Notes under the pieces: model-generated
Databases searched by the model: none
What the model was told of the DNA's origin: nothing
The model's input: the letters and a program-made list of their open reading frames with translations, nothing else
Position numbers and translations under genes: made by a program
In this document: in pieces, positions 1-57,294 of the stretch
Position numbering within the stretch: the first letter of the stretch is position 1
Layout: every line of letters begins with the position of its first letter
DNA from: Candidatus Woesebacteria bacterium GW2011_GWB1_39_12
GTDB lineage: Bacteria > Patescibacteriota > Microgenomatia > UBA8517
Assembly: GCA_000993405.1 (NCBI GenBank)
Contig: LBWB01000002.1
Coordinates: 1-57,294, forward strand
Length of the DNA stretch: 57,294 nt
Direction: 5' to 3'

Positions 1-563
1 AACGAATCGACAAAACCAATATCTAAAAGTTCATCGATCTGCCCTCTTTCTTCAAAAGTAAACATAGTATTATTCCTGTTCTGGTTCGGTCTTGCCAGAT
101 CAATGTCCTCATGGGCAACATTAAAATCCCCGCATAGAATTATTTCTTCATTTCTTCTATTCATCATTTCTTTATTTAATTTGTCATAAACCTCCAATTT
201 ATAATCCATATTTCTCTTATCTCTTGCTCCGTGAGGAATATATAAATTTATTAAACTAAAATCGGGGAATTTCAGTTCTAACATCCTTCCTTCTCTATCA
301 AACCTTTCAATTCCTAAATTTTTATTGACCAGTAAAGGTGCTTTCTTTGAATAAACTATAACACCGGCATAGCCTTTTTTAGCGGCAGAGTTACTGAAAA
401 ATGTGTAATCCTGAAGATAAATTAGATCGAAAGGCAGTTCAGATTCCTGTATTTTTATTTCCTGAAGGCATAAGATATCCGGATTTTCTTCTTTCACCCA
501 GTCCAAAAAACCCTTTTTCAGGACCGACCTCAACCCATTCACATTCCATGAAACAATTTTCAT
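1..563 (-). CDS. xth: Exodeoxyribonuclease III (AP endonuclease), 3' end runs off the window
   Basis: Not in the ORF track. Manual translation from ATG at 563 gives MKIVSWNVNGLRSVLKKGFLDWVKEENPDILCLQEIK, the ExoIII N-terminal motif. The ATG overlaps the upstream TGA. Confidence 0.9.
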   Translation of the reverse strand, partial: MKIVSWNVNGLRSVLKKGFLDWVKEENPDILCLQEIKIQESELPFDLIYLQDYTFFSNSAAKKGYAGVIVYSKKAPLLVNKNLGIERFDREGRMLELKFPDFSLINLYIPHGARDKRNMDYKLEVYDKLNKEMMNRRNEEIILCGDFNVAHEDIDLARPNQNRNNTMFTFEERGQIDELLDIGFVDS

Positions 564-1258
564 ACCAACCCTTCAATCCCAAATAATTTTAAAATCTTGT
601 TAGTTTTTGAAAACACTACTCGGTTTTTCTTCTTTACATGCTTTTCTTTAGTAAGTTCTGAAATTTGCTGAGCAATCTGATAAACATCTTTTTCGTACTT
701 ATCGAGGGGTGTTGAAATCATAACGGCCTCAGAATCAATATGAATTCCTAAACGAGACTGTAATTTAGCAAACCCAAACGAACTGTCAAAAATTGGAAAT
801 CCTTGGTAAAAACCCAATAACTTGCAGTGTTCGAGTACTCGTGCCAGAAATTCTTCCTTCAGGGGTAAGTTTTTGCTATTCTTTATTAGAAAATTTACTG
901 CTTTTTTTATTATCGACTCTCTCTTTTCATAATCCAGCCTATCTGTAGAAAACTTATTATAAAACGCTGCCAATTTGGATTTATTCCAATAGAAAGAAAT
1001 ATTATTTTGGGATCCCACAACCTCTCTCTGGTCAAAATATAAATGATAAGGAATGGATAAAATCCTTAAGGCTGGAATTAAAGTACTTGTGTTTGAAGAC
1101 GTTTGCAATTCAACTTCATCGGCTTTAATATCTCTTGTCTTATCATAAATCAAAATTCCATCTTCACCCCCTACATACTCTTTTCCATATACTTTTAAAC
1201 CTTTTAATTCAGAATTAAAGATTAGAACCTTCTTCTCAATTTGAATTTTGAATTTCAT
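560..1258 (-). CDS. Hypothetical protein
   Basis: 232-aa ORF tightly packed between murJ and xth in the same orientation; no recognised motif. Confidence 0.6.
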   Translation of the reverse strand: MKFKIQIEKKVLIFNSELKGLKVYGKEYVGGEDGILIYDKTRDIKADEVELQTSSNTSTLIPALRILSIPYHLYFDQREVVGSQNNISFYWNKSKLAAFYNKFSTDRLDYEKRESIIKKAVNFLIKNSKNLPLKEEFLARVLEHCKLLGFYQGFPIFDSSFGFAKLQSRLGIHIDSEAVMISTPLDKYEKDVYQIAQQISELTKEKHVKKKNRVVFSKTNKILKLFGIEGLV

Positions 1259-1260
1259 GT

Positions 1261-2985
1261 TTACGTGGTTGTATCAGTTGGTATTGGAGAAACTGGCTCT
1301 GTTTCTTTCTTTGGAATCGGCGTTACTTTTCTTCTTATAAATATCCTTCTCAAAAGACCTATGAATGTCCAAACTTCTTTGGAACCGAAGGCAAAACTTA
1401 ATCCTAAATAGATTACTGCTCCTGAAAATAGAACAAAAAAAGTTAGAGCTAGAAGATTAACGGTATAGCGAGTATCGAGAACAAATTTTTCAAAAGGCAG
1501 ATTCTGGATAATATCCAGTTTTCCAAGAAAAGAAAGCTGTTTTACCCAAACGCTCCTGTCAAAAAACTTTAATATAAAATACATAAATCCCCCAGAAATA
1601 ACTGAAGCAATGGATGCCTTAATAAAAGGGAAAAAAAGTTTAAAAGAAAAGTTATCAATTCTTTTATTAATTAAGTAAAAAAGGAGTATTGCCTGAAAAG
1701 TGGAACCTATTGTAAAAGCTAAAGCTAACCCCCAGATATCAGATTTAATCACTCTTATAAAAAGATAGTCGGCAATAAGGGTAATAAAGATGGAGATCAC
1801 TGAAATGACAACAGGCGTCTTTGTGTCGTGGAGAGCGTAAAAACCGCGAGCCAAGACAGCCGCTCCCGCCTGAAAAATTATTCCCACGGCAAAAGCCGAA
1901 ACCACATACCCCGTTTGGACGGTTGCATCCCACCCAAAAATATCGGTTCCATAAATAAGTCTTATTATGGGAATCCTTAAGACGATAAGAGCCGTTGACA
2001 CCGGCAAAATCAGAAACGCCATCTGATAAAGTGCGTCAAGAATCGTTTTTCTAAATTCCAAAAGATTATCTGTTTGCCTTGCAAGGGTGGGAAGTGCGGC
2101 TTTAGCGATTGAGGTTCCAAAAAGTCCGACAGGAAGAAGCTGTAAAGTATTACCAAATGTATAATAGGTATAAGCCGGAATGGAAATTAAGGACGCAAAT
2201 AAAAGTTCGGCACTTTTAGAAATCTGCAAAAATGAGGTTTCAACAAGTCTCGGAAGCGCGAGTTTTCCAATTCTTTTTACCTCGTCATTAATTTCAATTT
2301 TCGGTTTAAATCGAAAGCCAAGCTTCATCGCAAAAGGAAGCTGAATCAGAAAATGGGAGGATGCACCAATTACTACTCCCACAACAGGTGCAAAAAGTCC
2401 CAATTTTGATGAAAGCAACAAGGTGCCGAGAATTATTCCTAAATTGTAAAAAAGAGGAGCCAAAGCTGGAATAAGAAAACGTCTAAGGGATTCCAAAACC
2501 GCCGTTAAGACGTAACTTACAACAAAAAAACCCTGAGCCGCAAAAAGAATTCTTGCCAAACCGGCAACTTTTTGCTGATCCGCACTGGCAAATCCGGGTG
2601 CCAAAATTGTGTAAAATTTATCCGCACCAAATCCTAGAGAAAGAGAAAGAATTAGAAATATTATTATTCCCAAATTAACAATCGTGCTTGCAATATCCCA
2701 AGCTTTTTTTTCTCCTTTCCCCAAACTTTTAGTAAAAACAGGTATAAAAGCTGAAGAAAAGGTTCCAAAAACTAAAATCTCAAAAATCAAATCTGGAAGT
2801 CTAAAGGCTGCAAAAAATAAAGAAAGTTCGCTGGGCGTGAAGAAATGTGCTAAAACCCTTTGACGTACCAAGCCCAAAACTCTTGAGGCAACTACCATTA
2901 TCATAATAAGAGTCGCAGCAGAAAGAACTGAATCTTGGGGGCCGGTTAATAATTTTTTACCTCTGTCGATAATTTTATTCATCAT
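1261..2985 (-). CDS. murJ: Lipid II flippase MurJ/MviN
   Basis: SRVLGLVRQR, AAFRLPD, LPVGLFGTSIA and RGFYALHDTKTP motifs; about 14 hydrophobic segments. Confidence 0.9.
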   Translation of the reverse strand: MMNKIIDRGKKLLTGPQDSVLSAATLIMIMVVASRVLGLVRQRVLAHFFTPSELSLFFAAFRLPDLIFEILVFGTFSSAFIPVFTKSLGKGEKKAWDIASTIVNLGIIIFLILSLSLGFGADKFYTILAPGFASADQQKVAGLARILFAAQGFFVVSYVLTAVLESLRRFLIPALAPLFYNLGIILGTLLLSSKLGLFAPVVGVVIGASSHFLIQLPFAMKLGFRFKPKIEINDEVKRIGKLALPRLVETSFLQISKSAELLFASLISIPAYTYYTFGNTLQLLPVGLFGTSIAKAALPTLARQTDNLLEFRKTILDALYQMAFLILPVSTALIVLRIPIIRLIYGTDIFGWDATVQTGYVVSAFAVGIIFQAGAAVLARGFYALHDTKTPVVISVISIFITLIADYLFIRVIKSDIWGLALAFTIGSTFQAILLFYLINKRIDNFSFKLFFPFIKASIASVISGGFMYFILKFFDRSVWVKQLSFLGKLDIIQNLPFEKFVLDTRYTVNLLALTFFVLFSGAVIYLGLSFAFGSKEVWTFIGLLRRIFIRRKVTPIPKKETEPVSPIPTDTTT

Positions 2986-3114
2986 ATTTGCTATTCTGAA
3001 CTTGATAGATTATACTCACAAGCTAGTAAATAGTGAACAGTGTTTTGTTTGAAGTGATATCAAGAAATTTTTCTTTGCACTATACACAAACCACTAATCA
3101 CCAACCATCAACTC

Positions 3115-3432
3115 ATGCCTGTAACAAAAACAGCCAAAAGAGCCTTACGATCATCCACCAGAAAGCAAGCTTTTAATAAGAAAACATTAGCTTCGCTTGA
3201 GGTTGCAATTCGGCGAGCCAAAAAAAGTAAAACTACTGAAAATATCAAAAAGGCGTTTTCCCTTGCCGATCGCGCAGCCAAAAAGAAATTCATTCACAAA
3301 AATAAGGCCGCTAGAATAAAAAGTCGCCTGTCAACCCTTTTGCCAAAACAAAAATCCTCTACTTCAAAAGCTAAAACTAAAAAGAAACCAAAAACCATAA
3401 GATCTTCCAAGAAAAAGGCTACAAAAAAGTAA
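3115..3432 (+). CDS. rpsT: 30S ribosomal protein S20 with Lys-rich C-terminal extension
   Basis: KTAKRALR...DRAAKKKFIHKNKAARIKSRL S20 signature. Confidence 0.92.
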   Translation: MPVTKTAKRALRSSTRKQAFNKKTLASLEVAIRRAKKSKTTENIKKAFSLADRAAKKKFIHKNKAARIKSRLSTLLPKQKSSTSKAKTKKKPKTIRSSKKKATKK

Positions 3433-3485
3433 TCTTCTTTCGTTTCCTCTAATATGCTATATTTGATTTATAGTTAAAAGGTGAA

Positions 3486-3553
3486 TGGTAAAAGGTAAAT
3501 GACAAATAAGGATTTTTAAAATTCCTTTACCATTTACCCCTTGCCTTTTACCT
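3486..3553. repeat. Inverted pair of 7-nt tandem repeats
   Basis: tggtaaa-aggtaaa-tgacaaa, then a spacer, then tttacca-tttaccc-cttgcct-tttacc; the arms are imperfect reverse complements. Confidence 0.7.
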
Positions 3554-3560
3554 AACTGTT

Positions 3561-4106
3561 ATGTCTGCCCAAAAAGAAGAACAAATAAATCTACTGCCAC
3601 AAAAGGGTTTTCAGACAACGACAACCGGAAGAGTCTTGGCCTGGATTCTTTCAACGTTTAGGGTAATCGTGATAGTCACAGAAATTATCGTAATGATTGC
3701 ATTTCTGTCCCGTTTCTGGTTAGACGCTCAAAACTCGGATCTTGACGATGATCTTGAACGAAAACAATCTCTTCTCACGGCGTCATTGAGTTTTGAAAAT
3801 GAATTTAGAGATACACAAAAACGATTAACAATTTTTTCCCAGCTCGTTTCAAAACAAGAAAACTTAGCCTCTACTCTTGAAAAAATAACCAGATATTTAC
3901 CCCAGGATTTGTTTCTCAAGACGGTAAATTTTTCTGACAATTCTTTTCAAATCGACGGCATCTCTCCAAACGAAACAAATATTCAACAGTATATTGTAAA
4001 CCTACAATCAACCGGAAGCTTTAGCGATATTGGCATAAGGGAAATAAAATCAGATCCTAAAGATCCTAATATACTTAAATTCTCATTTATCGCCCAACTT
4101 AAATAA
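3561..4106 (+). CDS. PilN-like type IV pilus alignment protein
   Basis: INLLP N-terminal motif, single TM, coiled coil, then a PilN-like domain (LPQDLFL...IDG). Confidence 0.7.
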   Translation: MSAQKEEQINLLPQKGFQTTTTGRVLAWILSTFRVIVIVTEIIVMIAFLSRFWLDAQNSDLDDDLERKQSLLTASLSFENEFRDTQKRLTIFSQLVSKQENLASTLEKITRYLPQDLFLKTVNFSDNSFQIDGISPNETNIQQYIVNLQSTGSFSDIGIREIKSDPKDPNILKFSFIAQLK

Positions 4107-4121
4107 AGACGGGCTTAAACC

Positions 4122-4808
4122 ATGAATCCTGGTTGGAGAAATAACTATTTACGTTATAAATCATATTTTTTAAATGTCGCTGGGTCGTATAGAGAAAGAG
4201 CCGACATTAAGGTTTATTTAGAAATTCTACTCTCTCTTGCCACAATCTCCGTTTTTAGCATTTTTGCCCTAAGACCAACCATATTAACAATTGCGGAACT
4301 GATCAAGGATATCGAAGCCAAGCGTGAGACCGTTACCAAAATGGAAGAAAAAATTCGCAATCTATCACAGGCTCAAAGTCTTTATGATAGAGAAAGAGCA
4401 AAAATAGTCATTCTCAAAAGCGCCATTCCAGAAAAAGCAGAAGCTTTAATCTTTGCCCGACAGATTGAAGGCCTATCAGAAAAACACGCTTCAACCGTCT
4501 TGGGGATAACCACCGACGAAGCGTTAATAAAAGGGGTCGATCCTAATATAGGAACAGCTAGCAACAGCAAAAGTTCCCAAAGCCAAGAACCTTTTCCGGA
4601 AGGAGCTGGCGGATTAACGTTTAGCGTTAATACAAGCGCTCTTCCAGAAGAATATAGAAAAATTCCAAATTTTCTTAGCGACGTTGAGAAATTCAGAAGA
4701 CCAGTACAGATTGATTATTTAAGCATAACTATAGAAGAGAAAGAAGAACAAAAAACACTCGTTCTGACACTTGAGGGAAGACTTCCCTTTTTTAGCTTAA
4801 ACAAATAA
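4122..4808 (+). CDS. PilO-like type IV pilus alignment protein
   Basis: Follows the pilN-like gene; single TM, coiled coil, and FLSDVEKFRRPVQID resembling the PilO C-terminus. Confidence 0.65.
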   Translation: MNPGWRNNYLRYKSYFLNVAGSYRERADIKVYLEILLSLATISVFSIFALRPTILTIAELIKDIEAKRETVTKMEEKIRNLSQAQSLYDRERAKIVILKSAIPEKAEALIFARQIEGLSEKHASTVLGITTDEALIKGVDPNIGTASNSKSSQSQEPFPEGAGGLTFSVNTSALPEEYRKIPNFLSDVEKFRRPVQIDYLSITIEEKEEQKTLVLTLEGRLPFFSLNK

Positions 4809-4815
4809 GAACAGT

Positions 4816-5142
4816 ATGAAAAAACCAAAAGCACCACGTCTAGTAACTGTCGCCATATTTACAACTATTACAACCATTTTTTGGATATTTTTCAGTCTTT
4901 ACAGAATATTAGCTACAGAATCTCCACCTAAAGTCGATTCCAAACTATTAGAACCAATTAGTCCTGAACTGGACAGAGACTCTCTGAATAAATTAGAAGA
5001 AAGAGTTTTTTTTGAAGAATCCGATATAACAAAGCCGTTTCTGGTCCCGCTATTACCAATTCCGACAGGTATATCCGAAGAACAACCTCCTGAAGAAACT
5101 ATCGAAGAATCCACAGAGTCAGCAAGCGTCACAGAAATATAG
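4816..5142 (+). CDS. Small single-TM protein (pilP position)
   Basis: N-terminal TM, acidic tail, operonic with the pilN/pilO-like genes. Confidence 0.55.
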   Translation: MKKPKAPRLVTVAIFTTITTIFWIFFSLYRILATESPPKVDSKLLEPISPELDRDSLNKLEERVFFEESDITKPFLVPLLPIPTGISEEQPPEETIEESTESASVTEI

Positions 5143-5167
5143 AAATTCAATATCAGAAGCAAAGCCA

Positions 5168-5196
5168 TTGACTGAAAGGTCTTTCCCTCATATCAT
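5168..5196 (+). promoter_or_regulatory. Sigma70-type promoter
   Basis: TTGACT-17 nt-TATCAT upstream of the 5219 ATG. Confidence 0.55.
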
Positions 5197-5218
5197 AAAT
5201 TAAGGAAATTTATCTAAG

Positions 5219-6229
5219 ATGTCTGACGATTATCTAAAAAAGAGTGCAAGTACACCAAGTATCCAAGATTCCACTGATACCGTGGTCCCAGCTATTACAA
5301 CTCCACCCACAGATCAAGGATCATCGTCACCATTTCTTCAAACTCAGACATCTGCAACTACTGATCAGCAAACAACCGTACAAAATCCTGTAAACACAGA
5401 TGATGGTCAAAATACTCCGTTGCCGACCGTCGAACCAGAATCTGTGGTTACTGCTCCACACGCACCAAAAAAATACGGCGGAAAAAAAATCATAGCCACG
5501 ATTTTTGGACTGCTACTTTTGATCGGCGGAGTTGCAGCAGGTGTCATTTTAGTCCAACGTCAACAAGAAATCTCAGAAAGGGCAGCCAGCGGACAAGAAT
5601 GTTCCCAGTCGCCAAACTGCATCTTGTTGGATGAACCGGGAAATTCTGGAAGTTTCATCGCGCCTCGAACAATAAAAGCAGTACTTATCACCGCACAAGG
5701 TGCCTTTGCTTATCCGCCTGGTGACACAAACGATGGCTGCTACCACGTTGTGATCGACGGAACTTACCTATCCTGGAATAGAATAGGATCAGGTCCTGAT
5801 TGCAAAGACGTAAGTAATGTCCAAGTAAAAATGGTCGAAGAAGAGCAGGTAACTCCTACCCCGACACCTTCTCCAACCGAGGCTCCCCCACCTCCCGGAG
5901 AAACACCAACTCCCAAACCAACCTCCCCGCCAGTCATAAGCGCGAAGTGCTTAAATGTCAAAGTCTATGATGCCAGCTGGAATGCATTATCATCGGATGA
6001 TCTCAAAAATCTTTCTCCTGGGGACACGGTTCGCTTTGCAGTCGCCGGGGAAGCAACAAGCGGCTCATTCGATAAGGCACGTTTCAGTCTAAATAATTCT
6101 TCCCTTGGAGAAACGTCAAATAAAAAGCCTGGGACACAAGAATTCTATGTTGAGTACGAAATTCCAGAAAACATTACTAATTTCTCGGTAAAAGGCGAGG
6201 TTCATCACAGCGAACTCGGCTGGATTTAA
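5219..6229 (+). CDS. Membrane-anchored surface protein with disordered N-terminus and PT-rich linker
   Basis: S/T/P/Q-rich N-terminus, TM IIATIFGLLLLIGGVAAGVILV, Cys-containing domains separated by a PTPTP linker. Confidence 0.7.
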   Translation: MSDDYLKKSASTPSIQDSTDTVVPAITTPPTDQGSSSPFLQTQTSATTDQQTTVQNPVNTDDGQNTPLPTVEPESVVTAPHAPKKYGGKKIIATIFGLLLLIGGVAAGVILVQRQQEISERAASGQECSQSPNCILLDEPGNSGSFIAPRTIKAVLITAQGAFAYPPGDTNDGCYHVVIDGTYLSWNRIGSGPDCKDVSNVQVKMVEEEQVTPTPTPSPTEAPPPPGETPTPKPTSPPVISAKCLNVKVYDASWNALSSDDLKNLSPGDTVRFAVAGEATSGSFDKARFSLNNSSLGETSNKKPGTQEFYVEYEIPENITNFSVKGEVHHSELGWI

Positions 6230-6243
6230 AAGTATAAATTAAT

Positions 6244-6948
6244 ATGCAAGAATTTTTAAAAGGAAAAATAGTAACAGGACTCATAGTTATTGCCACGGTG
6301 ATTTTGGCGGGAGTTGCCATATTTACAGCCTTAAGGCTTTATCAACTAAGGAGAGAGTCCATATCCCCGACTTCACCTGAAAGCCAACCTCAAGCCTGGG
6401 ATTGCAGCAAATATACATTTGCGCTCGATGCTAATGGCGTTGTTACAGTAACCAATAGTTCTTCCCAAAACGAACCACCTCAAGAAGCCAAGATATATAT
6501 AAATGAAGCTCTGGTTGCTACTTTTGACGTACCCGCACTGTCCCAAGGACAAGATGCAACACTTGGAACAGTACAAGTACCAACCGGAGAGTTCAACTGG
6601 AAAATTATCGGAACTAAAGATTGTCAAAACTCTGGTGGTTCATCTTCAGGTCCAAAGTCTTGCGAGCTTTTGACTTTTAGTATTTCAAAAGCTACGCCTA
6701 CGCCAACAACTGAATTAACCCCCACTCCGACCGATCGACCGATAGGGGGCAACAGTCCGACGCCCACACCAAACGAAGCCCCCACCTCAACATCGACTCC
6801 TACGCCAACAACCGGAGGAGGAGTGTCGGCAGCTTCTCCCACACCGGGAGGCGCAGCACTTCCGAGTGCCGGGGTAGCTCTTCCGACAATATTAAGCTTT
6901 ACAGTCGGGATTGTTCTTCTTTTGGGGGCAGTCCTTCTCGCAATATGA
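6244..6948 (+). CDS. Surface protein with PT-rich linker and LPxAG-type C-terminal sorting signal
   Basis: N-terminal TM, PT repeats, C-terminal LPSAG followed by a hydrophobic helix. Confidence 0.7.
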   Translation: MQEFLKGKIVTGLIVIATVILAGVAIFTALRLYQLRRESISPTSPESQPQAWDCSKYTFALDANGVVTVTNSSSQNEPPQEAKIYINEALVATFDVPALSQGQDATLGTVQVPTGEFNWKIIGTKDCQNSGGSSSGPKSCELLTFSISKATPTPTTELTPTPTDRPIGGNSPTPTPNEAPTSTSTPTPTTGGGVSAASPTPGGAALPSAGVALPTILSFTVGIVLLLGAVLLAI

Positions 6949-6976
6949 TCTCCAGTTTATATTGATCCTATTACAT

Positions 6977-8566
6977 TTATTGAAATGCACGAGGGTCGGT
7001 GTTTTTAATCTTATGAAAAATATTAGCCGTTGTTATCTCCTTTTCCTGAGTTATTTTTCTTTTTTCGACTGTAAAATAGCCAAACGTCTCCCTTTCCACA
7101 ACCTCACTTCTCTCATCTTCAAGCATCTGAGTAACTTTTACGTAGAAATTATCACTTGTTGCAATTGGTTCTATTATCAAAAAGTGCCAGTCAACGTCAG
7201 TTTTGGGGGCAAAGGGGATATCAGATCCCGGAATTTCGCTTGATTGATCAACTCCCCACCAGGCAGGCATATGGTGGTATGTTGATTTCCCATACCAGTT
7301 AAAAAGAGCGGCCCAGGTAGTATTTACAAATAAAGGTGCCGTAACAGTGTTAATCCTAAATGGTTTTCCCTCAGACTCTCGATACACCCAGTCAATCACC
7401 TTGAGCTCGTCACCCAGAATCATTTGTTTCTGGACGGTAAAAAGAACGTCCCCTTCTTTGCCTTTCGAAAAGAGAAGATTGACATTTCCAGCAAAGATAA
7501 TGATCAATACTATCAAAAACAATACCGATTGCTTTTTTTGCAGCTGAACCAGGTAATATGCGGTAAGGATTATTATCCCTGCGAGTGCTCCAATGCTAAT
7601 ATATTGCGCATTAGGCACGGGAAACAAAAACAAAGCAATTGGAGAAAGTATCCATATTCCTAAAAAAAGCATGGGGTTTCTCAACGCCCTTTCTTTCATC
7701 AACTGAAAAGTAAGATAAAAAGTAACAAGCATCATAAATCCTGCAAAAAAGAGATTGATTCCCCAAATATTCAAGAAAAAGAGTTCTGCGAGGCGGTCAA
7801 TATATGATGTAAATTTTTCTACAAAACTTGCGTCAAAAATAGACTGAGCTTTAAAAAATCCCAACAAACTTTTTGTTCCTTGAAATTTAAACTTTATTTC
7901 CGATGCAATAAATGTCGAAAACGTTGCCAGAACTCCGACGGCGCTTACTATATACGTTCGACGCGTTACACGGGGCATAATAAACCCTTTTATACCCACC
8001 CAGATAGTTACAAATATCAAAATCTGGTAGATCATAAAAATCTGGAGCTGCACAGATAGGCCCCACGATATTAAGAGTATAGGAAACGCCCAAGCTTTCC
8101 CTCTGATGAGCTTATTCAAAGCCCAAAAAGAGATTGCGATAATCAAAAGAGCAGGTGCAGGATTAGAAAGCCATCGGGCATATTGTATTGCTTCAAAAGA
8201 CACCGCAAATAAAAGGCACGAAAGAAGCGAAACTTTTTTGTTTTTAAATAAGTCGTAAGCAAGATCATAAATGAAATAGAGAGTTAACATGTTTAAAAAA
8301 ATGAGAAACAGCCGAACTGCCCAAACATTACCGCTCGTGAAATGGTAAATTGGCGAAATAAGGTACCAATATAAAGGCCCGTGGTGTAATCCTGCAATGT
8401 CCGTATTGGGCCCGAGAAGTTTGACAGAATCATTCTGCCAAATATTCATAGCTACCAAAGAATCACGCGCCTGGTCCCAAGAAAAAGTCAGAGAGTCTCG
8501 AAAGTATAACAATCGAAGAGTCAGAGCAGTCGCAATAATTATAAAAATTGCAATTTTAGTTTTCAT
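6977..8566 (-). CDS. GT-C fold glycosyltransferase (ArnT/PMT-like, GT39-type)
   Basis: DQARD motif after TM1, GPLYWYL, many TM helices. Confidence 0.75.
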   Translation of the reverse strand: MKTKIAIFIIIATALTLRLLYFRDSLTFSWDQARDSLVAMNIWQNDSVKLLGPNTDIAGLHHGPLYWYLISPIYHFTSGNVWAVRLFLIFLNMLTLYFIYDLAYDLFKNKKVSLLSCLLFAVSFEAIQYARWLSNPAPALLIIAISFWALNKLIRGKAWAFPILLISWGLSVQLQIFMIYQILIFVTIWVGIKGFIMPRVTRRTYIVSAVGVLATFSTFIASEIKFKFQGTKSLLGFFKAQSIFDASFVEKFTSYIDRLAELFFLNIWGINLFFAGFMMLVTFYLTFQLMKERALRNPMLFLGIWILSPIALFLFPVPNAQYISIGALAGIIILTAYYLVQLQKKQSVLFLIVLIIIFAGNVNLLFSKGKEGDVLFTVQKQMILGDELKVIDWVYRESEGKPFRINTVTAPLFVNTTWAALFNWYGKSTYHHMPAWWGVDQSSEIPGSDIPFAPKTDVDWHFLIIEPIATSDNFYVKVTQMLEDERSEVVERETFGYFTVEKRKITQEKEITTANIFHKIKNTDPRAFQ

Positions 8567-8752
8567 TCTCTAAAAAGTGTAAGTATATATAATAAACGTA
8601 TTTTATTATATTTTTGTGCGGCAAAAAAGAAACAGGCGAAAAATATAAAACTGCGAATTATTTGAATTAACCGACGTTAAGCTCAAAAACAAATACATAA
8701 GACTTTGTATACTCGAGGGAGAGGTGTATAAATTGATATACTTCAACATGGA

Positions 8753-10417
8753 ATGATCATCCTAAAAATTTTCAAAAAAATAAATTGTTTTGAAATGACA
8801 CTTTTTCTTTTACTTTTTGTATTTTCAAGCTTCTTGATGTGGAAAACATTTCAGGTTACACCGGAAGGAGATCTAAAATTAGCCTCAAGAGTTTGGAGCG
8901 ATTTTGCGGCAACAATTCCCTTAATAAGATCTTTTTCATTCGGTTCTAATTTTCCACCCGAGTATCCAATTTTTGCAGGACCCCCAATTCGTTATCATTT
9001 TCTATTTTTTGCAGCTGTTGGTTTATTAGAAAAAACCGGCATTAGACTCGACTTAGCTCTAAATTCTCTAAGTACGATATCCTTTTTCCTATTAACGATT
9101 GCAATCTATTACCTGGGCAAAATGGTTTTTAAAAGTAAAAAGGTTGGTATCCTCTCGGTTATACTTTTTCTTTTTAACGGTTCCTGGGGATTTTTAGAAT
9201 TTTTTAAAAAAAATCCTATATCCCTGAATATTCTAGACGATATAGTGAAAAATAGAGAATTCTCCTCTTTCGGACCGTATGACGGAAAAATTGTTTCAGC
9301 TTTCTGGAGTCTTAATATTTTCACTAATCAAAGACACCTAGGCTTAGCTTATGCCGCATTTCTCTTTCTCATGTTATTTTTATATAGATATTCCAAAAAA
9401 CCCAGGAAGCTCACCTTGAATAAAATTTGCATCCTGGGCATCATTCTCGGACTCTTTCCTTTTATCCATATGGCTGTTTTCGGAATGATGGGAATAGCCA
9501 TCCTAGTAGCTTTTTTAATATTTCCGAAGATAAGAATTAATATTTTTGCTTTGGGCTGTATTGCACTTATTCTTGCCATTCCTCAATTTCTATATATGGG
9601 AGAGAGTGAGGTACAAACTTCTCTTATCCGCCTGGGTTACCTTCTTGAGGACAAAACTTTTATAGGCTTTTTAAAATACTGGCTGATGAATTTTGGATTT
9701 ACATTAATTCTTGCTCCAATCGGCTTCGTCATAGCCAAAAAGCCCCAAAAGAAAATTGCTTTGCCTTTTTTGGCACTTTTTGTAGCCGGAAATATTTTCC
9801 AGTTTTCACCCGAAGTTGCAGCTAATCATAAATTTTTTAATCTCTTTATAATCGGAGCAAACCTATTTACAGCATACTTCTTATTTAGACTTTGGAAGTT
9901 GAAATCTCTAAATAAAGTAGTTAAAACTCTCTTACTCTTACCCTTACTCTTACTTCTAACTCTTACTGGCCTCATAGATTTTTTTCCGATTGTAAACGAC
10001 TCACTTTTGGTATTAAAAGATCACCGAAATAACCCAACCATATCCTTTATTCTCAATAACACCCCTAAAGATTCTGTCTTTTTAAATTCTTCATATCTTT
10101 ACCATCCAGCCTCTTTAGCGGGGAGAAAAATCTTCATGGGTTGGCCATACTTTTCCTGGTCTGCGGGATATGATACTGATAAACGGGGAAAAGAGCTTGA
10201 CAGAATTTACACCTCGAATGAGAAAGAAAAAGTCTGTTATCTTTTGAAGAAAAACAACATTGATTATTTTACTATCCAGGATACAAGTCGTGACCGTGAT
10301 TTTACCAAAATAAATGTTGTCTTTTTCAACAATAATTTCACACCTATTTATAAAGATTTGGCAGGCGCCATTTCCATATTTGAGGTCAAAACAAACTGCA
10401 CTACCACTCACCTATGA
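8753..10417 (+). CDS. Multi-pass membrane protein, probable GT-C glycosyltransferase
   Basis: WSDFAATIPLIRSF...NFPPEYP...PIRYHF loop, many TMs, soluble C-terminal domain. Confidence 0.65.
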   Translation: MIILKIFKKINCFEMTLFLLLFVFSSFLMWKTFQVTPEGDLKLASRVWSDFAATIPLIRSFSFGSNFPPEYPIFAGPPIRYHFLFFAAVGLLEKTGIRLDLALNSLSTISFFLLTIAIYYLGKMVFKSKKVGILSVILFLFNGSWGFLEFFKKNPISLNILDDIVKNREFSSFGPYDGKIVSAFWSLNIFTNQRHLGLAYAAFLFLMLFLYRYSKKPRKLTLNKICILGIILGLFPFIHMAVFGMMGIAILVAFLIFPKIRINIFALGCIALILAIPQFLYMGESEVQTSLIRLGYLLEDKTFIGFLKYWLMNFGFTLILAPIGFVIAKKPQKKIALPFLALFVAGNIFQFSPEVAANHKFFNLFIIGANLFTAYFLFRLWKLKSLNKVVKTLLLLPLLLLLTLTGLIDFFPIVNDSLLVLKDHRNNPTISFILNNTPKDSVFLNSSYLYHPASLAGRKIFMGWPYFSWSAGYDTDKRGKELDRIYTSNEKEKVCYLLKKNNIDYFTIQDTSRDRDFTKINVVFFNNNFTPIYKDLAGAISIFEVKTNCTTTHL

Positions 10418-11670
10418 AACACTTTTTCAAAAGATTAACTGCTTTAGTAAGAAAAAAAGGAACTCTTTTTTATATCGGCGCGATTATTATTTTATCTCTT
10501 TATCCGAGACTCTGGATGCTCTCCCAAAAACCACCGATTATCGTAGACGAAGCAGCCAACTTAAGGATGATCCATTCTATTTTAAAAAACGAAAGTCTTA
10601 GCCCGCTGGAATTTCATTGGGACTTCAGTAAAACAATTCTTACATACTATCCATCGATTTTATTAATTAAACTATTCGGAAACAGTAATGATTTATACTT
10701 CTTAAGATTGACCTCTTTAATTTATAGCCTCGTGGCTCTAATCCCATTTTTTCTTCTCACCCGAAGATTAACTAATAATGTTATTGCCTTTGCGGTAACT
10801 TTACTTTTTGGAAGTAGCTATTACTTTTTGCAATTTTCAAGGGTTGGTTGGGTAGATATTGTATTTACTACCACACTTGGTCTTTTTTTAATTTTATTTT
10901 TACAAAAAGCCTTTGAAGACAAAAAAAGTGTTCGTTTAATTTGGATAGTTGTTTCCGGCATGACAGCGGGAATTATTTTCTACGCATATAGAGGAGCAAA
11001 TGTTCTAATTTCCCTTTCCTTTTTGTACTTAACCTTTTTGCAGTTCACAAGTCATATTAGCTTTAAAAAATCCTTTATGACATTTATATTATTTTTCTTT
11101 ACATTCTTATTTGTTTCACTACCATGGCTTATCAAAATTTCCAAAAACTCAGATAAATATAACTTGAGGGCTAACGTCGTATACATAAAAAATGCCCGCC
11201 TTCCTTATCATGGTTTATCTTTTAAAGAAGATCTCACGAAATATCAAATCCTAACATCTATTAAATCCTGGATATTATTAGAAGGTGTTATCGGCGGTAA
11301 TGAAGAAACCCCCAGATATCTGCCGGAAACTTTTCCTCCCTTAAATTTTTTCATTAGGATTTCTTTCTGGGCGGGCGCAATAATTTCCATGTTGAGTTAT
11401 CGCAATTTTAAAAAAACCGGATTTTGGCTCCTCATTATTATTACAACTATTATATTCGGCCAAATACTAACAGTTCATCCTCCCAATGGTGCAAGAGCGC
11501 TCTTAATGCTGCCTTCTTACTATATAATTGCCGCCACTTTCTTTAACAAAATTTATGAAATCTCTGCTAAAAATAAAATAGTTTTAACTATAATTATCCT
11601 CCTGTCTTTATTTTTCTCGCTGCAGGATTTTCTTTTTTACCAATTTTGGATGGAGTGGATAAAGGTATAA
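10414..11670 (+). CDS. GT-C fold glycosyltransferase (ArnT/PMT-like)
   Basis: DE motif (IIVDEAAN) after TM1, SRVGW, multiple TMs. Confidence 0.7.
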   Translation: MKHFFKRLTALVRKKGTLFYIGAIIILSLYPRLWMLSQKPPIIVDEAANLRMIHSILKNESLSPLEFHWDFSKTILTYYPSILLIKLFGNSNDLYFLRLTSLIYSLVALIPFFLLTRRLTNNVIAFAVTLLFGSSYYFLQFSRVGWVDIVFTTTLGLFLILFLQKAFEDKKSVRLIWIVVSGMTAGIIFYAYRGANVLISLSFLYLTFLQFTSHISFKKSFMTFILFFFTFLFVSLPWLIKISKNSDKYNLRANVVYIKNARLPYHGLSFKEDLTKYQILTSIKSWILLEGVIGGNEETPRYLPETFPPLNFFIRISFWAGAIISMLSYRNFKKTGFWLLIIITTIIFGQILTVHPPNGARALLMLPSYYIIAATFFNKIYEISAKNKIVLTIIILLSLFFSLQDFLFYQFWMEWIKV

Positions 11671-11677
11671 TTCAATC

Positions 11678-13723
11678 ATGAACAACGATCTTATATTTAT
11701 TTTTGGGTGGTGGCTGAATTTCTTTTTTGCCGGACTAATTAATCTACCCCTGACCATATTCATCTTTAAAAAGTTTAGGGACGCAGGTTATGGGTTTTCT
11801 AAAACCTTTGGGTCTTTATTAATCGCCTATATTATCTTCTTAGGATCAATTACTCATCTTTTTGGTCTTACCCAAACCTTTATGTATGCAGTAGTCGCTT
11901 TGGTCTTTCTTTTCAATGTCATACTTTTTTTTCGACATAAAGATAAGCTTCTTTCTTTAATTAAAAAAAATCTTCGCATCATGATTTTTCAGGAAATTTT
12001 ATTTACGTTAGGACTTATCCTTTGGTCATACGTCAGAGCTCACCAGTCGGATATAAACGGATTAGAAAAATTTATGGACTTGGGTTTCATAAATTCAATT
12101 CTAAGAAGTAAATATCTTCCGCCTCCTGACATGTGGTTTAGCGGAAAACCCATCAATTATTATTGGTTTGGGCATTTTTGGGTCGCAGTTGTGACAAAAT
12201 TTTCCGGCATTCCTTCTTACATAACTTACAATTTGATGTTGGCAACAATACTTGGTTTCACACTAACGGGTGCCTTTTCAATTGCCTCAACCCTAGTCAA
12301 AGCGCTAAATCTGAAGATCAATAAAAGGGCAGTTCTTGCAGCCGGAATAATATCGGCAATACTACTAAGTTTTGCAGGAAACTTTCATACACCAATTTAT
12401 ATTTTAAAGGAGGGAAGAGATAAATATTGGTATCCTGATGCAACCCGCTTCATCGGCTATAATCCCGAAACAAACGATAAAACCATTCACGAGTTTCCAA
12501 TCTACTCTTTTGTAGTATCAGACTTACACGCTCACCTCATAAACTTACCTTTTGTCCTTCTTTATATTGCTCTACTCTATAATTTTTTAACTAATTTCAA
12601 ATCATTTGGAAATTGGAAATTGGAAATTGGAAATTTTTCAAAACTAATACCGCTGGGTTTTATTCTGGGCGTTATGTTTATGACCAGCGCTTGGGATTTT
12701 GGAAATTATGCGCTGACAACGGGTGTTGTGCTAACCCTGTTCACGCTAAAACGGAAGGGGCTAAATTTCTCTTCTGTCTTTGAAATTGGCGTATCTACGG
12801 CATCAATATTACTAATAGGTTTAGTGGTAAGTCTCCCATTTCTTCTAAATTTTGAATCAATTGCTCAAGGAATTGCTTTAGTAAAAGCAAGGACACCCGT
12901 TTGGCAGCTAGGAGTTCTCTGGGGATTTCCGGCATTATTAACACTCATCTTCGGACTGGTTCTATTAAAGAAATGGCCAAAACTTAAAAAACCGGATATC
13001 TTCGTTGCCGGCCTTTTGGTTTCTTCCTGGATTTTAATATTTTTACCCGAAGTGATTTACGTAAAAGATATCTATATTGCTTCTCATCATAGAGCCAATA
13101 CTATGTTCAAGCTCACATACCAAGCATTCGTGATGAGTTATCTGGCAAGCGGTTATATCGTAATCAGAAGTCTGACATTACTTAAAAAGTTTTTTCCCAG
13201 ACTTTTATTATCCTTATTTTATTTATCAATTTTTGCCGCACTTCTTCGCTATCCCTTTATCGCGACCAAATCCTATTATGCGGATTTGAAAACCTACAGA
13301 GGCTTATCCGGCGAGACATGGCTTGAAAACCAAAATCCGGATATTTTTAAGGCGATTGTCTTTCTTAGGGAAAATGTTAAAGGACAACCGGTAATTCTAG
13401 AAGCACCGGGAGATTCATACACAGAATTCAATTCAATTTCTTCGTATACCGGCCTACCGACGGTTTCCGGATGGTTTGTCCATGAATGGCTTTGGCGTGG
13501 AACTTCCGAAATTCCTCAAGCCCGTGTCGCTGACATCACGCAAATTTATACCTCGGAAGATCCAGTGCTTACTAAAAATCTTTTGAAAAAATATAACGTC
13601 TCGTATGTTATTATCGGTTCTTTCGAACGAGAGAAGTACTCAAATTTAATTGAGGAAAAATTTACTAAACTTGGTCAAAAAGTCTTTTCCTCACCAACAA
13701 CAAAAATTTACCAGATAGACTGA
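11678..13723 (+). CDS. DUF2298 (YYY-type) membrane protein, probable GT-C
   Basis: EKFMDLGFINS, PPPDMWFSGKPINYYWFG, EFPIYSFVVSDLHAH and HEWLWR motifs. Confidence 0.8.
   Translation: MNNDLIFIFGWWLNFFFAGLINLPLTIFIFKKFRDAGYGFSKTFGSLLIAYIIFLGSITHLFGLTQTFMYAVVALVFLFNVILFFRHKDKLLSLIKKNLRIMIFQEILFTLGLILWSYVRAHQSDINGLEKFMDLGFINSILRSKYLPPPDMWFSGKPINYYWFGHFWVAVVTKFSGIPSYITYNLMLATILGFTLTGAFSIASTLVKALNLKINKRAVLAAGIISAILLSFAGNFHTPIYILKEGRDKYWYPDATRFIGYNPETNDKTIHEFPIYSFVVSDLHAHLINLPFVLLYIALLYNFLTNFKSFGNWKLEIGNFSKLIPLGFILGVMFMTSAWDFGNYALTTGVVLTLFTLKRKGLNFSSVFEIGVSTASILLIGLVVSLPFLLNFESIAQGIALVKARTPVWQLGVLWGFPALLTLIFGLVLLKKWPKLKKPDIFVAGLLVSSWILIFLPEVIYVKDIYIASHHRANTMFKLTYQAFVMSYLASGYIVIRSLTLLKKFFPRLLLSLFYLSIFAALLRYPFIATKSYYADLKTYRGLSGETWLENQNPDIFKAIVFLRENVKGQPVILEAPGDSYTEFNSISSYTGLPTVSGWFVHEWLWRGTSEIPQARVADITQIYTSEDPVLTKNLLKKYNVSYVIIGSFEREKYSNLIEEKFTKLGQKVFSSPTTKIYQID
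12606..12633 (+). repeat. Perfect heptamer tandem repeat (TTGGAAA)x4 inside a CDS
   Basis: Read directly; encodes GNWKLEIGN. Confidence 0.9.
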
Positions 13724-13782
13724 ATAAAAGTTCCCTACATGGTCACTAGTCCCTGGATCGCAGCTTCAGATGATATAATTCC

Positions 13783-14433
13783 ATGATGAGACTATATCTA
13801 TTCGGCGGTGCAGAAACAGACCAAGGTCAGGCTCCTAAGTTAAAACAGCTCATAAATAAAGTTCTTGCTCAAATAAGACCAAGGCAACTGCTACATATTC
13901 CGTATGCCCGTATTAAAGTTCCAAAGGGTGAAGAAGATGTTTGGGGCGAAGGGTGGGTGTCTAAGGACCTCGATTTAAAAGAAATCGAACTACTTGACGC
14001 TAGAAATGCTTTTGATATTGAAAGAGCTGACAAGCCGACAATCTTTATGAATGGTGGACCTCAAATTGACCTATTATACGAAAAAATTACTAGCGACAAA
14101 TCTCTCTACAATCTAGTTATGAACGCAAACTTTATTATTGGCGAATCAGCGGGATCGATGATATCTGGCGAATATATACGAACATATAAAAAAAATAAAG
14201 CGGTGGTAACAAAAGGATTAGGGATTTTAAAAGAGACAATAATTGAAGCACATTATACCCAAAGGCGTAGGTATAAATTGCTTAGAAAAGAAATGAAACA
14301 AGTAGACGCTAAATACGGAATAGGTATTGACAGCTTAACAGCAGCAATTATTGATACAAAAACTTATCCAGACAAGTATCAAACTATCGGTTATGGATTA
14401 GTTGAATTTATTAGAAAAGAAAACTTAAAATAG
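13783..14433 (+). CDS. Peptidase S51 family (PepE/cyanophycinase-like) protein
   Basis: MNGG, IGESAGS nucleophile elbow and EAHY; likely start is the second ATG at 13786. Confidence 0.75.
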   Translation: MMRLYLFGGAETDQGQAPKLKQLINKVLAQIRPRQLLHIPYARIKVPKGEEDVWGEGWVSKDLDLKEIELLDARNAFDIERADKPTIFMNGGPQIDLLYEKITSDKSLYNLVMNANFIIGESAGSMISGEYIRTYKKNKAVVTKGLGILKETIIEAHYTQRRRYKLLRKEMKQVDAKYGIGIDSLTAAIIDTKTYPDKYQTIGYGLVEFIRKENLK

Positions 14434-14509
14434 AAGTTCCTAACAAAGTCCACCAGGCCCTGCGAATTAGGCTCAATTTATTGTAGCTGATAGCTGATAT
14501 AATTTATTT

Positions 14510-14791
14510 GTGAATAAGATATTAAAATACTCAATACTTACATCTTCGCTCTTAATTACAATAGTTGCTTCATTTTACCTATCATTTAAATCTCTACCAT
14601 TTATCTGGTCATATGTTGAAAATCACTTACCATATAATCTAATACCAATTGCAGAAATACTTACAATTTGGATAATAATATATATATTTTACGTGTTAAT
14701 CCTAGGATATATTTGGTATCACTTTTATCTCTGGGTAAAGATAATCTACGCAAGAAAAGAAAGGAGAAACACAGGTAAAGTTAATAAATAA
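14510..14791 (+). CDS. Small two-TM hypothetical protein
   Basis: GTG start 6 nt after TGATATAAT; hydrophobic. Confidence 0.55.
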   Translation: MNKILKYSILTSSLLITIVASFYLSFKSLPFIWSYVENHLPYNLIPIAEILTIWIIIYIFYVLILGYIWYHFYLWVKIIYARKERRNTGKVNK

Positions 14792-14845
14792 TCTAATTTA
14801 TAATCGAAGTAGTTCCCGACAAAGTCCATTAGGCTTTACAAAAAT

Positions 14846-15982
14846 TCAATCGCACTTTCCGCCACTTAAAGTGCATTTGGTCCATTGATGAATTTCGTCC
14901 CAAGAATTATCTTTCGGAATAAATACATAAAGATTATCGTACTTCGGAGACTTGGGCGGATTAATTAAAAGAGTTTCCGACAAGATTGCCGACTTCATGT
15001 GATCTTTTGATTGAAGTGCACGGCGGGCAAGTATTGCACTAGCGCTCGGAGGAATATCTGTTTGGGTTGACTCAAGAACTGCATCTTTCAGAGCTTTTAG
15101 CTTTTTAGGAGAGAATAAAATCTCTTTACTTAAAACCTTTTCTTTTATTGCGGTTATCACCTTCTGTTGGCGAGCTTGACGAGCAAAATCGGTTCCTTCG
15201 TCTCCCTCGGCATTTCTCGACCTTACAAACTTGAGTGCGGTCTCTCCGCCCATAACTTGATTGCCCTGAGCGAAGTGAACAGTTTCATAACGACATTTAT
15301 AATCAGGGTCGCCATCACATTTATCATCTTCTTTTCCCGGAATAGGGTACTTCTCATCGGTAAAACTTCTTTCAACATCAACCTCGATTCCTCCCAGTAC
15401 GTCTATAATTTCCTTAAAACCCGAAAAGTCTATGACTAACGCGTAATGAACAGGAAGACCTACTATTTCTTCAACAGTCGACTTGGCAAGAATCATTCCA
15501 CCACCATCTTGTTTTTTATTTCCCCAATAATAAACGCTGTTTAGTTTTGTTCGAAGCTCAGGAATCCAGATATCCCGAGGCAGGGATATAAGATTAATTG
15601 AAGAATTCAAATGGCTTACCGATACAAAAATCATGGTATCTGTAAGGTCGGGTGCTTCGTGCGCAACGTCTCCTTTTCCCAATATGAGTATGTTTGTACG
15701 GTTGTTAATACTTTCTATCTTATCTCCCGGCGTAAAAATAAAATCTCTTGCCAAACCAAAATAAAAATCGGTTCCTGATTTTATTATTAAAGATTTTATT
15801 AATAAAAGTGCCAAAAAAAAGACCAAGATAACAGTCAAGATTATTCCGCTTCTAATTATCCAAACATGCTTTAGAAATCTTCGCTTAAACCTTGAAAAGA
15901 TCATCTTCCTCCTATCCATCTTTATTTCAGGCTTTAACTCTTCCTTAGCAAAAGAATTTTGTATCTCTTCTAACTCTTGCAT
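14846..15982 (-). CDS. LCP (LytR-CpsA-Psr) family glycopolymer transferase
   Basis: NILILG, LTDTM, SLPRD, FVRSR and DFARQARQQ motifs; single TM. Confidence 0.9.
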   Translation of the reverse strand: MQELEEIQNSFAKEELKPEIKMDRRKMIFSRFKRRFLKHVWIIRSGIILTVILVFFLALLLIKSLIIKSGTDFYFGLARDFIFTPGDKIESINNRTNILILGKGDVAHEAPDLTDTMIFVSVSHLNSSINLISLPRDIWIPELRTKLNSVYYWGNKKQDGGGMILAKSTVEEIVGLPVHYALVIDFSGFKEIIDVLGGIEVDVERSFTDEKYPIPGKEDDKCDGDPDYKCRYETVHFAQGNQVMGGETALKFVRSRNAEGDEGTDFARQARQQKVITAIKEKVLSKEILFSPKKLKALKDAVLESTQTDIPPSASAILARRALQSKDHMKSAILSETLLINPPKSPKYDNLYVFIPKDNSWDEIHQWTKCTLSGGKCD

Positions 15983-16003
15983 GCTAGAATTATATCAATT
16001 TCA

Positions 16004-17923
16004 ATGTCTATTGTATTTCACAAAACTAAATCCAACAACCTTCTTTCGAGCTTAAACAAAGAGCAAATCGAGGCCGTAACTTATGACGGCGGACCTCTTC
16101 TTGTTTTGGCCGGAGCAGGAAGTGGAAAAACTCGAGTCTTAACCCACAGAGTTGCCTGGTTTATCGGACAGGAAAAAGCTCGTCCTGAAAATATGCTCCT
16201 TCTAACATTTACTAATAAAGCCGCGGGAGAAATGAAAGACAGGGTTCTCAGATTAACACAACAAGCTCCGGCATTCGCTGGAACATTTCACTCATTTTGC
16301 GTAAGAGTTTTGAGAAAAAGCGGGAAATCAATCGATATAACACCCAACTTTTTAATTTATGACGATGATGATTCAAAAGAAGTTATAAAAGAAATTCTTA
16401 ATGAATTAAATCTTTCGCAAGATAAATATAATCCAAATGCGGTCGCTTCACAAATTTCAGAAGCAAAAAACCAAATGCTTACCCCGACTCAATATGCAGA
16501 GTTTATACGGGGCGAGTTTCAGGAAAAAGTTTTTAAGATTTGGAGCGAATATGAAAAACTTCTTAAAAAAACAGGAGCACTGGATTTCGACGATTTATTA
16601 TTAGAAACAGTGAAATTATTTGAAGATAGAAATGATGTGTTAAACCGCTGGCAGGAAGTCTTAACTCATATATTTGTTGATGAATGGCAGGACACTAATA
16701 AAGTTCAATATAAGTTGACCAGGCAACTTGTCGGAGCGAATGAAAATATTACTGCGGTTGGCGATGCGGCTCAATCGATCTACAGTTGGCGCGGTGCGGA
16801 TTATCGTAATATTAACCTCCTGATGAAGGATTATCCGAACATCAAAGTTATAAATTTGGAACAAAACTACCGTTCCACTCAAACAATTCTTGACGCAGCC
16901 AATTCAATAATCAAAAGAAATACCCAGCATCCCATCTTAAAACTCTGGACAAATAAAAACGGAGGGCAAAAAATAAAAATTTATAGAGCCAGAAGTGAAT
17001 TGGATGAAGCTTCTTTTGTACTTAACGAGATTGATAATTTAATTACCAAAGGACTTGAATTTCAAGATATTGTGATCCTGTACCGAACAAATGCTCAGTC
17101 GCGTGTTCTCGAAGAAGCCTTCTTACATGCAGGAATTCCTTATACCTTGGTCGGGGGAGTAAGATTTTATAGTAGAAAAGAAGTCAAAGACGTACTTTCA
17201 TATTTAAGGCTTTTGGTTAATTCTAAGGATACGGTTTCAAGGAAAAGAATTGAAAAACTTGGAAAAAGACAGCATGAGAAATTCAAAGTCTTTTCAAAAA
17301 AACTTTCTCAAGATTGGCAGGAAAAAGCAACAACATTGGACGTGATGGATGCGGTATTACAAGATACTGATTATCTTTCAAAATACAAAAGAGAGACTGA
17401 AGAAAATGTAACAAGACTCGAAAACATAAAAGAACTTCGCTCGGTTGCAACCGAATTTCCGAATATAAATGATTTTCTGGAAAATGTCGCACTCATTGAA
17501 GCAGAGCAGGATGAAAAAGGAAAAATTAAATCCCGAATCACTAATCACGAATTACCCAGTAACTCTGTTACGCTCATGACCCTCCATGCCGCTAAAGGCC
17601 TGGAGTTTCCGGCCGTTTTTATAGTCGGAATGGAAGAAGGGCTTTTCCCCCATTCAAGAAGTCTTTTTGATATGAACGAATTAGAGGAAGAACGAAGGCT
17701 TGCATATGTTGGAATAACCCGAGCAAAAGATATTCTTTATCTTACATATGCATCACGCCGCCTCTTCTTCGGACAGAGAACAAGTAATCCTCCGTCAAGA
17801 TTTATAATAGATATTCCGGAAAATCTGCTTGAAGGAGTTGAAGGCAGTTTTTCTGATTTTGATGTTAAAGACAAATTCGACACCGATTTCGCCGATGACG
17901 TCGACAACTCAATCAATTTTTAA
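16004..17923 (+). CDS. PcrA/UvrD superfamily 1 DNA helicase
   Basis: AGAGSGKT, TFTNKAA, VDEWQD, NYRS, TLHAAKGLEF and YVGITRA motifs; start moved to 16004 because the ORF-track start overlaps the divergent LCP gene. Confidence 0.9.
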   Translation: MSIVFHKTKSNNLLSSLNKEQIEAVTYDGGPLLVLAGAGSGKTRVLTHRVAWFIGQEKARPENMLLLTFTNKAAGEMKDRVLRLTQQAPAFAGTFHSFCVRVLRKSGKSIDITPNFLIYDDDDSKEVIKEILNELNLSQDKYNPNAVASQISEAKNQMLTPTQYAEFIRGEFQEKVFKIWSEYEKLLKKTGALDFDDLLLETVKLFEDRNDVLNRWQEVLTHIFVDEWQDTNKVQYKLTRQLVGANENITAVGDAAQSIYSWRGADYRNINLLMKDYPNIKVINLEQNYRSTQTILDAANSIIKRNTQHPILKLWTNKNGGQKIKIYRARSELDEASFVLNEIDNLITKGLEFQDIVILYRTNAQSRVLEEAFLHAGIPYTLVGGVRFYSRKEVKDVLSYLRLLVNSKDTVSRKRIEKLGKRQHEKFKVFSKKLSQDWQEKATTLDVMDAVLQDTDYLSKYKRETEENVTRLENIKELRSVATEFPNINDFLENVALIEAEQDEKGKIKSRITNHELPSNSVTLMTLHAAKGLEFPAVFIVGMEEGLFPHSRSLFDMNELEEERRLAYVGITRAKDILYLTYASRRLFFGQRTSNPPSRFIIDIPENLLEGVEGSFSDFDVKDKFDTDFADDVDNSINF

Positions 17924-19026
17924 TGGAAATAAAGAAAAATCCAGAAAAGAATAAAGAGACTCTTAGTAAGGCTTCTCCCCACCCACTTCAATCTCACGAG
18001 TGGGCGGAGTTTAGGAAGGCTTGGGGAAATGAGGTCTTGGAAACAAAATACGGAATAATTATTCTACATAAAATCCCTCTTACAAAATACAAAGTTGGAA
18101 TGTTTATAAAAGGACCAGTTCCCACCGCCAAAATGTTAGCCGACTTACGACAGATGGCTAAAAAAAATAACTTACTTTTTATCAAATTAGAACCGAATGT
18201 GGCGGTGGAATTTCCAATTTCCAAATCCCAAATTCCAAATAAATCCAAAATAACAAATCCCAATTTCAAAATACGATATTCGAAAGAAAAAGTTATAAAC
18301 TTACTCAAAGAAAACGGTTGTGTGCAGGGAAAAACTCTATTTACTCCAACCTCTTTTTGGATAGATCTTACTCCTTCCGAAGATGAATTATTGAAAAACT
18401 TTTCTTCCAAGACTCGTTACAACATCCGCTATGCCCAAAGAAAGGGGGTTGAAGTTGTTGAAGACAACTCCAATAAAGCATTTGAAAAATATATCGAGTT
18501 AACTCGGGAAACAGTCGAGCGGCAGGGATTTTACGCCCACACCGAATCCTACCATCGGTTAATGTGGAAATATTTACACCCCACTTCGCCAAGGCTTCGA
18601 GGGGCAAGCCAATCACTTGCCTCGCCAAAGCTTCCAAGCGAAGGCGGGCCAATTGCTCGCTTGCTTACCGCTAAATACAATGACGAAATTATTACTTGCT
18701 GGATTATCTTTGTTTATAAAGATTTCCTTTATTACCCTTATGGGGCATCTTCCGAAAAGTACAAAAACGTAATGGCAAATAACTTAATGATGTGGGAAGC
18801 AATTCGCTATGGTAAAAAATTAGGACTAAAAACTTTTGATCTTTGGGGAAGAGAGCCCGGCAAAGGTTTTACAAAATTCAAAGAAGGCTACAACCCGCAA
18901 GTTGTGGAATTTATCGGAACTTGGGACTTAGTAACATCTCCTTTATATTGGCCGTATAGGACCGCCGAATTCCTTCGTTGGCAAATCTTGAGAACTAAAA
19001 GCAAGTTTGTGGAACCAAAGTTCTAA
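17923..19026 (+). CDS. FemAB/FemX family peptidoglycan bridge aminoacyltransferase
   Basis: HPLQSHEWAEF, KTRYNIRYAQRKG, YPYGAS, FDLWG and FKEGY motifs; carries two repeat-derived insertions. Confidence 0.85.
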   Translation: MEIKKNPEKNKETLSKASPHPLQSHEWAEFRKAWGNEVLETKYGIIILHKIPLTKYKVGMFIKGPVPTAKMLADLRQMAKKNNLLFIKLEPNVAVEFPISKSQIPNKSKITNPNFKIRYSKEKVINLLKENGCVQGKTLFTPTSFWIDLTPSEDELLKNFSSKTRYNIRYAQRKGVEVVEDNSNKAFEKYIELTRETVERQGFYAHTESYHRLMWKYLHPTSPRLRGASQSLASPKLPSEGGPIARLLTAKYNDEIITCWIIFVYKDFLYYPYGASSEKYKNVMANNLMMWEAIRYGKKLGLKTFDLWGREPGKGFTKFKEGYNPQVVEFIGTWDLVTSPLYWPYRTAEFLRWQILRTKSKFVEPKF

Positions 19027-19067
19027 GAATTATGCAACAACTAAGTACTTAGGAACTAACCATTGGG

Positions 19068-19436
19068 TTATACCTCTTTGACAAAGGAGCTTACGACGTG
19101 TGCAGCAAGTCTTAGCTCACGTTCTGTATCCAAACCAAATGTTTTAGGGTCTTTCATATTTCCCCCCGAATCGTAATAAAGTGAGTCGACTGCTGGCTGC
19201 AGATCTGTGGATCCCAAAGCAACGCCTTCTAATCTCATTTTATCAACTTCTTTTTTAAATTTTGTAACCTCCCAAAGTAATTTGTTCGCTGTATCCTCTC
19301 CGACAAGTCGAGTAAGAGTCCAGTGAGCATCACCTAAAGCAATTTCTGCTTTAGCAGAACCATTATCTAGGCTTAGAACTCCCTCAAACCTATCAGGCAT
19401 TACCTCTATTTCAAAATCTTTATTATCATCTACCAT
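19068..19436 (-). CDS. Hypothetical protein
   Basis: Open ORF; likely start MVDDNK at 19436, 7 nt after TATAAT; lies antisense between two FemAB genes. Confidence 0.5.
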   Translation of the reverse strand: MVDDNKDFEIEVMPDRFEGVLSLDNGSAKAEIALGDAHWTLTRLVGEDTANKLLWEVTKFKKEVDKMRLEGVALGSTDLQPAVDSLYYDSGGNMKDPKTFGLDTERELRLAAHVVSSFVKEV

Positions 19437-19501
19437 AACATATATTATAAGCACAGCAACCCTTCTAAGCAATAACTGTTAAACTTGAAAGGGTTTAGTT
19501 C

Positions 19502-20440
19502 ATGATCGACCTAAGACAAACTTCCGACTATGCAAAATACATGTCTTCTATTGGTTGGATAGTCGAAAGAAAAGATGGAGTAAATTATTTTATCAAGAAA
19601 TTTCCTTTAATTGGCTCTTTTATCAAAATCCAGAGGCCTAAAAAAATAGATTTTGACCAAATAACCACAATCGCAAAAAAATATCGCGCTTTTCAAATAA
19701 TCATCGAACCTATCCTACCCGCCCGTTTCGGGTCCAAGAGCTGGTCCTCCGCCGGTATCCGGACCAATAATCATAACTTAATAATACTACAGGGTTATAA
19801 ACAAAGTAAATCCCCTTACTTGCCTTCCAAGACAATTTACATAGATTTAACAAAATCTGAAAAAGTACTACTCAAAGAGATGCACTACAAAACCCGTTAC
19901 AATATTAAAAAGGCTTCACAAAATTCAACGACGAAGTCGCCGAAGTTTTTCAAAATCCAAATTTCATATGATATCGAAAAATTTGCCGACTTCTGGCAGG
20001 AATGCGCAAGGAACCAGCGAGGAATGTTTTTGTCGCAAAAAAAAGAAATTATTGAACTTTACAAAGCTTTTGGGGAAAATGCACATCTTATTCTTGTATA
20101 CCACAAAGACACCTCCGAGGTGGCCGAAAGGACTCCTCGGATGGTGGAAAAGAGAGAATTAGTCTCAGGAATTTTAATGATAAGAACAAAAGACATTGCC
20201 TACTATATGTATGCAGCCGCGTCAGACGCGGGTAAAAAATTATTCGCGCCAACTTTATGTGCATGGGAAGCAATAAAGCTTTCTAAAAAACACGGATCGA
20301 AAATTTTCGATTTTGAAGGAATTTATGACGAACGCTTTCCTCTGAAAAGTTGGCACGGCTTCACCCGTTTCAAAAAATCCTTCGGAGGGCGCGAAATTGA
20401 ATACCCAGGTGCTTTTGTTAAATATCGAATCCCGATTTAG
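19502..20440 (+). CDS. FemAB/FemX family protein
   Basis: KTRYNIKKA, YYMYAA, FDFEGI and FKKSFGG motifs. Confidence 0.8.
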   Translation: MIDLRQTSDYAKYMSSIGWIVERKDGVNYFIKKFPLIGSFIKIQRPKKIDFDQITTIAKKYRAFQIIIEPILPARFGSKSWSSAGIRTNNHNLIILQGYKQSKSPYLPSKTIYIDLTKSEKVLLKEMHYKTRYNIKKASQNSTTKSPKFFKIQISYDIEKFADFWQECARNQRGMFLSQKKEIIELYKAFGENAHLILVYHKDTSEVAERTPRMVEKRELVSGILMIRTKDIAYYMYAAASDAGKKLFAPTLCAWEAIKLSKKHGSKIFDFEGIYDERFPLKSWHGFTRFKKSFGGREIEYPGAFVKYRIPI

Positions 20441-20451
20441 AATGATGAAAG

Positions 20452-20730
20452 ATGAAAAACATGAGAAGAATTGAAAAGAAGGCATGGTCGGAATTATTCG
20501 AAAAAGTCAGAACAGGCGAAAAAACGTTTGACTTAAGGTTAGACGACTTCAGATGTAAAGTAGGAGACATCCTAATTCTTCGTGAATGGAACCCAAAAGA
20601 GAAAAAATATACGGGTAGAGTTTTAGAGAGAAAAGTTACTTTTGTACTTAAATCGAAAGATGTTTTAAAGTTCTGGTCAGAAGAAGAAATTGCAAAACAC
20701 GGCTTTCAGGTAATTGCCTTTAAAAAATAG
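20452..20730 (+). CDS. ASCH/PUA-like (DUF3850-type) protein
   Basis: GEKTFDLRLDD...VGDILILREW...YTGR pattern. Confidence 0.7.
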   Translation: MKNMRRIEKKAWSELFEKVRTGEKTFDLRLDDFRCKVGDILILREWNPKEKKYTGRVLERKVTFVLKSKDVLKFWSEEEIAKHGFQVIAFKK

Positions 20731-20738
20731 TTTTCGCC

Positions 20739-21413
20739 ATGAATTACGATCAAGTCATTAGTAAATTAAAATCTTTGAAAAATCCCAAAAACGTCGAGGG
20801 GATGGCAAGGTTTGGAATAAACTCGAAAAATACTCTGGGGATTTCAATTTATGATCTTCGACCTCTTGCTAAACAAATAGGCAAAAACCACCAACTTGCT
20901 TTACAACTCTGGAAATCGAAAATTCATGAGGCACGAATCTTAGCTTCATACATTGAAGAACCTGAAAAAGTAACTGACTCTCAGTTGGAGAGTTGGGTTT
21001 CTGACTTTGACTCTTGGGACGTTGTTGACCAAGTTAGCGAACTCATTGCCAAAACACCATATGTAATCAAGAAAATCAAGGATTGGTCGAATCGGAAAAA
21101 GGAATTTGTCAAACGGGCCGCCTTTGCACTTATTGCCGAAATTGCATGGCATGACAAAACAATGAGAGATAGCGAGTTTGAACAATTCTTTCCCTTGATT
21201 AAAAAAGCGGCCACGGATGAGCGAAACTTTGTTAGAAAAGCTGTCAATTGGGCATTAAGAAATATTGGCAAACGCAATAAAACCCTAAACAAACAGGCTA
21301 TTGATGTGGCGAAGGAGTTGGCTGAATCCGAAGATAAAACTGCAAAATGGATTGCCAAAGATGCTCTTCGTGAATTAACAAGCGAAAAAATTCAAAACAG
21401 GCTAAAAACTTAA
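20739..21413 (+). CDS. AlkD-like DNA alkylation repair protein (HEAT-repeat)
   Basis: HEARILA, FDSWDVVD, DERNFVRKAVNWALRNIGKR. Confidence 0.85.
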   Translation: MNYDQVISKLKSLKNPKNVEGMARFGINSKNTLGISIYDLRPLAKQIGKNHQLALQLWKSKIHEARILASYIEEPEKVTDSQLESWVSDFDSWDVVDQVSELIAKTPYVIKKIKDWSNRKKEFVKRAAFALIAEIAWHDKTMRDSEFEQFFPLIKKAATDERNFVRKAVNWALRNIGKRNKTLNKQAIDVAKELAESEDKTAKWIAKDALRELTSEKIQNRLKT

Positions 21414-21446
21414 TTAATATATATTATTTAAGTAGCGCTATAAATC

Positions 21447-21986
21447 ATGAATTTTGTAAGCATTTTTTACACAATTCGATTTCTCTTTTATTTAATTCTT
21501 CCTGAGAAATATCGCTTTTTCCCAGACGCTGGAACTATTCTGATGCAAATGGATATTTTTTTGTCTTCTGTTGCAGGAATAATTATTGCCGGAACATTGA
21601 CAAGCTCCAAGATTAATCCACAAAGGGCTAAAAAATTACTTCTGATCCCTCCTTTAATTTTGGTATTACCGGGTTTTTTAGTCTTCCCATTTTTAGTTGT
21701 TAATCGACAATGGAGTGAGCTAGTGAAATCTTCAATTGGTATGTTCGACTTGCTTTTCTTCATGTATAGCATATCGTTTTCACTCCTTTTACCCTATCTA
21801 ATAATGAGTAGTTTCAAATCTTCAAAACAGGTCTTTTTATATTCGACCGTGATGCTTATTGTCGGTATGATAAGTGTAATTTGGATTAAACCTGGCAACA
21901 TATTTTTTGAATTTGTCCATAATGTTCCTTTCATACTTGCCTCTATATTAACTGGTAGAAATTTTAAAAAGGTTCGACGCCTTTAG
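21447..21986 (+). CDS. Hypothetical multi-pass membrane protein
   Basis: 179 aa, mostly hydrophobic segments. Confidence 0.55.
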   Translation: MNFVSIFYTIRFLFYLILPEKYRFFPDAGTILMQMDIFLSSVAGIIIAGTLTSSKINPQRAKKLLLIPPLILVLPGFLVFPFLVVNRQWSELVKSSIGMFDLLFFMYSISFSLLLPYLIMSSFKSSKQVFLYSTVMLIVGMISVIWIKPGNIFFEFVHNVPFILASILTGRNFKKVRRL

Positions 21987-22054
21987 AAGAAGAGGAATCT
22001 CTATATTCGCCTTGCAAGGAGAAATCTTTAAATACAGTTGTGCAATCTATTTTA

Positions 22055-22186
22055 TTACTTATCACTCCTGCAAAATAGTTTATACTCACAATTTTCGCAG
22101 AGCATACTGCCGGAGCATTTGAAGTCGCTCTCTTCGATTTGTTTTTTATAATCTTCAATCATTTTTTTTGCTTCTTCCAATTCTTC
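22055..22186 (-). pseudogene. Orphan duplicate 3' tail of the helicase-nuclease gene
   Basis: Translates to EELEEAKKMIEDYKKQIEESDFKCSGSMLCENCEYKLFCRSDK*, homologous to the C-terminus encoded at 22778-22912. Confidence 0.9.
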
Positions 22187-22340
22187 CTTTAGGTAGCATA
22201 AAATCTCCAAATTTCTTATCTCTTATAAAAGCAATAAATAACCTCTCCTTTTTCTTTCTAACAACCGCCCCACCCGCTGATACAGAAGTGGGGAAATTTT
22301 TGTCTTTTGGTTTAATATACCAACTTTCGTCAATTTTCAT
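22155..22340 (-). pseudogene. Truncated NUDIX hydrolase (5' part only)
   Basis: SAGGAVV...LPKGRI stops before the Nudix box; sequence switches to the helicase-tail duplicate at about 22186; GGAGG SD before ATG 22340. Confidence 0.8.
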
Positions 22341-22341
22341 A

Positions 22342-22764
22342 TTAAACATTCCTCCAAATCTTCCTGAGTTCTTTTAGAGCGCTTTGATAAGAACTACAAA
22401 ATAAATATGGAAAACTCGACAAATGCTTAGCCCTCTTCTCGAAATCAAAAATTTCTTTGTTTCTTTTAAGATATTTAAATTGCTCTCTGTTTGCTAAAAG
22501 TTCGCTCTCTAATCTTACTTTTGGAAAGATCCAATATCTTAATCCCTGTATCAACCAATTACCACTACTTATTTGCTCTAAATGAGTTCTTTCATGAATC
22601 AGTACACCCACACTTTCTGGTTTCGGTTTATCTTTATATAAATCATTGTATATATCCGGCCGAAGATATATTTTATTTGCAAAAACGAAACCTTTAAAAA
22701 TTTTGCTTAATGGAAAAACTGATTTTTTAATTTCGTATTTTGACTCTTTTATATAATTACTCAT
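22342..22764 (-). CDS. Hypothetical protein with HExxH zincin-like motif
   Basis: VLIHERTHLEQ. Confidence 0.6.
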   Translation of the reverse strand: MSNYIKESKYEIKKSVFPLSKIFKGFVFANKIYLRPDIYNDLYKDKPKPESVGVLIHERTHLEQISSGNWLIQGLRYWIFPKVRLESELLANREQFKYLKRNKEIFDFEKRAKHLSSFPYLFCSSYQSALKELRKIWRNV

Positions 22765-22777
22765 TTATTAACCATGT

Positions 22778-25693
22778 TTAATCACTTCTACAAAATAATT
22801 TATATTCACATTCTTGTTCATCGCAAAGGTAACCGTGCGAGCATTTAAAGTCCGATTCCTCAATTTGTTTTTTATAATCTTCAATCATTTTTCTTGCTTC
22901 TTCCAATTCTTCTTTCGTCCGAGTGGTTGTAACAATCTGTGGTGTATCAAAATACATTAAAGAAAGTTTTACTTTCTCGGGCTTTCTATCAAAAGGAAAC
23001 TCCAGTATCGATGTTGCGGCTAAACCATAAATAGAAAGCTGCAAATCTTTTTCCGCCTCGTTTTGAGATAGAGGAGTTGCGCCCGTTTTATAATCGATAA
23101 TTTCCAATTCATCACCATGAACATCAACCCTGTCAATTTTACCGCCAGCTCTTAGATTATTGAGTCGGATCATGAATGATTGCTCCAAAGCAACGGGCTT
23201 TATTTTCGGGTCAAAAAAATTGTCCAAATAATATTTTAAAAATCTTTTTGCTTTATCAAAAGAACTTTCCTCATGCGATTTACTTAGGTAACCTTCTCTG
23301 ATCCAGTTTTCTTCAAGAGTTTTATAGATTAAATCGACGGTTGGCTTTTGTCCCTGACCGATTTTCTCGTAAAAAGTTTTCATTGTTAGATGAAAAGAAT
23401 TACCAAAACTTTGTGAAGAAGTTGGTGGAGTCGGAAGCTTATAAATATATTTTAATTTAAAGTGAAGGGGACAAATTCGGAAGGTTTCAATTTGAGAATA
23501 GGAAAGATAATCAATGTGCAATGGTGTACGGTGTACGGTAATCGGTGTACTGACAGAGAGGGGCCGGTAATCCAAAAACGATAACTGTTCACTCTTTACT
23601 GTCGACTGTTCACTAGCAATTGCTTCCTCCCCCAGAGCTTCAAAAATAAACGGTGATAACTTTTTTTCGCGCTTTCCCTCTCCATAATAATCCGCTGCGG
23701 TAAAGAAAAGCTTGTCTTTTGCTCTCGTCATGCCGACATAAAAAAGTCTTCTTTCTTCTTGAAGATGAAAGTCACCTACAGGTAAAACTTCTTTGATAAG
23801 CTCATCCGGAATAGGGATTTGTTCCCTTCTTTCAATTGTCGGGAAGCGCTGCGACACAAGGTTTACTAAAAAAACAACGGGAAACTCGAGCCCTTTGGCA
23901 GAATGAACTGTTAAAATATTCACAGCGTTTTCTTTGGTCCAGTCAATGTCTGCTGCCAACGGAGATTCACCAAGCTCTGAAGAAAGTTCTATCCAATCAG
24001 TAACCGCTCCAATGGTAGCGTCTTCATGATCAACTTCATAAGTTTTTAACTTGTCAAAAAGTTTCGAAACATTTAACGCTCTTTTTTCTGCTTCCGGTGT
24101 ATCGGGGTTAAGAAGTTTTTGAATTAGCCCCGCATCTTCAAGAAAATAGTACAAGAGCTGCCCGGCGGTTTCTTTCTTAACTAGTTTTAGATGCTTTTCA
24201 ATTATCCCTATTATTTTTTTAACTTTTTCCTTCGTTTCATTACCTATGTAAATATCTTCTGTTTTTTCACACGCCTCAAAAAGGCTTAAGTTAAACCGTC
24301 TTGCATAATTTGCAATTCGTATCAGATCTTTCGCTTCTATACCAAAATAGTCAATCGATAAAACACGATAAAAAGAAACGGAGTCATCAAAGTCATTAAG
24401 CACTTTTAAATAAGAAAGTAGATCAATTATTTCCGGCTGCCTAAAAAGTCTTCCGGGTCCCAAAAACTGATAGGGGATATTGTGACGGGACAATGCCCGT
24501 ATAAAAGGTTCGGAATGATTATTTGCCCTGACTAAAATTGCAAAATCTTTCCATACATATTTTTCTTCGTCACTTAATCGCTTAATCACTTTAGCCACCT
24601 CCTCCGCCTCGTTTTCGACTCGGTCTTTATGAATGAAGATAACCTGCTCGCCGCCCTTGGGGTTTCTAACACTTACCAAATTTTTATCTATTCCCAATTT
24701 ATCTTCCAAAGTATCAGGTGCGTTGTGACGGATCAGTTTATAAGCCGGATCCAAAATTGCCTGTAGCGAGCGGTAGTTCCTGATTAAAATCACCGTTTTT
24801 ACATTTTTGTAATCTTTCTGAAAATACAAAATATTGGAAATGGCAGCTCCCCTAAATTTATATATTGACTGCGAGTCATCACCAACTACGGTAAGATTTA
24901 CTTTTTTTGATGGTGGCACAAGAAGTTTTAACAATTCATATTGTGCGACATTTGTATCCTGAAATTCATCAACCAATACATATTTAAACAGTTTTTTATA
25001 TTTTTCCAAAACATTCGGTCGCATTCTGAAAAGTTGCAGTACTTCAGTTATTAAATCTCCAAAATCCATCACCCCTTCCTTTACTTTCAGCTCTTCATAC
25101 TTCTTATATGCACTCGCTAATTCTTCCCATTTGTCTAATTCAATTACTTCTTCCTTGCTTTGCTCTTTGTTCTTTGCTCTTTGTTCTACCCAGCGAATAT
25201 ATTCGCTTGGGTTTATATCCTCGTCTTGAAGACGAGAAAAATGCTGAATCATCCCACCAATAAACTTTGTCGGGTTTCCTAGAGGTCTGAAATAATTAAG
25301 TTCAAATTTAAAAAGATTGTGGCGGATCAATTGGATAGTTTCCGCCTCAGTCATTAATTTATATCGGGGATCAATGCCTATGTTAAGGGAGGAGTCGCGT
25401 AAGACGCGATCGCAGAAAGAATGAAACGTCGAAATCCACATTTGGGTATAGCCATAGGGCATTGCCACATCAACCCTCTCTTCCATCTCCAAAGCTGCTT
25501 TCTCGGTAAAAGTTAGGGCTAAAATTTCCGAAGGTTTGGCTAAGTTCTTCTCTATCAGATACTTAATCCGCTCTGTTATAACGGTAGTCTTTCCGGTCCC
25601 CGCCCCCGCAATAATTAAAAGAGGCCCACTTTTGTGTCTAACCGCCAATACTTGTTCTTCGTTTAATTTTTTACCTGAAGCTTTTGCTGCCAC
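22778..25693 (-). CDS. UvrD-type helicase fused to a C-terminal PD-(D/E)XK nuclease (AddA/AdnAB-like)
   Basis: SF1 motifs (AGAGTGKT, VDEFQD, SAKGLEF); nuclease LSYSQI..CP, GKIDRVD, IIDYKTG; terminal Cys cluster consistent with an Fe-S ligand set. Confidence 0.88.
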   Translation of the reverse strand: MAAKASGKKLNEEQVLAVRHKSGPLLIIAGAGTGKTTVITERIKYLIEKNLAKPSEILALTFTEKAALEMEERVDVAMPYGYTQMWISTFHSFCDRVLRDSSLNIGIDPRYKLMTEAETIQLIRHNLFKFELNYFRPLGNPTKFIGGMIQHFSRLQDEDINPSEYIRWVEQRAKNKEQSKEEVIELDKWEELASAYKKYEELKVKEGVMDFGDLITEVLQLFRMRPNVLEKYKKLFKYVLVDEFQDTNVAQYELLKLLVPPSKKVNLTVVGDDSQSIYKFRGAAISNILYFQKDYKNVKTVILIRNYRSLQAILDPAYKLIRHNAPDTLEDKLGIDKNLVSVRNPKGGEQVIFIHKDRVENEAEEVAKVIKRLSDEEKYVWKDFAILVRANNHSEPFIRALSRHNIPYQFLGPGRLFRQPEIIDLLSYLKVLNDFDDSVSFYRVLSIDYFGIEAKDLIRIANYARRFNLSLFEACEKTEDIYIGNETKEKVKKIIGIIEKHLKLVKKETAGQLLYYFLEDAGLIQKLLNPDTPEAEKRALNVSKLFDKLKTYEVDHEDATIGAVTDWIELSSELGESPLAADIDWTKENAVNILTVHSAKGLEFPVVFLVNLVSQRFPTIERREQIPIPDELIKEVLPVGDFHLQEERRLFYVGMTRAKDKLFFTAADYYGEGKREKKLSPFIFEALGEEAIASEQSTVKSEQLSFLDYRPLSVSTPITVHRTPLHIDYLSYSQIETFRICPLHFKLKYIYKLPTPPTSSQSFGNSFHLTMKTFYEKIGQGQKPTVDLIYKTLEENWIREGYLSKSHEESSFDKAKRFLKYYLDNFFDPKIKPVALEQSFMIRLNNLRAGGKIDRVDVHGDELEIIDYKTGATPLSQNEAEKDLQLSIYGLAATSILEFPFDRKPEKVKLSLMYFDTPQIVTTTRTKEELEEARKMIEDYKKQIEESDFKCSHGYLCDEQECEYKLFCRSD

Positions 25694-25746
25694 GAAGCAA
25701 TTTTACCATTTTTCATTAATTTTATGGTCAGAATATCAAAATCAAT

Positions 25747-26313
25747 CTAAGCTTCTTGCTTGCCTTTTAATAAAGTTTCAACGACCTCCCTTGGTAAAGA
25801 CGCTGCCGAAAGAAGTGCGTTCTTTACGGTTTGTGCAGTCTCTCCTCCAACTTCATCTGCGACTTTTACTACTCCTAAAATTGCACCTTTTGCAGCATCA
25901 GTCGTATCTTGCCCGAGGTTACCTGCTGTTTCAATTGCCGCTTCAACTGCAGAAACGGCAACATTTGCCACATCTCCTCCGACTTCAGCTACTCCTTTTA
26001 CAGCACCGGATGCAGCTTGACTAACTGCCTCCATCACGTCTCCTCCGGCTTCAGCTACTCCACTTATTGCCGCACTCACCGAATTTTTGGCCACATCAAC
26101 AACCGAAACTCCAAGTTTTGAAGCACTATTTACAGCACCGGCAACGGTATCGGAAACAACACTCATTAAGGCTCCTGTTCCTTCGCTTACGTCTTTAAGA
26201 GATCCTAGAACCTGATTTTTTACAGCACCGCGAAGAGCTGATAAGACGTCATCTGTTCCTTTTACTGCGGAAACTAAAGTATTACTTATTTCCTCAACAA
26301 CTTTTGATAACAT
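25747..26313 (-). CDS. Ala/Val/Gly-rich helical repeat protein (22-aa period)
   Basis: Strong SD (AGGAGGTG); consecutive 22-residue units ending in G. Confidence 0.7.
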   Translation of the reverse strand: MLSKVVEEISNTLVSAVKGTDDVLSALRGAVKNQVLGSLKDVSEGTGALMSVVSDTVAGAVNSASKLGVSVVDVAKNSVSAAISGVAEAGGDVMEAVSQAASGAVKGVAEVGGDVANVAVSAVEAAIETAGNLGQDTTDAAKGAILGVVKVADEVGGETAQTVKNALLSAASLPREVVETLLKGKQEA

Positions 26314-26348
26314 TATTTCTCACCTCCTTTATATTCACTATACCATTT

Positions 26349-27326
26349 CTAGTCTTCAAGTTGTCTGATATTTTTTTCAGTCTTTTCTTCAAGGGATCGA
26401 GTAGAAGTAATTTTTTGACCAAGTTGAGTAAAGCTTGATAAAACACTGCTCATTGTATTAAAAGCATTAGTTAGGTGTTTCTGAAGAACAGAAAGGGTAT
26501 CACCAACTTTACCATAGTCTTTTTGAATTGCCCGAAGGGCAGCTAAAATTTCTCGAGCCTGGGCTTCTATTTTTTGGCCTTCAAAGCTCATTAAAATCGC
26601 CCGCATGAATGCATAAAAAGTTGTAGGGGACACAGGGAGTACTCTTTTCTCACCCGCATATTCAAAAAGATCTTGGTTATTTACAACCTCGTAATAAACG
26701 GCTTCGCTTGGAATATACATCAGTGCATAATCAATCGTCCCTTCCTCTGTCAGAATATATTTCCTGCTTATATCGGCTATGTGCTTTTTAACGTTCCCCT
26801 CAAATTCACGGGCATGCAACTTCTTTTCAGAATCATCTTTAGATCCGGACATCTTTCTGAAATTTTCCATCGGGAACTTTGAGTCGATGGGAATAATCCC
26901 AGCGGTTGTTTTTATTGCCGCGTCGACTTTCTCGCCCGATTTAAACGTATATTGCAAATGAAAAGATTGCTTTGGAAGCATTTGGGCTAACAGCTCTTTT
27001 AAAACTTGTTCTCCGATGTTTCCCCTAAGTTTTGGACTTTTTAAAAACTCCTGAAGCTCTTTCATTCCTCTGCCGATTTCACTCATTTCACCAATACTTC
27101 TTTGAACTTCTCCTATTACTCTTGCTGCATTGTCTAATCTCTCGTTAAAAGATTTACTCTGTTCGTTTAAACGAACATTTGTTGTTTTTAAATATTCTAA
27201 AAGTTCATCAGTTGGTTTTTGTTTTTCTAAAAGGGCTGATAGTCGTCTATTAATAAACAAGCCTAGAAGGAGCAGGCCTACCACTACAATTATAATTAAA
27301 ACTGTCGGATCCATATTAACTGTCAT
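26349..27326 (-). CDS. rmuC: RmuC family DNA recombination protein
   Basis: N-terminal TM, coiled coil, RGNIGE, PIDSKFP and DYALMYIPSEAVY motifs. Confidence 0.88.
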   Translation of the reverse strand: MTVNMDPTVLIIIVVVGLLLLGLFINRRLSALLEKQKPTDELLEYLKTTNVRLNEQSKSFNERLDNAARVIGEVQRSIGEMSEIGRGMKELQEFLKSPKLRGNIGEQVLKELLAQMLPKQSFHLQYTFKSGEKVDAAIKTTAGIIPIDSKFPMENFRKMSGSKDDSEKKLHAREFEGNVKKHIADISRKYILTEEGTIDYALMYIPSEAVYYEVVNNQDLFEYAGEKRVLPVSPTTFYAFMRAILMSFEGQKIEAQAREILAALRAIQKDYGKVGDTLSVLQKHLTNAFNTMSSVLSSFTQLGQKITSTRSLEEKTEKNIRQLED

Positions 27327-27348
27327 TTTACCATCCTACTAGTTTAGA

Positions 27349-27436
27349 AGCTATTTCAAAACTTCGCGATTACGCTCGGGTTTGAGCGCCTTACGGCGAG
27401 CTCGTAGCATCTCATTTCAAGGATTCGAAATGAGCT
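27349..27436. repeat. 88-bp intergenic element with terminal inverted repeats and GC-rich internal hairpins
   Basis: Ends agct-atttcaaa and ttcgaaatgagct; internal cgcc-ttac-ggcg and gctc...gagc stems. Confidence 0.6.
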
Positions 27437-27446
27437 GTAAAATGTA

Positions 27447-27791
27447 ATGAGGATGAAATTAAAACAAAAGAGAGAAAGAGAGGTTAAACTCCGTAAGAAT
27501 TTCTTTCCAACTTTATTGGTAATCATGGTCCTTTGGTTAACACAGGGTTCAGTAATTTATTTCGTTGATCCCGAGTCTTTTGGAGCGATACCTTTATTCT
27601 TCTTAATTCTTCTTTTCGCCCTTCTTTTTACAACTTCAACCCTCTTCGCGAATACGAGACGTGGTTTGACTATTACAATAGCAATTATTTTATTTCTAAT
27701 ACTAAGATCTTTTGGGGTAGGCAATATTATTAATTTCTTATTGATATTCGGTTTAGCGATAGTTTTTGAAATTTTTTACCAAAAAAAGTAA
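27447..27791 (+). CDS. Small membrane hypothetical protein
   Basis: Basic N-terminus followed by about 4 TM segments. Confidence 0.6.
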   Translation: MRMKLKQKREREVKLRKNFFPTLLVIMVLWLTQGSVIYFVDPESFGAIPLFFLILLFALLFTTSTLFANTRRGLTITIAIILFLILRSFGVGNIINFLLIFGLAIVFEIFYQKK

Positions 27792-27800
27792 AAATATCTA

Positions 27801-27828
27801 TTGACTTGACCGAGAGAATTGTTATACT
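27801..27828 (+). promoter_or_regulatory. Sigma70-type promoter with extended -10
   Basis: TTGACT-16 nt-TATACT with TG at the extended position. Confidence 0.5.
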
Positions 27829-27874
27829 GTTTCAAATCTTTACTTCAGTTAATTAAACTCCTGCCTTAATAGTT

Positions 27875-28228
27875 ATGAGAACATCGGAAAAAAGCCTAAA
27901 CACCTCTTTAAAGAAAGAAATCGAAACCGTCTTTATTCAAATAATTGCTGATCTTCGAGATTTAGGAGAGACAAAAGTTTTTTTGACCGATTTTCTCAAT
28001 GAGAGCGAGTATGAGTCTTTTGCCAAAAGACTCGCTATTGCCTATTGGCTCAAAAAAGGTAGGTCTTACAGCAATATCAAAGATAATCTAAAAGTCTCCA
28101 GTGCAACAATTGCCACTATTCAGAACATGATCACCAAACCGGGTTTTAAGCTCGCACTCAAGAAAATCGAGGCAGAAGAATGGGCAAACCAATGGGCGGA
28201 GAAAATCAAGAAGTTTGTAAAAAAATAG
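27875..28228 (+). CDS. TrpR-like YerC/YecD family HTH protein
   Basis: FLTDFL..SEY..FAKRLAIA..L..GRSY..I...L.VSSATI pattern. Confidence 0.75.
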   Translation: MRTSEKSLNTSLKKEIETVFIQIIADLRDLGETKVFLTDFLNESEYESFAKRLAIAYWLKKGRSYSNIKDNLKVSSATIATIQNMITKPGFKLALKKIEAEEWANQWAEKIKKFVKK

Positions 28229-28285
28229 CGCCTTCAGCTTAAAGAGATAGCTTCAAAACCTTCTTCGCTGTAAAATACAATTATC

Positions 28286-29680
28286 ATGAACAAAAAATTC
28301 TTTATTACCACTGCAATTGACTATACTAACGACGCAGTCCATATCGGTCATAGTTATCAAAAAATACTCGCCGATGCGATCGCCCGTTATCATCGATTAT
28401 TGGGAGAAGAAACTTATTTTTTGACTGGAACTGACGAACACGGCCAGAAAGTCGAAAAAAGTGCAATTGAAAAGGGAGTCGAACCCAAAAAATTCGTCGA
28501 CGAAATTGCGGCTGAGGACAAAGCCGAATGGGATGCACTCAATATTTCCTATGACCGCTTCATTAGAACCACCGACCCCGACCATATAAAATTTGCTCAA
28601 GAATTTTATTTAAAAGCAAAAACGAGCGGAGATATCTATCTTGGAAAGTATGAAGGATTATATTGTGAGGGTTGCGAAGCTTATTATGAAGAATCTGAAT
28701 TAGTCGACGGAAAATGTCCATTTCACCCCAACCGCGAACTCATAAAAATTTCAGAAGAAAACTACTTCTTTCGTCTATCAAAGTACCAAAACTTTTTGCA
28801 AAAATACATAGAGGGTCATCCTGAATTTGTAATTCCTGAAACCAAAAGAAGAGAAATCCTGAGTTTTATCAAAAATGGCTTAAGGGATTTTTCGGTAAGT
28901 AGACAAAGTGTCTCTTGGGGAATACCTGTTCCAGATGATCCAAAACACACAATTTATGTTTGGTTTGACGCTTTGATAAATTATTTAACATATGGCGTTG
29001 AGAAAAAAAGTTGGCCTGCTGACCTTCATGTATTAGGCAAGGACAACCAAAGATTTCATGCTATTTACTGGCCTGCGATGTTAAAAAGTGCAGGATACGA
29101 GCTTCCGAAAACAATTTTGGTTCACGATTTCATTAGTCTTAATGGTCAAAAGATAAGTAAATCTTTAGGAAATGTTATAAAACCATCGGAGTTAACTAAA
29201 GATTTTGGAGTAGACGGAGTTCGATATTATTTCTTGAGATTCGGACCTTCGACAAACGATGTCGACATATCTTTGGAAAAACTAAAAACAATATTTAACT
29301 CAGATCTTGCAAATGGTCTTGGGAATTTGGTCGCGCGCGTTGCCGGACTTTCTGAAAGATCAGAATTCACTACTTCTAAACCAAAAAAATTATCATTTAG
29401 TAAAGAGGTCGTAAAGGCAATTGAAAAATACGAAGTTGATAAAGCACTTGAACTTATTTGGGGAGAAATTAAAAAAGCCGACGTTTTTATCAACGAAAGA
29501 GGAGTATGGAACCTCAAAGGGAAACAAAAAGAAGCAGCGCTTACCTATTTAATTAATCGAATTAGACAAGTTGCATCTGATTTAAAGCCATTTCTACCTG
29601 AAACCGCAGAAAAAATTGAAAAACAATTTAAAGGTCCAAAAATAAAATCCGAAAAACCCCTTTTTCCCAGATTAGATTAA
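28286..29680 (+). CDS. metG: Methionine--tRNA ligase (short form, no C-terminal tRNA-binding domain)
   Basis: HIGH, GTDEHG, Zn-knuckle CEGCE, YVWFDAL and KISKS motifs. Confidence 0.92.
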   Translation: MNKKFFITTAIDYTNDAVHIGHSYQKILADAIARYHRLLGEETYFLTGTDEHGQKVEKSAIEKGVEPKKFVDEIAAEDKAEWDALNISYDRFIRTTDPDHIKFAQEFYLKAKTSGDIYLGKYEGLYCEGCEAYYEESELVDGKCPFHPNRELIKISEENYFFRLSKYQNFLQKYIEGHPEFVIPETKRREILSFIKNGLRDFSVSRQSVSWGIPVPDDPKHTIYVWFDALINYLTYGVEKKSWPADLHVLGKDNQRFHAIYWPAMLKSAGYELPKTILVHDFISLNGQKISKSLGNVIKPSELTKDFGVDGVRYYFLRFGPSTNDVDISLEKLKTIFNSDLANGLGNLVARVAGLSERSEFTTSKPKKLSFSKEVVKAIEKYEVDKALELIWGEIKKADVFINERGVWNLKGKQKEAALTYLINRIRQVASDLKPFLPETAEKIEKQFKGPKIKSEKPLFPRLD

Positions 29681-31170
29681 TGCGAAATTTCATTCTTAAA
29701 CACGATAAAGGCATTTACAGACTACTTGAAATTCTCCCAGGGCTTGTCTCGTGGAACATAATTTTCTTTCCTTACTGGGCAATATTTGTAATTCCAAATG
29801 TGGTCGCTTACTTTATTCTTACTTATAACATTTACTGGTTCTATCAATCCTTTCAAATAGCAATATCTGCCACCGTCGCCCACCTTCGTGTACAAGCCTC
29901 AATGATCTACGATTGGCTAAACGACCTAAAACCGTTCCCTGATTGGGAAAAAGTACACCACGTAGTAATCGTCTGCACCTACAAAGAACCTCTTTATATT
30001 TTAGAAAGAACAATTTCCTCAATTGCCAACCAAACTCTTCCAAGTAAACAAATATCATTAGTTTTGGCAATGGAAAAAAACGAACCTGAAGAAGAAAGAA
30101 ATCAAAAAGTAACGGTTCTCAAGGAAAAGTTTGCCTCGGCATTTGCCAACTTTTTTGTCACCATCCATGAGCTAAAAGTCGGTGAAATTAGAGGAAAGGC
30201 GTCAAACGAAAGGTCTGCAGCCATCTGGACAAAAAAAGAGCTCGTGGAAAAAAGAAAAATGGACATCAACTACCTTACGGTAACGAGTTCCGACGCAGAT
30301 CACACTTTCCATCCAAATCATTTTGCTGCTTTAACTTACGCGTTCCTTGATAATCCGAACAGATATAAACGCTTTTGGCAGCCGGCGGTTCTTTTCTATA
30401 ACAATATCTGGCGACTCCCGGCGTTAACGAGAGTGCCCAACATTCTCGCATCAATTTGGAATTTATCGCAGCTTGCAAGAAAGGATAAATTGATAAGCAC
30501 TTCCAACTATTCATTATCCTTCAAACTTCTTGACGAAATAGACTACTGGGACCCTGACAAAATCCCTGAAGATTGGGGAATTTTTTTCAAAGCTTATTAT
30601 AAGATGAAAGGGGGAATTGAGGTCGATCCAATTTACTTGCCAATTTATGCTGATGCTGCCGAATCAACGTCTTTCTGGAAAACTATAAAAAACCAGTACC
30701 AACAAAGAAAGCGCTGGGCTTGGGGAGTATCGGACGATCCCTGGATTATCAAAAATTACTTTTTAACTCCAGGCGTTCCCTTTTGGGAAAAAACAATGAG
30801 ACTTTTATACGTACTGCAAGCACATTTTCTTTGGCCTGTTCATTTTTTCATAATTACAATTGGACTTACAATTCCAAGTATTTTAAATCCTAGGTTCGCA
30901 AGAACCACTCTAGGTTACACCGTACCCAAGCTTTCATCTTTAGTTCTAACAATCGCATTAGTATTTTTGGGAGTAATGCTCGTTTTTGATAAAATCTATA
31001 AACCCCAGAGGCCAAAAGATTATCCCCTGTGGCGCGCAGTAATTGCCCCCTTAGAATTTTTCTTGATGCCCATTGCCGGATTTTTCTTTTCCGCTCTACC
31101 GGGAATTGACGCCCACACAAGATTAATGCTGGGGAAGTATATAGAATACAAAGTCACAGAAAAAGTCTAA
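29680..31170 (+). CDS. Membrane glycosyltransferase family 2
   Basis: DAD, EDW and QRKRW (QxxRW) processive GT2 motifs. Confidence 0.8.
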   Translation: MRNFILKHDKGIYRLLEILPGLVSWNIIFFPYWAIFVIPNVVAYFILTYNIYWFYQSFQIAISATVAHLRVQASMIYDWLNDLKPFPDWEKVHHVVIVCTYKEPLYILERTISSIANQTLPSKQISLVLAMEKNEPEEERNQKVTVLKEKFASAFANFFVTIHELKVGEIRGKASNERSAAIWTKKELVEKRKMDINYLTVTSSDADHTFHPNHFAALTYAFLDNPNRYKRFWQPAVLFYNNIWRLPALTRVPNILASIWNLSQLARKDKLISTSNYSLSFKLLDEIDYWDPDKIPEDWGIFFKAYYKMKGGIEVDPIYLPIYADAAESTSFWKTIKNQYQQRKRWAWGVSDDPWIIKNYFLTPGVPFWEKTMRLLYVLQAHFLWPVHFFIITIGLTIPSILNPRFARTTLGYTVPKLSSLVLTIALVFLGVMLVFDKIYKPQRPKDYPLWRAVIAPLEFFLMPIAGFFFSALPGIDAHTRLMLGKYIEYKVTEKV

Positions 31171-31330
31171 GTATAAGTTTAAGAATTTTTTTAGGCAAAA
31201 ATTGAAAAATCTAATATTTTTTATTTAAGAATTAAAAATTAGTAATCAGAAATTAGAAATTTTATGAAACCTCTCCCCCACCGAAAAAATAAAATACCCA
31301 TAGTTTATTGAGGGGGTGATTGATTTATCA

Positions 31331-34300
31331 TCACTCAACTACTTCCATCCAACCGCCGCTTGAGTGTCCCGATATGTCGGGAATATACATATTGTAAGCT
31401 TGGGCGGGCGGATGGTGATATCGACCTGGGGTTGTCGGTCTTACTCTATAAGTATATTCGTATACTCCAGTGGGAAGAGTCTCGGCAAAAAGGACAACTC
31501 TGTCATCTCTAATCTCGTTGTGTCTGAAATAAAGCGGACTTCTATCTTTGGGAATTTTGAGTCTTTCGACATTAAGAAGAGATGTTGTTGCTAGACTCTC
31601 ATTAACAGCCTCAACACCCGCCGGGAGTTTGTCCTCGACAATTACATGGTGAGTCGTTGCGGGAGTTAAGATAATTAACCTAACCCAAAGTTCGCCTCCT
31701 GCCTCAAGAGTCTCTTTTTCAAACACCTTCCCGTTTCTATCAATGAACTCTCGAATAACAACAATGCCCGCGTCTTGTGGTTCAACCTCCTCAAAAGGTA
31801 AGAAATAGCGAAGATTCATGTTGTAATAAAGTGCTCCTTTCCCACTTTTTTGAATCTTAACTGGAATATCTTTCTCTTTTACCAAGGTATCAAGCGATAT
31901 ATCTTCGGTAATTTGCTTAAAGAGATCTTGTGATTCAAACTTCCCCTCTTTTCGCAAAATGTTATTGACCAAAATCTGCCAACCGTACTTTGGTTTACCC
32001 TCACGTCGAGCCTGTTGCATTATCACAATTGCGCGAACCGCGGAAGATGTTTCTCTTGTTGTTTGCCAATGTCCATCGTAACGAGCCTGCATTAGCCAGC
32101 GCGTAATGTCGGGAATAAGAGTGTGTCTTGGATTTTGGGCAACAATTGCCTCAAGCATAACAGATGTAAGAGTGGTGTCTGAACTCATCATATACCACTC
32201 TCGCTTTTTGAGTTCCCAATGCGCTGTTGTATTTGTCTTCTCGACTAAAGAGATCATTTCATCCATTAATCTAAACTGGTCTTTTTTACTAACACCCACG
32301 CTCTGAAGTGCCCGCAAAAGATGTGCCCTACCCAACTCATTCATTTGCCAACGTCTATCCATTAGAAAACTTAAAACACCGGAGTCAACTTTTTGCGCGC
32401 GGGAAATAATTGCGGCTAAATAGGCTTGAGTTTCTAGAGATTCCTTACCTGAGCTAAGCTTTTGTTTAAGATAGCCTGAAGCTCTCTCGATAACAGAATC
32501 CGATACGCTAAACCCTTGCTTTTTCACATCCAAAAGACCGTCCATTACCATTGCAGTCAAATAGGTATTGGACTCGTAACTGACACACCAACCCCAACCG
32601 CCGTCTGGCCGTTGTGTATTAGTCAACCGCTGAATCCCATCACTAACAATACCTTCTAAAGACTTTTTCTCGTATCCACCTACTCTATCCAGACCCGTCT
32701 CTTTTGCGAGAGTAAGAAGGTGAACTGCAGGAACAACCCTGTTTATTACTTGTTCATTACAGTAGTAAGGAAACGATAAAAGATAGTTAGCCGCATCTTC
32801 AACTCCAGAGCCCAACGTCGCGGATAAACTTATATCTAAACTCCCTAAATCAGGCACTATATCTTTTGGCAAATAAATCTTTTCCTCCGCAACGTCTTTT
32901 GCTTCACCTGATGTGGCTACCACTTCAGGGGTAAAGTAAGAAATAACAGGAAGCTTTATTTTCACCGCATCAGAAAATCCGCTACTTCCCTCTGCTTTAA
33001 GTAAAACCATTGCCTCACTCGAATTTTCTACCTCAGTCTCCCAATAAATGTTTTGTGAACTATTGGCGGGAATATTGAGAGTTTTTCTTTTGTCGTCCAA
33101 TACCTTAATTCCTTCCAGAGAAATCTCAACGATAACACTTGAGGAACTCGCGGTGTTATTATGGACAACCATTCCAAGTTTGGGTTTATCACCAACACTC
33201 AAAAAGCGAGGCAAAAGAGGTTGAATCAAGACATCCTTGGTTACAAGTACCTTCTTGACAGCATCTCCTACTCCTGTTTCGCGACTTACCGCAATTCCCA
33301 CAAGTCTCCAAGTCGTTAAATTATCAGGCAAATTCACACTAAACTCTGCGCGTCCATTGTCGTCGGTTTCAATGTGTGCATTCCAATAAGCAGTATCCAG
33401 AAATTTTTCTCTGGTAGTCTCGGGTCCTCCTTCTCCACCGCCTCCTCCAGATCCACCTTTTGCGCCTAGGTTAACGTTTGCATTTATCCTATCCATAGAA
33501 ATGGTCAAGTCATTCGCTGTTAAAACCGAGAGATTTCTTGGACGATAAAAAGTCTTGTGAATATCGGCTAAGTTTGCTCTTGCTAAACTCCAAACAGCCT
33601 CGTCAACCAAGGCAACCGCAACTTCTGTTTTGACATTTACACCATTTCCGTCTTTTGTGGTTAAATTTACCTTCATTTCCTCTCCAGGACTGAAGCGCTC
33701 TTTGTTGGGAGAAAGATCAAGTGTTACTTTTGTCTTGGGGTTATCAACGCGAATCTCGGAAATTCCCATTTTAAACTGTGGGGGGTCTTTTACCTCGACT
33801 CCTGCCTTCACAAATACACCAGCTATAAATGCATTCGGGGAATACCTTTCTTTAATTGGAACGCTAAAGGACTGATTTTCGGGCGTTATCTTAACAACCT
33901 TGTAGTCAAACACGCTCCCCCTTTCAACAGTAACTAAAGCAGTCATTTGCTCATAAGGAAGTGGGGCAACAACATTTGCTTCCTCGCCAATCTTATATTC
34001 CTGCTTATCTGGAACCAAAACTACTCTATCGTGATTTTCCTGGGGAACATCAACCCCCGATCCCGAAACCCAAAGGTAAGTTGCGGATTTTGTAACTCGG
34101 CCTTTATCGTCGCTTGCTTCCGCAACAGCACGAAAACTTCCGCCTTCAGGTGGAACAAATGATGCGATGGCTCTGCCAAATTCGCCAGTAACTACGTCGA
34201 GTGAGGTAACAAAAATGTCTATTGATTTATTTACCCAATAAAACTCTCCCGTTTCTTTATCCTCTTCCCTGACATAATCCCAAGTTCTTTTGTAAAAAGA

Positions 34301-37300
34301 TACTTTAACTGGAATATTCGGTAATTCATCTCCGGCAATTCCCACCGACACGATCTCAACTCGACTCTCTTGTCCGGATCTACCCGAATATCTTTCGGGC
34401 TTTAAGCCAACATGCAATCCCGCCTGATGAATTGCGAAGTCTTTGGAATTTGCAATTGCTTGATTGCTAACGTCCGTCACAATTGCCTCAAGCCGCATTC
34501 TCTGGTTCGTGTTTTTGTCAGAAATATTAACCGGAATTTTTACCTCAAAATGGCCGTCTTTGTCGGTTGTTCCAGTACCATCCGCTACCTTCTCACCCGA
34601 ATAATAGAAATAATCTTGGTAGCTCCACCAAGGTCTATACCAATAACTATCTGCGTCTCCAAATTCAAAACGCACATCCTTGTGCCAACGAAAGGGGTCA
34701 TCTTGTGTTGTCAGAGTCCACTTAACTGGGGCGTGGTCAACCGGCGAGCCAAAGAAAAACTTTGAGTCGATGAAAGCTTTTACGGTTTCGCCATCTGCGT
34801 AGGCGGATTTGTCGGTTGTTACCTCAACTGAAAAATCAGGTTTTCTGTATTCCTCTACCTGAAACTGCTGGGAAAAACCATTACCAAGAATGTTGGCACT
34901 AATCTTGTAATAGCCGACTGAGCCCTCAGGAGATAAAGTAAACGACCCTGAAAATGTTCCATAAGAGGAAAGTTTTGAATTTTCAGAAATAACGGAGCGC
35001 CCTTGGGCATCGGTAACACTTATCTGAACCTGGTCTTTTTCGTCCAATAAAGTATATACTCCATCGTTATCTCGCCTGACAACTCCCTTGTAATAAACGG
35101 TTTGTCCTGGTCTATATATTGGTCTATCAAGAACGATGTGGATTTTGAGCTGTTCCTTGGCTTGATAGAAATCTGACTCCTGAGGATCGTAGTAGCTCTC
35201 CAATCCAAACTCGTAGGGCCTTATTCCTCCCTGCCAGATATCAATAACAACGGCCTCATCACCATCCTTCCTGGCGAAAGCAAAAAGAGGATTTGAGGTA
35301 TCGGCGTAAGTGTTTCTTGGAGAGCGAACTTCATAGTCGGTCATAAATACGCCATCTTGATTTGTTTTCCCTTTTTTAACAACATTCCCTGAAAGCCTTG
35401 AAAGTTCTATTTCCAAATCTTTTACAACTTCGCCGCTTATCTGGTCAACCGCCCAGACAAAAGCCTGGTTGGGCGAGGTTTTTAGAGTCAAAGAAGTCCG
35501 GGAGATAACCATCACCAGATTATCGTGTCTACCACCTCCAATGCTGGCGTCCAGAAAGTAAAAACCCGAGGGAATCTTTTCATCTGACCCCTTTTCAACT
35601 TTGGTAATAACGTGTACGGGAACGTCCTTGTCGGCATCAAAGACCTCTTTCCACTCCCTGACAAGTTCGTGTTTCGAGGGGTCATATTTTTGAAAATTTC
35701 TCTCTTGGTTATCGTTGCTAGTGTAATGAATTCGATGAAGATTCAAAAAGTCGGCTCGGGTTAGTTTGTACAATTTATATATAACCTCGTTTACATTGAC
35801 CACCTTAACCACAATTCGTGGAACTATTTCTTGATTAAAGCTGGCAAAATAAGTGTCGGAGGGAACAATTGATATACTTGGTTTAAAAGGCGCGGTTTTA
35901 AAGGAAAAAGTATAGTCTTTCCCCAAAGGCACTCCATATTGATCTCGGACATTGCCAGAAATTGTAATGGTGAAGTTTGTTGAGCGATTTAGATACGTAC
36001 CAATGGAAAGAGTATGTTCATCTCTGTAGCTGGAAAAATAGGTAGAAGGGTTTCTTTCGGGTGTTGGAGAAATAGAAACATTATCTTTAAAAGATTTCTC
36101 ACTCATTGGAGAAACAAAGTGGATAACTATCCTATGTTGCTCGTCCACATTTTCACTAGCGTCTTTCGGCTCGGTGCTAATGATTTTTGGTAACGGGGCA
36201 GTCTTAAATCTCCAAGAATACGTGCTTTCGAGTCCATTTTCTCCCTCTGTCGACAAGAGACCTGCGTCAATTTGAGCCTCATACCAAATTTCTCTTTGCA
36301 AAGGTTTTATTGAATAGATTCCTACCTGTTGTTTATCTACTCGTACGTTTACTGGAACTTCTTCCTTACTCACTCCCTCAACCTTGAAGAGGTGAAAGGA
36401 CTCACTAGCAGACTTTACATTAATGGGTAAATTAAGGGTTGCAGAAACTGAAGCTGTAGGGCTTGCAAAGTTGTAATTTACAGTAGGTGTCGTTGCTAAA
36501 ACTCTCGGTCTTTGAGTTGAAAATGAAAATACTGCATCTTCCTGGAGCTCTCCATTATCCTTTGCCTTAATCCCAGCAGGAACCCTGTATGTGTAGGTAG
36601 TTGCATTTTTCAGAGGTTCACTAGGGCGGAATTGATAAGCTGTTGTCCCAAGCCAGCGCCCTTCTCCTTTAATCTCGGGCGTAATTGTAAATGCAGGAAG
36701 CTGCCTTTCTTTTTCGTCCAAAGTGGTTAGTGGAATCATCGGTCTATCAAACATAACTGTTATGGGGTTGTTTGCTTCGGGTGCTTCAGTTTGAGGGCTT
36801 GCCAAAAGAACTACCGGGTGCCCCAACGTCTCAAAAACAAAAGTGTGGGTTTTGAGCTTGGGTATAAAAAAAGAGGATAAGTTAAACGAACCAAGTTTTA
36901 CAGCGTATTTTTGAGCAATAGAGAAAGGTTCATTGGGTTTATAAACAAACTTGGCATCACCCAACCACTCAAATTTACCAGAAATCGAAGGCGAGATAGA
37001 AAATGATTTTTCGACAGATCCCTTATTCATGCCGCGATCAAACTGTACCTCAATCGTTGAATCAAGGGGGATTCTTTCTCCTCCCTCACCCGGGAAAGTA
37101 ACAACAATTCTCGGAGGTAAAAAATAGTGGCCATAAAGGATAATAAAAAGGAAAATTACTCCGATAATTACCGGGGTTCTTATCATTCTTACTCTTTCCT
37201 CTCTTGAAGAGATTTTAAATTTTTGCAGCCACGCTTGTACTTTATGTAGAACTCTTAGAGCCAGCGGTTTTACCTTCTCTAAAAATTTCTGCCCTAATAA

Positions 37301-37429
37301 ACTATACTTTCTTTTACCTCCCGAAATTATTTGGATAAGTCTTGATTTAGGAGTATTTTGCGACTCGATGTCCTGCGAAGAATCTTTTGGTACTGTAACC
37401 TGAGGAGAGGCGGATGTAAAATTGTCCAT
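31331..37429 (-). CDS. Alpha-2-macroglobulin family protein with N-terminal TM anchor and Ig-like repeats
   Basis: DRPIYRPGQTV (MG2), EEYRKP, LPDNLTTWR, thioester-type PYYCNEQ, RDDRV and PAQAYNMY motifs. Confidence 0.92.
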   Translation of the reverse strand: MDNFTSASPQVTVPKDSSQDIESQNTPKSRLIQIISGGKRKYSLLGQKFLEKVKPLALRVLHKVQAWLQKFKISSREERVRMIRTPVIIGVIFLFIILYGHYFLPPRIVVTFPGEGGERIPLDSTIEVQFDRGMNKGSVEKSFSISPSISGKFEWLGDAKFVYKPNEPFSIAQKYAVKLGSFNLSSFFIPKLKTHTFVFETLGHPVVLLASPQTEAPEANNPITVMFDRPMIPLTTLDEKERQLPAFTITPEIKGEGRWLGTTAYQFRPSEPLKNATTYTYRVPAGIKAKDNGELQEDAVFSFSTQRPRVLATTPTVNYNFASPTASVSATLNLPINVKSASESFHLFKVEGVSKEEVPVNVRVDKQQVGIYSIKPLQREIWYEAQIDAGLLSTEGENGLESTYSWRFKTAPLPKIISTEPKDASENVDEQHRIVIHFVSPMSEKSFKDNVSISPTPERNPSTYFSSYRDEHTLSIGTYLNRSTNFTITISGNVRDQYGVPLGKDYTFSFKTAPFKPSISIVPSDTYFASFNQEIVPRIVVKVVNVNEVIYKLYKLTRADFLNLHRIHYTSNDNQERNFQKYDPSKHELVREWKEVFDADKDVPVHVITKVEKGSDEKIPSGFYFLDASIGGGRHDNLVMVISRTSLTLKTSPNQAFVWAVDQISGEVVKDLEIELSRLSGNVVKKGKTNQDGVFMTDYEVRSPRNTYADTSNPLFAFARKDGDEAVVIDIWQGGIRPYEFGLESYYDPQESDFYQAKEQLKIHIVLDRPIYRPGQTVYYKGVVRRDNDGVYTLLDEKDQVQISVTDAQGRSVISENSKLSSYGTFSGSFTLSPEGSVGYYKISANILGNGFSQQFQVEEYRKPDFSVEVTTDKSAYADGETVKAFIDSKFFFGSPVDHAPVKWTLTTQDDPFRWHKDVRFEFGDADSYWYRPWWSYQDYFYYSGEKVADGTGTTDKDGHFEVKIPVNISDKNTNQRMRLEAIVTDVSNQAIANSKDFAIHQAGLHVGLKPERYSGRSGQESRVEIVSVGIAGDELPNIPVKVSFYKRTWDYVREEDKETGEFYWVNKSIDIFVTSLDVVTGEFGRAIASFVPPEGGSFRAVAEASDDKGRVTKSATYLWVSGSGVDVPQENHDRVVLVPDKQEYKIGEEANVVAPLPYEQMTALVTVERGSVFDYKVVKITPENQSFSVPIKERYSPNAFIAGVFVKAGVEVKDPPQFKMGISEIRVDNPKTKVTLDLSPNKERFSPGEEMKVNLTTKDGNGVNVKTEVAVALVDEAVWSLARANLADIHKTFYRPRNLSVLTANDLTISMDRINANVNLGAKGGSGGGGGEGGPETTREKFLDTAYWNAHIETDDNGRAEFSVNLPDNLTTWRLVGIAVSRETGVGDAVKKVLVTKDVLIQPLLPRFLSVGDKPKLGMVVHNNTASSSSVIVEISLEGIKVLDDKRKTLNIPANSSQNIYWETEVENSSEAMVLLKAEGSSGFSDAVKIKLPVISYFTPEVVATSGEAKDVAEEKIYLPKDIVPDLGSLDISLSATLGSGVEDAANYLLSFPYYCNEQVINRVVPAVHLLTLAKETGLDRVGGYEKKSLEGIVSDGIQRLTNTQRPDGGWGWCVSYESNTYLTAMVMDGLLDVKKQGFSVSDSVIERASGYLKQKLSSGKESLETQAYLAAIISRAQKVDSGVLSFLMDRRWQMNELGRAHLLRALQSVGVSKKDQFRLMDEMISLVEKTNTTAHWELKKREWYMMSSDTTLTSVMLEAIVAQNPRHTLIPDITRWLMQARYDGHWQTTRETSSAVRAIVIMQQARREGKPKYGWQILVNNILRKEGKFESQDLFKQITEDISLDTLVKEKDIPVKIQKSGKGALYYNMNLRYFLPFEEVEPQDAGIVVIREFIDRNGKVFEKETLEAGGELWVRLIILTPATTHHVIVEDKLPAGVEAVNESLATTSLLNVERLKIPKDRSPLYFRHNEIRDDRVVLFAETLPTGVYEYTYRVRPTTPGRYHHPPAQAYNMYIPDISGHSSGGWMEVVE

Positions 37430-37433
37430 TAAA

Positions 37434-39692
37434 TTACCATCCTTTCTTGTATTCTAAAACCTCAAAAGGAACTGGTGCCAAACCTACTCTACCTTCATTT
37501 TGAGTTTCGACGCTTGCTTTCAGTATATGCTTGCCCACCATCGGTGTCCAATGGCAGGAAGTAACAAAGCCGCCGCAATCTTTAAGACTCAGAGATTTGT
37601 CATCCAATTCCCAGCTAACATTTATTAGTTCTTTTTTAGGCGCCAACTCAAAAACAATTTTTTCATCCGCTTTTGCGCCAACCTCGTAAACTGCATTGAC
37701 AACAGGGCTTACGATTCGAACAGGAGAATCTTCAAAAAAATCAGGTTCTTGAGTTAATGCAGTATGCGCTTTAGGTTCACTCCCAGCGACAAATCTTTCC
37801 AAATACCGCTCATTACAGGAATCGGTTGGTAAAAGCCCATCCCAGCTACAAATTTCAACCTCGACAATCCCTTCAGGTCTTACAAAATCGCTTGACCCTT
37901 CAAACTTTATTATCTCCTCAAAAATCTGATTCCAGATTGGTGCTGCCCCTGTTACTCCCGAAATCTCTCTCATCGGATAATTATCTGCATTCCCAACCCA
38001 CACCCCAACCGTATAGTCAGGTGTATAACCAACTGTCCAGTTGTCGTGCCAGTCGGTTGTAGTACCGGTTTTTACCGCCGCATCAAAACTTAATACTAAT
38101 TGGTTTTTTTCGCCAAAGGTAGGGATACGAGCCTTTTTATCTTTCAAAATATCGGTAATTAAGAATGCCGCCTTTTCATCAAGAACACTTTCTGGTACTG
38201 ACAACTCAGGCTCGTAAAGAACCTTGCCACCATCTGTTACAATTTTTGTAATTAGACGTGTCGGGATAAAAAAACCTTTTCTCGCAAAGGTCGCGTAAAG
38301 ATTGGTTAGCTCCAAAAGACTAACCTCTCCTCCCCCCAGAGTAAGCGCCAAATCATACTCGCTGACTCTTTGCATACTGGTAATTCCCATTTTGTGAGCA
38401 AGTTCCAAAAAGCTCTCAATGCCAACTTGGGATAACATTTCAACGGCAGGAAGGTTGTATGAAGAAGCTAAAGCTTCTCGCACCAAAACAATACCACGGT
38501 ATCGGCCATCGTAATTATGGGGTAAAAAACCTTCTCCCCTTTTCGTCAAATAAACCTTGGGAAGATCTTCAATCGGGGTTGCTGGTGTAGCAATTCCCTT
38601 TTCAAAGGCAGCTGCATAATTAACAGGCTTCATGGCTGAACCCGGTTGTCGTAAAGCTTGTGCCATGTTATTTTGACCCTGAATTTCCTCATCAAAATAG
38701 TCAATACTTCCCAAAAGAACCAAAATATTTCCAGTCTTATTTTCGATAATAACAACCGCAGCGTTTGTTAAGTCGTGTTCAAATTTCAGTCTTTCAATCT
38801 GTCCTCTGGCAATGTTTCTAACTAATTCATACCAGCCGGAGTCAATCGTGGTATAAACAGAAATTCCAGAACCCGATTTTATGTCCATCCTTTTCAGCTC
38901 GTCTAAAACCATCTCAACAGCGTGGGGAGCAGTAACCCTAAGTTCACTAGTTGAAGAAGGAAGACTTTCCTCTTTAGCTCTTTGATAACGCTCGCTATCG
39001 ATAAGTTTCTCATCATACATTTCTCCAAGAATTTTATTTCTTCTCTCGCTAGCACTCTCAGAATTCCCTATCGGATCGTACCTACTCGGATTTGCAATCA
39101 TACCTGCTAAAAGCGCGGATTGGGCTAAGGATAAACTCTCCACGTCTTTTCCAAAATAAACTCTTGAGGCGGCACCAACCCCATAAATATCTCTACCAAA
39201 GTGCATAGTATTCAGATATCGCTCCAGAATTTTTTCTTTGGAAGTGGTGTAAGATAAACGTATTGCCATAAGACTTTCTCTCAGTTTCCTTGCCAAACTT
39301 ATCTTGGCTGGTTTTTGGGGAGAAATCACGCTAAAGCGTGTAACTTGTTGAGGGATCGTACTTGCGCCGGATACTATCTTCCCTTCCTGAATATTCTGAA
39401 AAATTGCCCGCGTTATTGCCTTAGGGTCGATTCCTGCGTGGTACCAAAACCTCTCGTCCTCGGTTAAAACAACCGCATCTTTTAACTCTTGAGGTACTTC
39501 GTCTATTGAAACAAATTCCTGATGTCCAACTCCAGTTGAAGATTCATAGATAAGAACCTCGTTTCTATCATAAACTTTTATCGTTCCCTTAACCTTGGGG
39601 CTTGGATCTGTCCAAAAAAAAAGGGAGATAGCTAAAGCAAGAAGGGATAAAACAAATACTTTCTTTCTATTTTCAAACAAAATCCTGCTCAC
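37434..39692 (-). CDS. pbpC: Penicillin-binding protein 1C-like bifunctional TG/TP
   Basis: EDERF, GASTI.QQ and RKLRE (transglycosylase); SAMK, SYN and KTG (transpeptidase); adjacent to alpha-2-macroglobulin. Confidence 0.8.
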   Translation of the reverse strand: MSRILFENRKKVFVLSLLALAISLFFWTDPSPKVKGTIKVYDRNEVLIYESSTGVGHQEFVSIDEVPQELKDAVVLTEDERFWYHAGIDPKAITRAIFQNIQEGKIVSGASTIPQQVTRFSVISPQKPAKISLARKLRESLMAIRLSYTTSKEKILERYLNTMHFGRDIYGVGAASRVYFGKDVESLSLAQSALLAGMIANPSRYDPIGNSESASERRNKILGEMYDEKLIDSERYQRAKEESLPSSTSELRVTAPHAVEMVLDELKRMDIKSGSGISVYTTIDSGWYELVRNIARGQIERLKFEHDLTNAAVVIIENKTGNILVLLGSIDYFDEEIQGQNNMAQALRQPGSAMKPVNYAAAFEKGIATPATPIEDLPKVYLTKRGEGFLPHNYDGRYRGIVLVREALASSYNLPAVEMLSQVGIESFLELAHKMGITSMQRVSEYDLALTLGGGEVSLLELTNLYATFARKGFFIPTRLITKIVTDGGKVLYEPELSVPESVLDEKAAFLITDILKDKKARIPTFGEKNQLVLSFDAAVKTGTTTDWHDNWTVGYTPDYTVGVWVGNADNYPMREISGVTGAAPIWNQIFEEIIKFEGSSDFVRPEGIVEVEICSWDGLLPTDSCNERYLERFVAGSEPKAHTALTQEPDFFEDSPVRIVSPVVNAVYEVGAKADEKIVFELAPKKELINVSWELDDKSLSLKDCGGFVTSCHWTPMVGKHILKASVETQNEGRVGLAPVPFEVLEYKKGW

Positions 39693-39697
39693 ATTAT

Positions 39698-39800
39698 TCA
39701 GTTTAAATTCCTTTTTTTAATTTCTTCTAAAATTTTTCACGCTCAATTGAGGGTTTTTGGGCATTTTATTTGCCCTATGCCACTTTGCATTTATCTTCAT
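39698..39800 (-). pseudogene. Possible frameshifted remnant of a small protein gene
   Basis: MKINAKWHRANKMPKNP... in one frame and ...KILEEIKKRNLN* in another; 103 nt is not a multiple of 3. Confidence 0.3.
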
Positions 39801-39841
39801 ACTTCAACTTTACTCTCACCAGAAAATTTTAGGAAGCAAAT

Positions 39842-40147
39842 TCACTTTTTCTTCCATCTATCTTTATCTCTAGAAATTAACTTCTGCATCATTTTGGCAA
39901 AATACTTATCCAGGTCAATTTTTTGCGAGTTTGCAAGGCAAATTAAGGTGAAAATAATATCCGCCATTTCATCGCCCAATTCTTTCTCTCCCTCTGTAGA
40001 TTTTTTCTTCTTCGGACCGAATTTGTGATTCACTTCTCTTGCCAATTCTCCAACTTCTTCCATCAAACGGGCGAGAATTGCATGCGGTTTCCAATAACCG
40101 CCATTATCTTTCGTCCAATCATCAACTTGTTTTTGCAAACCTTTCAT
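39842..40147 (-). CDS. MazG-like (all-alpha) nucleotide pyrophosphohydrolase
   Basis: LMEEVGELAREVN...ELGDEMADI...LAN. Confidence 0.85.
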   Translation of the reverse strand: MKGLQKQVDDWTKDNGGYWKPHAILARLMEEVGELAREVNHKFGPKKKKSTEGEKELGDEMADIIFTLICLANSQKIDLDKYFAKMMQKLISRDKDRWKKK

Positions 40148-40166
40148 TTAACGAATTATAACAAAA

Positions 40167-40817
40167 TTAAATAATTAAGTTTTCCATCCTACTTGCCTCT
40201 TTTCCCTTCTGATCTACGATTATTAGTACGTGGTAATTTTGGAAGAGCATCACATCTTTTGGTAACGCATCTTCAAACACCTCCTTTAAATAATCATAAG
40301 TCTTGTTCTCGGCAGATAATTTATATTTCCTAACAAATCTTTTTGTGTATTCATCAATAACAAAGCTTGGTTTATCAAACGCATATAAAAGGAATGTGTC
40401 TGCAGTTTCTGGCCCAATTCCATATACCTGTAACAATTTCTTTCGCAAAGGCCACATATCTTGGTTTAGCATTCCTCTAATTCCGCCGCATTCTTCTATA
40501 GCAAACTTTGAAAAAGCCAGTAATCTTTTCGGTTTTGTAGTGTAAAATCCTGCAGGACGAACCAATCCTGTAAGCTTTTTTAAATCAGAGAGTTGCGCAA
40601 TCTTTTCTAAAGTATGCAAGTTTTCCTTAATTAAATTTCTTAATGCCAAATCGGCATTCCGCCAACTGGTTCTTTGAGTAAGTATTGCTCCAAGTGCAAT
40701 TAATTCACGAGTCTTTAAATTTTTATTTTTCGAACACCAATCTGGCCAAAGTTCCTCCGGATCGCCATACTTTTTAAGTAAATCTTTGTAGAGAGAAAAA
40801 ATTTTAGTATCTACCAT
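40167..40817 (-). CDS. HhH-GPD family DNA glycosylase (endonuclease III-like, no Fe-S Cys motif)
   Basis: GAILTQRTSW, LLQVYGIGPETAD and FVIDEY motifs. Confidence 0.8.
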   Translation of the reverse strand: MVDTKIFSLYKDLLKKYGDPEELWPDWCSKNKNLKTRELIALGAILTQRTSWRNADLALRNLIKENLHTLEKIAQLSDLKKLTGLVRPAGFYTTKPKRLLAFSKFAIEECGGIRGMLNQDMWPLRKKLLQVYGIGPETADTFLLYAFDKPSFVIDEYTKRFVRKYKLSAENKTYDYLKEVFEDALPKDVMLFQNYHVLIIVDQKGKEASRMENLII

Positions 40818-40827
40818 AATAACTTAG

Positions 40828-41136
40828 CTAGAGAAAGAACCAGTATGCCAGCCATGCGCCTACCGTAATTAATGCGAGAAGAATTGTGAGATTTCCTAAC
40901 CTACTAAAACTATTTCTTTTAAGACAAATAATTGCAAGTACTATCTCAGCAATAGCAATTACATATGTATTTAGTGAAGTCCATAAAATGTAACTTACTA
41001 TTGGATCTGCGGATTTCTTAACAAGTACTGTTGAAAGAAAATTCTTAATCCCTAAATCTTGAAAGATATCTCTAAGTAGATGGAGAGAAGAATAAAAAAT
41101 TAAGAGATATAGCCAGTATTTTTGCCATTTTTTCAC
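40828..41136 (-). CDS. Small membrane hypothetical protein
   Basis: GTG start 6 nt after TGGTATAAT; 3 TM segments. Confidence 0.55.
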   Translation of the reverse strand: MKKWQKYWLYLLIFYSSLHLLRDIFQDLGIKNFLSTVLVKKSADPIVSYILWTSLNTYVIAIAEIVLAIICLKRNSFSRLGNLTILLALITVGAWLAYWFFL

Positions 41137-41179
41137 TATGAAATTATACCAATTCCAGAATAAGTTTTTTGAAAAGAAA

Positions 41180-41665
41180 TTACCTGAAAGGATTTGGGAA
41201 CCAGCGGGGGACCTTTTTTACATATTCTTCATATTCTTTTCCGAATTTCTTTTTAAGCTCGGGTTCTTCTTTGTAAATTACAACTAGTTGAAAGGTGATA
41301 ATTGCAAGCAAAATATAAACTATGAGTAATAAATGCCCGAGAATCATAAATATCCCTAAAAATGTCAGGAGAACTGCAATATACATCGGATTACGACTGT
41401 ATCTGTAAAAGCCCCTTAAAATAAATTTCTTGGGAGATTCAATCACGACGGGTGTAACTCTTCCGGTTAAAAGGTGTTGGTGGGTTGTATATAGAGTTGC
41501 CGAAAAACCAAAAAGAAAAATTACAAAGCCAAAACTCCTAAGCAGGCTGTTATTATAAATCGGTAGGTTGTAGATAATGTTCAGGCGAATTAGTAGCATT
41601 GGAACCACGAAATAAAAAGTGACAAGAATAAAAATGCCAAGAAGTAAAACCACTCCCCTTTTCAT
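41180..41665 (-). CDS. ICMT/PEMT family membrane methyltransferase
   Basis: GFYRYSRNPMY and EEPELKKKFGKEYEEY..KVPRW; start at 41665 (7 nt after TGATATAAT). Confidence 0.82.
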   Translation of the reverse strand: MKRGVVLLLGIFILVTFYFVVPMLLIRLNIIYNLPIYNNSLLRSFGFVIFLFGFSATLYTTHQHLLTGRVTPVVIESPKKFILRGFYRYSRNPMYIAVLLTFLGIFMILGHLLLIVYILLAIITFQLVVIYKEEPELKKKFGKEYEEYVKKVPRWFPNPFR

Positions 41666-41768
41666 TAAAATCATTATATCAACTTTGTAAGACAGATTGA
41701 AAAAATTTGTGGAGAAGAAATTAAAAAAATCAAACGTTTCTATGGCCGCGGAGGAAATGGGCTCTCAA

Positions 41769-42401
41769 CTATTTTTTTAAAAATTTCTTCCAAAATATAC
41801 TACCCATGATAAAGACAAAAGAGAGCGTTAAAGTGAGTACGAGCATTATTATCGTAAATTGTGCAGGAGTATCGGCATTCAATGATAAATAATACCAGAG
41901 AATTGTCCCCGGTATTGATGCGAGTAAAGACACAACAAGATAGATTTTAAATTTCATATTCGTCAAACCCATTGCAAAGGAGACAAAATCGTTTATCGAC
42001 CCCTGAAAAATTCTTAGAAAAACTAAGGTAACTATTCCGTAGTCCTTTGTCAGTTCATCAACTTTTTTCATATCCTCTTTCCCAACAAATTTTCCCACTA
42101 TTGTTCTTCCCCACTTTCTTGCTATCCAAAAGTTAAGGACGTAACTAATATAGGCCGCAACAATACTATAAAAAATTACCCTTTGTCCAAAGGCATAATA
42201 ACCGGCAAAGATTATCGGTGTTCCGCTAAAAGGAGCTATGACCAGTGTTAACAAGGTAAGTAGTATATAAACTACTGGAGCGAAAAATCCCGCGTCGTTT
42301 ATAAAAGTAATAATTTCTTTCTCTGAAAAACTTCTACTTAGTAAATAAAGAAGAAGCGATATTACAACAATGAAAAGAAGCGGAACTACACGCTTTCTCA
42401 T
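41769..42401 (-). CDS. DedA/VTT (TVP38/SNARE-associated) membrane protein
   Basis: GYYAFG, FWIARKWGR, FLRIF and SFAMGLTNMKF pattern. Confidence 0.8.
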   Translation of the reverse strand: MRKRVVPLLFIVVISLLLYLLSRSFSEKEIITFINDAGFFAPVVYILLTLLTLVIAPFSGTPIIFAGYYAFGQRVIFYSIVAAYISYVLNFWIARKWGRTIVGKFVGKEDMKKVDELTKDYGIVTLVFLRIFQGSINDFVSFAMGLTNMKFKIYLVVSLLASIPGTILWYYLSLNADTPAQFTIIMLVLTLTLSFVFIMGSIFWKKFLKK

Positions 42402-42503
42402 AAAGAAAGTATATCAAGAAAACAACTAAGAAATTTAAGAGTAGAGGCTGCACTTGTCCACTTTGGAGGGGATGAAATGGGGTTCTTAAATTTTATTGAA
42501 GAT

Positions 42504-42890
42504 TTATTTCTGAAAGAACTTTTTCGTGGCTGGCCAAATATTTTTACCTTCCTTTATTTCTTCTTGTGTGAACCACCGCACATCTTTCAACCGTTCTCTG
42601 TCGTAATTTAACTTTTTAATTACCGCTTTACACAACCACCAGTGTGTTATCTGGTCTTTGATATCACTAGAGGTTTCCGCAAGTTCTCTAATTGGAACAA
42701 CATCGATAAATAATTCTTTTTTGATCTTTCCGACTAAGGCAACCTTCAAATCCTCCCCCTTTTCCATATGTCCTCCCGGCGGGTAATAAAAACCTGTATA
42801 TTTTCCATAATCTAAAACAGAGCTAACCAACAGATATTTCTTAATACCTTTTACTCTTTTAGATATTATTCCAACCACGACGTGTTTCAT
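42504..42890 (-). CDS. NUDIX-fold protein with degenerate Nudix box
   Basis: PPGGHMEKGEDLKVALVGKIKKELFI in place of the REUxEExG consensus. Confidence 0.7.
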   Translation of the reverse strand: MKHVVVGIISKRVKGIKKYLLVSSVLDYGKYTGFYYPPGGHMEKGEDLKVALVGKIKKELFIDVVPIRELAETSSDIKDQITHWWLCKAVIKKLNYDRERLKDVRWFTQEEIKEGKNIWPATKKFFQK

Positions 42891-42978
42891 TAACTGAATT
42901 ATATCAAGAATTACTGTAGAAAAGCCGCAGTGGAGATGGATTCGTTACTCTTCTACCATTAAAATTGTATAATATTGT

Positions 42979-43338
42979 ATGGATTTTAAAACTCTGATTG
43001 AACGCGCAAAAGAAATTAGAAAACTATATGCCGCATCGGATGAAAAAAGGCTCGGGAAAGAATGGCCCCGAGGAGAATATGTGAAGGCTTTTGTTGGTGA
43101 TGTTGGTGCATTAATTAAATTAACCCAAGCAAAAGAAGGATTTCGGGAGATTGAAAATATTGACGAAAGACTAGCCCATGAATTTGGAAACATACTTTGG
43201 GCTGTTATAATGCTTGCCGAAATGTATGGGATTGATCTCGAAAAGTCTTTCATGGAAACAATGAATGAGTTGAAGGAAAGAGCTTCAAAGGGTTCACTTG
43301 CTAAAACCCAAGTAAGATCAGGAATAGTTGATAGATAA
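42979..43338 (+). CDS. MazG-like NTP pyrophosphohydrolase family protein, divergent
   Basis: GDVGALIK...LAHEFGNILWAV..LA..YGIDLE. Confidence 0.65.
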   Translation: MDFKTLIERAKEIRKLYAASDEKRLGKEWPRGEYVKAFVGDVGALIKLTQAKEGFREIENIDERLAHEFGNILWAVIMLAEMYGIDLEKSFMETMNELKERASKGSLAKTQVRSGIVDR

Positions 43339-43402
43339 ATGCGCCGTGGGGGGTGCGTTCTTATACTATATTCTAAATACTATATTCAAAATTCCGATTA
43401 AA

Positions 43403-43423
43403 GAGCTAATTTGAAGACAAATT
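43403..43423 (+). repeat. 21-bp direct repeat, copy 1
   Basis: GAGCTAATTTGAAGACAAATT. Confidence 0.92.
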
Positions 43424-43436
43424 CGATCTTTGACTT

Positions 43437-44183
43437 TCATTTAATCTTGGCTAGTCGAATCGCGGTCCTCCAAATTAAATACATATCTAATCCAAGTGAG
43501 GCGTTTTCATAATAAAACATATCAAGATGGTAATTATCTTGCACCCATTTGAGTGGGCTTCCAATTGTTTGAGATAACCCAGAAACTCCAGTTTTACCTG
43601 AGTTATAAGCCTCTACCCACCTTCGATATCTTTCCGAAGACCACTTGTTTTCCAACTCTCTGGCTTCATCCAAAGGAATTGCCCTGATGCCGAAAAAGGA
43701 CATTTTCCCTAACACAACTTGATATAGCTGCGGCAACTCCTCCAGTTGAAACTTTCTCATAAATGATCCCAAAGCCGTATTTCTAGGATCATTATCAGGC
43801 GTAAGTCCTCCGGCAATATCTGAGTTAACTCTCGAACCTTTATCCGAATTTGGTTTCATACACCTTATCTTCCAAACAGGAAGATCATTAATCGCATAAT
43901 CTCCAATTTTTGAAGCTCTCATATGAACGAAGAATGGCTCACTTCCATCCTCAATCAATTTTGCCGTTGCCAGACCTATAATAAATGGCGTGGCCAAAAC
44001 TGAGGAAGGAACACCTATTGCATAGTCAAGAGCCTTTTTCCAGTCACTATTAATATATTTATCCCCTTTAGGTGGGCACATATTATTCAATATTCTGGCA
44101 ATTTCTGTGTCTCCTCTTCTCAAATAACCATCAATTTGATCAAGATGGCTGATGGGGTTTGATAATACTTCGGGATTTGCCAT
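43437..44183 (-). CDS. Bacterial sugar transferase (WbaP/WcaJ-like phosphoglycosyl transferase), divergent
   Basis: KKALD, WKIRCM, MRKFQLEELPQL..V..GKMS..G, G.SG..Q and DM.Y..N.SL.LD motifs. Confidence 0.8.
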   Translation of the reverse strand: MANPEVLSNPISHLDQIDGYLRRGDTEIARILNNMCPPKGDKYINSDWKKALDYAIGVPSSVLATPFIIGLATAKLIEDGSEPFFVHMRASKIGDYAINDLPVWKIRCMKPNSDKGSRVNSDIAGGLTPDNDPRNTALGSFMRKFQLEELPQLYQVVLGKMSFFGIRAIPLDEARELENKWSSERYRRWVEAYNSGKTGVSGLSQTIGSPLKWVQDNYHLDMFYYENASLGLDMYLIWRTAIRLAKIK

Positions 44184-44225
44184 TAAATTTTATTATGGGT
44201 TGTATTTTATCATAAGTGATCTTTG

Positions 44226-44246
44226 GAGCTAATTTGAAGACAAATT
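44226..44246 (+). repeat. 21-bp direct repeat, copy 2
   Basis: GAGCTAATTTGAAGACAAATT. Confidence 0.92.
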
Positions 44247-44259
44247 CATTTCCTGAATT

Positions 44260-44553
44260 TTATTCAAACTTTACGGTGAGTCTTGAGTCTAAAGCTTGAG
44301 CAATTCTCTTTAATAGAGAAATAGATGGCTTGGAATTTGCCGTTTCCAGTTTGGAAATCACCGGTTGTTTGGTACCAACCCTTCTCGCAAGCTGTATCTG
44401 GGTCAGATTCTTTTTCTTTCGGGCTTTTATTAAACTGTCTGCCAAGATAAACTCGGGCTCCAATAACTCTGCCACTTTTAAAAATTTTTTATCTTTTAAA
44501 AGCTTTTTTTCGTAAGTTTTCCAGCTGGTTAATTTTCTGACATCTCTTTTCAT
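44260..44553 (-). CDS. XRE-family HTH antitoxin (HigA-like)
   Basis: LIKARKKKNLTQIQLARRVGTKQPVISKLE; downstream of a RelE-like toxin. Confidence 0.85.
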   Translation of the reverse strand: MKRDVRKLTSWKTYEKKLLKDKKFLKVAELLEPEFILADSLIKARKKKNLTQIQLARRVGTKQPVISKLETANSKPSISLLKRIAQALDSRLTVKFE

Positions 44554-44591
44554 GCCTAAAATATATCAAATGTATTATATTATGTCAACTC

Positions 44592-44930
44592 TCAAATAAA
44601 TTCTTTAGCTCTTTTCTGGGCAAGTCTAATTTCTTTAACTAAAGTTTTTTGAGATTTTTTAACAATGATATGAAGCAATAAAAAAACGTCAGACTTATGA
44701 AGAGTGAAGAAAATTCGGATTTGTTTTTCCCCGACGGTTCTTAATTCAAAAATATCTGGTTTTCTTGCGACTTTTTTAACGGACTGATTTTTCAAAAGTT
44801 CCAAACCATGTTTTTCCAAAACTCTTATGCTGTTTCTTACTCTTCCTCTTGTAATTTCATCCAGATTATCGATAAATTCCGCAATTATTTCCCGACCGGA
44901 GGAGGTTTTATAGAGGAAAACCTGATGCAT
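44592..44930 (-). CDS. Type II toxin, RelE/HigB (Gp49-like) family
   Basis: IFELRT...RIFF...LLH...KKSQKT...I.LA..R pattern. Confidence 0.85.
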   Translation of the reverse strand: MHQVFLYKTSSGREIIAEFIDNLDEITRGRVRNSIRVLEKHGLELLKNQSVKKVARKPDIFELRTVGEKQIRIFFTLHKSDVFLLLHIIVKKSQKTLVKEIRLAQKRAKEFI

Positions 44931-44951
44931 TAATTCATATTAACATTCCTG

Positions 44952-44972
44952 GAGCTAATTTGAAGATAAATC
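44952..44972 (+). repeat. 21-bp direct repeat, copy 3 (2 mismatches)
   Basis: GAGCTAATTTGAAGATAAATC. Confidence 0.88.
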
Positions 44973-44996
44973 CCCCAGTGTTATACTTCTTCAGCT

Positions 44997-45683
44997 GTGA
45001 CAGCAGAAAATAAAATTGGAATTTTTGGGAACGGTCCTGGGATTGAATTTATAAGAGATATTACTTGTAGTCCCCTGTTTATATTTAAATACGAAGTTGG
45101 TGGACAAGAAAATCTGGCCAGTATCCCAACCTCACCGGCAATATTATATTTCTTCCCACATACAAGTCATCTGGATCCATTCTCTGTTAGATTTGCCAGC
45201 CAGAGAGATGTTCGCAAGTATGAAATGTTTCCGGCCGCCAAAGATTACTGGTACCAAAATAGGATTAGAGAGATGGTTCATTCGCTATTTCTTAATACTT
45301 ATCCCATGGAAAGACAAAATATAAGTGGTATGTCAGACGCGATGGAGATATCCCGAAGAGTCCTTGATGCTGGATTGAGTTTGGTTATTGCTCCGGAGGG
45401 TACAAGGACTTTAAATCCCGATGAAGAACGAATACTCCATAATGGTCCAACCGATTTAGCTCTACAGGGCGGTTATCCAATAATTCCCATAAGACTTAGG
45501 GGGTTTGCTGATATCATGCCGAAAGGACATCTTCCGAAATTGTCTGACGGACTACACCGCCATCAAGTGTCAGTGATATTCGGTGAACCGATATCAGTAC
45601 CAAAAGTAGAGAAATATTCTGTTCGGCGTATAGAAAGAAGAAATCTAACTCGTCTGCTTAGAGATAAACTCCTGACAATGTAA
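44997..45683 (+). CDS. PlsC-family lysophospholipid acyltransferase
   Basis: HTSHLD (HxxxxD), AAKDYW and APEGTRT motifs. Confidence 0.82.
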   Translation: MTAENKIGIFGNGPGIEFIRDITCSPLFIFKYEVGGQENLASIPTSPAILYFFPHTSHLDPFSVRFASQRDVRKYEMFPAAKDYWYQNRIREMVHSLFLNTYPMERQNISGMSDAMEISRRVLDAGLSLVIAPEGTRTLNPDEERILHNGPTDLALQGGYPIIPIRLRGFADIMPKGHLPKLSDGLHRHQVSVIFGEPISVPKVEKYSVRRIERRNLTRLLRDKLLTM

Positions 45684-45694
45684 ATTTCACTCCC

Positions 45695-45715
45695 GAGCTA
45701 ATTTGAAGACAAATT
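45695..45715 (+). repeat. 21-bp direct repeat, copy 4
   Basis: GAGCTAATTTGAAGACAAATT. Confidence 0.92.
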
Positions 45716-45721
45716 ATTTTT

Positions 45722-45769
45722 TTATTTAGATATCAATTCATTTGTGGGAATAATCGGGTTTCTAATTTT
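45722..45769 (-). pseudogene. Orphan 3' tail homologous to the gene at 46452-46823
   Basis: KIRNPIIPTNELISK* versus KTRSRIIPTIELVTR*, 8 of 15 identical with aligned stop. Confidence 0.6.
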
Positions 45770-45899
45770 ACCCAACTGTCAGCCTAATATATCCTTTAAA
45801 AATTTAAGTATCAATAAATACCAGTAAGCTTGTTTTCTTTACATACAAGTTACAAATGGTTTATTCTGAATATAGGAAGGTTTCAAGGGGGTGATATGA

Positions 45900-46430
45900 A
45901 TGGCTAAACAAAAGGAATTAAATCATTTTCATGTCGGATTTCTTGCGGTTGCAAGCATTTTTTTGTCTGTTGTCTTTTTTGCCCAAACACTTAACTTAAG
46001 TTATTCTAAAAATGAGGATAAAGGCTTCGATCAATATGGCTATAACTACAATGCAAGGCTTTTTAATGGCTTGGCAGATGGAGTTGACAGAGTGGCTGAT
46101 GATAAACTCTGGGGCGATACGACTTATGCAAAGGATAAGCTGGTAATGAAGTGGTCAGATGCATGGCATCAGGCACGCTTCGGAACTCTGTCTTGGAACT
46201 GCGAGGCGTGGACAGACAACGAGTGGAATGGAAAGGTGCCGGAAGGAAGCGGAGAAACTTGGCATTATAAAATCGTCTGGGTGGGACCACAGCTTGAAGA
46301 TAGTAGTTGTTGGAGAGAAGGAGGATACCCAATCTGGGGACAATTCGAGGTAATATTCTCGCAAGGCACTGTTGCAAACCAGCATTTCTGGGACACACAT
46401 GCGTATCCGGCAGGTTACGGAGGATTTTAA
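45900..46430 (+). CDS. Secreted or membrane-anchored Trp-rich hypothetical protein
   Basis: SD GGGGTG, N-terminal hydrophobic helix, W/G-rich domain. Confidence 0.65.
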   Translation: MAKQKELNHFHVGFLAVASIFLSVVFFAQTLNLSYSKNEDKGFDQYGYNYNARLFNGLADGVDRVADDKLWGDTTYAKDKLVMKWSDAWHQARFGTLSWNCEAWTDNEWNGKVPEGSGETWHYKIVWVGPQLEDSSCWREGGYPIWGQFEVIFSQGTVANQHFWDTHAYPAGYGGF

Positions 46431-46451
46431 AATAACCAGCAAGATTAATAA

Positions 46452-46823
46452 CTATCTTGTTACTAACTCGATAGTTGGGATAATTCGACTGCGAGTTTTC
46501 TTGCCTGCCTCGCCGGCCTGCGGGTCCTTCGGAAAACCAGTCGGAAGAAGATAGCCTTGCCAATCACCTTCTCCAACAGAAAGTTCCAAATGAAGTTGGT
46601 CAACCAGTTTCGGCTCGTCTTTAACTTTATAAATTCTGTATTCCCCTTTTGACAATTTTTGGTCAGTTTTATGACCTCTGTGCGTTGCGACAAGAATTTC
46701 ACCAATCGATTTGGTAAAAATCCAAACAAAAGTTTTTTTATCCAGTTTCAAAATCTTTACATCATTTCTTGTCTCAATTAAAGTATACTTACCCCTTTTC
46801 AGAAGTTTAATCATGTGTATCAA
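46452..46823 (-). CDS. Hypothetical protein
   Basis: 123-aa ORF collinear with neighbours; contains a GC-rich in-frame segment (DPQAGEAG). Confidence 0.65.
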   Translation of the reverse strand: MIHMIKLLKRGKYTLIETRNDVKILKLDKKTFVWIFTKSIGEILVATHRGHKTDQKLSKGEYRIYKVKDEPKLVDQLHLELSVGEGDWQGYLLPTGFPKDPQAGEAGKKTRSRIIPTIELVTR

Positions 46824-46832
46824 GTCTAAATA

Positions 46833-47258
46833 TTAGGGATTCTTCTTTACAAACACCAACCCCGCTACAATTGCTTGAACCAAAATGCTTATACTCCAGG
46901 TGAAAATCATCGTAAAAGAAACCTGAAAGCTGCTATAGGAAATGAGCATGCCCGGAATTGTAACCAGCCAGTAGGCGGAGGCAAATTGACAGCATCTCCA
47001 AAAAACATCTCTTTCTTTAAATAAGCCCTTGGTTTTATCCCAAACCCAAGCCAAAATTAAACCCAGCACAAAGGGGTGGACAAAAATATACGACATCAAG
47101 GGATCTGTAAATGGCCTGAAAAGAGCAGTATTTGTGTATTCCGCTGCAACCCCCGGAAAAAGAAATCCCCAAAGCCAATTTAAAGCAAGACTTGCAACAA
47201 GTACGACAACACCAGCAAGAAGTCCTGTGGTAACAACTTTTTTATTTATATTCATCAC
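46833..47258 (-). CDS. Four-TM membrane hypothetical protein
   Basis: Hydrophobic 141-aa ORF with an SD-like GAGGGTG upstream. Confidence 0.6.
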   Translation of the reverse strand: MMNINKKVVTTGLLAGVVVLVASLALNWLWGFLFPGVAAEYTNTALFRPFTDPLMSYIFVHPFVLGLILAWVWDKTKGLFKERDVFWRCCQFASAYWLVTIPGMLISYSSFQVSFTMIFTWSISILVQAIVAGLVFVKKNP

Positions 47259-47272
47259 CCTCTTTCAAAAAG

Positions 47273-47740
47273 TTAATTTAGTATCCAAACTGAAAAATTA
47301 AGAATACTTGCGAAACTCACCCAAGCAAGGTAAGGATAAAGTAAATACGCGGCCGGACGGTAAACTTTCAAAAAAGATTTGATTGTTACTAAAATTGTAA
47401 GCCAAAGAAAGACGATTTCAATAAGTGCCAAACCAGGAGACTTCAGCCCGAAGAAAAGAAAAGACCAAAGACTGTTTAAGATAAGTTGTGCCCAAAACCA
47501 CTTTAATTCCCCTTTTCTTGTCCAAATTAAATAAAGTGAAATCCCCATTAGAAAATATAAAAGCGTCCAAACAGGACCAAAAAGCCAGTTGGGAGGATTA
47601 AATGAAGGTTTAACCAAAGTCTGATACCAACCTGAAATTGCAGGAACCATTACCAAGGAACCAAGTATTCCTGCCCCCTGACAAATCGCAATCGAGCTAA
47701 TTAATAGCCAAAAGTTTCCCTTTGCAGTTTTTTTCGCCAC
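47273..47740 (-). CDS. tspO: TspO/MBR tryptophan-rich sensory protein
   Basis: WYQTLVKPSFNPPNWLFGPVWTLLY, LNSLWSFLFF and PYLAWVSFA motifs. Confidence 0.9.
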   Translation of the reverse strand: MAKKTAKGNFWLLISSIAICQGAGILGSLVMVPAISGWYQTLVKPSFNPPNWLFGPVWTLLYFLMGISLYLIWTRKGELKWFWAQLILNSLWSFLFFGLKSPGLALIEIVFLWLTILVTIKSFLKVYRPAAYLLYPYLAWVSFASILNFSVWILN

Positions 47741-47907
47741 AATTAACTATAAAACGATCCTCCTCTTTTTAAAAGTATATTTAATAGTCTTTTTGTTTAT
47801 CTTGGTTTCTCTCAAGCCATCTCCGCCACTCATCCCGGCGTAATATATATATTGTCTTACCAATATCCATGCTAGTTAATTCTACTGGATTTTTGTAAAC
47901 TGATTCT

Positions 47908-49284
47908 ATGGAAAATGTATTTAATCAGAGCTTATGGGGTGACGAGGGGTTCTCGGCTATTTTGTCGATGAAATCTCTTCCCGAAATAATATCGATTATC
48001 TCCAGAGATACGTCTCCCCCTTTATGGAATATCTGGGAATGGGTAGTTTTTAATACGCTCGGAACCGATGAAATTTATATTCGAGGATTGGCTTTCACTT
48101 TTTTCCTGGGAACAGTCTTTTTTGCTTACAAAATAGGGTCTTTTCTTTTTAGCAAAAAAACCGGACTTTTTGCGGCTATTTTTACATTCTTGAATCCATT
48201 CTTCTTTATTTACGCTTTCGAGGGACGGATGTATTCAATAATGTCTCTGGGAGTAGCTGCTTCAATGTATTATTTCCTGCGAATTTTTTATAACGAGGAG
48301 ATAATTAGAAAAAGAGACAAAGTAGGATATGTTTTCTTTACCCTTTGGGCACTTTATTCGCACCACTTTGCCTTTTTTGCGGTGGCAATTCAAGGATTAT
48401 GGTGGCTTTATGAATTAGCTTTTGGTAAAAGGGTCAGAGCTAAAAAGATGTTTAAGTTGTTTTTGATAACAGCTGCAGGTTATGTCCCTTGGTTATATCC
48501 TTTGTATACCCAGACGAAAATGGTTTCAGGTGGGTTTTGGCTCGGCACACCAACGACAAATGATTTAAAAAATCTAATTTATGAATACTTGGCGGAAGGG
48601 GTGAAAAATGAGAATCTCAAACTTCCGATTCTTAATATGCCACTTTATCATGTGTCCTTATATTTAGTACTAATAACAGCGGTTTTAAGAAAATGGTGGA
48701 AAAGCATTAAAAAAACTATTCTTTTATTACTCTGGTTTTTCGGTCCAATTTTATTAACTTGGTTTATCTCTCAGCACTTCCAGTCTATTTTCTTTAACCG
48801 ATATCTTTTGTATACCATCCCCGCCGCAATGTTGGTTTTGGTTTCTTCAAGAAGCAAGTTATCAATAGTTTCGCTCACTATATTGATAATATTTTTTGGA
48901 ATCATTGACTATCAGTATTTCACCCACCCCGTCAAACTTCCTTTTAGGGAAATGGCTAATTATGTAAAAGAGGTAAAAACTGAAGAAGACTTTCTAATTA
49001 ATTGGTACAGTAATGGAACTCACCATATTTGGGAAACCAAATACTACGGCATTCCTGCACCTATTTATGTTCCGCCCGAGGGTGGAGATCTCCCTTTCTT
49101 TGTAGGAACCGCTCTAATGGAAGAGGGCGACATAATCCGCGAAATCCCGGAGACGGTCGAGAGTGTCGGCGTCGTCACCAGCGGCCCTATTGAAGAAATA
49201 AATTTGCCCGGATACAAGCAAGAAACTCTCAAAGAATTTGGCGGGTTGAAGTTTGTTAGGTACGTATCTAATTTAGTGGACTAA
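47908..49284 (+). CDS. GT-C fold glycosyltransferase (PMT/ArnT-like)
   Basis: SLWGDEGFS, DTSPPL and EGRMYS motifs. Confidence 0.78.
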   Translation: MENVFNQSLWGDEGFSAILSMKSLPEIISIISRDTSPPLWNIWEWVVFNTLGTDEIYIRGLAFTFFLGTVFFAYKIGSFLFSKKTGLFAAIFTFLNPFFFIYAFEGRMYSIMSLGVAASMYYFLRIFYNEEIIRKRDKVGYVFFTLWALYSHHFAFFAVAIQGLWWLYELAFGKRVRAKKMFKLFLITAAGYVPWLYPLYTQTKMVSGGFWLGTPTTNDLKNLIYEYLAEGVKNENLKLPILNMPLYHVSLYLVLITAVLRKWWKSIKKTILLLLWFFGPILLTWFISQHFQSIFFNRYLLYTIPAAMLVLVSSRSKLSIVSLTILIIFFGIIDYQYFTHPVKLPFREMANYVKEVKTEEDFLINWYSNGTHHIWETKYYGIPAPIYVPPEGGDLPFFVGTALMEEGDIIREIPETVESVGVVTSGPIEEINLPGYKQETLKEFGGLKFVRYVSNLVD

Positions 49285-49291
49285 ATAAGCG

Positions 49292-51331
49292 CTATATTTG
49301 TAAGCGTCTAACAAAACCATTTGTTGCATCAAGCTCAATTTTTTCTCCATCTTTGATGACACTTCTTGCAAATGATGTTCCCATTATAGACGGCATTTCT
49401 AAAGCTTTGCCATACAAAACTGCGTGCGAAGAAATTGATTCCTCATCTACAATAAAACCCTTTGCCCGGTACAAAAGCGACAGATATTCCGGTGTGGTTT
49501 GCGGCGCTACCACAATATCTCCTTCCTGAAGTTTGTCAAAGTCGGATGCATCCAAAATGACCCTTGCCGTTCCTTTTACTTTACCCTTAAAAATAGTTTT
49601 GCCTTGTAACTGCCTTAAGTCTTCGGGTAAATCTACAGACTCAATAACTCTAACTACACCTTCATTGGCGTCGACTTCTACCAGATCATTATCGCTTAGA
49701 ACTTGTGTAGCATTCCTTGTTCCTACGATACAAGGAACATTAAACTCTCTTGATACGATTGCCGCATGACAAGTAATCCCTCCCTCGTCGGTTACAATCG
49801 CCGCTGCTTTATTTATGGCAATCATATAATCCGGCGTGGTCATTTTCGCAACTAACACATCACCCTTAGTTACCTTTCCCAACTCAGAAAGTTTTTTAAC
49901 AATTTTTACCTTGCCAGTTACAATTCCACGACATGCAGGATTGCCTTTAATTTCTTTTTTGACATCTGGTGTTTTTGAAAAAATATTATATTGCTCCATT
50001 GCGTGAATTATATTTTCAACTCCCGATATAACTCTGGTTTTGCCTCTCCATCCAAGAATCGCAAATCCTGTCTGTCTTTTACTTATTTCCCGTTTCAGTC
50101 TATTTCTAGTCTTTCTGTCTAATAAAGCTTTAAGAATTTCATCGTATGAGAGAAATGTCACGTTTTCTTTAGAAATATCAATCCGGTTTGCAATTTCATT
50201 AAGCAGAGGTAGATGGTAAAAATGAAATTTTCTTATCACGTTAATTCTGTATGTTCGTAACTTTATATACGCTTGGGCAAGATTTACTAGCCTAGTTAAG
50301 TCTTCGTCTGCATTTATTTTTTGTAATGTCTTTTTAAGTTCGTCTTTTCTGACTTGTTCCTGCTTCCTTAGTTTGGTTATTTCCTTTTTAGGGCTTTTGA
50401 TTCTAACCACCAAATCCTCAACAATTTTTCTATAGTATCCTTCGTCAAACGGCTTGTGGTGAAGCGCCATCATGGGTAACCAACAATATTTTTCAGTAAG
50501 TTCAATTAACAATCTCTTGTTCTTTTTGGTCCAGCCTTCTTTTTTGACTAAGCTGGCAAGTCTCAGTTCATCTATCTGCTCTTCAGAAACCACTTCAGTG
50601 GGCTCGAGTAGTTTTTCTTTTGTGGAATTATCAAATATTTTCGAATTAAGCTCTGTCTCAATTGCAGTCTCTACTGAATGAGGAATGTTAAGATACGGCA
50701 AGAAATTTAGGAAGTTTTCATAAAGGCCTTTGAAATTCAAAATTAGCTCTCTGTTTGTTAATCTTGGTAGATCTTTTTTTACAGATTCTTTAGTTTTTCG
50801 AATCAGACTCTCCCCATCTTTAAGACAGCTATCGGCAAGATACTTTGCAAATTTATAGTCTTTTTTAATTTCTCGAGAGAGAATTTCTCCGTTTTTTACA
50901 ATTTCATCTTGTGAATCATAAACCCCGCCTGTCACGGAGTTGTACCAGATGTATTTCATGGGTTTAATCTTGAATCTCTTTATATATTTAGTTTTACTTT
51001 GTGCAATACCCACAGCCGCATTAAGTGCAACTGAAGTCTCTCTATTCACTAATTTAATCCACGTGGGAGTTCTCTTTTTATCCACCGTAATTTTTGTTGT
51101 TAGAAGTCTAATTGCTGATATGTCAGAGTGGTTTTTGTTTAAAGAGTAGAACTTCTTATTACCCAGCCTTTGAGAAGTAACAATGTCTTGTTTTTCAAGA
51201 GTAAGTAAAGATCTCTGTACAGAATTTGGATACTGCTTGGTCTGCCTCACAATCTCATTAACAAACAAGGGACTATCGCTTTCAAATAAAGCGCCAAGCA
51301 CTTGTTCCGAACTTTTAGATAATTGCAACAT
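49292..51331 (-). CDS. Winged-HTH protein fused to two PEP-utilising phosphohistidine (swivel) domains
   Basis: N-terminal wHTH; DEGGITCHAAIVSRE and DEESISSHAVLYGK; start moved to 51331 (MLQLSKS) to avoid overlap with the 51437 gene. Confidence 0.8.
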   Translation of the reverse strand: MLQLSKSSEQVLGALFESDSPLFVNEIVRQTKQYPNSVQRSLLTLEKQDIVTSQRLGNKKFYSLNKNHSDISAIRLLTTKITVDKKRTPTWIKLVNRETSVALNAAVGIAQSKTKYIKRFKIKPMKYIWYNSVTGGVYDSQDEIVKNGEILSREIKKDYKFAKYLADSCLKDGESLIRKTKESVKKDLPRLTNRELILNFKGLYENFLNFLPYLNIPHSVETAIETELNSKIFDNSTKEKLLEPTEVVSEEQIDELRLASLVKKEGWTKKNKRLLIELTEKYCWLPMMALHHKPFDEGYYRKIVEDLVVRIKSPKKEITKLRKQEQVRKDELKKTLQKINADEDLTRLVNLAQAYIKLRTYRINVIRKFHFYHLPLLNEIANRIDISKENVTFLSYDEILKALLDRKTRNRLKREISKRQTGFAILGWRGKTRVISGVENIIHAMEQYNIFSKTPDVKKEIKGNPACRGIVTGKVKIVKKLSELGKVTKGDVLVAKMTTPDYMIAINKAAAIVTDEGGITCHAAIVSREFNVPCIVGTRNATQVLSDNDLVEVDANEGVVRVIESVDLPEDLRQLQGKTIFKGKVKGTARVILDASDFDKLQEGDIVVAPQTTPEYLSLLYRAKGFIVDEESISSHAVLYGKALEMPSIMGTSFARSVIKDGEKIELDATNGFVRRLQI

Positions 51332-51436
51332 AATTACTATATCATACAATAATATTGTATGAATTTCAAACAAAGCTTCGGATCTCTTAGTTGCAGAACT
51401 CTCACCAATTTGTGCTAAACTGGATACAGGTCTTGT

Positions 51437-52936
51437 ATGAAAAATTTCTTGAAAAAGCTCCATACTCCTGTCTGGCTTTTTATACTTCTTATGACCGTTT
51501 TTATCTTGAGGATTCCTTCTCTTTTCGAACCTTATTCGTACGGAGACGAAATGATTTATCTTACTTTGGGTGAAGCAATACGCCGTGGCATACCTTTATA
51601 CAGCGGAATTCATGACAACAAACCTCCTCTTTTATATGTCATGGCGGCTATTGCCGGAAATCTTTTTTGGTTCAAAGCGATTTTGACCTTGTGGATTTTA
51701 GTGACAATCTTTATCTTTTGGAAACTATCAGAAACGCTTTTCCCGAAGAAGATAAAAACTCAACAGGTAGCAACGGCAATTTTTGCACTCCTGACCACAA
51801 TTCCCCTTCTCGAAGGAAACATCGTAAACGCAGAACTTTTCATGATAGGACCAACTATTTTAGGATTTTACCTCCTACTTAGTAAAAAACTAACTAGGAA
51901 TAATCTTTTCATTTCGGGAATGCTCTTTTCGATCTCGACTCTTTTTAAATTTCCGGCTGTGTTTGACGTTCCGGCAATCATCTTCATCTGGCTTGTAACT
52001 GAAAAAAAACTCAACAAAAAGATTCTTTTCGAAATAGGTAAAAGGGTCTTAATTCTTGGCCTTGGATATCTTGCCCCAATTACCTTAACAGTAATCTGGT
52101 TTTGGCTAAAAGGAGCTTTGAATGAATACCTTGTTGCAGCCTTTTTGCAAAATGTAGGCTATTTATCCAGCTTCAGACCCGGTGATTTACAAAAACCGTT
52201 CTTAGTTAGAAATGCACCACTATTATTACGAACAGGAATTGTCCTTGCAGGAACTATTATTCTTTTTATAAAGAAAAGAAGGCTCTCTCGCGAATTTATC
52301 TTTGCGACGTCGTGGCTTCTTTTTAGCCTTTTTGCGGTAACCTTATCCGAACGTCCTTATCCTCATTATTTCATCCAGTCAGTAGCACCTGTTGCACTAC
52401 TTTTTGCCATCCTTTTTACTTATCAAAAAAAAGAGCAGGTTTTTGCAATTATTCCTCTGGCTCTAACTTTTCTGGTTCCTTTCTATTTCAGGTTTTGGTA
52501 CTATCCTACCTTTCCTTATTATGCCCGCTTTGTAAAACTCACTCTTGGACAAATGTCTAAAAATGACTATTTAGCCACATTTGGAAGTCAAGTCCCCACA
52601 AACTACAAGATAGCTGACTTTTTAATTTCGCTAACCAAACCTTATGAAAAAATCTTTGTCTGGGGAGAATCATCCCCAATTTATGCTCTCTCCAGAAGGT
52701 TTCCTCCTGGAAAATATGTAGCAGATTATCATATCAAAGATTTTTCAAATCCCAACCAAACCATCAAGATTTTGTCCTCCGATTTGCCTTCTTTTATAGT
52801 AATTCTCCCAGAAAGTAGTTCTTTCCCTGAGCTCGAATTTTTCCTGAGAAAAAATTATGGCCTAGCAGAAACCATTGATGGAAGCGAAATCTGGAAACTT
52901 CTCAATCCCAAAGTTAGATCTCTTATTTCAAACTGA
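51437..52936 (+). CDS. GT-C fold glycosyltransferase
   Basis: SYGDE.IY, HDNKPPLLY and NAELF motifs; many TMs. Confidence 0.75.
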   Translation: MKNFLKKLHTPVWLFILLMTVFILRIPSLFEPYSYGDEMIYLTLGEAIRRGIPLYSGIHDNKPPLLYVMAAIAGNLFWFKAILTLWILVTIFIFWKLSETLFPKKIKTQQVATAIFALLTTIPLLEGNIVNAELFMIGPTILGFYLLLSKKLTRNNLFISGMLFSISTLFKFPAVFDVPAIIFIWLVTEKKLNKKILFEIGKRVLILGLGYLAPITLTVIWFWLKGALNEYLVAAFLQNVGYLSSFRPGDLQKPFLVRNAPLLLRTGIVLAGTIILFIKKRRLSREFIFATSWLLFSLFAVTLSERPYPHYFIQSVAPVALLFAILFTYQKKEQVFAIIPLALTFLVPFYFRFWYYPTFPYYARFVKLTLGQMSKNDYLATFGSQVPTNYKIADFLISLTKPYEKIFVWGESSPIYALSRRFPPGKYVADYHIKDFSNPNQTIKILSSDLPSFIVILPESSSFPELEFFLRKNYGLAETIDGSEIWKLLNPKVRSLISN

Positions 52937-53003
52937 ATCTCCCATTTTTACTTACATTGGTAATATCTGCTAAAATCTAGCAATTAGATCTGTCCAAAAT
53001 ACT

Positions 53004-53411
53004 ATGAGGCCGTCGAAAAAGTCAATTAATAAAAGGGTGTTTCCATCCTTTAAAAATTTAATATCTCAAACCAAAAAAGTTCAGCCTACAATTCCTTTAA
53101 CTAGGTACGTTTATTCCTCTCTCATCATAAGCGTTTTGGCCATTTTAATAGTTGTTTCCAGTCAAAAAAATCTTCCTCCCCAAACACCGCTTTTTTACGG
53201 AGCTCCTGTTGGAGAGGAACAGCTCACGACCTCTATCGGACTCGTCATTCCGGGAATGGTTTCTCTTATCATGACTGGTATCAATACTTTAATTACTTTA
53301 TTTTTAGAAAATCAATTTTTACAAAAATCTCTTATTCTTTCTTCCCTGGCAATTAGTGTTTTTTCCTTTGTGACTACAGTTAGAATAATATTACTCGTTG
53401 GTAGCTTTTAA
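53004..53411 (+). CDS. Small membrane hypothetical protein
   Basis: LPPQTPLFYG..GEEQL motif, 3 TMs. Confidence 0.6.
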   Translation: MRPSKKSINKRVFPSFKNLISQTKKVQPTIPLTRYVYSSLIISVLAILIVVSSQKNLPPQTPLFYGAPVGEEQLTTSIGLVIPGMVSLIMTGINTLITLFLENQFLQKSLILSSLAISVFSFVTTVRIILLVGSF

Positions 53412-53415
53412 ATTA

Positions 53416-54486
53416 ATGAATTCGCTTTTCAATCTCGCCCTTCTCCCGGCACTACTTGCTGGAGCAGTTTCATACTCCGTAACTCCAATTATTATAAAAT
53501 TGGCTCATAAAATCGGAATAATCGATGACCCTAAAATTCATAAACACCCCAAAGTAATTCACACCTATCCTGTCCCGAGAGGAGGGGGGGTTGCCACATT
53601 TTTGGGGGTTTTGATTGCATCTTTCGTTTTTCTTCCTCTTGATAAACACCTCATTGGAATACTTTTGGGGGCAACCTTGGTTACCAGTCTTGGCATTTTG
53701 GACGACAAATATGATTTAAATCCTTATAAAAGACTCATTATTCTATTTGTCGCGGCAGGAATTCCAATCTTAGCCGGCATTGGAATCTCGTTTATCACCA
53801 ACCCCTTTAATGGAATTCTCGATCTCTCCCATCCTCAAATAAAATTTTTCTTGCTTGGAGAGGAAAGAAGTATTTGGGTTCTTTCTGATGCGTTTGCCCT
53901 TTTCTGGATAGTACTTATGATGAATATGCTTAATATGGGAGCGAAAGGAGTAGATGGTCAGCTTCCGGGTGTTGTTGTAATTGCCGCCATAACAATTGCC
54001 GCTCTTTCTCTAAAGTTCTCCGCCGATATTACTCAATGGTCTGTAATCATTCTTGCATCAATTACGGCTGGAGCCTACCTTGGATTTTTGCCCTGGAATT
54101 TTTACCCCCAAAAAATAATGCCCTCCTATTCAGGGGCAACCTTGGCAGGTTATCTTTTGGCAATCCTCTCAATTCTCTCAACAACGAAGGTGGGTACTTT
54201 AGTTGTGGTTCTTGGAGTACCCTTGGTCGACACTGGATACACCATAATAAGAAGAATAGCTTCCGGCAAGTCTCCTGTCTGGGGTGACAGAGGCCATCTT
54301 CACCATAAACTTTTAGATATAGGTCTGACAAAACGACAGGTAGCACTTTTTTATTGGGCAACTACTGCAGCCTTGGGAATTTTTGCTCTTAATTTGAACA
54401 CTGAATCCAAGTTCTATACAATTGTAGGGGTCATCATTCTTATTGGAGGATTACTCTTATGGTTGACACAGAAATCAAAAACTTAA
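53416..54486 (+). CDS. WecA/TagO-like polyprenyl-phosphate GlcNAc-1-phosphate transferase (MraY/GT4 family)
   Basis: PRGGG, GILDD, GVDG, WNFYP.KI and DRGHLHHKL motifs. Confidence 0.85.
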   Translation: MNSLFNLALLPALLAGAVSYSVTPIIIKLAHKIGIIDDPKIHKHPKVIHTYPVPRGGGVATFLGVLIASFVFLPLDKHLIGILLGATLVTSLGILDDKYDLNPYKRLIILFVAAGIPILAGIGISFITNPFNGILDLSHPQIKFFLLGEERSIWVLSDAFALFWIVLMMNMLNMGAKGVDGQLPGVVVIAAITIAALSLKFSADITQWSVIILASITAGAYLGFLPWNFYPQKIMPSYSGATLAGYLLAILSILSTTKVGTLVVVLGVPLVDTGYTIIRRIASGKSPVWGDRGHLHHKLLDIGLTKRQVALFYWATTAALGIFALNLNTESKFYTIVGVIILIGGLLLWLTQKSKT

Positions 54487-55421
54487 ATTCACCTTTCGGG
54501 AGTCTTTATCAAATAGTAAGGATTTCCAGACCCGTCCACTGGATTAAAAATCTATCTCTTTTTGCGGCGCTCATTTTTAGCGGAAACTTCCTGGAAGGCA
54601 ATCTCTTCACTAAAGTTCTCCTCGCCTTTTTTTCTTTCAGTTTTGCGGCCTCAGCAATCTATATTTTCAACGATATTGCTGATGCCGAAAGAGACAAACT
54701 CCACCCGATAAAGAAGGATAGACCGATTGCATCAGGACGCCTTTCTCTCTTCCCGGCCCTTTTGGCAATGTTTGGATATGTTTTTGTTTCTTTATATATT
54801 GCGGTAAACCTAAATACGCTTTTTTTACTCTCGGTCTCGGCATATCTTTCAATCCAGGCACTCTACAGTCTTGGACTTAAAAATTTCCACATCATTGATA
54901 TCCTCATAATTGCATCTGGATTTTTTTTAAGAGTTTATGGCGGGGCTTTTGTAATTGACGCGCATTTATCGGTTTGGTTTCTCTTGTGCGTTATATCTGT
55001 CGCCCTTTTCCTGGCATCTGGCAAAAGGCGGGCTGAGCTTGGAACAATTCCCGAAGGAAAAACCAGAATAAGCCTTACCAAATACCGAAGGGATTTATTA
55101 AATTCATATGTGACAATGTTCGGAAACGCAGCATGGATGAGTTGGGCTCTTTTTACTTTTTTTGAGTCGCCTACACCCATTACCAGAGTCTGGATTCTTT
55201 TGGCCGAAATATCGAGAACCACTGCTATCAGTAAACTTCTAATGGCTACGATTCCTGTTGTAATCTTTGGGATAATGCGCTATGAAGCTTTAATCTTTGA
55301 GAATCGAAGCGAAGCTCCGGAAAAGCTATTCTTGACCGATAAGGAGCTTGTGGGTTCAGCCCTTCTTTGGATTGGACTTGTTATCTGGATCCTCTATGGT
55401 GGTGTAACTAGCTTGGGCTAG
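54459..55421 (+). CDS. UbiA-family prenyltransferase, decaprenyl-phosphate phosphoribosyltransferase-like
   Basis: RPVHWIKN, YIFNDIAD..RD.LHP.KK.RPIASG, GFFLRV.GG and KRRAEL motifs. Confidence 0.8.
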   Translation: MVDTEIKNLNSPFGSLYQIVRISRPVHWIKNLSLFAALIFSGNFLEGNLFTKVLLAFFSFSFAASAIYIFNDIADAERDKLHPIKKDRPIASGRLSLFPALLAMFGYVFVSLYIAVNLNTLFLLSVSAYLSIQALYSLGLKNFHIIDILIIASGFFLRVYGGAFVIDAHLSVWFLLCVISVALFLASGKRRAELGTIPEGKTRISLTKYRRDLLNSYVTMFGNAAWMSWALFTFFESPTPITRVWILLAEISRTTAISKLLMATIPVVIFGIMRYEALIFENRSEAPEKLFLTDKELVGSALLWIGLVIWILYGGVTSLG

Positions 55422-56365
55422 GGAGTCGGGGTAGGTTTGGTGGTTATCTTCGGAGTTGGTGTTGGAGAAACTCTTCTTGTTGGTGTCGGAGTTGCCTTTG
55501 AACTACCTTCTACTTTTTTTGCATACTGATTTGAAATCCATCCCTCACCATCTTCTTCATATTCAATCTTAAACCAACCTGTCTTTTCATCTGTTTCGAG
55601 AAGTGGGTATTTTTCTCCCGGCTTAACTTGCCCAACTTCTTCCCCTAAAGTAGAAGGTTCCTTCCTCACTCTTAAGAAGCCTGTTGGTGTTGACAAAATC
55701 TCTATCATCTCCTTTTTTGCTTCGTTCTCGTCGATCGGAGTCGGAGTAATGCCTGGAGTTTCCTGCACTTTATTTTCGGCCTGAGCAAGTTTAATTATTG
55801 CTGTTAATTTATAACCTTGATGTGTTTTAACCTCAATAATCCTTTCTAGGAACCCTTCAGCTGATAAAACCAAGGTGTGTTCTCCTGGTAAAATCGATGA
55901 GGTTTTGTGGGGAGTAAATGCTTTATCTCTTCCATCAATTTCCAGTTGTACTGAGTCTGGAATAGTAACAACCGTAAGGCTAGTTTCTTCTTTGGCAATT
56001 CTCTCAAAGGAAATTATTTCGCCGGATGATGCTTCCTGACTTTCTCCAAATTCACGTTTTATTACCGTCTGTACACCAGCAATTAGGTTGACTTTAGTTT
56101 CATAGGGGGTGAGGGGCGCTTGGAAAGAATCTGGAATAAGTTTAATAACTACCTCACCGGGACTTCTGTTTATCTCGTAAGGCGTCCTTCCTACTTCTTC
56201 CCCATCGATAAAGACATTTGCCGGAGGATCAGTCATAATGAAAACACCCGCAACCTTAGGTTTGTAATATCCAATGATAAAATATATCAATCCTACCAGA
56301 AGCACCAATCCAAGAATAATGATCCCGACTAGCCTTGCTTTCTTCACAGTAAGTGAGTTTACCAC
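55418..56365 (-). CDS. PEGA-domain and SH3-like surface protein with PT-rich tail
   Basis: TM, TDPPANVFIDGEEVGRTP (PEGA), LRVRKEPS...GW.KI...GWIS (SH3-like). Confidence 0.78.
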   Translation of the reverse strand: MVNSLTVKKARLVGIIILGLVLLVGLIYFIIGYYKPKVAGVFIMTDPPANVFIDGEEVGRTPYEINRSPGEVVIKLIPDSFQAPLTPYETKVNLIAGVQTVIKREFGESQEASSGEIISFERIAKEETSLTVVTIPDSVQLEIDGRDKAFTPHKTSSILPGEHTLVLSAEGFLERIIEVKTHQGYKLTAIIKLAQAENKVQETPGITPTPIDENEAKKEMIEILSTPTGFLRVRKEPSTLGEEVGQVKPGEKYPLLETDEKTGWFKIEYEEDGEGWISNQYAKKVEGSSKATPTPTRRVSPTPTPKITTKPTPTP

Positions 56366-56400
56366 TAGTAAAAATCACTGGCAAGTCATTTAAAAATCTC

Positions 56401-56429
56401 TTGACAAAAAGGTAATGCTTTATTACTCT
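56401..56429 (+). promoter_or_regulatory. Sigma70-type promoter
   Basis: TTGACA-17 nt-TACTCT. Confidence 0.55.
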
Positions 56430-56436
56430 ATATTAT

Positions 56437-56463
56437 TTGGCACTCACTAGATGAGAGCGCTAG
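56437..56463. promoter_or_regulatory. CIRCE-like (HrcA) operator
   Basis: TTGGCACTC-N9-GAGCGCTAG versus consensus TTAGCACTC-N9-GAGTGCTAA (3 mismatches). Confidence 0.7.
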
Positions 56464-56528
56464 TTACCGATGCGCCTTATCCGGCGGAGCTTGGAATAAA
56501 ACAGAAGCAGAAATTAAGGATGGTGTAG
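56451..56528 (+). CDS. Possible 25-aa small ORF
   Basis: MRALVTDAPYPAELGIKQKQKLRMV* between the promoter/CIRCE and a terminator; no SD. Confidence 0.25.
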   Translation: MRALVTDAPYPAELGIKQKQKLRMV

Positions 56529-56544
56529 TAATTGTTACAATTTG

Positions 56545-56581
56545 AGCCCTGTCGAGTTAAAACCGACGGGGCTTTGTTTTT
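56545..56581 (+). terminator. Intrinsic terminator
   Basis: Stem agccctgtcg/cgacggggct followed by ttgttttt. Confidence 0.75.
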
Positions 56582-56612
56582 GGAATTAAATGCGTTAAAA
56601 TAGACCCAACTT

Positions 56613-56683
56613 GACCCGTTGGCAGAGAGGCTATGCGATGGTCTGCAAAACCATTTAGGAGGGTTCGACTCCCTCACGGGTCT
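56613..56683 (+). tRNA. tRNA-Cys (GCA)
   Basis: Cloverleaf folded by hand: acceptor GACCCGT/ACGGGTC, anticodon arm ATGGT-CTGCAAA-ACCAT, T arm GAGGG-TTCGACT-CCCTC, U73 discriminator; CCA not encoded. Confidence 0.95.
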
Positions 56684-56698
56684 CAATACTCTGCCTAT

Positions 56699-57061
56699 CT
56701 ATTTTTCAACCTCTTCCTCTTCTTCTTTCTCATCAGAAACCTCTTCCATGGGTTCTATTTTCGCTTTCGGCTTCGGTCTGGCCAGAAGTTCTATATGATC
56801 TGCAACTACACTAATATAACCCTTTTCGCTTATCTGAAGTTTGCCGTTCACAAAAATTTGCCTTCCCCGTGTTATGTGTTCTCTTACAACTTCTCCGTAG
56901 TGCCCAAAAACTAAAATATTATAAAAGGTGGTAGACCCATCCTGTCCGCTTATTGCAATTCTAAATGTGACGTAAGAAACACCGTCTTTTGAAACTTTTA
57001 ATTCCGCATCCTTTGTGGCATTTCCGATAATACTTACAATTTGAAGGCTCAAAGTACTCAC
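56699..57061 (-). CDS. ssb: Single-stranded DNA-binding protein (short OB-fold form)
   Basis: IIGNATKDAELK, F.IA, TTFYNI..FG and GRQIFV.GKL motifs. Confidence 0.82.
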   Translation of the reverse strand: MSTLSLQIVSIIGNATKDAELKVSKDGVSYVTFRIAISGQDGSTTFYNILVFGHYGEVVREHITRGRQIFVNGKLQISEKGYISVVADHIELLARPKPKAKIEPMEEVSDEKEEEEEVEK

Positions 57062-57162
57062 CCCCTTTAATATTTTTCTATGGGACAGTCTTTTTACATC
57101 CTACAATTTTAAAATAAGATATTCAAGTACATCTAAGTCTGTGCTTCAAAATATCTCTTTTT

Positions 57163-57191
57163 TTGACTTTTTGAATTTCACAAGGTATAAT
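57163..57191 (+). promoter_or_regulatory. Near-consensus sigma70 promoter facing out of the window
   Basis: TTGACT-17 nt-TATAAT. Confidence 0.7.
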
Positions 57192-57294
57192 TTGCTCATA
57201 TCTCGCAAATTTTGCGAGATTTTTTTGTTACCAGCTGCCCAAATATGATACGTTTTTCAATCAACCTGCCTACAAATTACCGTCTTGACTTACA

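Follow-up and report, generated by a model that had tools for sequence, protein, structure and literature searches.

Two FemAB genes in the window, the 57,294-nt stretch of the Candidatus Woesebacteria genome analysed here (G000), contain GC-rich DNA within their reading frames. A sequence-only reading had taken three such stretches (E1, E2 and E3) for in-frame insertions of one family of selfish mini-palindromes, comparable to the Rickettsia palindromic elements (RPEs), with these genes as hotspots. The question raised by the locus is whether the segments are copies of dispersed elements and, if so, how they arrived there.

The FemAB genes and their inserts

The following features were considered:

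17923..19026, + strand, FemAB-1 gene, 367 aa; carries E1 and an insert of AT-rich simple repeats
18205..18282, + strand, AT-rich loop of FemAB-1, its second length-variable one (aa ~95-120, EFPISKSQIPNKSKITNPNFKI), with 'ttccaaat'-type simple repeats
18580..18648, + strand, E1, a 69-nt in-frame hairpin insert, codons 220-242 of FemAB-1, PTSPRLRGASQSLASPKLPSEGG
19502..20440, + strand, FemAB-2 gene, 312 aa; carries E2 and E3, with a 7-codon insert between them
~19714..19765, + strand, E2, a GC-rich loop segment of FemAB-2, PARFGSKSWSSAGIRT, in frame
19928..19948, + strand, 7-codon GC-rich insert in FemAB-2 (TTKSPKF), acgacgaagtcgccgaagttt
20109..20151, + strand, E3, an in-frame hairpin element (hairpin at 20110-20146, CACCTCCGAGGTG-GCCGAAAGGAC-TCCTCGGATGGTG); its peptide TSEVAERTPRMVE forms codons 204-216 of FemAB-2

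The three GC-rich stretches were found in frame at the proposed places, with the proposed sequences and peptides. Predicted insert peptides include TSEVAERTPR and SPRLRGASQSLASPK. Both open reading frames matched the Pfam FemAB family (PF02388), FemAB-1 with 105 bits and FemAB-2 with 65 bits, and the closest solved relative of FemAB-1 was the S. aureus lipid II:glycine glycyltransferase (6snr). With matches to solved FemX/FmhB and to PF02388, the host genes qualify as FemAB. The local GC content reached 0.60-0.62 in 60-nt windows, compared with 0.39 genome-wide. GC-richness alone was rejected as a marker of such elements, since 1306 GC islands in the genome make it unspecific.

The positions of the inserts were mapped on AlphaFold2 (AF2) models, as the earlier reading had proposed. 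The models of FemAB-1 and FemAB-2 had pLDDT values of 88 and 90, respectively, and values below 50 occurred only at insert sites and at residues 1-4 of FemAB-1. The low-scoring residues were 222-232 of FemAB-1 (within E1), 100-111 of FemAB-1 (in the AT-rich loop), 75-86 of FemAB-2 (the E2 region) and 206-209 of FemAB-2 (in E3, which is placed between strands 194-202 and 218-228). E1 and E3 thus lie in disordered surface loops. A ten-residue block at the 7-codon insert of FemAB-2 (141-150) had a mean pLDDT of 68.

An orthologue alignment showed that E1 and E3 are indels. The E1 site holds 23 codons here compared with 0 or 9 in orthologues, including the same-genus one, and the 13-15 codons of E3 have no counterpart in any of 29 orthologues, again with the same genus included. 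E2 was missing in the same-genus orthologue and shared with one relative (G012) at the same site. The AT-rich loop of FemAB-1 was shorter or missing in most of the 29 orthologues, and TTKSPKF was missing in three (G001, G014 and G012), while another orthologue (L056) carried GPERSRRRGGVF at that site. Across many orthologues the host-gene loops differ in length and hold unrelated sequences, including tandem micro-duplications. This variability speaks for a rival origin, in which the GC-rich segments would be ordinary local loop expansions (slippage, small duplications or template switching) unrelated to dispersed or mobile elements. The 7-codon and 'ttccaaat' inserts and E2, all without other copies, speak for the same origin.

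The proposed palindromic character was confirmed for E1 and E3 only. E1 folded with -31.6 kcal/mol, compared with -21.6 in shuffles (z -3.36, 1 of 200 shuffles as good), and E3 with -23.0 kcal/mol, compared with -13.3 (z -3.40, 2 of 200 as good). E2 folded no better than its shuffles (z -0.23). It had no second copy in this genome, and among 41 genomes its core was confined to this gene and the equivalent position of the G012 orthologue. E2 is only an older, lineage-specific loop segment, neither a palindrome nor a dispersed repeat. Two other ways of finding hairpins were discarded: a simple perfect-stem finder missed E1 and E3 because of bulges, and sliding-window folding gave 412 strong regions, too many to read, so that k-mer counts were used instead.

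Dispersed copies of E3

The sequence-only reading expected genomic copies of the elements, and these were found for E1 and E3, in unrelated genes and between genes of many genomes. A segment of a MurE-like gene (C12:24419-24461) matches E3 at 41 of 43 nt (95%). In total, this genome has five copies of E3, and the four outside FemAB-2 (C12:24420, C12:7021, C13:23105 and C9:92961) are in MurE-, glycosyltransferase-, TopA- and membrane-protein genes; the stem of the copy at C13:23105 is compensated. All E3-core copies in this genome lie inside genes, by 217-807 nt. E3 was also present in four relatives, with some copies intergenic, 3′ of gene ends (the reversed-pattern control gave 0), and an intergenic copy of another genus reproduces the 32-nt core of the MurE-gene copy without a mismatch. 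The family was present on at least 119 contigs from metagenomes. In 95 of 120 metagenome copies, the stem-closing GGTG, which had been left out of the search pattern, continued the 3′ side.

Inserts of the E1 and E3 families in RecF (21 aa, missing in 9 of 9 orthologues), MurE and TopA are also placed in variable loops. The FemAB genes are better seen as offering permissive, length-variable loops than as the hotspots they had been called; yet one FemAB homologue (L251) has E3 in a different loop. AAAGA occurs on both sides of E3, and such A-rich likeness is also seen at the empty site in G001.

The 30-nt unit of E1

E1 consists of a clear 30-nt unit at 18579-18608 (CCCCAC-TTCGCCAAGGCTTC-GAGGGG-CAAG), a 7-nt spacer and a diverged unit at 18616-18648. 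The family consensus is CCCNCC-TTCGCCAAGGCTTC-GGN'GGG-CARG, 30 nt long and found in many bacterial phyla. It is unrelated to E3, so that the single comparable family first supposed has to be replaced by two. The unit also occurs in this genome at C12:9412 and C14:33491. Its pattern gave 30 matches in 12 of 41 relatives, with none in the control, and it was present in at least 120 genome records from various phyla. One unit sits within an RNase P RNA gene. Some units were placed inside short tandem repeats, and 'ttccaaat'-kind repeats like that of FemAB-1 flank units elsewhere (e.g., C12:9411, L076, L098 and L164).

The pairing of the stem was assessed with the 5′ arm left out of the search pattern. 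Pairing was observed in 93.5% of cells, compared with 88.2% in shuffles (0 of 500) and 40-59% with the partner slid. The sole variable pair of the stem covaries (GC 44, UA 29 and AU 3), and the loop is invariant across phyla.

These data bear on the origin by local expansion. Words of at least 7 nt are shared by the flanks of 19% of E1 units compared with 8% of controls, a mild enrichment which, with the tandem repeats around some units, is in its favor. Against it stand the near-identity of E3 to a copy in an unrelated gene, the 32-nt core shared with an intergenic site of another genus, and the recurrence of both families at hundreds of loci unrelated to one another, where loops are conserved and stems covary. 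The dispersed near-identical copies refute local expansion for E1 and E3, and as an account of the GC-rich segments it appears improbable; for E2 and the two minor inserts it probably stands.

Behaviour of the elements in coding and non-coding DNA

The E1 and E3 units are free of stop codons whichever of the six frames is read. Shuffled versions of the E1 unit were equally open in 38% of cases and those of E3 in 8%, so that such openness is fairly common at this GC-rich composition; the intergenic REP flanking the Y1 gene described below has stops in four of six frames. Copies of both families are read in all six frames and occur in both orientations, as well as between genes. The share of copies deep in open reading frames was 56-62% (62% for E3 metagenome copies) compared with 73-74% of random positions, and copy number was low, at 3-5 per genome. 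The six reading frames, the stop-free units and the copy inside an RNase P RNA gene mark both families as elements of the DNA rather than of the protein. Neither a target motif nor a target-site duplication could be recognised consistently at E1 or E3 copies; direct repeats in the flanks of E1 units, considered as such duplications, were only mildly enriched. MITE-like terminal inverted repeats around a distinct body were not recognised, the whole element being one hairpin. Plasmid and phage records searched with the units by BLAST gave nothing informative, and a literature search by sequence string and topic returned no account of these elements.

The hairpins might instead be selected functional cis-elements, such as RNA structures within genes at which ribosomes or RNA polymerase pause, targets of RNases or binding proteins, or DNA sites recognised by a conserved factor, spread by recruitment. 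The invariant loop and covarying stem of the E1 unit across phyla are consistent with this, as are the commonest E3 inner loop, GCCGAATGGACT, which is identical in several unrelated contigs, and the terminator-like placement of some copies 3′ of gene ends, e.g., the E3 copy in G007 that is followed by a T-run. However, the copies are scattered over unrelated genes without preference for one frame or orientation, and over RNA genes and intergenic DNA, and the nearest relatives lack the hairpins at the same sites. An Rfam search of the FemAB region and six E1-unit loci gave only chance-level matches besides tRNAs and one RNase P RNA. We consider recruitment of cis-elements an improbable explanation of the spread, though the hairpins could still have a role at the RNA or DNA level.

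Candidate mobilising enzymes

A Y1 gene at C8:9625-10299 of this genome (225 aa) matches Pfam Y1_Tnp above the cut-off. The best NCBIfam match of its protein is 'REP-associated tyrosine transposase', with a score of 54.7, under the family cut-off of 80. On both sides of the gene lie inverted CACCTTAGAGGTGAAAT..TTCACACCTTGG copies, which occur nine times genome-wide (one intergenic, seven across gene ends and one within a called ORF). RAYT-like Y1 genes here and in relatives have flanking CACCTTAGAGGTG or CACCTTCGAGGTG hairpins, from which the E3 core CACCTCCGAGGTG deviates by one or two bases; in this genome the Y1 flanks are the TA-core repeat (CACCTTAGAGGTG-type) instead of the CC-core seen in E3. 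Between the TopA copy of E3 and the Y1-flanking repeat, about 29 of 35 positions agree. In relatives, the E3-related motif class was found 30-60 nt from a Y1 gene, on both sides in three genomes (G023, G033 and G028) and on one side in G026. In L275, a Y1 homologue has CACCTCCGAGGTG-type hairpins inside and just 3′ of the gene. Co-occurrence of Y1 genes with E3 loci was rejected as evidence: Y1 genes are common in the clade (30 of 41 relatives, up to eight copies), and the co-occurrence at 4 of 119 loci is therefore not significant. No related hairpins were found near the IS200/IS605 tnpA-tnpB at C3:46330.

For E1, unbiased ORF clustering showed that about 9 of 120 loci have a GIY-YIG gene of ~80 aa adjoining the unit. 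Several of these loci have the order tRNA-unit-GIY-YIG and were found in other phyla, and in the same-genus genome one GIY-YIG gene lies within 250 nt of an E1 unit. None of the eight small GIY-YIG genes of this genome is beside an E1 or E3 copy; other hairpins occur there. With the unit placed next to GIY-YIG genes beside tRNA genes in some phyla, it is plausible that it arose with the help of a nuclease or by horizontal spread.

Origin of the inserts

In our opinion, E1 and E3 are very probably copies of short GC-rich hairpin repeats, from two families unrelated to each other, which landed in length-tolerant surface loops of FemAB, and E2 an old loop segment. E3 can be assigned to a CACCT-NN-GAGGTG hairpin class, which flanks a RAYT-like Y1/HUH gene in this genome and in relatives, and it was most likely moved in trans as single-stranded hairpins by a RAYT-like Y1 enzyme. 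For E1, the nuclease-assisted or horizontal route may apply. As the units are stop-free, inserts that add a whole number of codons would survive selection and be read as extra disordered loop residues. Mobilisation by Y1 or GIY-YIG enzymes is suggested by the gene neighborhoods; the inserts themselves are probably neutral passengers, and the elements may be selfish, as had been supposed.

A broader reading is tentative, and we hold it to be less probable than its negation. CPR and other bacteria may harbor mini-repeats that can be translated and that each have a small nuclease or transposase as partner. The E3 family would then represent a stop-free, coding-compatible REP lineage served by a class-wide RAYT-like Y1 clade, and the E1 unit a pan-bacterial hairpin that spreads horizontally and is moved by tiny GIY-YIG nucleases beside tRNA genes, a nuclease-based counterpart of REP-RAYT. 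Together they would continually remodel the surface loops of essential proteins.

If the origin of E1 and E3 from mobile hairpin repeats is true, in-frame colonisation of essential genes by such repeats would be a general route of loop gain in tiny AT-rich genomes, beyond Rickettsia. It would offer testable enzyme links, of E3 to Y1/RAYT and of the 30-nt unit to small GIY-YIG nucleases. The inserts would inflate apparent divergence and yield spurious "GC-rich" peptides in annotation and alignment, and their presence or absence would mark recent lineage splits among uncultured bacteria.

Comparison with known systems

The RPE families RPE-1 to RPE-10 (Ogata et al. 2000) are palindromes of ~100-150 nt in Rickettsia (PMC10969869). 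The likeness considered here is one of features: palindromic repeats of an AT-rich reduced genome are inserted in frame in unrelated housekeeping genes and translated as additional segments in a fold-compatible manner, with intergenic and RNA-gene copies too. Given the repeat membership, indel status and loop location of E1 and E3, the RPE-like interpretation was largely right as to in-frame, translated loop inserts. It did not hold for size, the elements having 30-69 nt and REP-sized units of 30-45 nt, nor for a single family. Unlike the RPEs, which mainly give one conserved peptide, copies here are read in all six frames; further differences are the CPR-like host, the spread of the E1 unit over many phyla and the candidate mobilising enzyme. 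To our knowledge, RPEs have never been linked to an enzyme.

REP/REPIN sequences with RAYT transposases are imperfect palindromes of 20-40 nt, extragenic by definition (PMC3116915, PMC3337134). The present elements resemble them as short imperfect palindromes in several dispersed copies, E3 being readable as an inverted doublet of a 13-mer, and in the single Y1/HUH gene with inverted copies of a closely related hairpin, here and in relatives. In contrast to REPs, E3 in this genome occurs exclusively deep within genes, where it is translated. The copies are very few for a REP/RAYT system, the Y1 protein falls under the curated RAYT cut-off, and the Y1-flanking core is one or two bases off E3.

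MITEs that make in-frame fusions include ERIC, BOX, QMITE1 and Anabaena MITEs (PMC10969869). Like them, E1 and E3 are small non-autonomous repeats inside ORFs that they do not break, but they are far smaller, and terminal inverted repeats and target-site duplication were not recognised. Yeast mitochondrial GC clusters are short GC-rich palindromes that spread in a very AT-rich genome, including in frame in var1; being organellar, eukaryotic and without sequence relation to E1 and E3, they provide an analogy only.

GC-rich inserts in the FemAB genes

Two ORFs in the window, which is contig C2 of the source genome (1.51 Mb, 38.9% GC; other C-numbers denote its other contigs), match Pfam FemAB. 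Among solved structures, S. aureus lipid II:glycine glycyltransferase (6snr) is their nearest relative. The GC-rich stretches E1 to E3 lie within them as follows.

17923-19026, plus strand: FemAB-1, 367 aa
18580-18648: E1, codons 220-242 of FemAB-1, long imperfect hairpin (-31.6 kcal/mol, z -3.36)
19502-20440, plus strand: FemAB-2, 312 aa
19714-19765: E2, in FemAB-2, folding no better than shuffles (z -0.23)
20110-20146: E3, in FemAB-2, 37-nt hairpin (-23.0 kcal/mol, z -3.40)

The coordinates and reading frame of all three stretches, proposed in the sequence-only reading, were both confirmed; the palindromic character which it ascribed to all of them holds for E1 and E3 but not for E2.

Each FemAB protein was aligned with 29 sequences from related genomes. 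At the E1 site the orthologues have either no residues or a 9-codon loop, and FemAB-1 has 23 codons (exactly 69 nt) bounded by the conserved ...YLH and PIARLL. The E3 segment is absent from every orthologue (0/29 aligned): the genome of the same genus, G001, reads ...GY-KDKE... where FemAB-2 reads ...VYHKD-TSEVAERTPRMVE-KRE.... E1 and E3 are thus indels, as had been supposed. E2 is absent in G001, but in the orthologue of a second relative, G012, the DNA at this site is recognisably akin to it. The E2 core was found only there and in FemAB-2 of the source genome (41 genomes scanned), which rules out the proposed family of dispersed copies for this stretch. Further indels are an in-frame insert of AT-rich 'ttccaaat'-type simple repeats in FemAB-1 (18205-18282) and a 7-codon GC-rich insert in FemAB-2 (19928-19948).

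AlphaFold models made from these alignments were confident (pLDDT 88 and 90, pTM 0.85 and 0.87 for FemAB-1 and FemAB-2, respectively). The pLDDT fell below 50 at residues 100-105, 109-111 and 222-232 and the first four residues of FemAB-1, and only at residues 75-86 and 206-209 of FemAB-2. Apart from residues 1-4 of FemAB-1, these segments are exactly the insert sites, and E3 occupies a turn joining two strands, in agreement with the predicted placement in loops. FemAB loops are of variable length throughout, and other genera have inserts of unrelated sequence in them; in one FemAB homologue (contig L251) E3 (NTSEVAEWTPRRWKH) sits in another loop, after IQLEPNI. This fits permissive loops that are struck repeatedly, a better reading than that of the genes as hotspots, and is not evidence of targeting.

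GC-rich inserts of other kinds occur at the same TopA and FemAB loops in other genera (L239, L243, L056, L019), for example RHPERASRAEGS and SSDGGRMDSSEV in TopA of G001 and of another relative, G007, and GPERSRRRGGVF in a FemAB-2 orthologue. GC-rich loop insertion extends across the whole family, with elements of several types. Between the two FemAB genes (19027-19501, 476 nt) lies an antisense ORF of 134 aa (19068-19472, minus strand) without a match in a Pfam search. In three relatives (G001, G014, G002) the two FemAB genes are neighbours, with gaps of ~5-150 nt, and the ORF looks like a lineage-specific inserted gene.

The E1 unit

The first arm of E1 is a 30-nt stem-loop unit, CCCNCC-TTCGCCAAGGCTTC-GGN'GGG-CARG. 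The genome-wide search for copies found three in the source genome and 30 matches (at most 3 mismatches) in 12 of 41 related genomes, most of them within long ORFs; the control gave 0. A wider scan, with one genome per species, recorded the unit in at least 120 genome records, and among the matches listed were Verrucomicrobia, Alphaproteobacteria, Acidobacteria, Bacteroidota, Planctomycetes, Patescibacteria and others. It was also present on 16 viral contigs. The 5′ arm, which was outside the search pattern, pairs with the 3′ arm in 93.5% of cells, compared with 88.2% in shuffles (0/500 as high) and 40-59% with a slid partner. The sole variable stem pair covaries (G-C 44, U-A 29, A-U 3). A RecF insert holding the unit is a clean 21-aa insertion, missing in 9/9 orthologues.

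Several units stand in other settings. A Paceibacteria contig of 31% GC has at least 3 or 4 copies arrayed head to tail with a spacing of 31 nt (L165:7517-7612). In a deltaproteobacterial MAG, a bacterial class A RNase P RNA gene contains a unit in its 5′ part (L179:5963-6354). Other units adjoin tRNA genes. A 'ttccaaat'-type microsatellite occurs on both sides of units at C12:9380-9460 and on several unrelated loci (L076, L098, L103 and L164), which suggests that the hairpin either promotes slippage or inserts into such repeats.

Copies of E3

Further E3 copies, all intragenic and 217-807 nt deep, came up when the source genome was scanned in full by BLAST and by motif.

C12:24419-24461: MurE-like ligase gene, 41/43 nt identical, same frame, TSEVAEWTPRIVE
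C12:7021: GT1 glycosyltransferase gene, translated HLRGDPEGLLGRW
C13:23105: membrane-protein gene, both stem sides changed with pairing kept (CACCTCGGGGG / CCCCCGAGGTG)
C9:92961: topA

In alignments with relatives, the MurE and TopA copies lie in length-variable loops. The exact pattern occurs in four other genera among the relatives (reversed control 0). Two relatives' copies are intergenic, directly past gene ends, and one of them has the same 32-nt core as the MurE copy. The expected coding and intergenic copies were thus both found for E3. At least 119 metagenome contigs, mostly of 30-50% GC, carry E3. The GGTG closing its stem was outside the search pattern and is present 3′ in 95/120 copies among the matches listed.

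Behaviour at the DNA level

The E1 unit and E3 are DNA elements rather than protein motifs. Copies deep in long ORFs use all six frames in both families. In a census with our own crude ORF calls, 62% of E3 and 56% of E1-unit copies at AT-rich loci lie 20 codons or more inside ORFs of 150 aa or longer (among the matches listed), compared with 73-74% of random positions, so the elements land almost indifferently within and between genes. Neither contains a stop codon in any of the six frames, and their persistence in genes is therefore possible; such openness is not rare in composition shuffles (38% for the E1 unit, 8% for E3).

E3 and the Y1 transposase

A Y1/HUH gene of 225 aa is located at C8:9625-10299. 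Its protein exceeds the cut-off for Pfam Y1_Tnp (42.8 bits), and the top NCBIfam model is 'REP-associated tyrosine transposase' (RAYT; 54.7 bits, under the curated 80). Inverted CACCTTAGAGGTGAAAT..TTCACACCTTGG repeats flank the gene on both sides (C8:9582-10355). The genome has nine such repeats (one intergenic, seven overlapping called-gene ends and one within a called ORF), with stops in 4/6 frames. The topA copy of E3 (CACCTCCGAGGTGAAAAACATTCACACCTCGGAGGTG) is alike at ~29/35 positions. In three relatives (G023, G033, G028) the Y1 gene is bracketed by CACCTTAGAGGTG or CACCTTCGAGGTG, 30-60 nt off each side, and in a fourth (G026) the motif is on one side only; the chance expectation of an 11-base motif is ~0.002 per locus. 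A RAYT-like Y1 homologue on a metagenome contig (L275:7856-8600) contains an in-frame, E3-type CACCTCCGAGGTG hairpin (…SLSPPRCVATHLGGV…), and three further hairpins follow directly past its stop.

E3 is a putative REP (short palindromic repeat) of this Y1 clade, whose enzyme would move it; the case is built on the hairpin class that they have in common and on the way in which the repeats flank the gene. The presence of a Y1 gene at 4 of 119 listed E3 loci is not significant, because the gene is so common in the class (30/41 relatives, up to 8 copies each). At C3:46330-47100, where GC content is higher, an IS200/IS605-type tnpA (139 aa, 134 bits) precedes a tnpB-like ORF; it is unrelated to either hairpin family.

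The E1 unit and GIY-YIG nucleases

An unbiased clustering that took in every ORF of 120 listed E1-unit loci gave one informative cluster: GIY-YIG genes of ~80 aa (Pfam PF01541) adjoin or overlap the unit in ~9 of these loci, several ordered tRNA-unit-GIY-YIG. In the same-genus genome, one such gene and a unit are no more than 250 nt apart. Of the eight small GIY-YIG genes in the source genome, three or four are neighbours of tRNA genes; none of the eight adjoins E1 or E3, and they carry other hairpins, including a 14-copy CCGAGTCWGACTCGG family. The association may be regarded as a lead, not a mechanism.

Three of these genes (~85-95 aa) lie directly 3′ of tRNA genes (C8:96132-96470, C12:88950-89335, C1:71100-71553), and the gap contains one or two GC-rich hairpins, one of them of the CCGAGTCWGACTCGG family. 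A 13-nt palindrome, AGGGTACGACCCT, was observed in one or the other orientation at 11 sites of the source genome, mostly intragenic (e.g., C12:9079, 9210, 24682, 79680-79714) and often translated as (K/Q)GTTL(Q/K); two copies share a glycosyltransferase gene with an E1 unit.

Comparison with known systems

An Rfam search of six E1-unit loci and the FemAB region found no matching family for these elements, and our literature search turned up no account of such elements in CPR/Patescibacteria, nor of the two sequences. The comparison with Rickettsia palindromic elements (RPEs) made in the sequence-only reading holds in part: E1 and E3 appear to behave like RPEs, as summarised in PMC10969869, but they differ in size (30-69 nt versus ~100-150 nt), six-frame reading and host. 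In anatomy and in the link to a Y1 gene, E3 would resemble the REP/REPIN-RAYT systems (PMC3116915, PMC3337134). REPs, however, are extragenic by definition, whereas E1 and the E3 copies of the source genome lie in genes and are predicted to be translated.

Follow-up and report, generated by a model that had tools for sequence, protein, structure and literature searches.

Layout of the locus downstream of the helicase gene

The window, by which we mean the whole stretch of 57,294 nucleotides under analysis, carries on its minus strand an intact helicase-nuclease gene (22778-25693, 971 aa), whose product is an SF1 helicase of PcrA/UvrD type that carries a PD-(D/E)XK nuclease domain and a Cys cluster at its C-terminus. 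The Pfam matches of the protein are UvrD-helicase (3e-77), UvrD_C (5e-54) and PDDEXK_1 (8e-36, residues 730-969), and its NCBIfam matches, pcrA among others, score under their equivalog cut-offs. Orthologues were found at about 125 Woesebacteria/Microgenomates loci, and these about 125 related Woesebacteria loci are the comparison set used below.

What lies beyond the 3' end of this gene? On the same strand, between the helicase gene and a NUDIX fragment, there is an ORF of 140 aa (22342-22764) with the HExxH motif HERTH, a putative small accessory metallopeptidase. It gives a weak DUF6782 match in Pfam, and its family of proteins of about 140 aa (168 clusters) is found in variable small-gene islands. 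The gene fills exactly the gap between a 50-nt core of the helicase tail and the NUDIX start codon. It is missing from all of the about 125 related loci except L091, where the protein P0002 is 56% identical to it and adjoins the helicase tail directly. Next on the minus strand comes the 5' fragment of a NUDIX gene (22182-22340, about 53 codons, MKIDESWY...MLPKGR), contained in a 64-aa ORF at 22155-22349. The first 55 or so residues of this ORF align with full-length NUDIX proteins of relatives as far as 'MLPKG', so the entire Nudix box (GX5EX7REUXEEXGU) is absent: the fragment stops at LPKG(R), and the relatives go on with ...E.GE...REI.EETGL. The full-length relatives match PF00293, and the fragment has no Pfam match. 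On this alignment the 64-aa ORF is a truncated NUDIX pseudogene. The preliminary description of this DNA had called the gene decapitated, but its 5' end is present and the lost part is the 3' two thirds.

The last element is a second helicase tail. The helicase-nuclease gene ends in about 135 nt (22778-22915, minus strand; copy B, the working tail) that are present again at 22055-22189 (copy A). Alignment and the repeat finder agree that the duplication proposed earlier is real, and they describe one direct repeat, 22095-22189 and 22821-22915, with 82% identity across 95 nt (family D1); the repeat finder gave no other long repeat in 20000-26000. Both copies reach their own stop codon (at 22055 and 22778), and the homology ends exactly at these stop codons and at 22186-22189. 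The 726 nt between the copies hold the HExxH ORF, the NUDIX 5' part and nothing else. The first 50-53 nt of the repeat form a core in which the copies match at 49/50 positions. The core of copy B (22863-22915, minus strand) encodes KEELEEARKMIEDYKKQI, is native-like and agrees with L011 at 50/53 positions, and the core of copy A (22137-22189, minus strand) does so at 48/53. The remaining 82-85 nt match at only 56/79-88 positions (64-71%), with a 6-nt indel that gives CENC in copy A and CDEQEC in copy B. Among the 136 sequences scanned, a second tail occurs only in the species of the window.

Downstream of copy A a spacer of 68 nt (21987-22054) leads to a convergent membrane-protein gene of 179 aa (21447-21986, plus strand), which flanks the structure. 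In this spacer no recognisable remnant of a NUDIX 3' part or of a nitroreductase gene was found, as searches of L092 and all loci with blastn and tblastx turned up nothing above chance level.

Could the structure be an assembly chimera, uniting two strains or species over the conserved tail? An L011-like species with a copy-A-like tail does share the samples, and the conserved core is a point where Logan contigs break. However, among the 24 contigs in ENA, NCBI, JGI and Logan that carry the exact 179-aa protein, the order helicase, 140 aa, 64 aa, 179 aa was found in all ten of the places listed, and the matching contigs are 100% identical across 21400-23400. Logan contigs of separate runs cross position 22186 without differences; those passing through 22186 and the entire insert are X1 (21400-22911), X5 (22093-22693) and X13 (22098-22604). 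When placed on L092, the junction is a joint that 'goes back 285', seen in four further runs (X9, X10, X13, X19). The 50-nt core is, moreover, likely shorter than a read. The same structure thus recurs in over 20 independent assemblies that differ in sample, assembler and archive, which refutes a chimera as nearly as can be; we consider it extremely improbable.

Affinities of the segments and gene order in relatives

Up to the core of copy B the helicase gene resembles L092, L011 and L017 (82-93%). The 3' end beyond the core (22778-22862, minus strand), which encodes the terminal ESDFKCSHGYLCDEQECEYKLFCRSD with the Cys spacing CX4CX5C, does not follow this pattern: the last 80 nt or so are 83-90% identical to L107, L118 and L108, as against 57-63% to L092 and L011. 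The breakpoint lies 77-81 nt ahead of the helicase stop codon, just past the 50-nt core (max-chi2; permutation p<0.0005). On its 5' side the window agrees with L011 at 111/157 informative sites, while on the 3' side it agrees with L011 at 3/18 and with L107 at 15/18. This tail type is also carried by other lineages (L104, L107-L111, L117 and L118). Judged by these affinities, the last 80 nt or so of the working helicase gene are a different natural allele type (CX4C) and are xenologous. The new tail leaves the helicase gene intact. The earlier proposal that the helicase 3' end was replaced from a relative therefore holds, with a sharp breakpoint and an L107-like end, but the foreign tract begins only past the 50-nt core.

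Copy A is of the other type. Its 3' part (22055-22136, minus strand) encodes the terminal ESDFKCSGSMLCENCEYKLFCRSDK with the canonical spacing CX2CX5C, as in the closest relatives L011, L017, L092 and L099, and it has no frameshift though there is no helicase body upstream. It matches L011 at 66/82, L092 at 62/82 and copy B at 56/79-88 positions, the margin among the relatives being small (L011 80%, L017 78%, L092 76%); over 22190-22069 blastn gives 90% to L011. Copy A alone has a weak match (E=0.043) to the last 41 profile positions of PDDEXK_1. It is thus the native-type tail, left stranded as had been suggested. CX3C spacing is found in other relatives.

The NUDIX fragment has yet another affinity. 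It matches the intact NUDIX gene of L092, the closest relative, at 143/155 nt (91-92%) and that of L107 at about 66%, with homology to L092 running from the start codon to AAAGGAAGA. This identity exceeds that to L092 of the helicase 3' region (576/717; Fisher p=0.0003) and of copy A (113/138; p=0.008). At 91-92% the fragment is native or near-native and comes from a different source than copy B. Note that even the nearest relatives reach no more than 70-80% identity, so the affinities of segments of 82-155 nt rest on few sites.

The gene order in relatives is in accordance with a native NUDIX gene. A NUDIX gene directly follows the helicase gene at 6/80 genome loci and, in metagenomes, at 20 loci or more, and from these gene orders this adjacency is the common ancestral arrangement. 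L092 reads helicase with a copy-A-type tail, intact NUDIX, nitroreductase and then a homologue of the 179-aa gene. This homologue (L092 5973-6503, 78% aa identity) is the only one, and it sits downstream of the NUDIX and nitroreductase genes. By the relatives, the nitroreductase and membrane-protein genes of the ancestral order follow NUDIX on the opposite strand. The idea that NUDIX was brought in by a donor is thus probably wrong, the helicase-NUDIX neighbourhood being ancestral. Other cassettes stand between the two genes in L013, L107 and L118, and by gene content this boundary is a hot spot. Mosaicism is also seen in the background and speaks for the explanation preferred below; the 179-aa gene is 85-95% identical to its homologue in the 5' 200 nt and 58-70% in the remainder.

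The near-identical cores raise a further question, whether the insert is what remains of an integrative element, or a small circle inserted in Campbell fashion, at the helicase 3' end, with the 50-nt cores as attL and attR. Such an element would leave near-identical cores on either side, with a diverged tail adjoining the gene body and the original one at the far end, as found here. The insert, however, is only about 590 nt long; neither it nor the flanks hold an integrase, recombinase or mobile-element gene; and its distal part is NUDIX, which is the chromosomal neighbour of the helicase gene and is broken off within the gene. With a second tail in none of the about 125 related loci the site shows no recurrent use, and the core is conserved across species as ordinary coding sequence. 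An element origin is therefore very unlikely.

Origin of the junction

The junction itself (22182-22186, minus strand) joins the NUDIX fragment to the start of the tail core at a microhomology common to both, GAAGA, or 7/8 nt as AA[G/A]GAAGA. It was defined by a three-way comparison of the window, the L092 NUDIX gene and the helicase core (CCTAAAGGAAGA/gtggaag versus acgAAAGAAGA/attggaag), with the L092 gene, 98% identical across the last 50 nt, as proxy for the parent NUDIX. The microhomology claimed at this point in the preliminary description was confirmed at 5-8 nt; the figure of 12-13 nt was partly circular, because it compared the product with one parent. A perfect 5-nt microhomology is weak evidence by itself in a purine-rich, AT-rich genome.

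We lean towards reading the locus as a fixed recombination scar of at least two events, a tail/HExxH swap and a microhomology join of the type known from homology-facilitated illegitimate recombination (HFIR), at a variable spot 3' of the conserved helicase gene in a groundwater species of Woesebacteria (Patescibacteria). At least two events are needed because copy B is L107/L118-like while the NUDIX fragment, 420 nt away, is L092-like. The ancestral state, as the relatives show, is a helicase gene with a CX2C-type putative Fe-S tail followed by NUDIX, with nitroreductase and membrane-protein genes on the opposite strand. In the first event, to which the breakpoint bears witness, DNA of another Woesebacteria lineage replaced the last 80 nt or so with the CX4C allele; the HExxH gene presumably arrived along with it. 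In the second, an illegitimate join at GAAGA (5-8 nt, purine) fused NUDIX codon 53 or thereabouts to the start of a native-type tail, whose core and CX2C end now stand without a helicase body; neither the nitroreductase gene nor the 3' two thirds of NUDIX is present any longer. The junction is there to be read; its mechanism would most likely be HFIR between two genomes that were very close relatives but unlike at the hot spot, either of them as recipient, with one end of the exchange homologous and the other at a microhomology. The cores differ at 1/50 positions as against 3-10 between species, less than in any two species compared, and therefore the junction arose within one genome or between genomes of very close kin. 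No single origin of the junction is likelier than an HFIR-like event. The reading frames of the stranded tail and of the NUDIX stub are still intact and the cores agree at 49/50, which suggests that it was recent. The order and number of events are inferred, as no genome with either presumed parental arrangement was found. What is left of the old tail and of the NUDIX gene is functionless pseudogene debris.

Two points count against this reading. Counted from an L092-like order, about three steps are needed: the tail/HExxH swap, the loss of the NUDIX 3' part and nitroreductase, and the join. Later gene conversion or conservation at the nucleotide level could also account for the near-identity of the cores, L011 being 92-94% identical there.

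Could a single event have done it all, as the preliminary description proposed? A fragment from a relative with helicase, HExxH and intact NUDIX would have replaced the helicase 3' end by homologous crossover in the helicase body and joined the resident tail at the microhomology, the resident having a helicase gene ending ...RSDK directly before the 179-aa gene. This topology is simple and costs no gene function, the stranded copy is of native type, HExxH comes after a helicase tail in L091 and NUDIX after the helicase at many related loci, and the microhomology is present. One donor piece carrying both copy B and NUDIX is, however, contradicted by their L107/L118-like and L092-like (91-92%) affinities, so a single donor must itself have been a recent mosaic; with the helicase native-like up to the core and the cores differing at 1/50, it must also have been of almost the same lineage. 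In the sole known context of a homologue of the 179-aa gene, NUDIX and nitroreductase stand between it and the tail. Neither predicted parent, the RSDK-ending helicase directly before the 179-aa gene or the helicase-HExxH-intact NUDIX arrangement, was found in the about 125 loci or the 24 conspecific contigs. We hold a single event to be unlikely.

Another explanation is intragenomic. A tandem duplication of about 285 nt (tail core, tail 3' part, NUDIX 5' part), by slippage or unequal exchange at GAAGA, would give an intermediate with intact helicase, junk junction and intact NUDIX; later, homologous recombination would turn the first tail 3' part into copy B with HExxH, and the second NUDIX and the nitroreductase gene would be deleted. 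The joint of NUDIX 5' part and core is exactly the novel joint that such a duplication of an L092-like order creates ('goes back 285'), the cores are near-identical (49/50), native type is seen in the NUDIX fragment as well as in copy A, and the duplication would be neutral at its origin. The units nevertheless differ in content, and the second is without the expected intact NUDIX. Three successive events are needed, passing through an unstable direct repeat of 285 nt; the deletion must run exactly from the copy A stop codon to the end of the 179-aa gene and leave no remnant; the duplication is in no relative; and the fragment is more L092-like than copy A (p=0.008), although one contiguous block would be expected. 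Such an origin is rather improbable.

More speculatively, the helicase-nuclease 3' end may be a dedicated exchange site in Woesebacteria, with a reversible two-state locus in the window. Its anchors would be the 50-nt core and the CEYKLFC block, conserved nucleotide blocks of the tail, by way of which lineages would swap the downstream accessory cassette and Fe-S-cluster tails (CX2C, CX3C, CX4C). If so, excision of the HExxH cassette at the 49/50 repeats could bring the native tail back. We think this decidedly doubtful.

To return to the two-event scar, natural transformation is a plausible route. As to pilus genes, the window holds no more than an ORF with a PilN domain and a weak PilO match. 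Competence is established for Saccharibacteria but not for Woesebacteria (PMC10633639).

Comparison with known systems

The scar is well preserved yet an ordinary case of illegitimate recombination, with no new mechanism or function. To our knowledge, natural scars of this kind in which both parental types can be read are rarely documented, and we know of none in uncultivated CPR/Patescibacteria, whose recombination biology is, as far as we know, almost unexplored. The locus gives direct sequence evidence that short DNA patches are exchanged among co-occurring Woesebacteria.

HFIR in natural transformation is known from Acinetobacter baylyi, Streptococcus pneumoniae and Pseudomonas stutzeri, with joins at 3-10 bp (PMC6382021). 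As there, foreign or variant DNA adjoins a homologous gene, the joint lies at a microhomology of 3-10 bp, and sequence present in relatives is lost. Heterologous DNA stands beside the joint (the L107-like 3' part of copy B, and the HExxH gene found elsewhere only in L091), and the microhomology is short (GAAGA perfect, or 7/8 nt, by the L092 NUDIX proxy). HFIR calls for a homologous anchor on one side and a donor tract running unbroken from it to the joint; here both flanks are homologous to relatives, and the segments between them have mixed affinities. Unlike classical HFIR, which is a simple replacement with deletion, the scar superimposes at least two events and is known without a donor-recipient pair, and its joint falls at the very start of the would-be anchor stretch, which creates the 50-nt duplication. 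A further parallel is offered by tandem duplications and merodiploids generated by transformation, of many-kilobase scale in the work described (PMC3784515), and by tandem duplication at microhomologies in general. The scar shares with them the type of joint between NUDIX 5' part and tail core and the near-identical core copies, but its repeat units differ (tail ends; HExxH in one), the downstream copy has lost NUDIX, and the scale is 0.3-0.7 kb.

The outcome also recalls a site-specific system. Phage 21 and e14 at icd of E. coli bring a prophage-borne replacement 3' end and strand the original as an icd' pseudogene. Here too an imported, synonymously diverged 3' end sits on the working gene, the original is a pseudogene on the far side, and near-identical cores (49/50) precede diverged tails (64-71%). 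Unlike these systems, the scar has no prophage, no integrase and no recurrent site; it is a one-off, whose insert of about 590 nt holds a truncated chromosomal neighbour.

As for the exchanged part, both tails encode a Cys cluster that ends the PDDEXK_1 domain, as in PD-(D/E)XK nucleases of AddB/Cas4 type, with the CX2CX5C of copy A as a putative Fe-S ligand set. In contrast to AddAB, the protein is a single-chain UvrD/PcrA-like helicase-nuclease, and its working tail reads CX4CX5C; the Cys-cluster spacing of the nuclease tail thus tolerates allele swaps.

The duplicated tail and its surroundings

The helicase-nuclease gene (22778-25693, minus strand) encodes 971 aa, with UvrD/PcrA-type helicase domains and a C-terminal PD-(D/E)XK nuclease domain ending in a Cys cluster; solved structures gave no sequence match to this nuclease domain. 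The last ~135 nt of the gene are present again at 22055-22189, within the minus-strand region 22055-25693. As shown by comparing the tail of the working gene (copy B, 22778-22915) with the stranded one (copy A), the first 50-53 nt form a core that encodes KEELEEA[R/K]KMIEDYKKQI and is identical at 49 of 50 nt. Over the 82-85 nt after the core only 56 of 79-88 positions match; a 6-nt indel separates the copies, many of the other differences are synonymous, and the readings up to the stop codon are CSGSMLCENCEYKLFCRSDK in copy A and CSHGYLCDEQECEYKLFCRSD in copy B. The homology is limited exactly by both stop codons at one end and by 22186-22189 at the other.

Two ORFs lie between the copies. 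The 64-aa ORF (22155-22349) aligns over its first ~55 residues with the full-length NUDIX proteins of relatives as far as "MLPKG", then enters the tail core out of frame and stops. Because the alignment ends there, the NUDIX stub amounts to the gene's 5' third, and the whole Nudix box is missing. A search of the 68-nt spacer for leftovers of a nitroreductase gene or of the missing NUDIX 3' end found none, and a scan for promoters and terminators gave no more than shuffled sequence did. The other ORF (22342-22764, 140 aa) carries an HExxH motif, HERTH. It first looked nearly unique, an idea dropped when an exhaustive HMMER search brought 168 clusters (E<=1e-3) of ~140-aa proteins together in one family. 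The four members looked up sit among small accessory genes in islands of variable content, and not beside helicases as a rule; the start of a 57%-identical member in locus L091 again coincides with the stop codon of a helicase tail. The motif and a sub-threshold DUF6782 match suggest a possible zinc-metallopeptidase fold. Neither this protein nor mem179, the 179-aa membrane protein encoded at 21447-21986 (plus strand), matched PHROGs or NCBIfam.

Could the junction be an assembly chimera? The host is a groundwater Woesebacteria species (Microgenomates, Patescibacteria), found also in GCA_000993365.1 and many metagenomes. The order helicase, 140 aa, 64 aa, 179 aa occurs in every contig with the exact HExxH or the exact 179-aa protein (24 contigs read per search, drawn from ENA, NCBI, JGI and Logan assemblies), and 10 of these are 99.8-100% identical to the window across 21400-23400. 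Logan contigs from separate runs read through 22186 and the entire insert and show no difference, and contigs of four further runs give the same "goes back 285" joint when aligned to L092, the closest relative in the scar region. A chimera is excluded by the same structure in several archives and by the separate-run contigs spanning 22186. No scar-free conspecific variant was found among contigs with the exact mem179 protein or among contig joints. Thus the recombination scar proposed in the preliminary description is borne out by the duplicated tail and by its joint in many independent contigs; it is genuine and fixed, and probably recent.

DNA-repair genes cluster around the scar (15977-27326): besides the helicase-nuclease gene and the NUDIX stub, these are RmuC (26349-27326), an AlkD-like DNA_alkylation protein (20739-21413), a DUF3850/ASCH protein (20452-20730) and a second UvrD-type helicase without nuclease domain (15977-17923), with an HhH-GPD glycosylase farther off (40167-40817). 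Two FemAB-family genes lie in the middle of the cluster. Between RmuC and the helicase, an Ala/Val/Gly-rich repetitive protein (25747-26313, 188 aa) has no Pfam family and gave only chance-level tape-measure matches in PHROGs; it is conserved at 84% in L011 and 61% in L036 and L116. Elsewhere in the window, a 2032-aa alpha-2-macroglobulin-like gene (31331-37429; publicly annotated, on the same contig, with Big_5, MG2, A2M and TED domains) adjoins a class A penicillin-binding protein (37434-39692).

Gene order in related loci

What is usually found 3' of this helicase? The comparison covered 80 loci from a one-genome-per-species scan and 44 more from a metagenome scan using a NUDIX alignment. 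The conserved backbone is rmuC-(orf188)-helicase, a variable spot, then opposite-strand (alkylation repair), DUF3850 and femAB genes, those in brackets being optional. The commonest content of the spot is a NUDIX gene directly 3' of the helicase (6 loci from genomes, at least 20 from metagenomes), the helicase stop and NUDIX start codons often overlapping; with this adjacency the commonest order, it is doubtful that the NUDIX gene was brought in from elsewhere, as had been proposed. The genes wedged between the two differ: L013 has a 184-aa membrane protein, L107 a ComB-like gene and a toxin-antitoxin pair, and L118 a 204-aa protein. Since other genes are wedged there in several lineages, the helicase/NUDIX boundary is an insertion hot spot. 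An antitoxin/toxin-like pair (80 aa and 87 aa) is shared at 77% nt identity by two different species (L017:2815-3321 and L107:4485-4991), directly downstream of the helicase region, as another putative mobile cassette at the same spot.

In L092 (Ga0214473_10000680) the helicase tail ends in CSRSMLCETCEYKLFCRSDEK before the stop codon, which is the copy-A type, and an intact 162-aa NUDIX gene follows. Beyond it, on the opposite strand, are a nitroreductase-like gene, the only mem179 homologue among the related loci, and the alkylation repair gene. With H for helicase body, c for core, a and b for the tail ends, X for HExxH, N and N' for intact NUDIX and stub, R for the nitroreductase-like gene and M for the membrane protein, the L092-type order is H-c-a-N-R-M, whereas the window has H-c-[b-X]-N'-[c-a]-M; the NUDIX 3' part and R are absent. 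To see whether a systematic mechanism is at work, all loci were scanned for a second helicase tail, which only the window species has. The L092 helicase orthologue (L092:1006-5004, 1332 aa) also holds a ~360-aa intein after ...VGDDSQ (C...VVHN, then S), supported by Pfam Intein_splicing (2e-12) and a Hint match; the window helicase is without it.

Mosaic origins of the segments

Up to the core, the working helicase resembles L092, L011 and L017 (82-93% nt), while its last ~80 nt resemble L107, L118 and L108 (83-90%) and are only 57-63% identical to L092 and L011. The max-chi-square method, with L011 and L107 as parents, places the breakpoint 77-81 nt before the stop (permutation p<0.0005): of the informative sites, 111 upstream and 3 downstream agree with L011, and 46 upstream and 15 downstream with L107. 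Tail B, of type CSHGYLCDE[Q/E/M]EC, is a natural allele found in at least 8 other loci. The import of DNA claimed earlier is thus confirmed for this tail end. The stranded tail is native, again as claimed, copy A having the type of the nearest relatives (its 3' part agrees with L011 at 66/82 positions; 90% across 122 nt by blastn). Copy A and L011 have an AGC Ser codon where others have TCN; this was tried as a synapomorphy and reduced to a minor point by AGT in L104.

The NUDIX stub tells against a single donor fragment. It is identical to the L092 NUDIX gene at 143 of 155 positions, starting exactly at the start codon, and ~66% identical to that of L107, whereas the tail B end is L107-like. 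It is also closer to L092 than the helicase 3' region is (576/717; p=0.0003), so its history is, to judge by these identities, separate. In mem179, the 5' 200 nt (21447-21660) are 85-95% identical to L092 and the rest 58-70%; the remainder together with the neighbouring alkylation-repair gene gives 58-75%. The 5' stretch resembles a small tract exchanged not long ago, or else one under unusual constraint. Profiled against L011-L019, L036 and L077, helicase residues 1-60 and 721-960 (gene at 22778-25693) are nearest L011 and residues 61-360 nearest L012 and L014-L016, which suggests that Woesebacteria species have recombined repeatedly within this gene. An L011-like species is present in the same samples; co-occurring Woesebacteria have exchanged short tracts here, and the scar region is a patchwork of them. 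The helicase, ComB-like gene and ~1010-aa protein of L011 and L107 are collinear (~71% nt), and both helicases end in the codons ...FCKVDG, yet their tail types differ (CX2C vs CX4C); tail patches seem to have been swapped independently of downstream genes.

How the scar arose

Two events can be told apart. In the first, the b-X segment, shown to be xenologous, came to fill exactly the space of a, from core to NUDIX start. The second was an illegitimate join of N' to c-a. Its partners were presumably two genomes the same or nearly so, because there is a single mismatch in 50 positions between the cores, against 3-10 mismatches when those of L011, L017 and L092 are compared with them or with one another. 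On the simplest reading, the second event was an exchange of the homology-facilitated illegitimate recombination (HFIR) type between close variants H-c-b-X-N... and H-c-a-M, either being the recipient, with one crossover homologous and the other at a microhomology. Taking both polarities and the version in the preliminary description together, an HFIR-type origin has a slightly better than even chance. The "goes back 285" geometry could instead reflect an intragenomic 285-nt tandem duplication followed by tail swap and deletion, which we consider unlikely; from an L092-like order every route takes about three steps, and no intermediates between that order and the window were found among the loci compared. 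A Campbell-type or integrative insertion is highly improbable, and an unclassified route takes the remaining probability. The two parents predicted earlier, a resident with the helicase ending directly before the 21447 gene and a donor with helicase, HExxH gene and intact NUDIX, were both sought, and neither was found. The proposed link to natural transformation is circumstantial: the window does hold a PilN-domain ORF above the Pfam cut-off (3561-4106) and a weak PilO match (4122-4808), and competence has been shown for Saccharibacteria only (PMC10633639).

The scar is ordinary in kind, an illegitimate recombination at a hot spot. At the joint, the intact L092 NUDIX gene, standing in as proxy parent, reads CCTAAAGGAAGA followed by GTGGAAG, the helicase core as the other parent reads ACGAAAGAAGA followed by ATTGGAAG, and the window reads CCTAAAGGAAGA followed by ATTGGAAG. 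The microhomology noticed in the preliminary description is therefore present, but it falls short of the 12-13 nt inferred there from a comparison of the product with one of its own parents. With L092 as proxy, the parents have in common GAAGA, or 7 of 8 nt, which falls inside the 3-10 bp range reported for HFIR joints (PMC6382021).

Follow-up and report, generated by a model that had tools for sequence, protein, structure and literature searches.

What do four copies of a 21-bp direct repeat, set between unrelated genes in the chromosome of a Candidatus Woesebacteria bacterium, represent? Woesebacteria are tiny uncultured groundwater bacteria, and little is understood of how CPR bacteria, with their very small genomes, acquire and shed accessory genes. 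The stretch of DNA analysed here as a whole (the window, 57,294 nt) belongs to contig LBWB01000002.1 of Candidatus Woesebacteria bacterium GW2011_GWB1_39_12, and a sequence-only reading of it had proposed that the repeat is the recombination site of an undescribed gene-capture system. Our analysis suggests that the four repeats are probably the joints between gene cassettes in a chromosomal array, that such arrays occur across Candidatus Woesebacteria, and that they probably constitute a new site-specific cassette platform.

Four co-oriented repeats and the modules between them

The motif GAGCTAATTTGAAGACAAATT has exactly four matches in the window at up to three mismatches, all of them on the plus strand, at positions 43403, 44226, 44952 and 45695 (spacings of 823, 726 and 743 bp); the copy at 44952, GAGCTAATTTGAAGATAAATC, has two mismatches. 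Chance would provide 0.02 copies in the window, and none of 100 shuffles yielded four or more. When the window was scanned with a position-weight matrix built from 153 related sites, the four copies scored 29.5–39.9 bits and no other site reached 8 bits, leaving no decayed extra sites around the array. Both searches therefore agree with the number, orientation, positions and spacings of the copies in the sequence-only reading, and its assignment of the cargo to a sugar transferase, a HigB–XRE pair and an acyltransferase is borne out by Pfam. Its statement that three copies lie just downstream of a minus-strand stop codon has to be corrected, as only those at 43403 and 44226 do so, at 14 nt each. 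The features of the locus are listed below, with the sites given in the prevailing gene direction (minus strand).

42979–43338 (+): distal flank gene, outside the array; MazG-like, 119 aa (Pfam MazG)
43339–43402 (−): stretch beyond the terminal site, from sequence comparison with loci L091 and L101
43403–43423 (−): junction site R1, 30.2 bits; 14 nt after the sugar-transferase stop
43424–44225 (−): module 1, single-gene cassette; sugar transferase gene at 43437–44183 (−), Pfam Bac_transf 1.8e-28
44226–44246 (−): junction site R2, 37.2 bits; 14 nt after the XRE stop codon
44247–44951 (−): module 2, two-gene toxin-antitoxin cassette; Pfam Gp49 1.5e-16 and HTH_3 7.8e-14
44260–44553 (−): XRE antitoxin of module 2, Pfam HTH_3 7.8e-14
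44592–44930 (−): HigB/Gp49-like toxin of module 2, Pfam Gp49 1.5e-16
44952–44972 (−): junction site R3, 29.5 bits; minus-strand sequence GATTTATCTTCAAATTAGCTC
44973–45694 (+): module 3, inverted cassette; PlsC-type acyltransferase gene at 44997–45683 (+), Pfam Acyltransferase 1.8e-13
45695–45715 (−): junction site R4, 39.9 bits; minus-strand sequence AATTTGTCTTCAAATTAGCTC
45900–46430 (+): proximal flank gene, outside the array; 176 aa, no Pfam family

R4 is the first array site in the prevailing gene direction, with the plus-strand stop of the inverted acyltransferase 12 nt before it and the 176-aa flank gene 184 nt after it. R3, in which both mismatches fall in the left arm, precedes the HigB start by 22 nt. 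R1 is the last array site, and since the next gene is convergent there is no downstream gene for it to serve. Core chromosomal genes are found on both sides of the array. Beyond the 176-aa gene, the products of 141 aa, 123 aa and 458 aa (the last GT39-like) have homologues that also flank arrays in loci L068 and L069; at the other end, the MazG-like gene occupies the same position in 24 near-identical contigs, and about 35 nt of the stretch 43339–43402 (GGAATtTTGAATATAGtAT..AGAAT) are common to the stretches that follow the terminal site in L091 and L101.

Modules assort independently between related arrays

The motif is present in six Candidatus Woesebacteria MAGs, where, as in two low-GC MAGs labelled Gammaproteobacteria that also carry it, exact copies are confined to one or two contigs, and in at least 80 metagenome loci. 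The search of related genomes that the sequence-only reading had called for thus found the motif, and always in arrays. These arrays are co-oriented and reach nine copies, with at least two copies in 52 loci; all 89 non-redundant pairs of neighbouring sites are co-oriented and none is opposed. Neighbouring sites are 107–3497 bp apart (median 692 bp) with complete genes inside, so that a module consists of one or two genes between co-oriented sites, the cargo being of the sort usual for cassettes, with toxin-antitoxin pairs and SET-domain, Nudix, HAD, GNAT and glyoxalase proteins. Among simple modules, 11 of 79 are inverted while the motif direction is unchanged, which makes a promoter or terminator tied purely to the genes less likely. 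The genes are packed closely against the sites: of 104 forward genes lying upstream, 75 terminate in the interval from 8 nt ahead of the site to 18 nt within it (19 of the 75 at an in-site TAG and 17 at a TAA overlapping the first two bases of the site), and downstream forward genes begin 17–34 nt after it. Different core genes adjoin the arrays in different lineages, and the arrays occupy several chromosomal places.

Comparison of these loci shows that modules assort independently between genomes and that the breaks in similarity fall within the site. Site pairs sharing a flank share the left one only in 61 cases, the right one only in 33 and both in 8; similarity ends exactly at the motif edge in 83 of the 94 one-flank comparisons (52/61 left, 31/33 right). 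There are 66 module types, and those that recur have as many different neighbours as occurrences. Module 2 of the window is 81% identical over 788 nt to positions 7126–7908 of L091, a match that takes in both bounding motifs completely and nothing beyond, and whose left edge falls at R3; the neighbours in L091 are unrelated, with a Peptidase_S51 gene upstream and an SGNH-like lipase (identified by eye from its N-terminal motif) downstream. Module 3 shares 74% identity over 756 nt with loci L054 and L007, beginning at their motif, and its neighbours differ there as well; module 1 has no homologue among the other arrays compared. Rather than recurring as the same modules in the same order with no motif-bounded change, the modules of the window are therefore encountered elsewhere next to other genes.

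The flanks, conversely, may be retained while the cassettes change. Close relatives share the flank c1-c62-c19 (94.7% identity over 3.1 kb) and have different cassettes behind it: in L068, a glyoxalase cassette; in L085, L030 and L044, an M48 peptidase, a BrnT/BrnA-like toxin-antitoxin pair (identified by eye) and others, in that order; and in L093, c109, then c5-c6, then c97. The c97 cassette itself is 100% identical over 406 nt between L044 and L093, with the break exactly at the motif. Likewise, the window, L068 and L069 have upstream flank genes in common and no cassette in common. Module content and order thus vary between fixed flanks, as the earlier proposal had predicted. One counterexample was met: in a very recent case, a cassette 100% identical between L068 and L099, similarity breaks off at a point 17 nt outside the motif.

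All of the related sequences are metagenome assemblies, and a short repeat could confuse assembly with small k-mers, in which case the shuffling would be an artefact of strains being joined at the repeat. We regard this as scarcely credible, given that the repeat (21–32 nt) is shorter than reads and final k-mers, that 24 or more independent assemblies show the arrangement of the window, and that other arrangements also recur in independent samples (L030 = L085 = L044, L010 = L090, L032 = L091, L007 = L054).

Architecture of the site and its promoter-like geometry

The conserved element is asymmetric and measures about 21 bp, 32 bp at most. Its sequence, given in the orientation shared by most cargo genes, is (T)AATTTG-TCTT-CAAATTAGCTC; the right arm, CAAATTAGCT, is well conserved and the left arm less strictly so. 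The internal dyad described earlier, AATTTG-AAGA-CAAATT, is real and extends to TAATTTG/CAAATTA where the next base permits (7-4-7). Nineteen of the 21 positions are nearly invariant, a figure that overstates the conservation of the core because all sites were collected from exact 18- or 21-mer seeds. The six core dyad pairs display 0 compensatory against 63 pair-breaking changes, indicating that it is the sequence that is conserved and not a hairpin; given this lack of covariation and a weak stem (−4 kcal/mol), a hairpin function was rejected, and no terminator-like site was detected at any motif copy. Rare variants at positions 1–3 travel together with the left flank (10 vs 0); in an attempt to locate the crossover from such variants, of which too few are independent, these three positions were the only ones clearly tied to the left flank. 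Rfam returned no credible match at the motif, CRISPR repeat families included, and the motif has 0 matches in viral contigs, on which ground a phage origin was discarded.

A short palindromic repeat of about 21 bp at gene ends, with a conserved unpaired tail, recalls REP/BIME elements, which likewise follow stop codons, and the motif might accordingly be a selfish or structural extragenic repeat that has spread in a variable region with no part in gene movement. This is very improbable: unlike dispersed REP elements, the copies are confined to arrays (four adjacent ones in 57 kb), all are co-oriented, and homology breaks coincide with them in the 83 comparisons noted above; neither hairpin covariation nor an Rfam match is observed.

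In either direction the site also presents −35-like hexamers of the TTG type. CGGAGTAAAAT forms the start of about half of the forward cassettes and sets a −10-like hexamer at a distance of 17 bp from the in-site TTGTCT. The resulting arrangement, TTGTCT-17 bp-TAnnWT, is found at 50% of sites before a forward gene against 14% of those before a reverse gene, and an ATG follows the −10-like hexamer by 6–10 nt in about 25 of the 51 sites with this arrangement. In the window, promoter-like matches make use of the motif for the acyltransferase and sugar transferase genes, the start of the former being preceded by TTGAAG (inside R3)-16-TATACT; the overall count of the promoter scan equals chance (9 vs 9.1). 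The geometry suggests that the site may act as the −35 half of a leaderless-type promoter, and, since both the −10-like hexamer and the ATG are placed by the cassette start, a newly inserted cassette would acquire a promoter yielding a leaderless mRNA. The sequence-only reading had recognised the junction role of the motif and missed its frequent doubling as a −35 promoter part.

These promoter-like features speak for the most serious rival, which we nevertheless consider unlikely, namely that the motif is regulatory (a promoter −35 element and palindromic operator through which one regulator would govern accessory genes) and that the modules are reshuffled by RecA-type homologous recombination between the 21–32 bp copies, for example after uptake of DNA from related strains. 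In its favour are also the dyad without compensatory changes, as expected of a double-stranded protein-binding site, the recent break 17 nt outside the motif, and the failure to find a recombinase in the window, in the 10 kb to its left or in related loci. Moreover, an identity of 21–32 bp is close to what homologous recombination can use, a point that weighs against a dedicated recombinase. The direction of the motif is, however, independent of the genes (no opposed pair among 89 despite 11 inverted modules), and some sites, such as R1 between convergent genes, have nothing to regulate, so that the motif is not one found only upstream of genes; it is missing from all other promoters of the 57-kb window. 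Near-invariance at 19 of 21 positions, even if inflated by the exact seeds, is unlike regulon operators, the promoter scan does not exceed chance, and the gathering of genes into arrays would be left unexplained. Of the earlier claim that the repeat is a recombination site, the cassette array with the repeat as its joint is therefore upheld by the assortment and the breaks; a dedicated recombinase, as opposed to homologous recombination, is not.

A candidate cassette platform and its relation to known systems

In the cassette-platform reading that we favour, two sites on double-stranded DNA would be recombined by a sequence-specific recombinase whose gene lies apart from the array. Acting on direct repeats, the enzyme would excise a module as a circle with one site, and the reverse reaction would insert the circle at any other copy of the site, where the cassette would gain a promoter through the −35-like hexamer and be transcribed into a leaderless mRNA. 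Such a reaction between site pairs explains the uniform direction of the sites whatever the direction of the genes inside.

Candidates for the enzyme were sought around the arrays. No recombinase was noticed on inspection of the ORFs of the window or in the Pfam results for ten array-region genes, and none in the 10 kb to the left of the window; at the right end, the look-up returned a short contig running back into the window and reaching about 700 bases past it. Signatures of tyrosine and serine recombinases, applied as regular expressions (a weaker test than profile searches), were absent from 937 kb of related loci except for a fragment of a large serine recombinase beside the array of L004; as this single case concerns one array only, the fragment was dismissed as the enzyme. 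The SET-domain protein, the commonest neighbour, was dismissed as a recombinase-like partner for being itself a cassette. Among the more than 24 near-identical contigs of the strain, all of which carry the same three modules, there was no excised circle, empty site, or gain or loss of a cassette. In public runs, searched as contigs, all matches were cross-matches between the motif and other arrays, and the array region had no match in the RNA runs looked at.

A fuller version of the proposal, to which we would give slightly less than an even chance, is that Woesebacteria possess a gene-capture platform that evolved independently of integrons, with a non-adjacent recombinase, perhaps of an unrecognised type, and a site that serves as half a promoter and allows immediate leaderless transcription; other CPR bacteria may have equivalents with other motifs. 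The label 'undescribed' given to the system earlier seems apt, as the literature searched holds no description of it and nothing on the motif, integrons or cassette arrays in Woesebacteria or Patescibacteria. If the proposal is correct, these bacteria would have a dedicated hotspot for swapping single genes between strains (toxin-antitoxin pairs, small hydrolases, acetyltransferases, SET-domain methyltransferases), a second and independently evolved answer to the problem solved by integrons; the recombinase would be a clear target for discovery, and its 21-bp directional site would be short enough for use as a tool. The motif is, in addition, a simple marker by which the flexible gene pool of such bacteria could be traced in metagenomes.

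A different possibility is that the sites are dif-like and served by the host Xer recombinases, the modules being miniature elements in tandem at the dimer resolution site, in the manner of IMEX elements or Acinetobacter dif modules. A recombinase encoded elsewhere and a short asymmetric site with a partial dyad would both fit, yet we judge this improbable. The site bears no resemblance to the conserved XerD arm of the dif consensus. GC skew stays negative across the array without a change of sign, placing it away from the terminus and eliminating a dif/terminus location, and the arrays adjoin different core genes in different lineages. Acinetobacter dif modules (XerC/XerD) are similar in their short sites, in small modules that shuffle (in that case between replicons), and in cargo, many carrying higBA-type toxin-antitoxin genes alongside other such pairs and small ORFs (PMC13141974). 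Their pdif sites, however, are 28 bp long with an 11-6-11 structure and must alternate in direction to delimit C and D modules (PMC13141974), whereas the sites described here are all direct and form a 7-4-7 dyad, extended in the right arm, in place of XerC and XerD arms with a 6-bp spacer; dif modules are also carried on plasmids, in contrast to arrays flanked by chromosomal core genes. The remark in the sequence-only reading that Xer/pdif sites differ thus holds, on the 7-4-7 dyad and the 0/89 opposed pairs.

Tandem units separated by short direct repeats are known from other elements. In staphylococcal SCC composite islands and in IMEX arrays at dif, the units lie between direct repeats of about 18–30 bp, measure 3–60 kb and reside at one defined gene end or terminus, and some of them lack their own recombinase, which is supplied in trans. 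The units considered here resemble these in their tandem layout and differ in being about 0.7 kb long, in occupying several chromosomal places away from the skew switch, and in having a large serine recombinase remnant beside one array only. CRISPR arrays consist of repeats of 21–48 bp and non-coding spacers of about 26–72 bp; with complete genes in spacings of 107–3497 bp and no Rfam match, this identity was rejected.

The closest parallel is offered by chromosomal integrons. We do not classify the array as an integron, because neither an integrase nor attC sites were found, while the co-oriented, independently assorting array was. Integron attC sites are 55–141 bp long, with R''/L''/L'/R' boxes and a single-strand fold, against a site of 21 bp (32 at most) without evidence of a folded single-strand structure; none of the four intergenic regions contains the RYYYAAC and GTTRRRY boxes as a pair, in agreement with the sequence-only reading. 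The tyrosine recombinase gene intI, attI and a common Pc promoter were not found next to the arrays, either among the ORFs of the window or by signature in the related loci, and many cassettes seem to make up a promoter of their own together with the site. On the other hand, as in chromosomal integrons, there is one co-oriented site per cassette with independent assortment (89/89 pairs; 83/94 breaks), the one- or two-gene cassettes are packed tightly against the site, and most genes point one way with an inverted minority. Many cassettes encode toxin-antitoxin pairs or small enzymes of unknown role, array content varies between close relatives while the flanks stay, and the sites within an array are highly uniform, as are Vibrio repeats.

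A cassette array in the window and its chromosomal setting

The 21-mer GAGCTAATTTGAAGACAAATT occurs in the window at 43403, 44226, 44952 (with two mismatches) and 45695, always on the plus strand, and the four co-oriented copies claimed in the sequence-only reading were therefore recovered by our scan against a chance expectation of 0.02. With a weight matrix made from 153 related sites, these four sites score 29.5-39.9 bits, and the rest of the 57 kb stays below 8 bits throughout. Pfam agrees with the cargo proposed earlier, namely a sugar transferase, a toxin-antitoxin pair and an inverted PlsC-like acyltransferase (forward genes run in the prevailing cargo direction, here the window minus strand, and inverted genes oppositely):

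43437-44183, minus strand, sugar transferase (Pfam Bac_transf)
44260-44553, minus strand, XRE antitoxin (Pfam)
44592-44930, minus strand, HigB toxin, Gp49/HigB-like (Pfam)
44997-45683, plus strand, PlsC-type acyltransferase, inverted (Pfam)

Three copies had been placed just after minus-strand stop codons; in fact two are so placed, each at 14 nt, and the fourth (45695) lies 12 nt past the plus-strand stop of the acyltransferase gene. The toxin-antitoxin intergenic region (44560-44588, minus strand) holds a promoter close to consensus, TTGACA-17-TATATT plus an upstream TG, from which the XRE antitoxin may be transcribed on its own. Approximately 35 nt just past the terminal site (GGAATwTTGAATATAGwAT..AGAAT) are common to three lineages and may represent a terminal element or a promoter:

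window 43345-43402, conserved stretch beyond the last site
related locus L091, after 8583, the same stretch
related locus L101, after 1552 (forward orientation), the same stretch

The window is ordinary chromosome, encoding helicases, MetRS, MurJ, a penicillin-binding protein, alpha-2-macroglobulin and glycosyltransferases, with the dnaK operon, nusA and infB just past its left end. Its sequence is found in at least 24 groundwater assemblies, with the same three modules in every one, and neither an excised circle nor an empty site appears among them. Elsewhere in the window, the last ~45 codons of a UvrD-like helicase gene (22778-25693) recur ~726 bp downstream with 84% nucleotide identity, and between the two copies lies an ORF (22342-22764) that encodes 140 aa, including an HExxH motif. 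It looks like a gene inserted into the helicase 3' end, with the target end duplicated in the process:

22052-22204, minus strand, repeated helicase end
22778-22930, minus strand, repeated helicase end

Short tandem repeats of GGAAATT type are present at 12592-12635 and 18209-18252, in inverted orientation and 5.6 kb apart.

Distribution of the motif and assortment of modules

The sequence-only reading had suggested a search of related genomes. When one genome of each species was scanned for exact copies, six Candidatus Woesebacteria MAGs carried the motif, as did two low-GC MAGs labelled Gammaproteobacteria, the contigs of which match Woesebacteria-type contigs. Metagenome contigs carry it at at least 80 loci, and the viral contigs scanned gave no matches. 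When up to 4 mismatches are allowed, at least 52 loci have two or more copies, and arrays reach nine copies per locus among the matches listed. Among these same matches, all 89 non-redundant neighbouring site pairs are co-oriented, with a median spacing of 692 bp (interquartile range 546-831 bp). A single forward gene fills 47 of the intervals; 21 contain two, which are mostly toxin and antitoxin, and 11 contain one or two genes that are inverted. CRISPR repeats were ruled out by an Rfam search and by site spacing and content, and REP elements by co-orientation and by confinement to the array in the window.

Comparison of all site pairs for flank homology revealed that the motif is a joint between independently assorting modules. 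Homology was confined to the left flank in 61 pairs and to the right in 33, and extended to both sides in 8; similarity ends exactly at the motif edge in 52 of the 61 left-only and 31 of the 33 right-only pairs. The HigB-XRE module of the window, for example, matches L091 (7126-7908) at 81% identity over 788 nt. This homology begins and ends with the outermost bases of the two bounding motifs, and the module's neighbours there are a Peptidase_S51 cassette and, as judged by eye, an SGNH-lipase-like one. Similarly, L054 and L007 carry a counterpart of the acyltransferase module, with 74% identity from their motif onward; its neighbours there are a GNAT-like gene (by eye) and a HigB/XRE pair other than that of the window. 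Across 66 module types, recurrent ones have approximately as many different neighbours as occurrences.

Modules also vary beside fixed flanks, as had been anticipated. In one group of closely related contigs, a flank encoding protein clusters c1-c62-c19 (numbered as defined in this analysis; L068 and L085 share 94.7% identity across 3.1 kb of it) is followed by a glyoxalase cassette in L068, by an M48 peptidase, a BrnTA pair and two further cassettes in three independent assemblies (L085, L030 and L044), and by c109 and c5-c6 in L093. The terminal c97 cassette is 100% identical over 406 nt between L044 and L093, with the break exactly at the motif. Over a greater evolutionary distance, the window, L068 and L069 have upstream flank genes in common (GT39-like, 141-aa and 123-aa proteins) and no common cassette. 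Assembly chimeras, which might mimic such junctions, are unlikely, since the same arrangements recur in independent assemblies. Neither of the outcomes that would have spoken against a cassette system, the same modules in distant relatives without motif-bounded change or a motif serving only as an operator, was seen.

Anatomy of the site and expression signals

In the prevailing cargo direction (window minus strand), the site has the consensus (T)AATTTG-TCTT-CAAATTAGCTC. Hardly any variation is seen in the right arm and the AGCT after it, and positions 1-3 are looser; since sites were collected from an exact seed, conservation of the core is overstated. Of 104 upstream forward genes, 75 in all have their stop in the range from 18 nt inside the site to 8 nt ahead of it; a TAG internal to the site serves as stop codon for 19, and a TAA overlapping the first two site bases for 17. 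Downstream forward genes start 17-34 nt past the site. The dyad folds weakly (-4 kcal/mol), and across 153 sites its six core pairs carry 63 pair-breaking changes and not one compensatory change, indicating that the sequence is conserved rather than a hairpin. Such conservation would suit a protein reading double-stranded DNA.

A rare long form, AATTTGTC-CCTGGGACGTTTGACGTCC-TTCAAATTAGCTC, whose loop carries an inserted GC-rich hairpin of 19 nt, occurs at three independent loci, besides two degenerate copies (L040, L043):

L054 ~2178-2217 (forward orientation; L007 the same), long form
L030 near 740-775, long form
L072 near 580-615, long form

The motif centre reads GAAGAC in all four window sites (e.g. 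44236-44241). The type IIS enzyme BbsI recognises this hexamer, and its cleavage at a distance of 2/6 nt would strike the conserved AAATT.

The pattern TTGTCT-17 bp-TAnnWT is present at 50% of sites before a forward gene versus 14% before an inverted one. At ~25 of 51 such sites the distance from the hexamer to the ATG is 6-10 nt (6 being the commonest), and the gap contains no Shine-Dalgarno sequence. This is a leaderless-mRNA geometry and suggests that such transcripts are common among these cassettes. The elements run in the order TTGTCT (part of the site), 17 bp, TAAAAT, 6-7 nt and ATG, with no ribosome-binding site; examples among the ~25 related sites are:

L009 1861, leaderless-type layout
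L099 2375 (forward orientation), leaderless-type layout

In the window, promoter-like matches draw on the motif TTG in both directions (acyltransferase, TTGAAG-16-TATACT; sugar transferase, TTCAAA-18-TATGAT), and such matches are not more numerous in the region than chance predicts. No transcript of the region turned up in the RNA runs searched. A gene-linked promoter or terminator should flip with its gene; among the matches listed, none of the 89 neighbouring pairs is opposed despite 11 inverted modules, which argues against the motif being simply such an element. The motif also stands where there is nothing to express, as at the last site of the array (R1, 43403-43423), between convergent genes, and it is missing from all window genes outside the array.

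Recombination, known systems and cargo

Integration of gene circles by site-specific recombination would leave all sites in one direction, and we take any promoter role to be a secondary property of such a recombination joint. Of the capture system proposed in the sequence-only reading, the motif-bounded cassette arrays stand; a recombinase was found neither by inspection of the window genes, nor in the 10 kb past the left end, nor with regular-expression signatures near related arrays. The lone hint is a large serine recombinase fragment just past one array end (L004, 6463-7242 in locus coordinates), with a weak Pfam match to Zn_ribbon_recom and the resolvase domain missing. Since no recombinase was found near the arrays, only positions 1-3 clearly track the left flank in a comparison of rare variants, and the break of one very recent exchange lies 17 nt outside the motif, shuffling of modules by homologous recombination between 21-32 bp repeats is a live rival, if a rather improbable one. 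Xer/dif sites are unlikely: the sign of the GC skew is the same on both sides of the array, and site geometry and orientation differ from those of pdif, as the earlier reading had held.

In working, the inferred mechanism resembles a sedentary chromosomal integron, but the Woesebacteria arrays lack intI and, as previously noted, attC; it likewise resembles Acinetobacter dif modules, but the sites lack the 11-6-11 layout and the alternating direction. The arrays thus belong to neither, and constitute a genuine cassette-array system, widespread in Woesebacteria, of which no earlier description was found, the literature searched containing no paper on the motif or on cassette arrays in these bacteria.

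The cargo is of the sort typically held by integron arrays. Pfam identified HigB/XRE, SET-domain, M48 peptidase, S51 peptidase and DUF5674 proteins; names read off translations by eye add RelE/ParE, VapBC, HicAB and BrnTA pairs, histidine phosphatase, HAD, Nudix, GNAT, glyoxalase, carbon-nitrogen hydrolase and EamA. The commonest protein has a SET domain (Pfam SET, 8e-19) and a Cys-rich tail; it is present at 16 loci among the matches listed, is nearly always inverted relative to the array, and forms the final unit before the flank in three genomes:

L002 263-874, SET-domain cargo
L006 765-1376, SET-domain cargo
L071 8430-9125, SET-domain cargo

Two small genes, c27 and c28, form a single module in L082 (9354-10078, forward orientation); in L065 (10843-11552, forward orientation) their order is reversed, with a motif between them.
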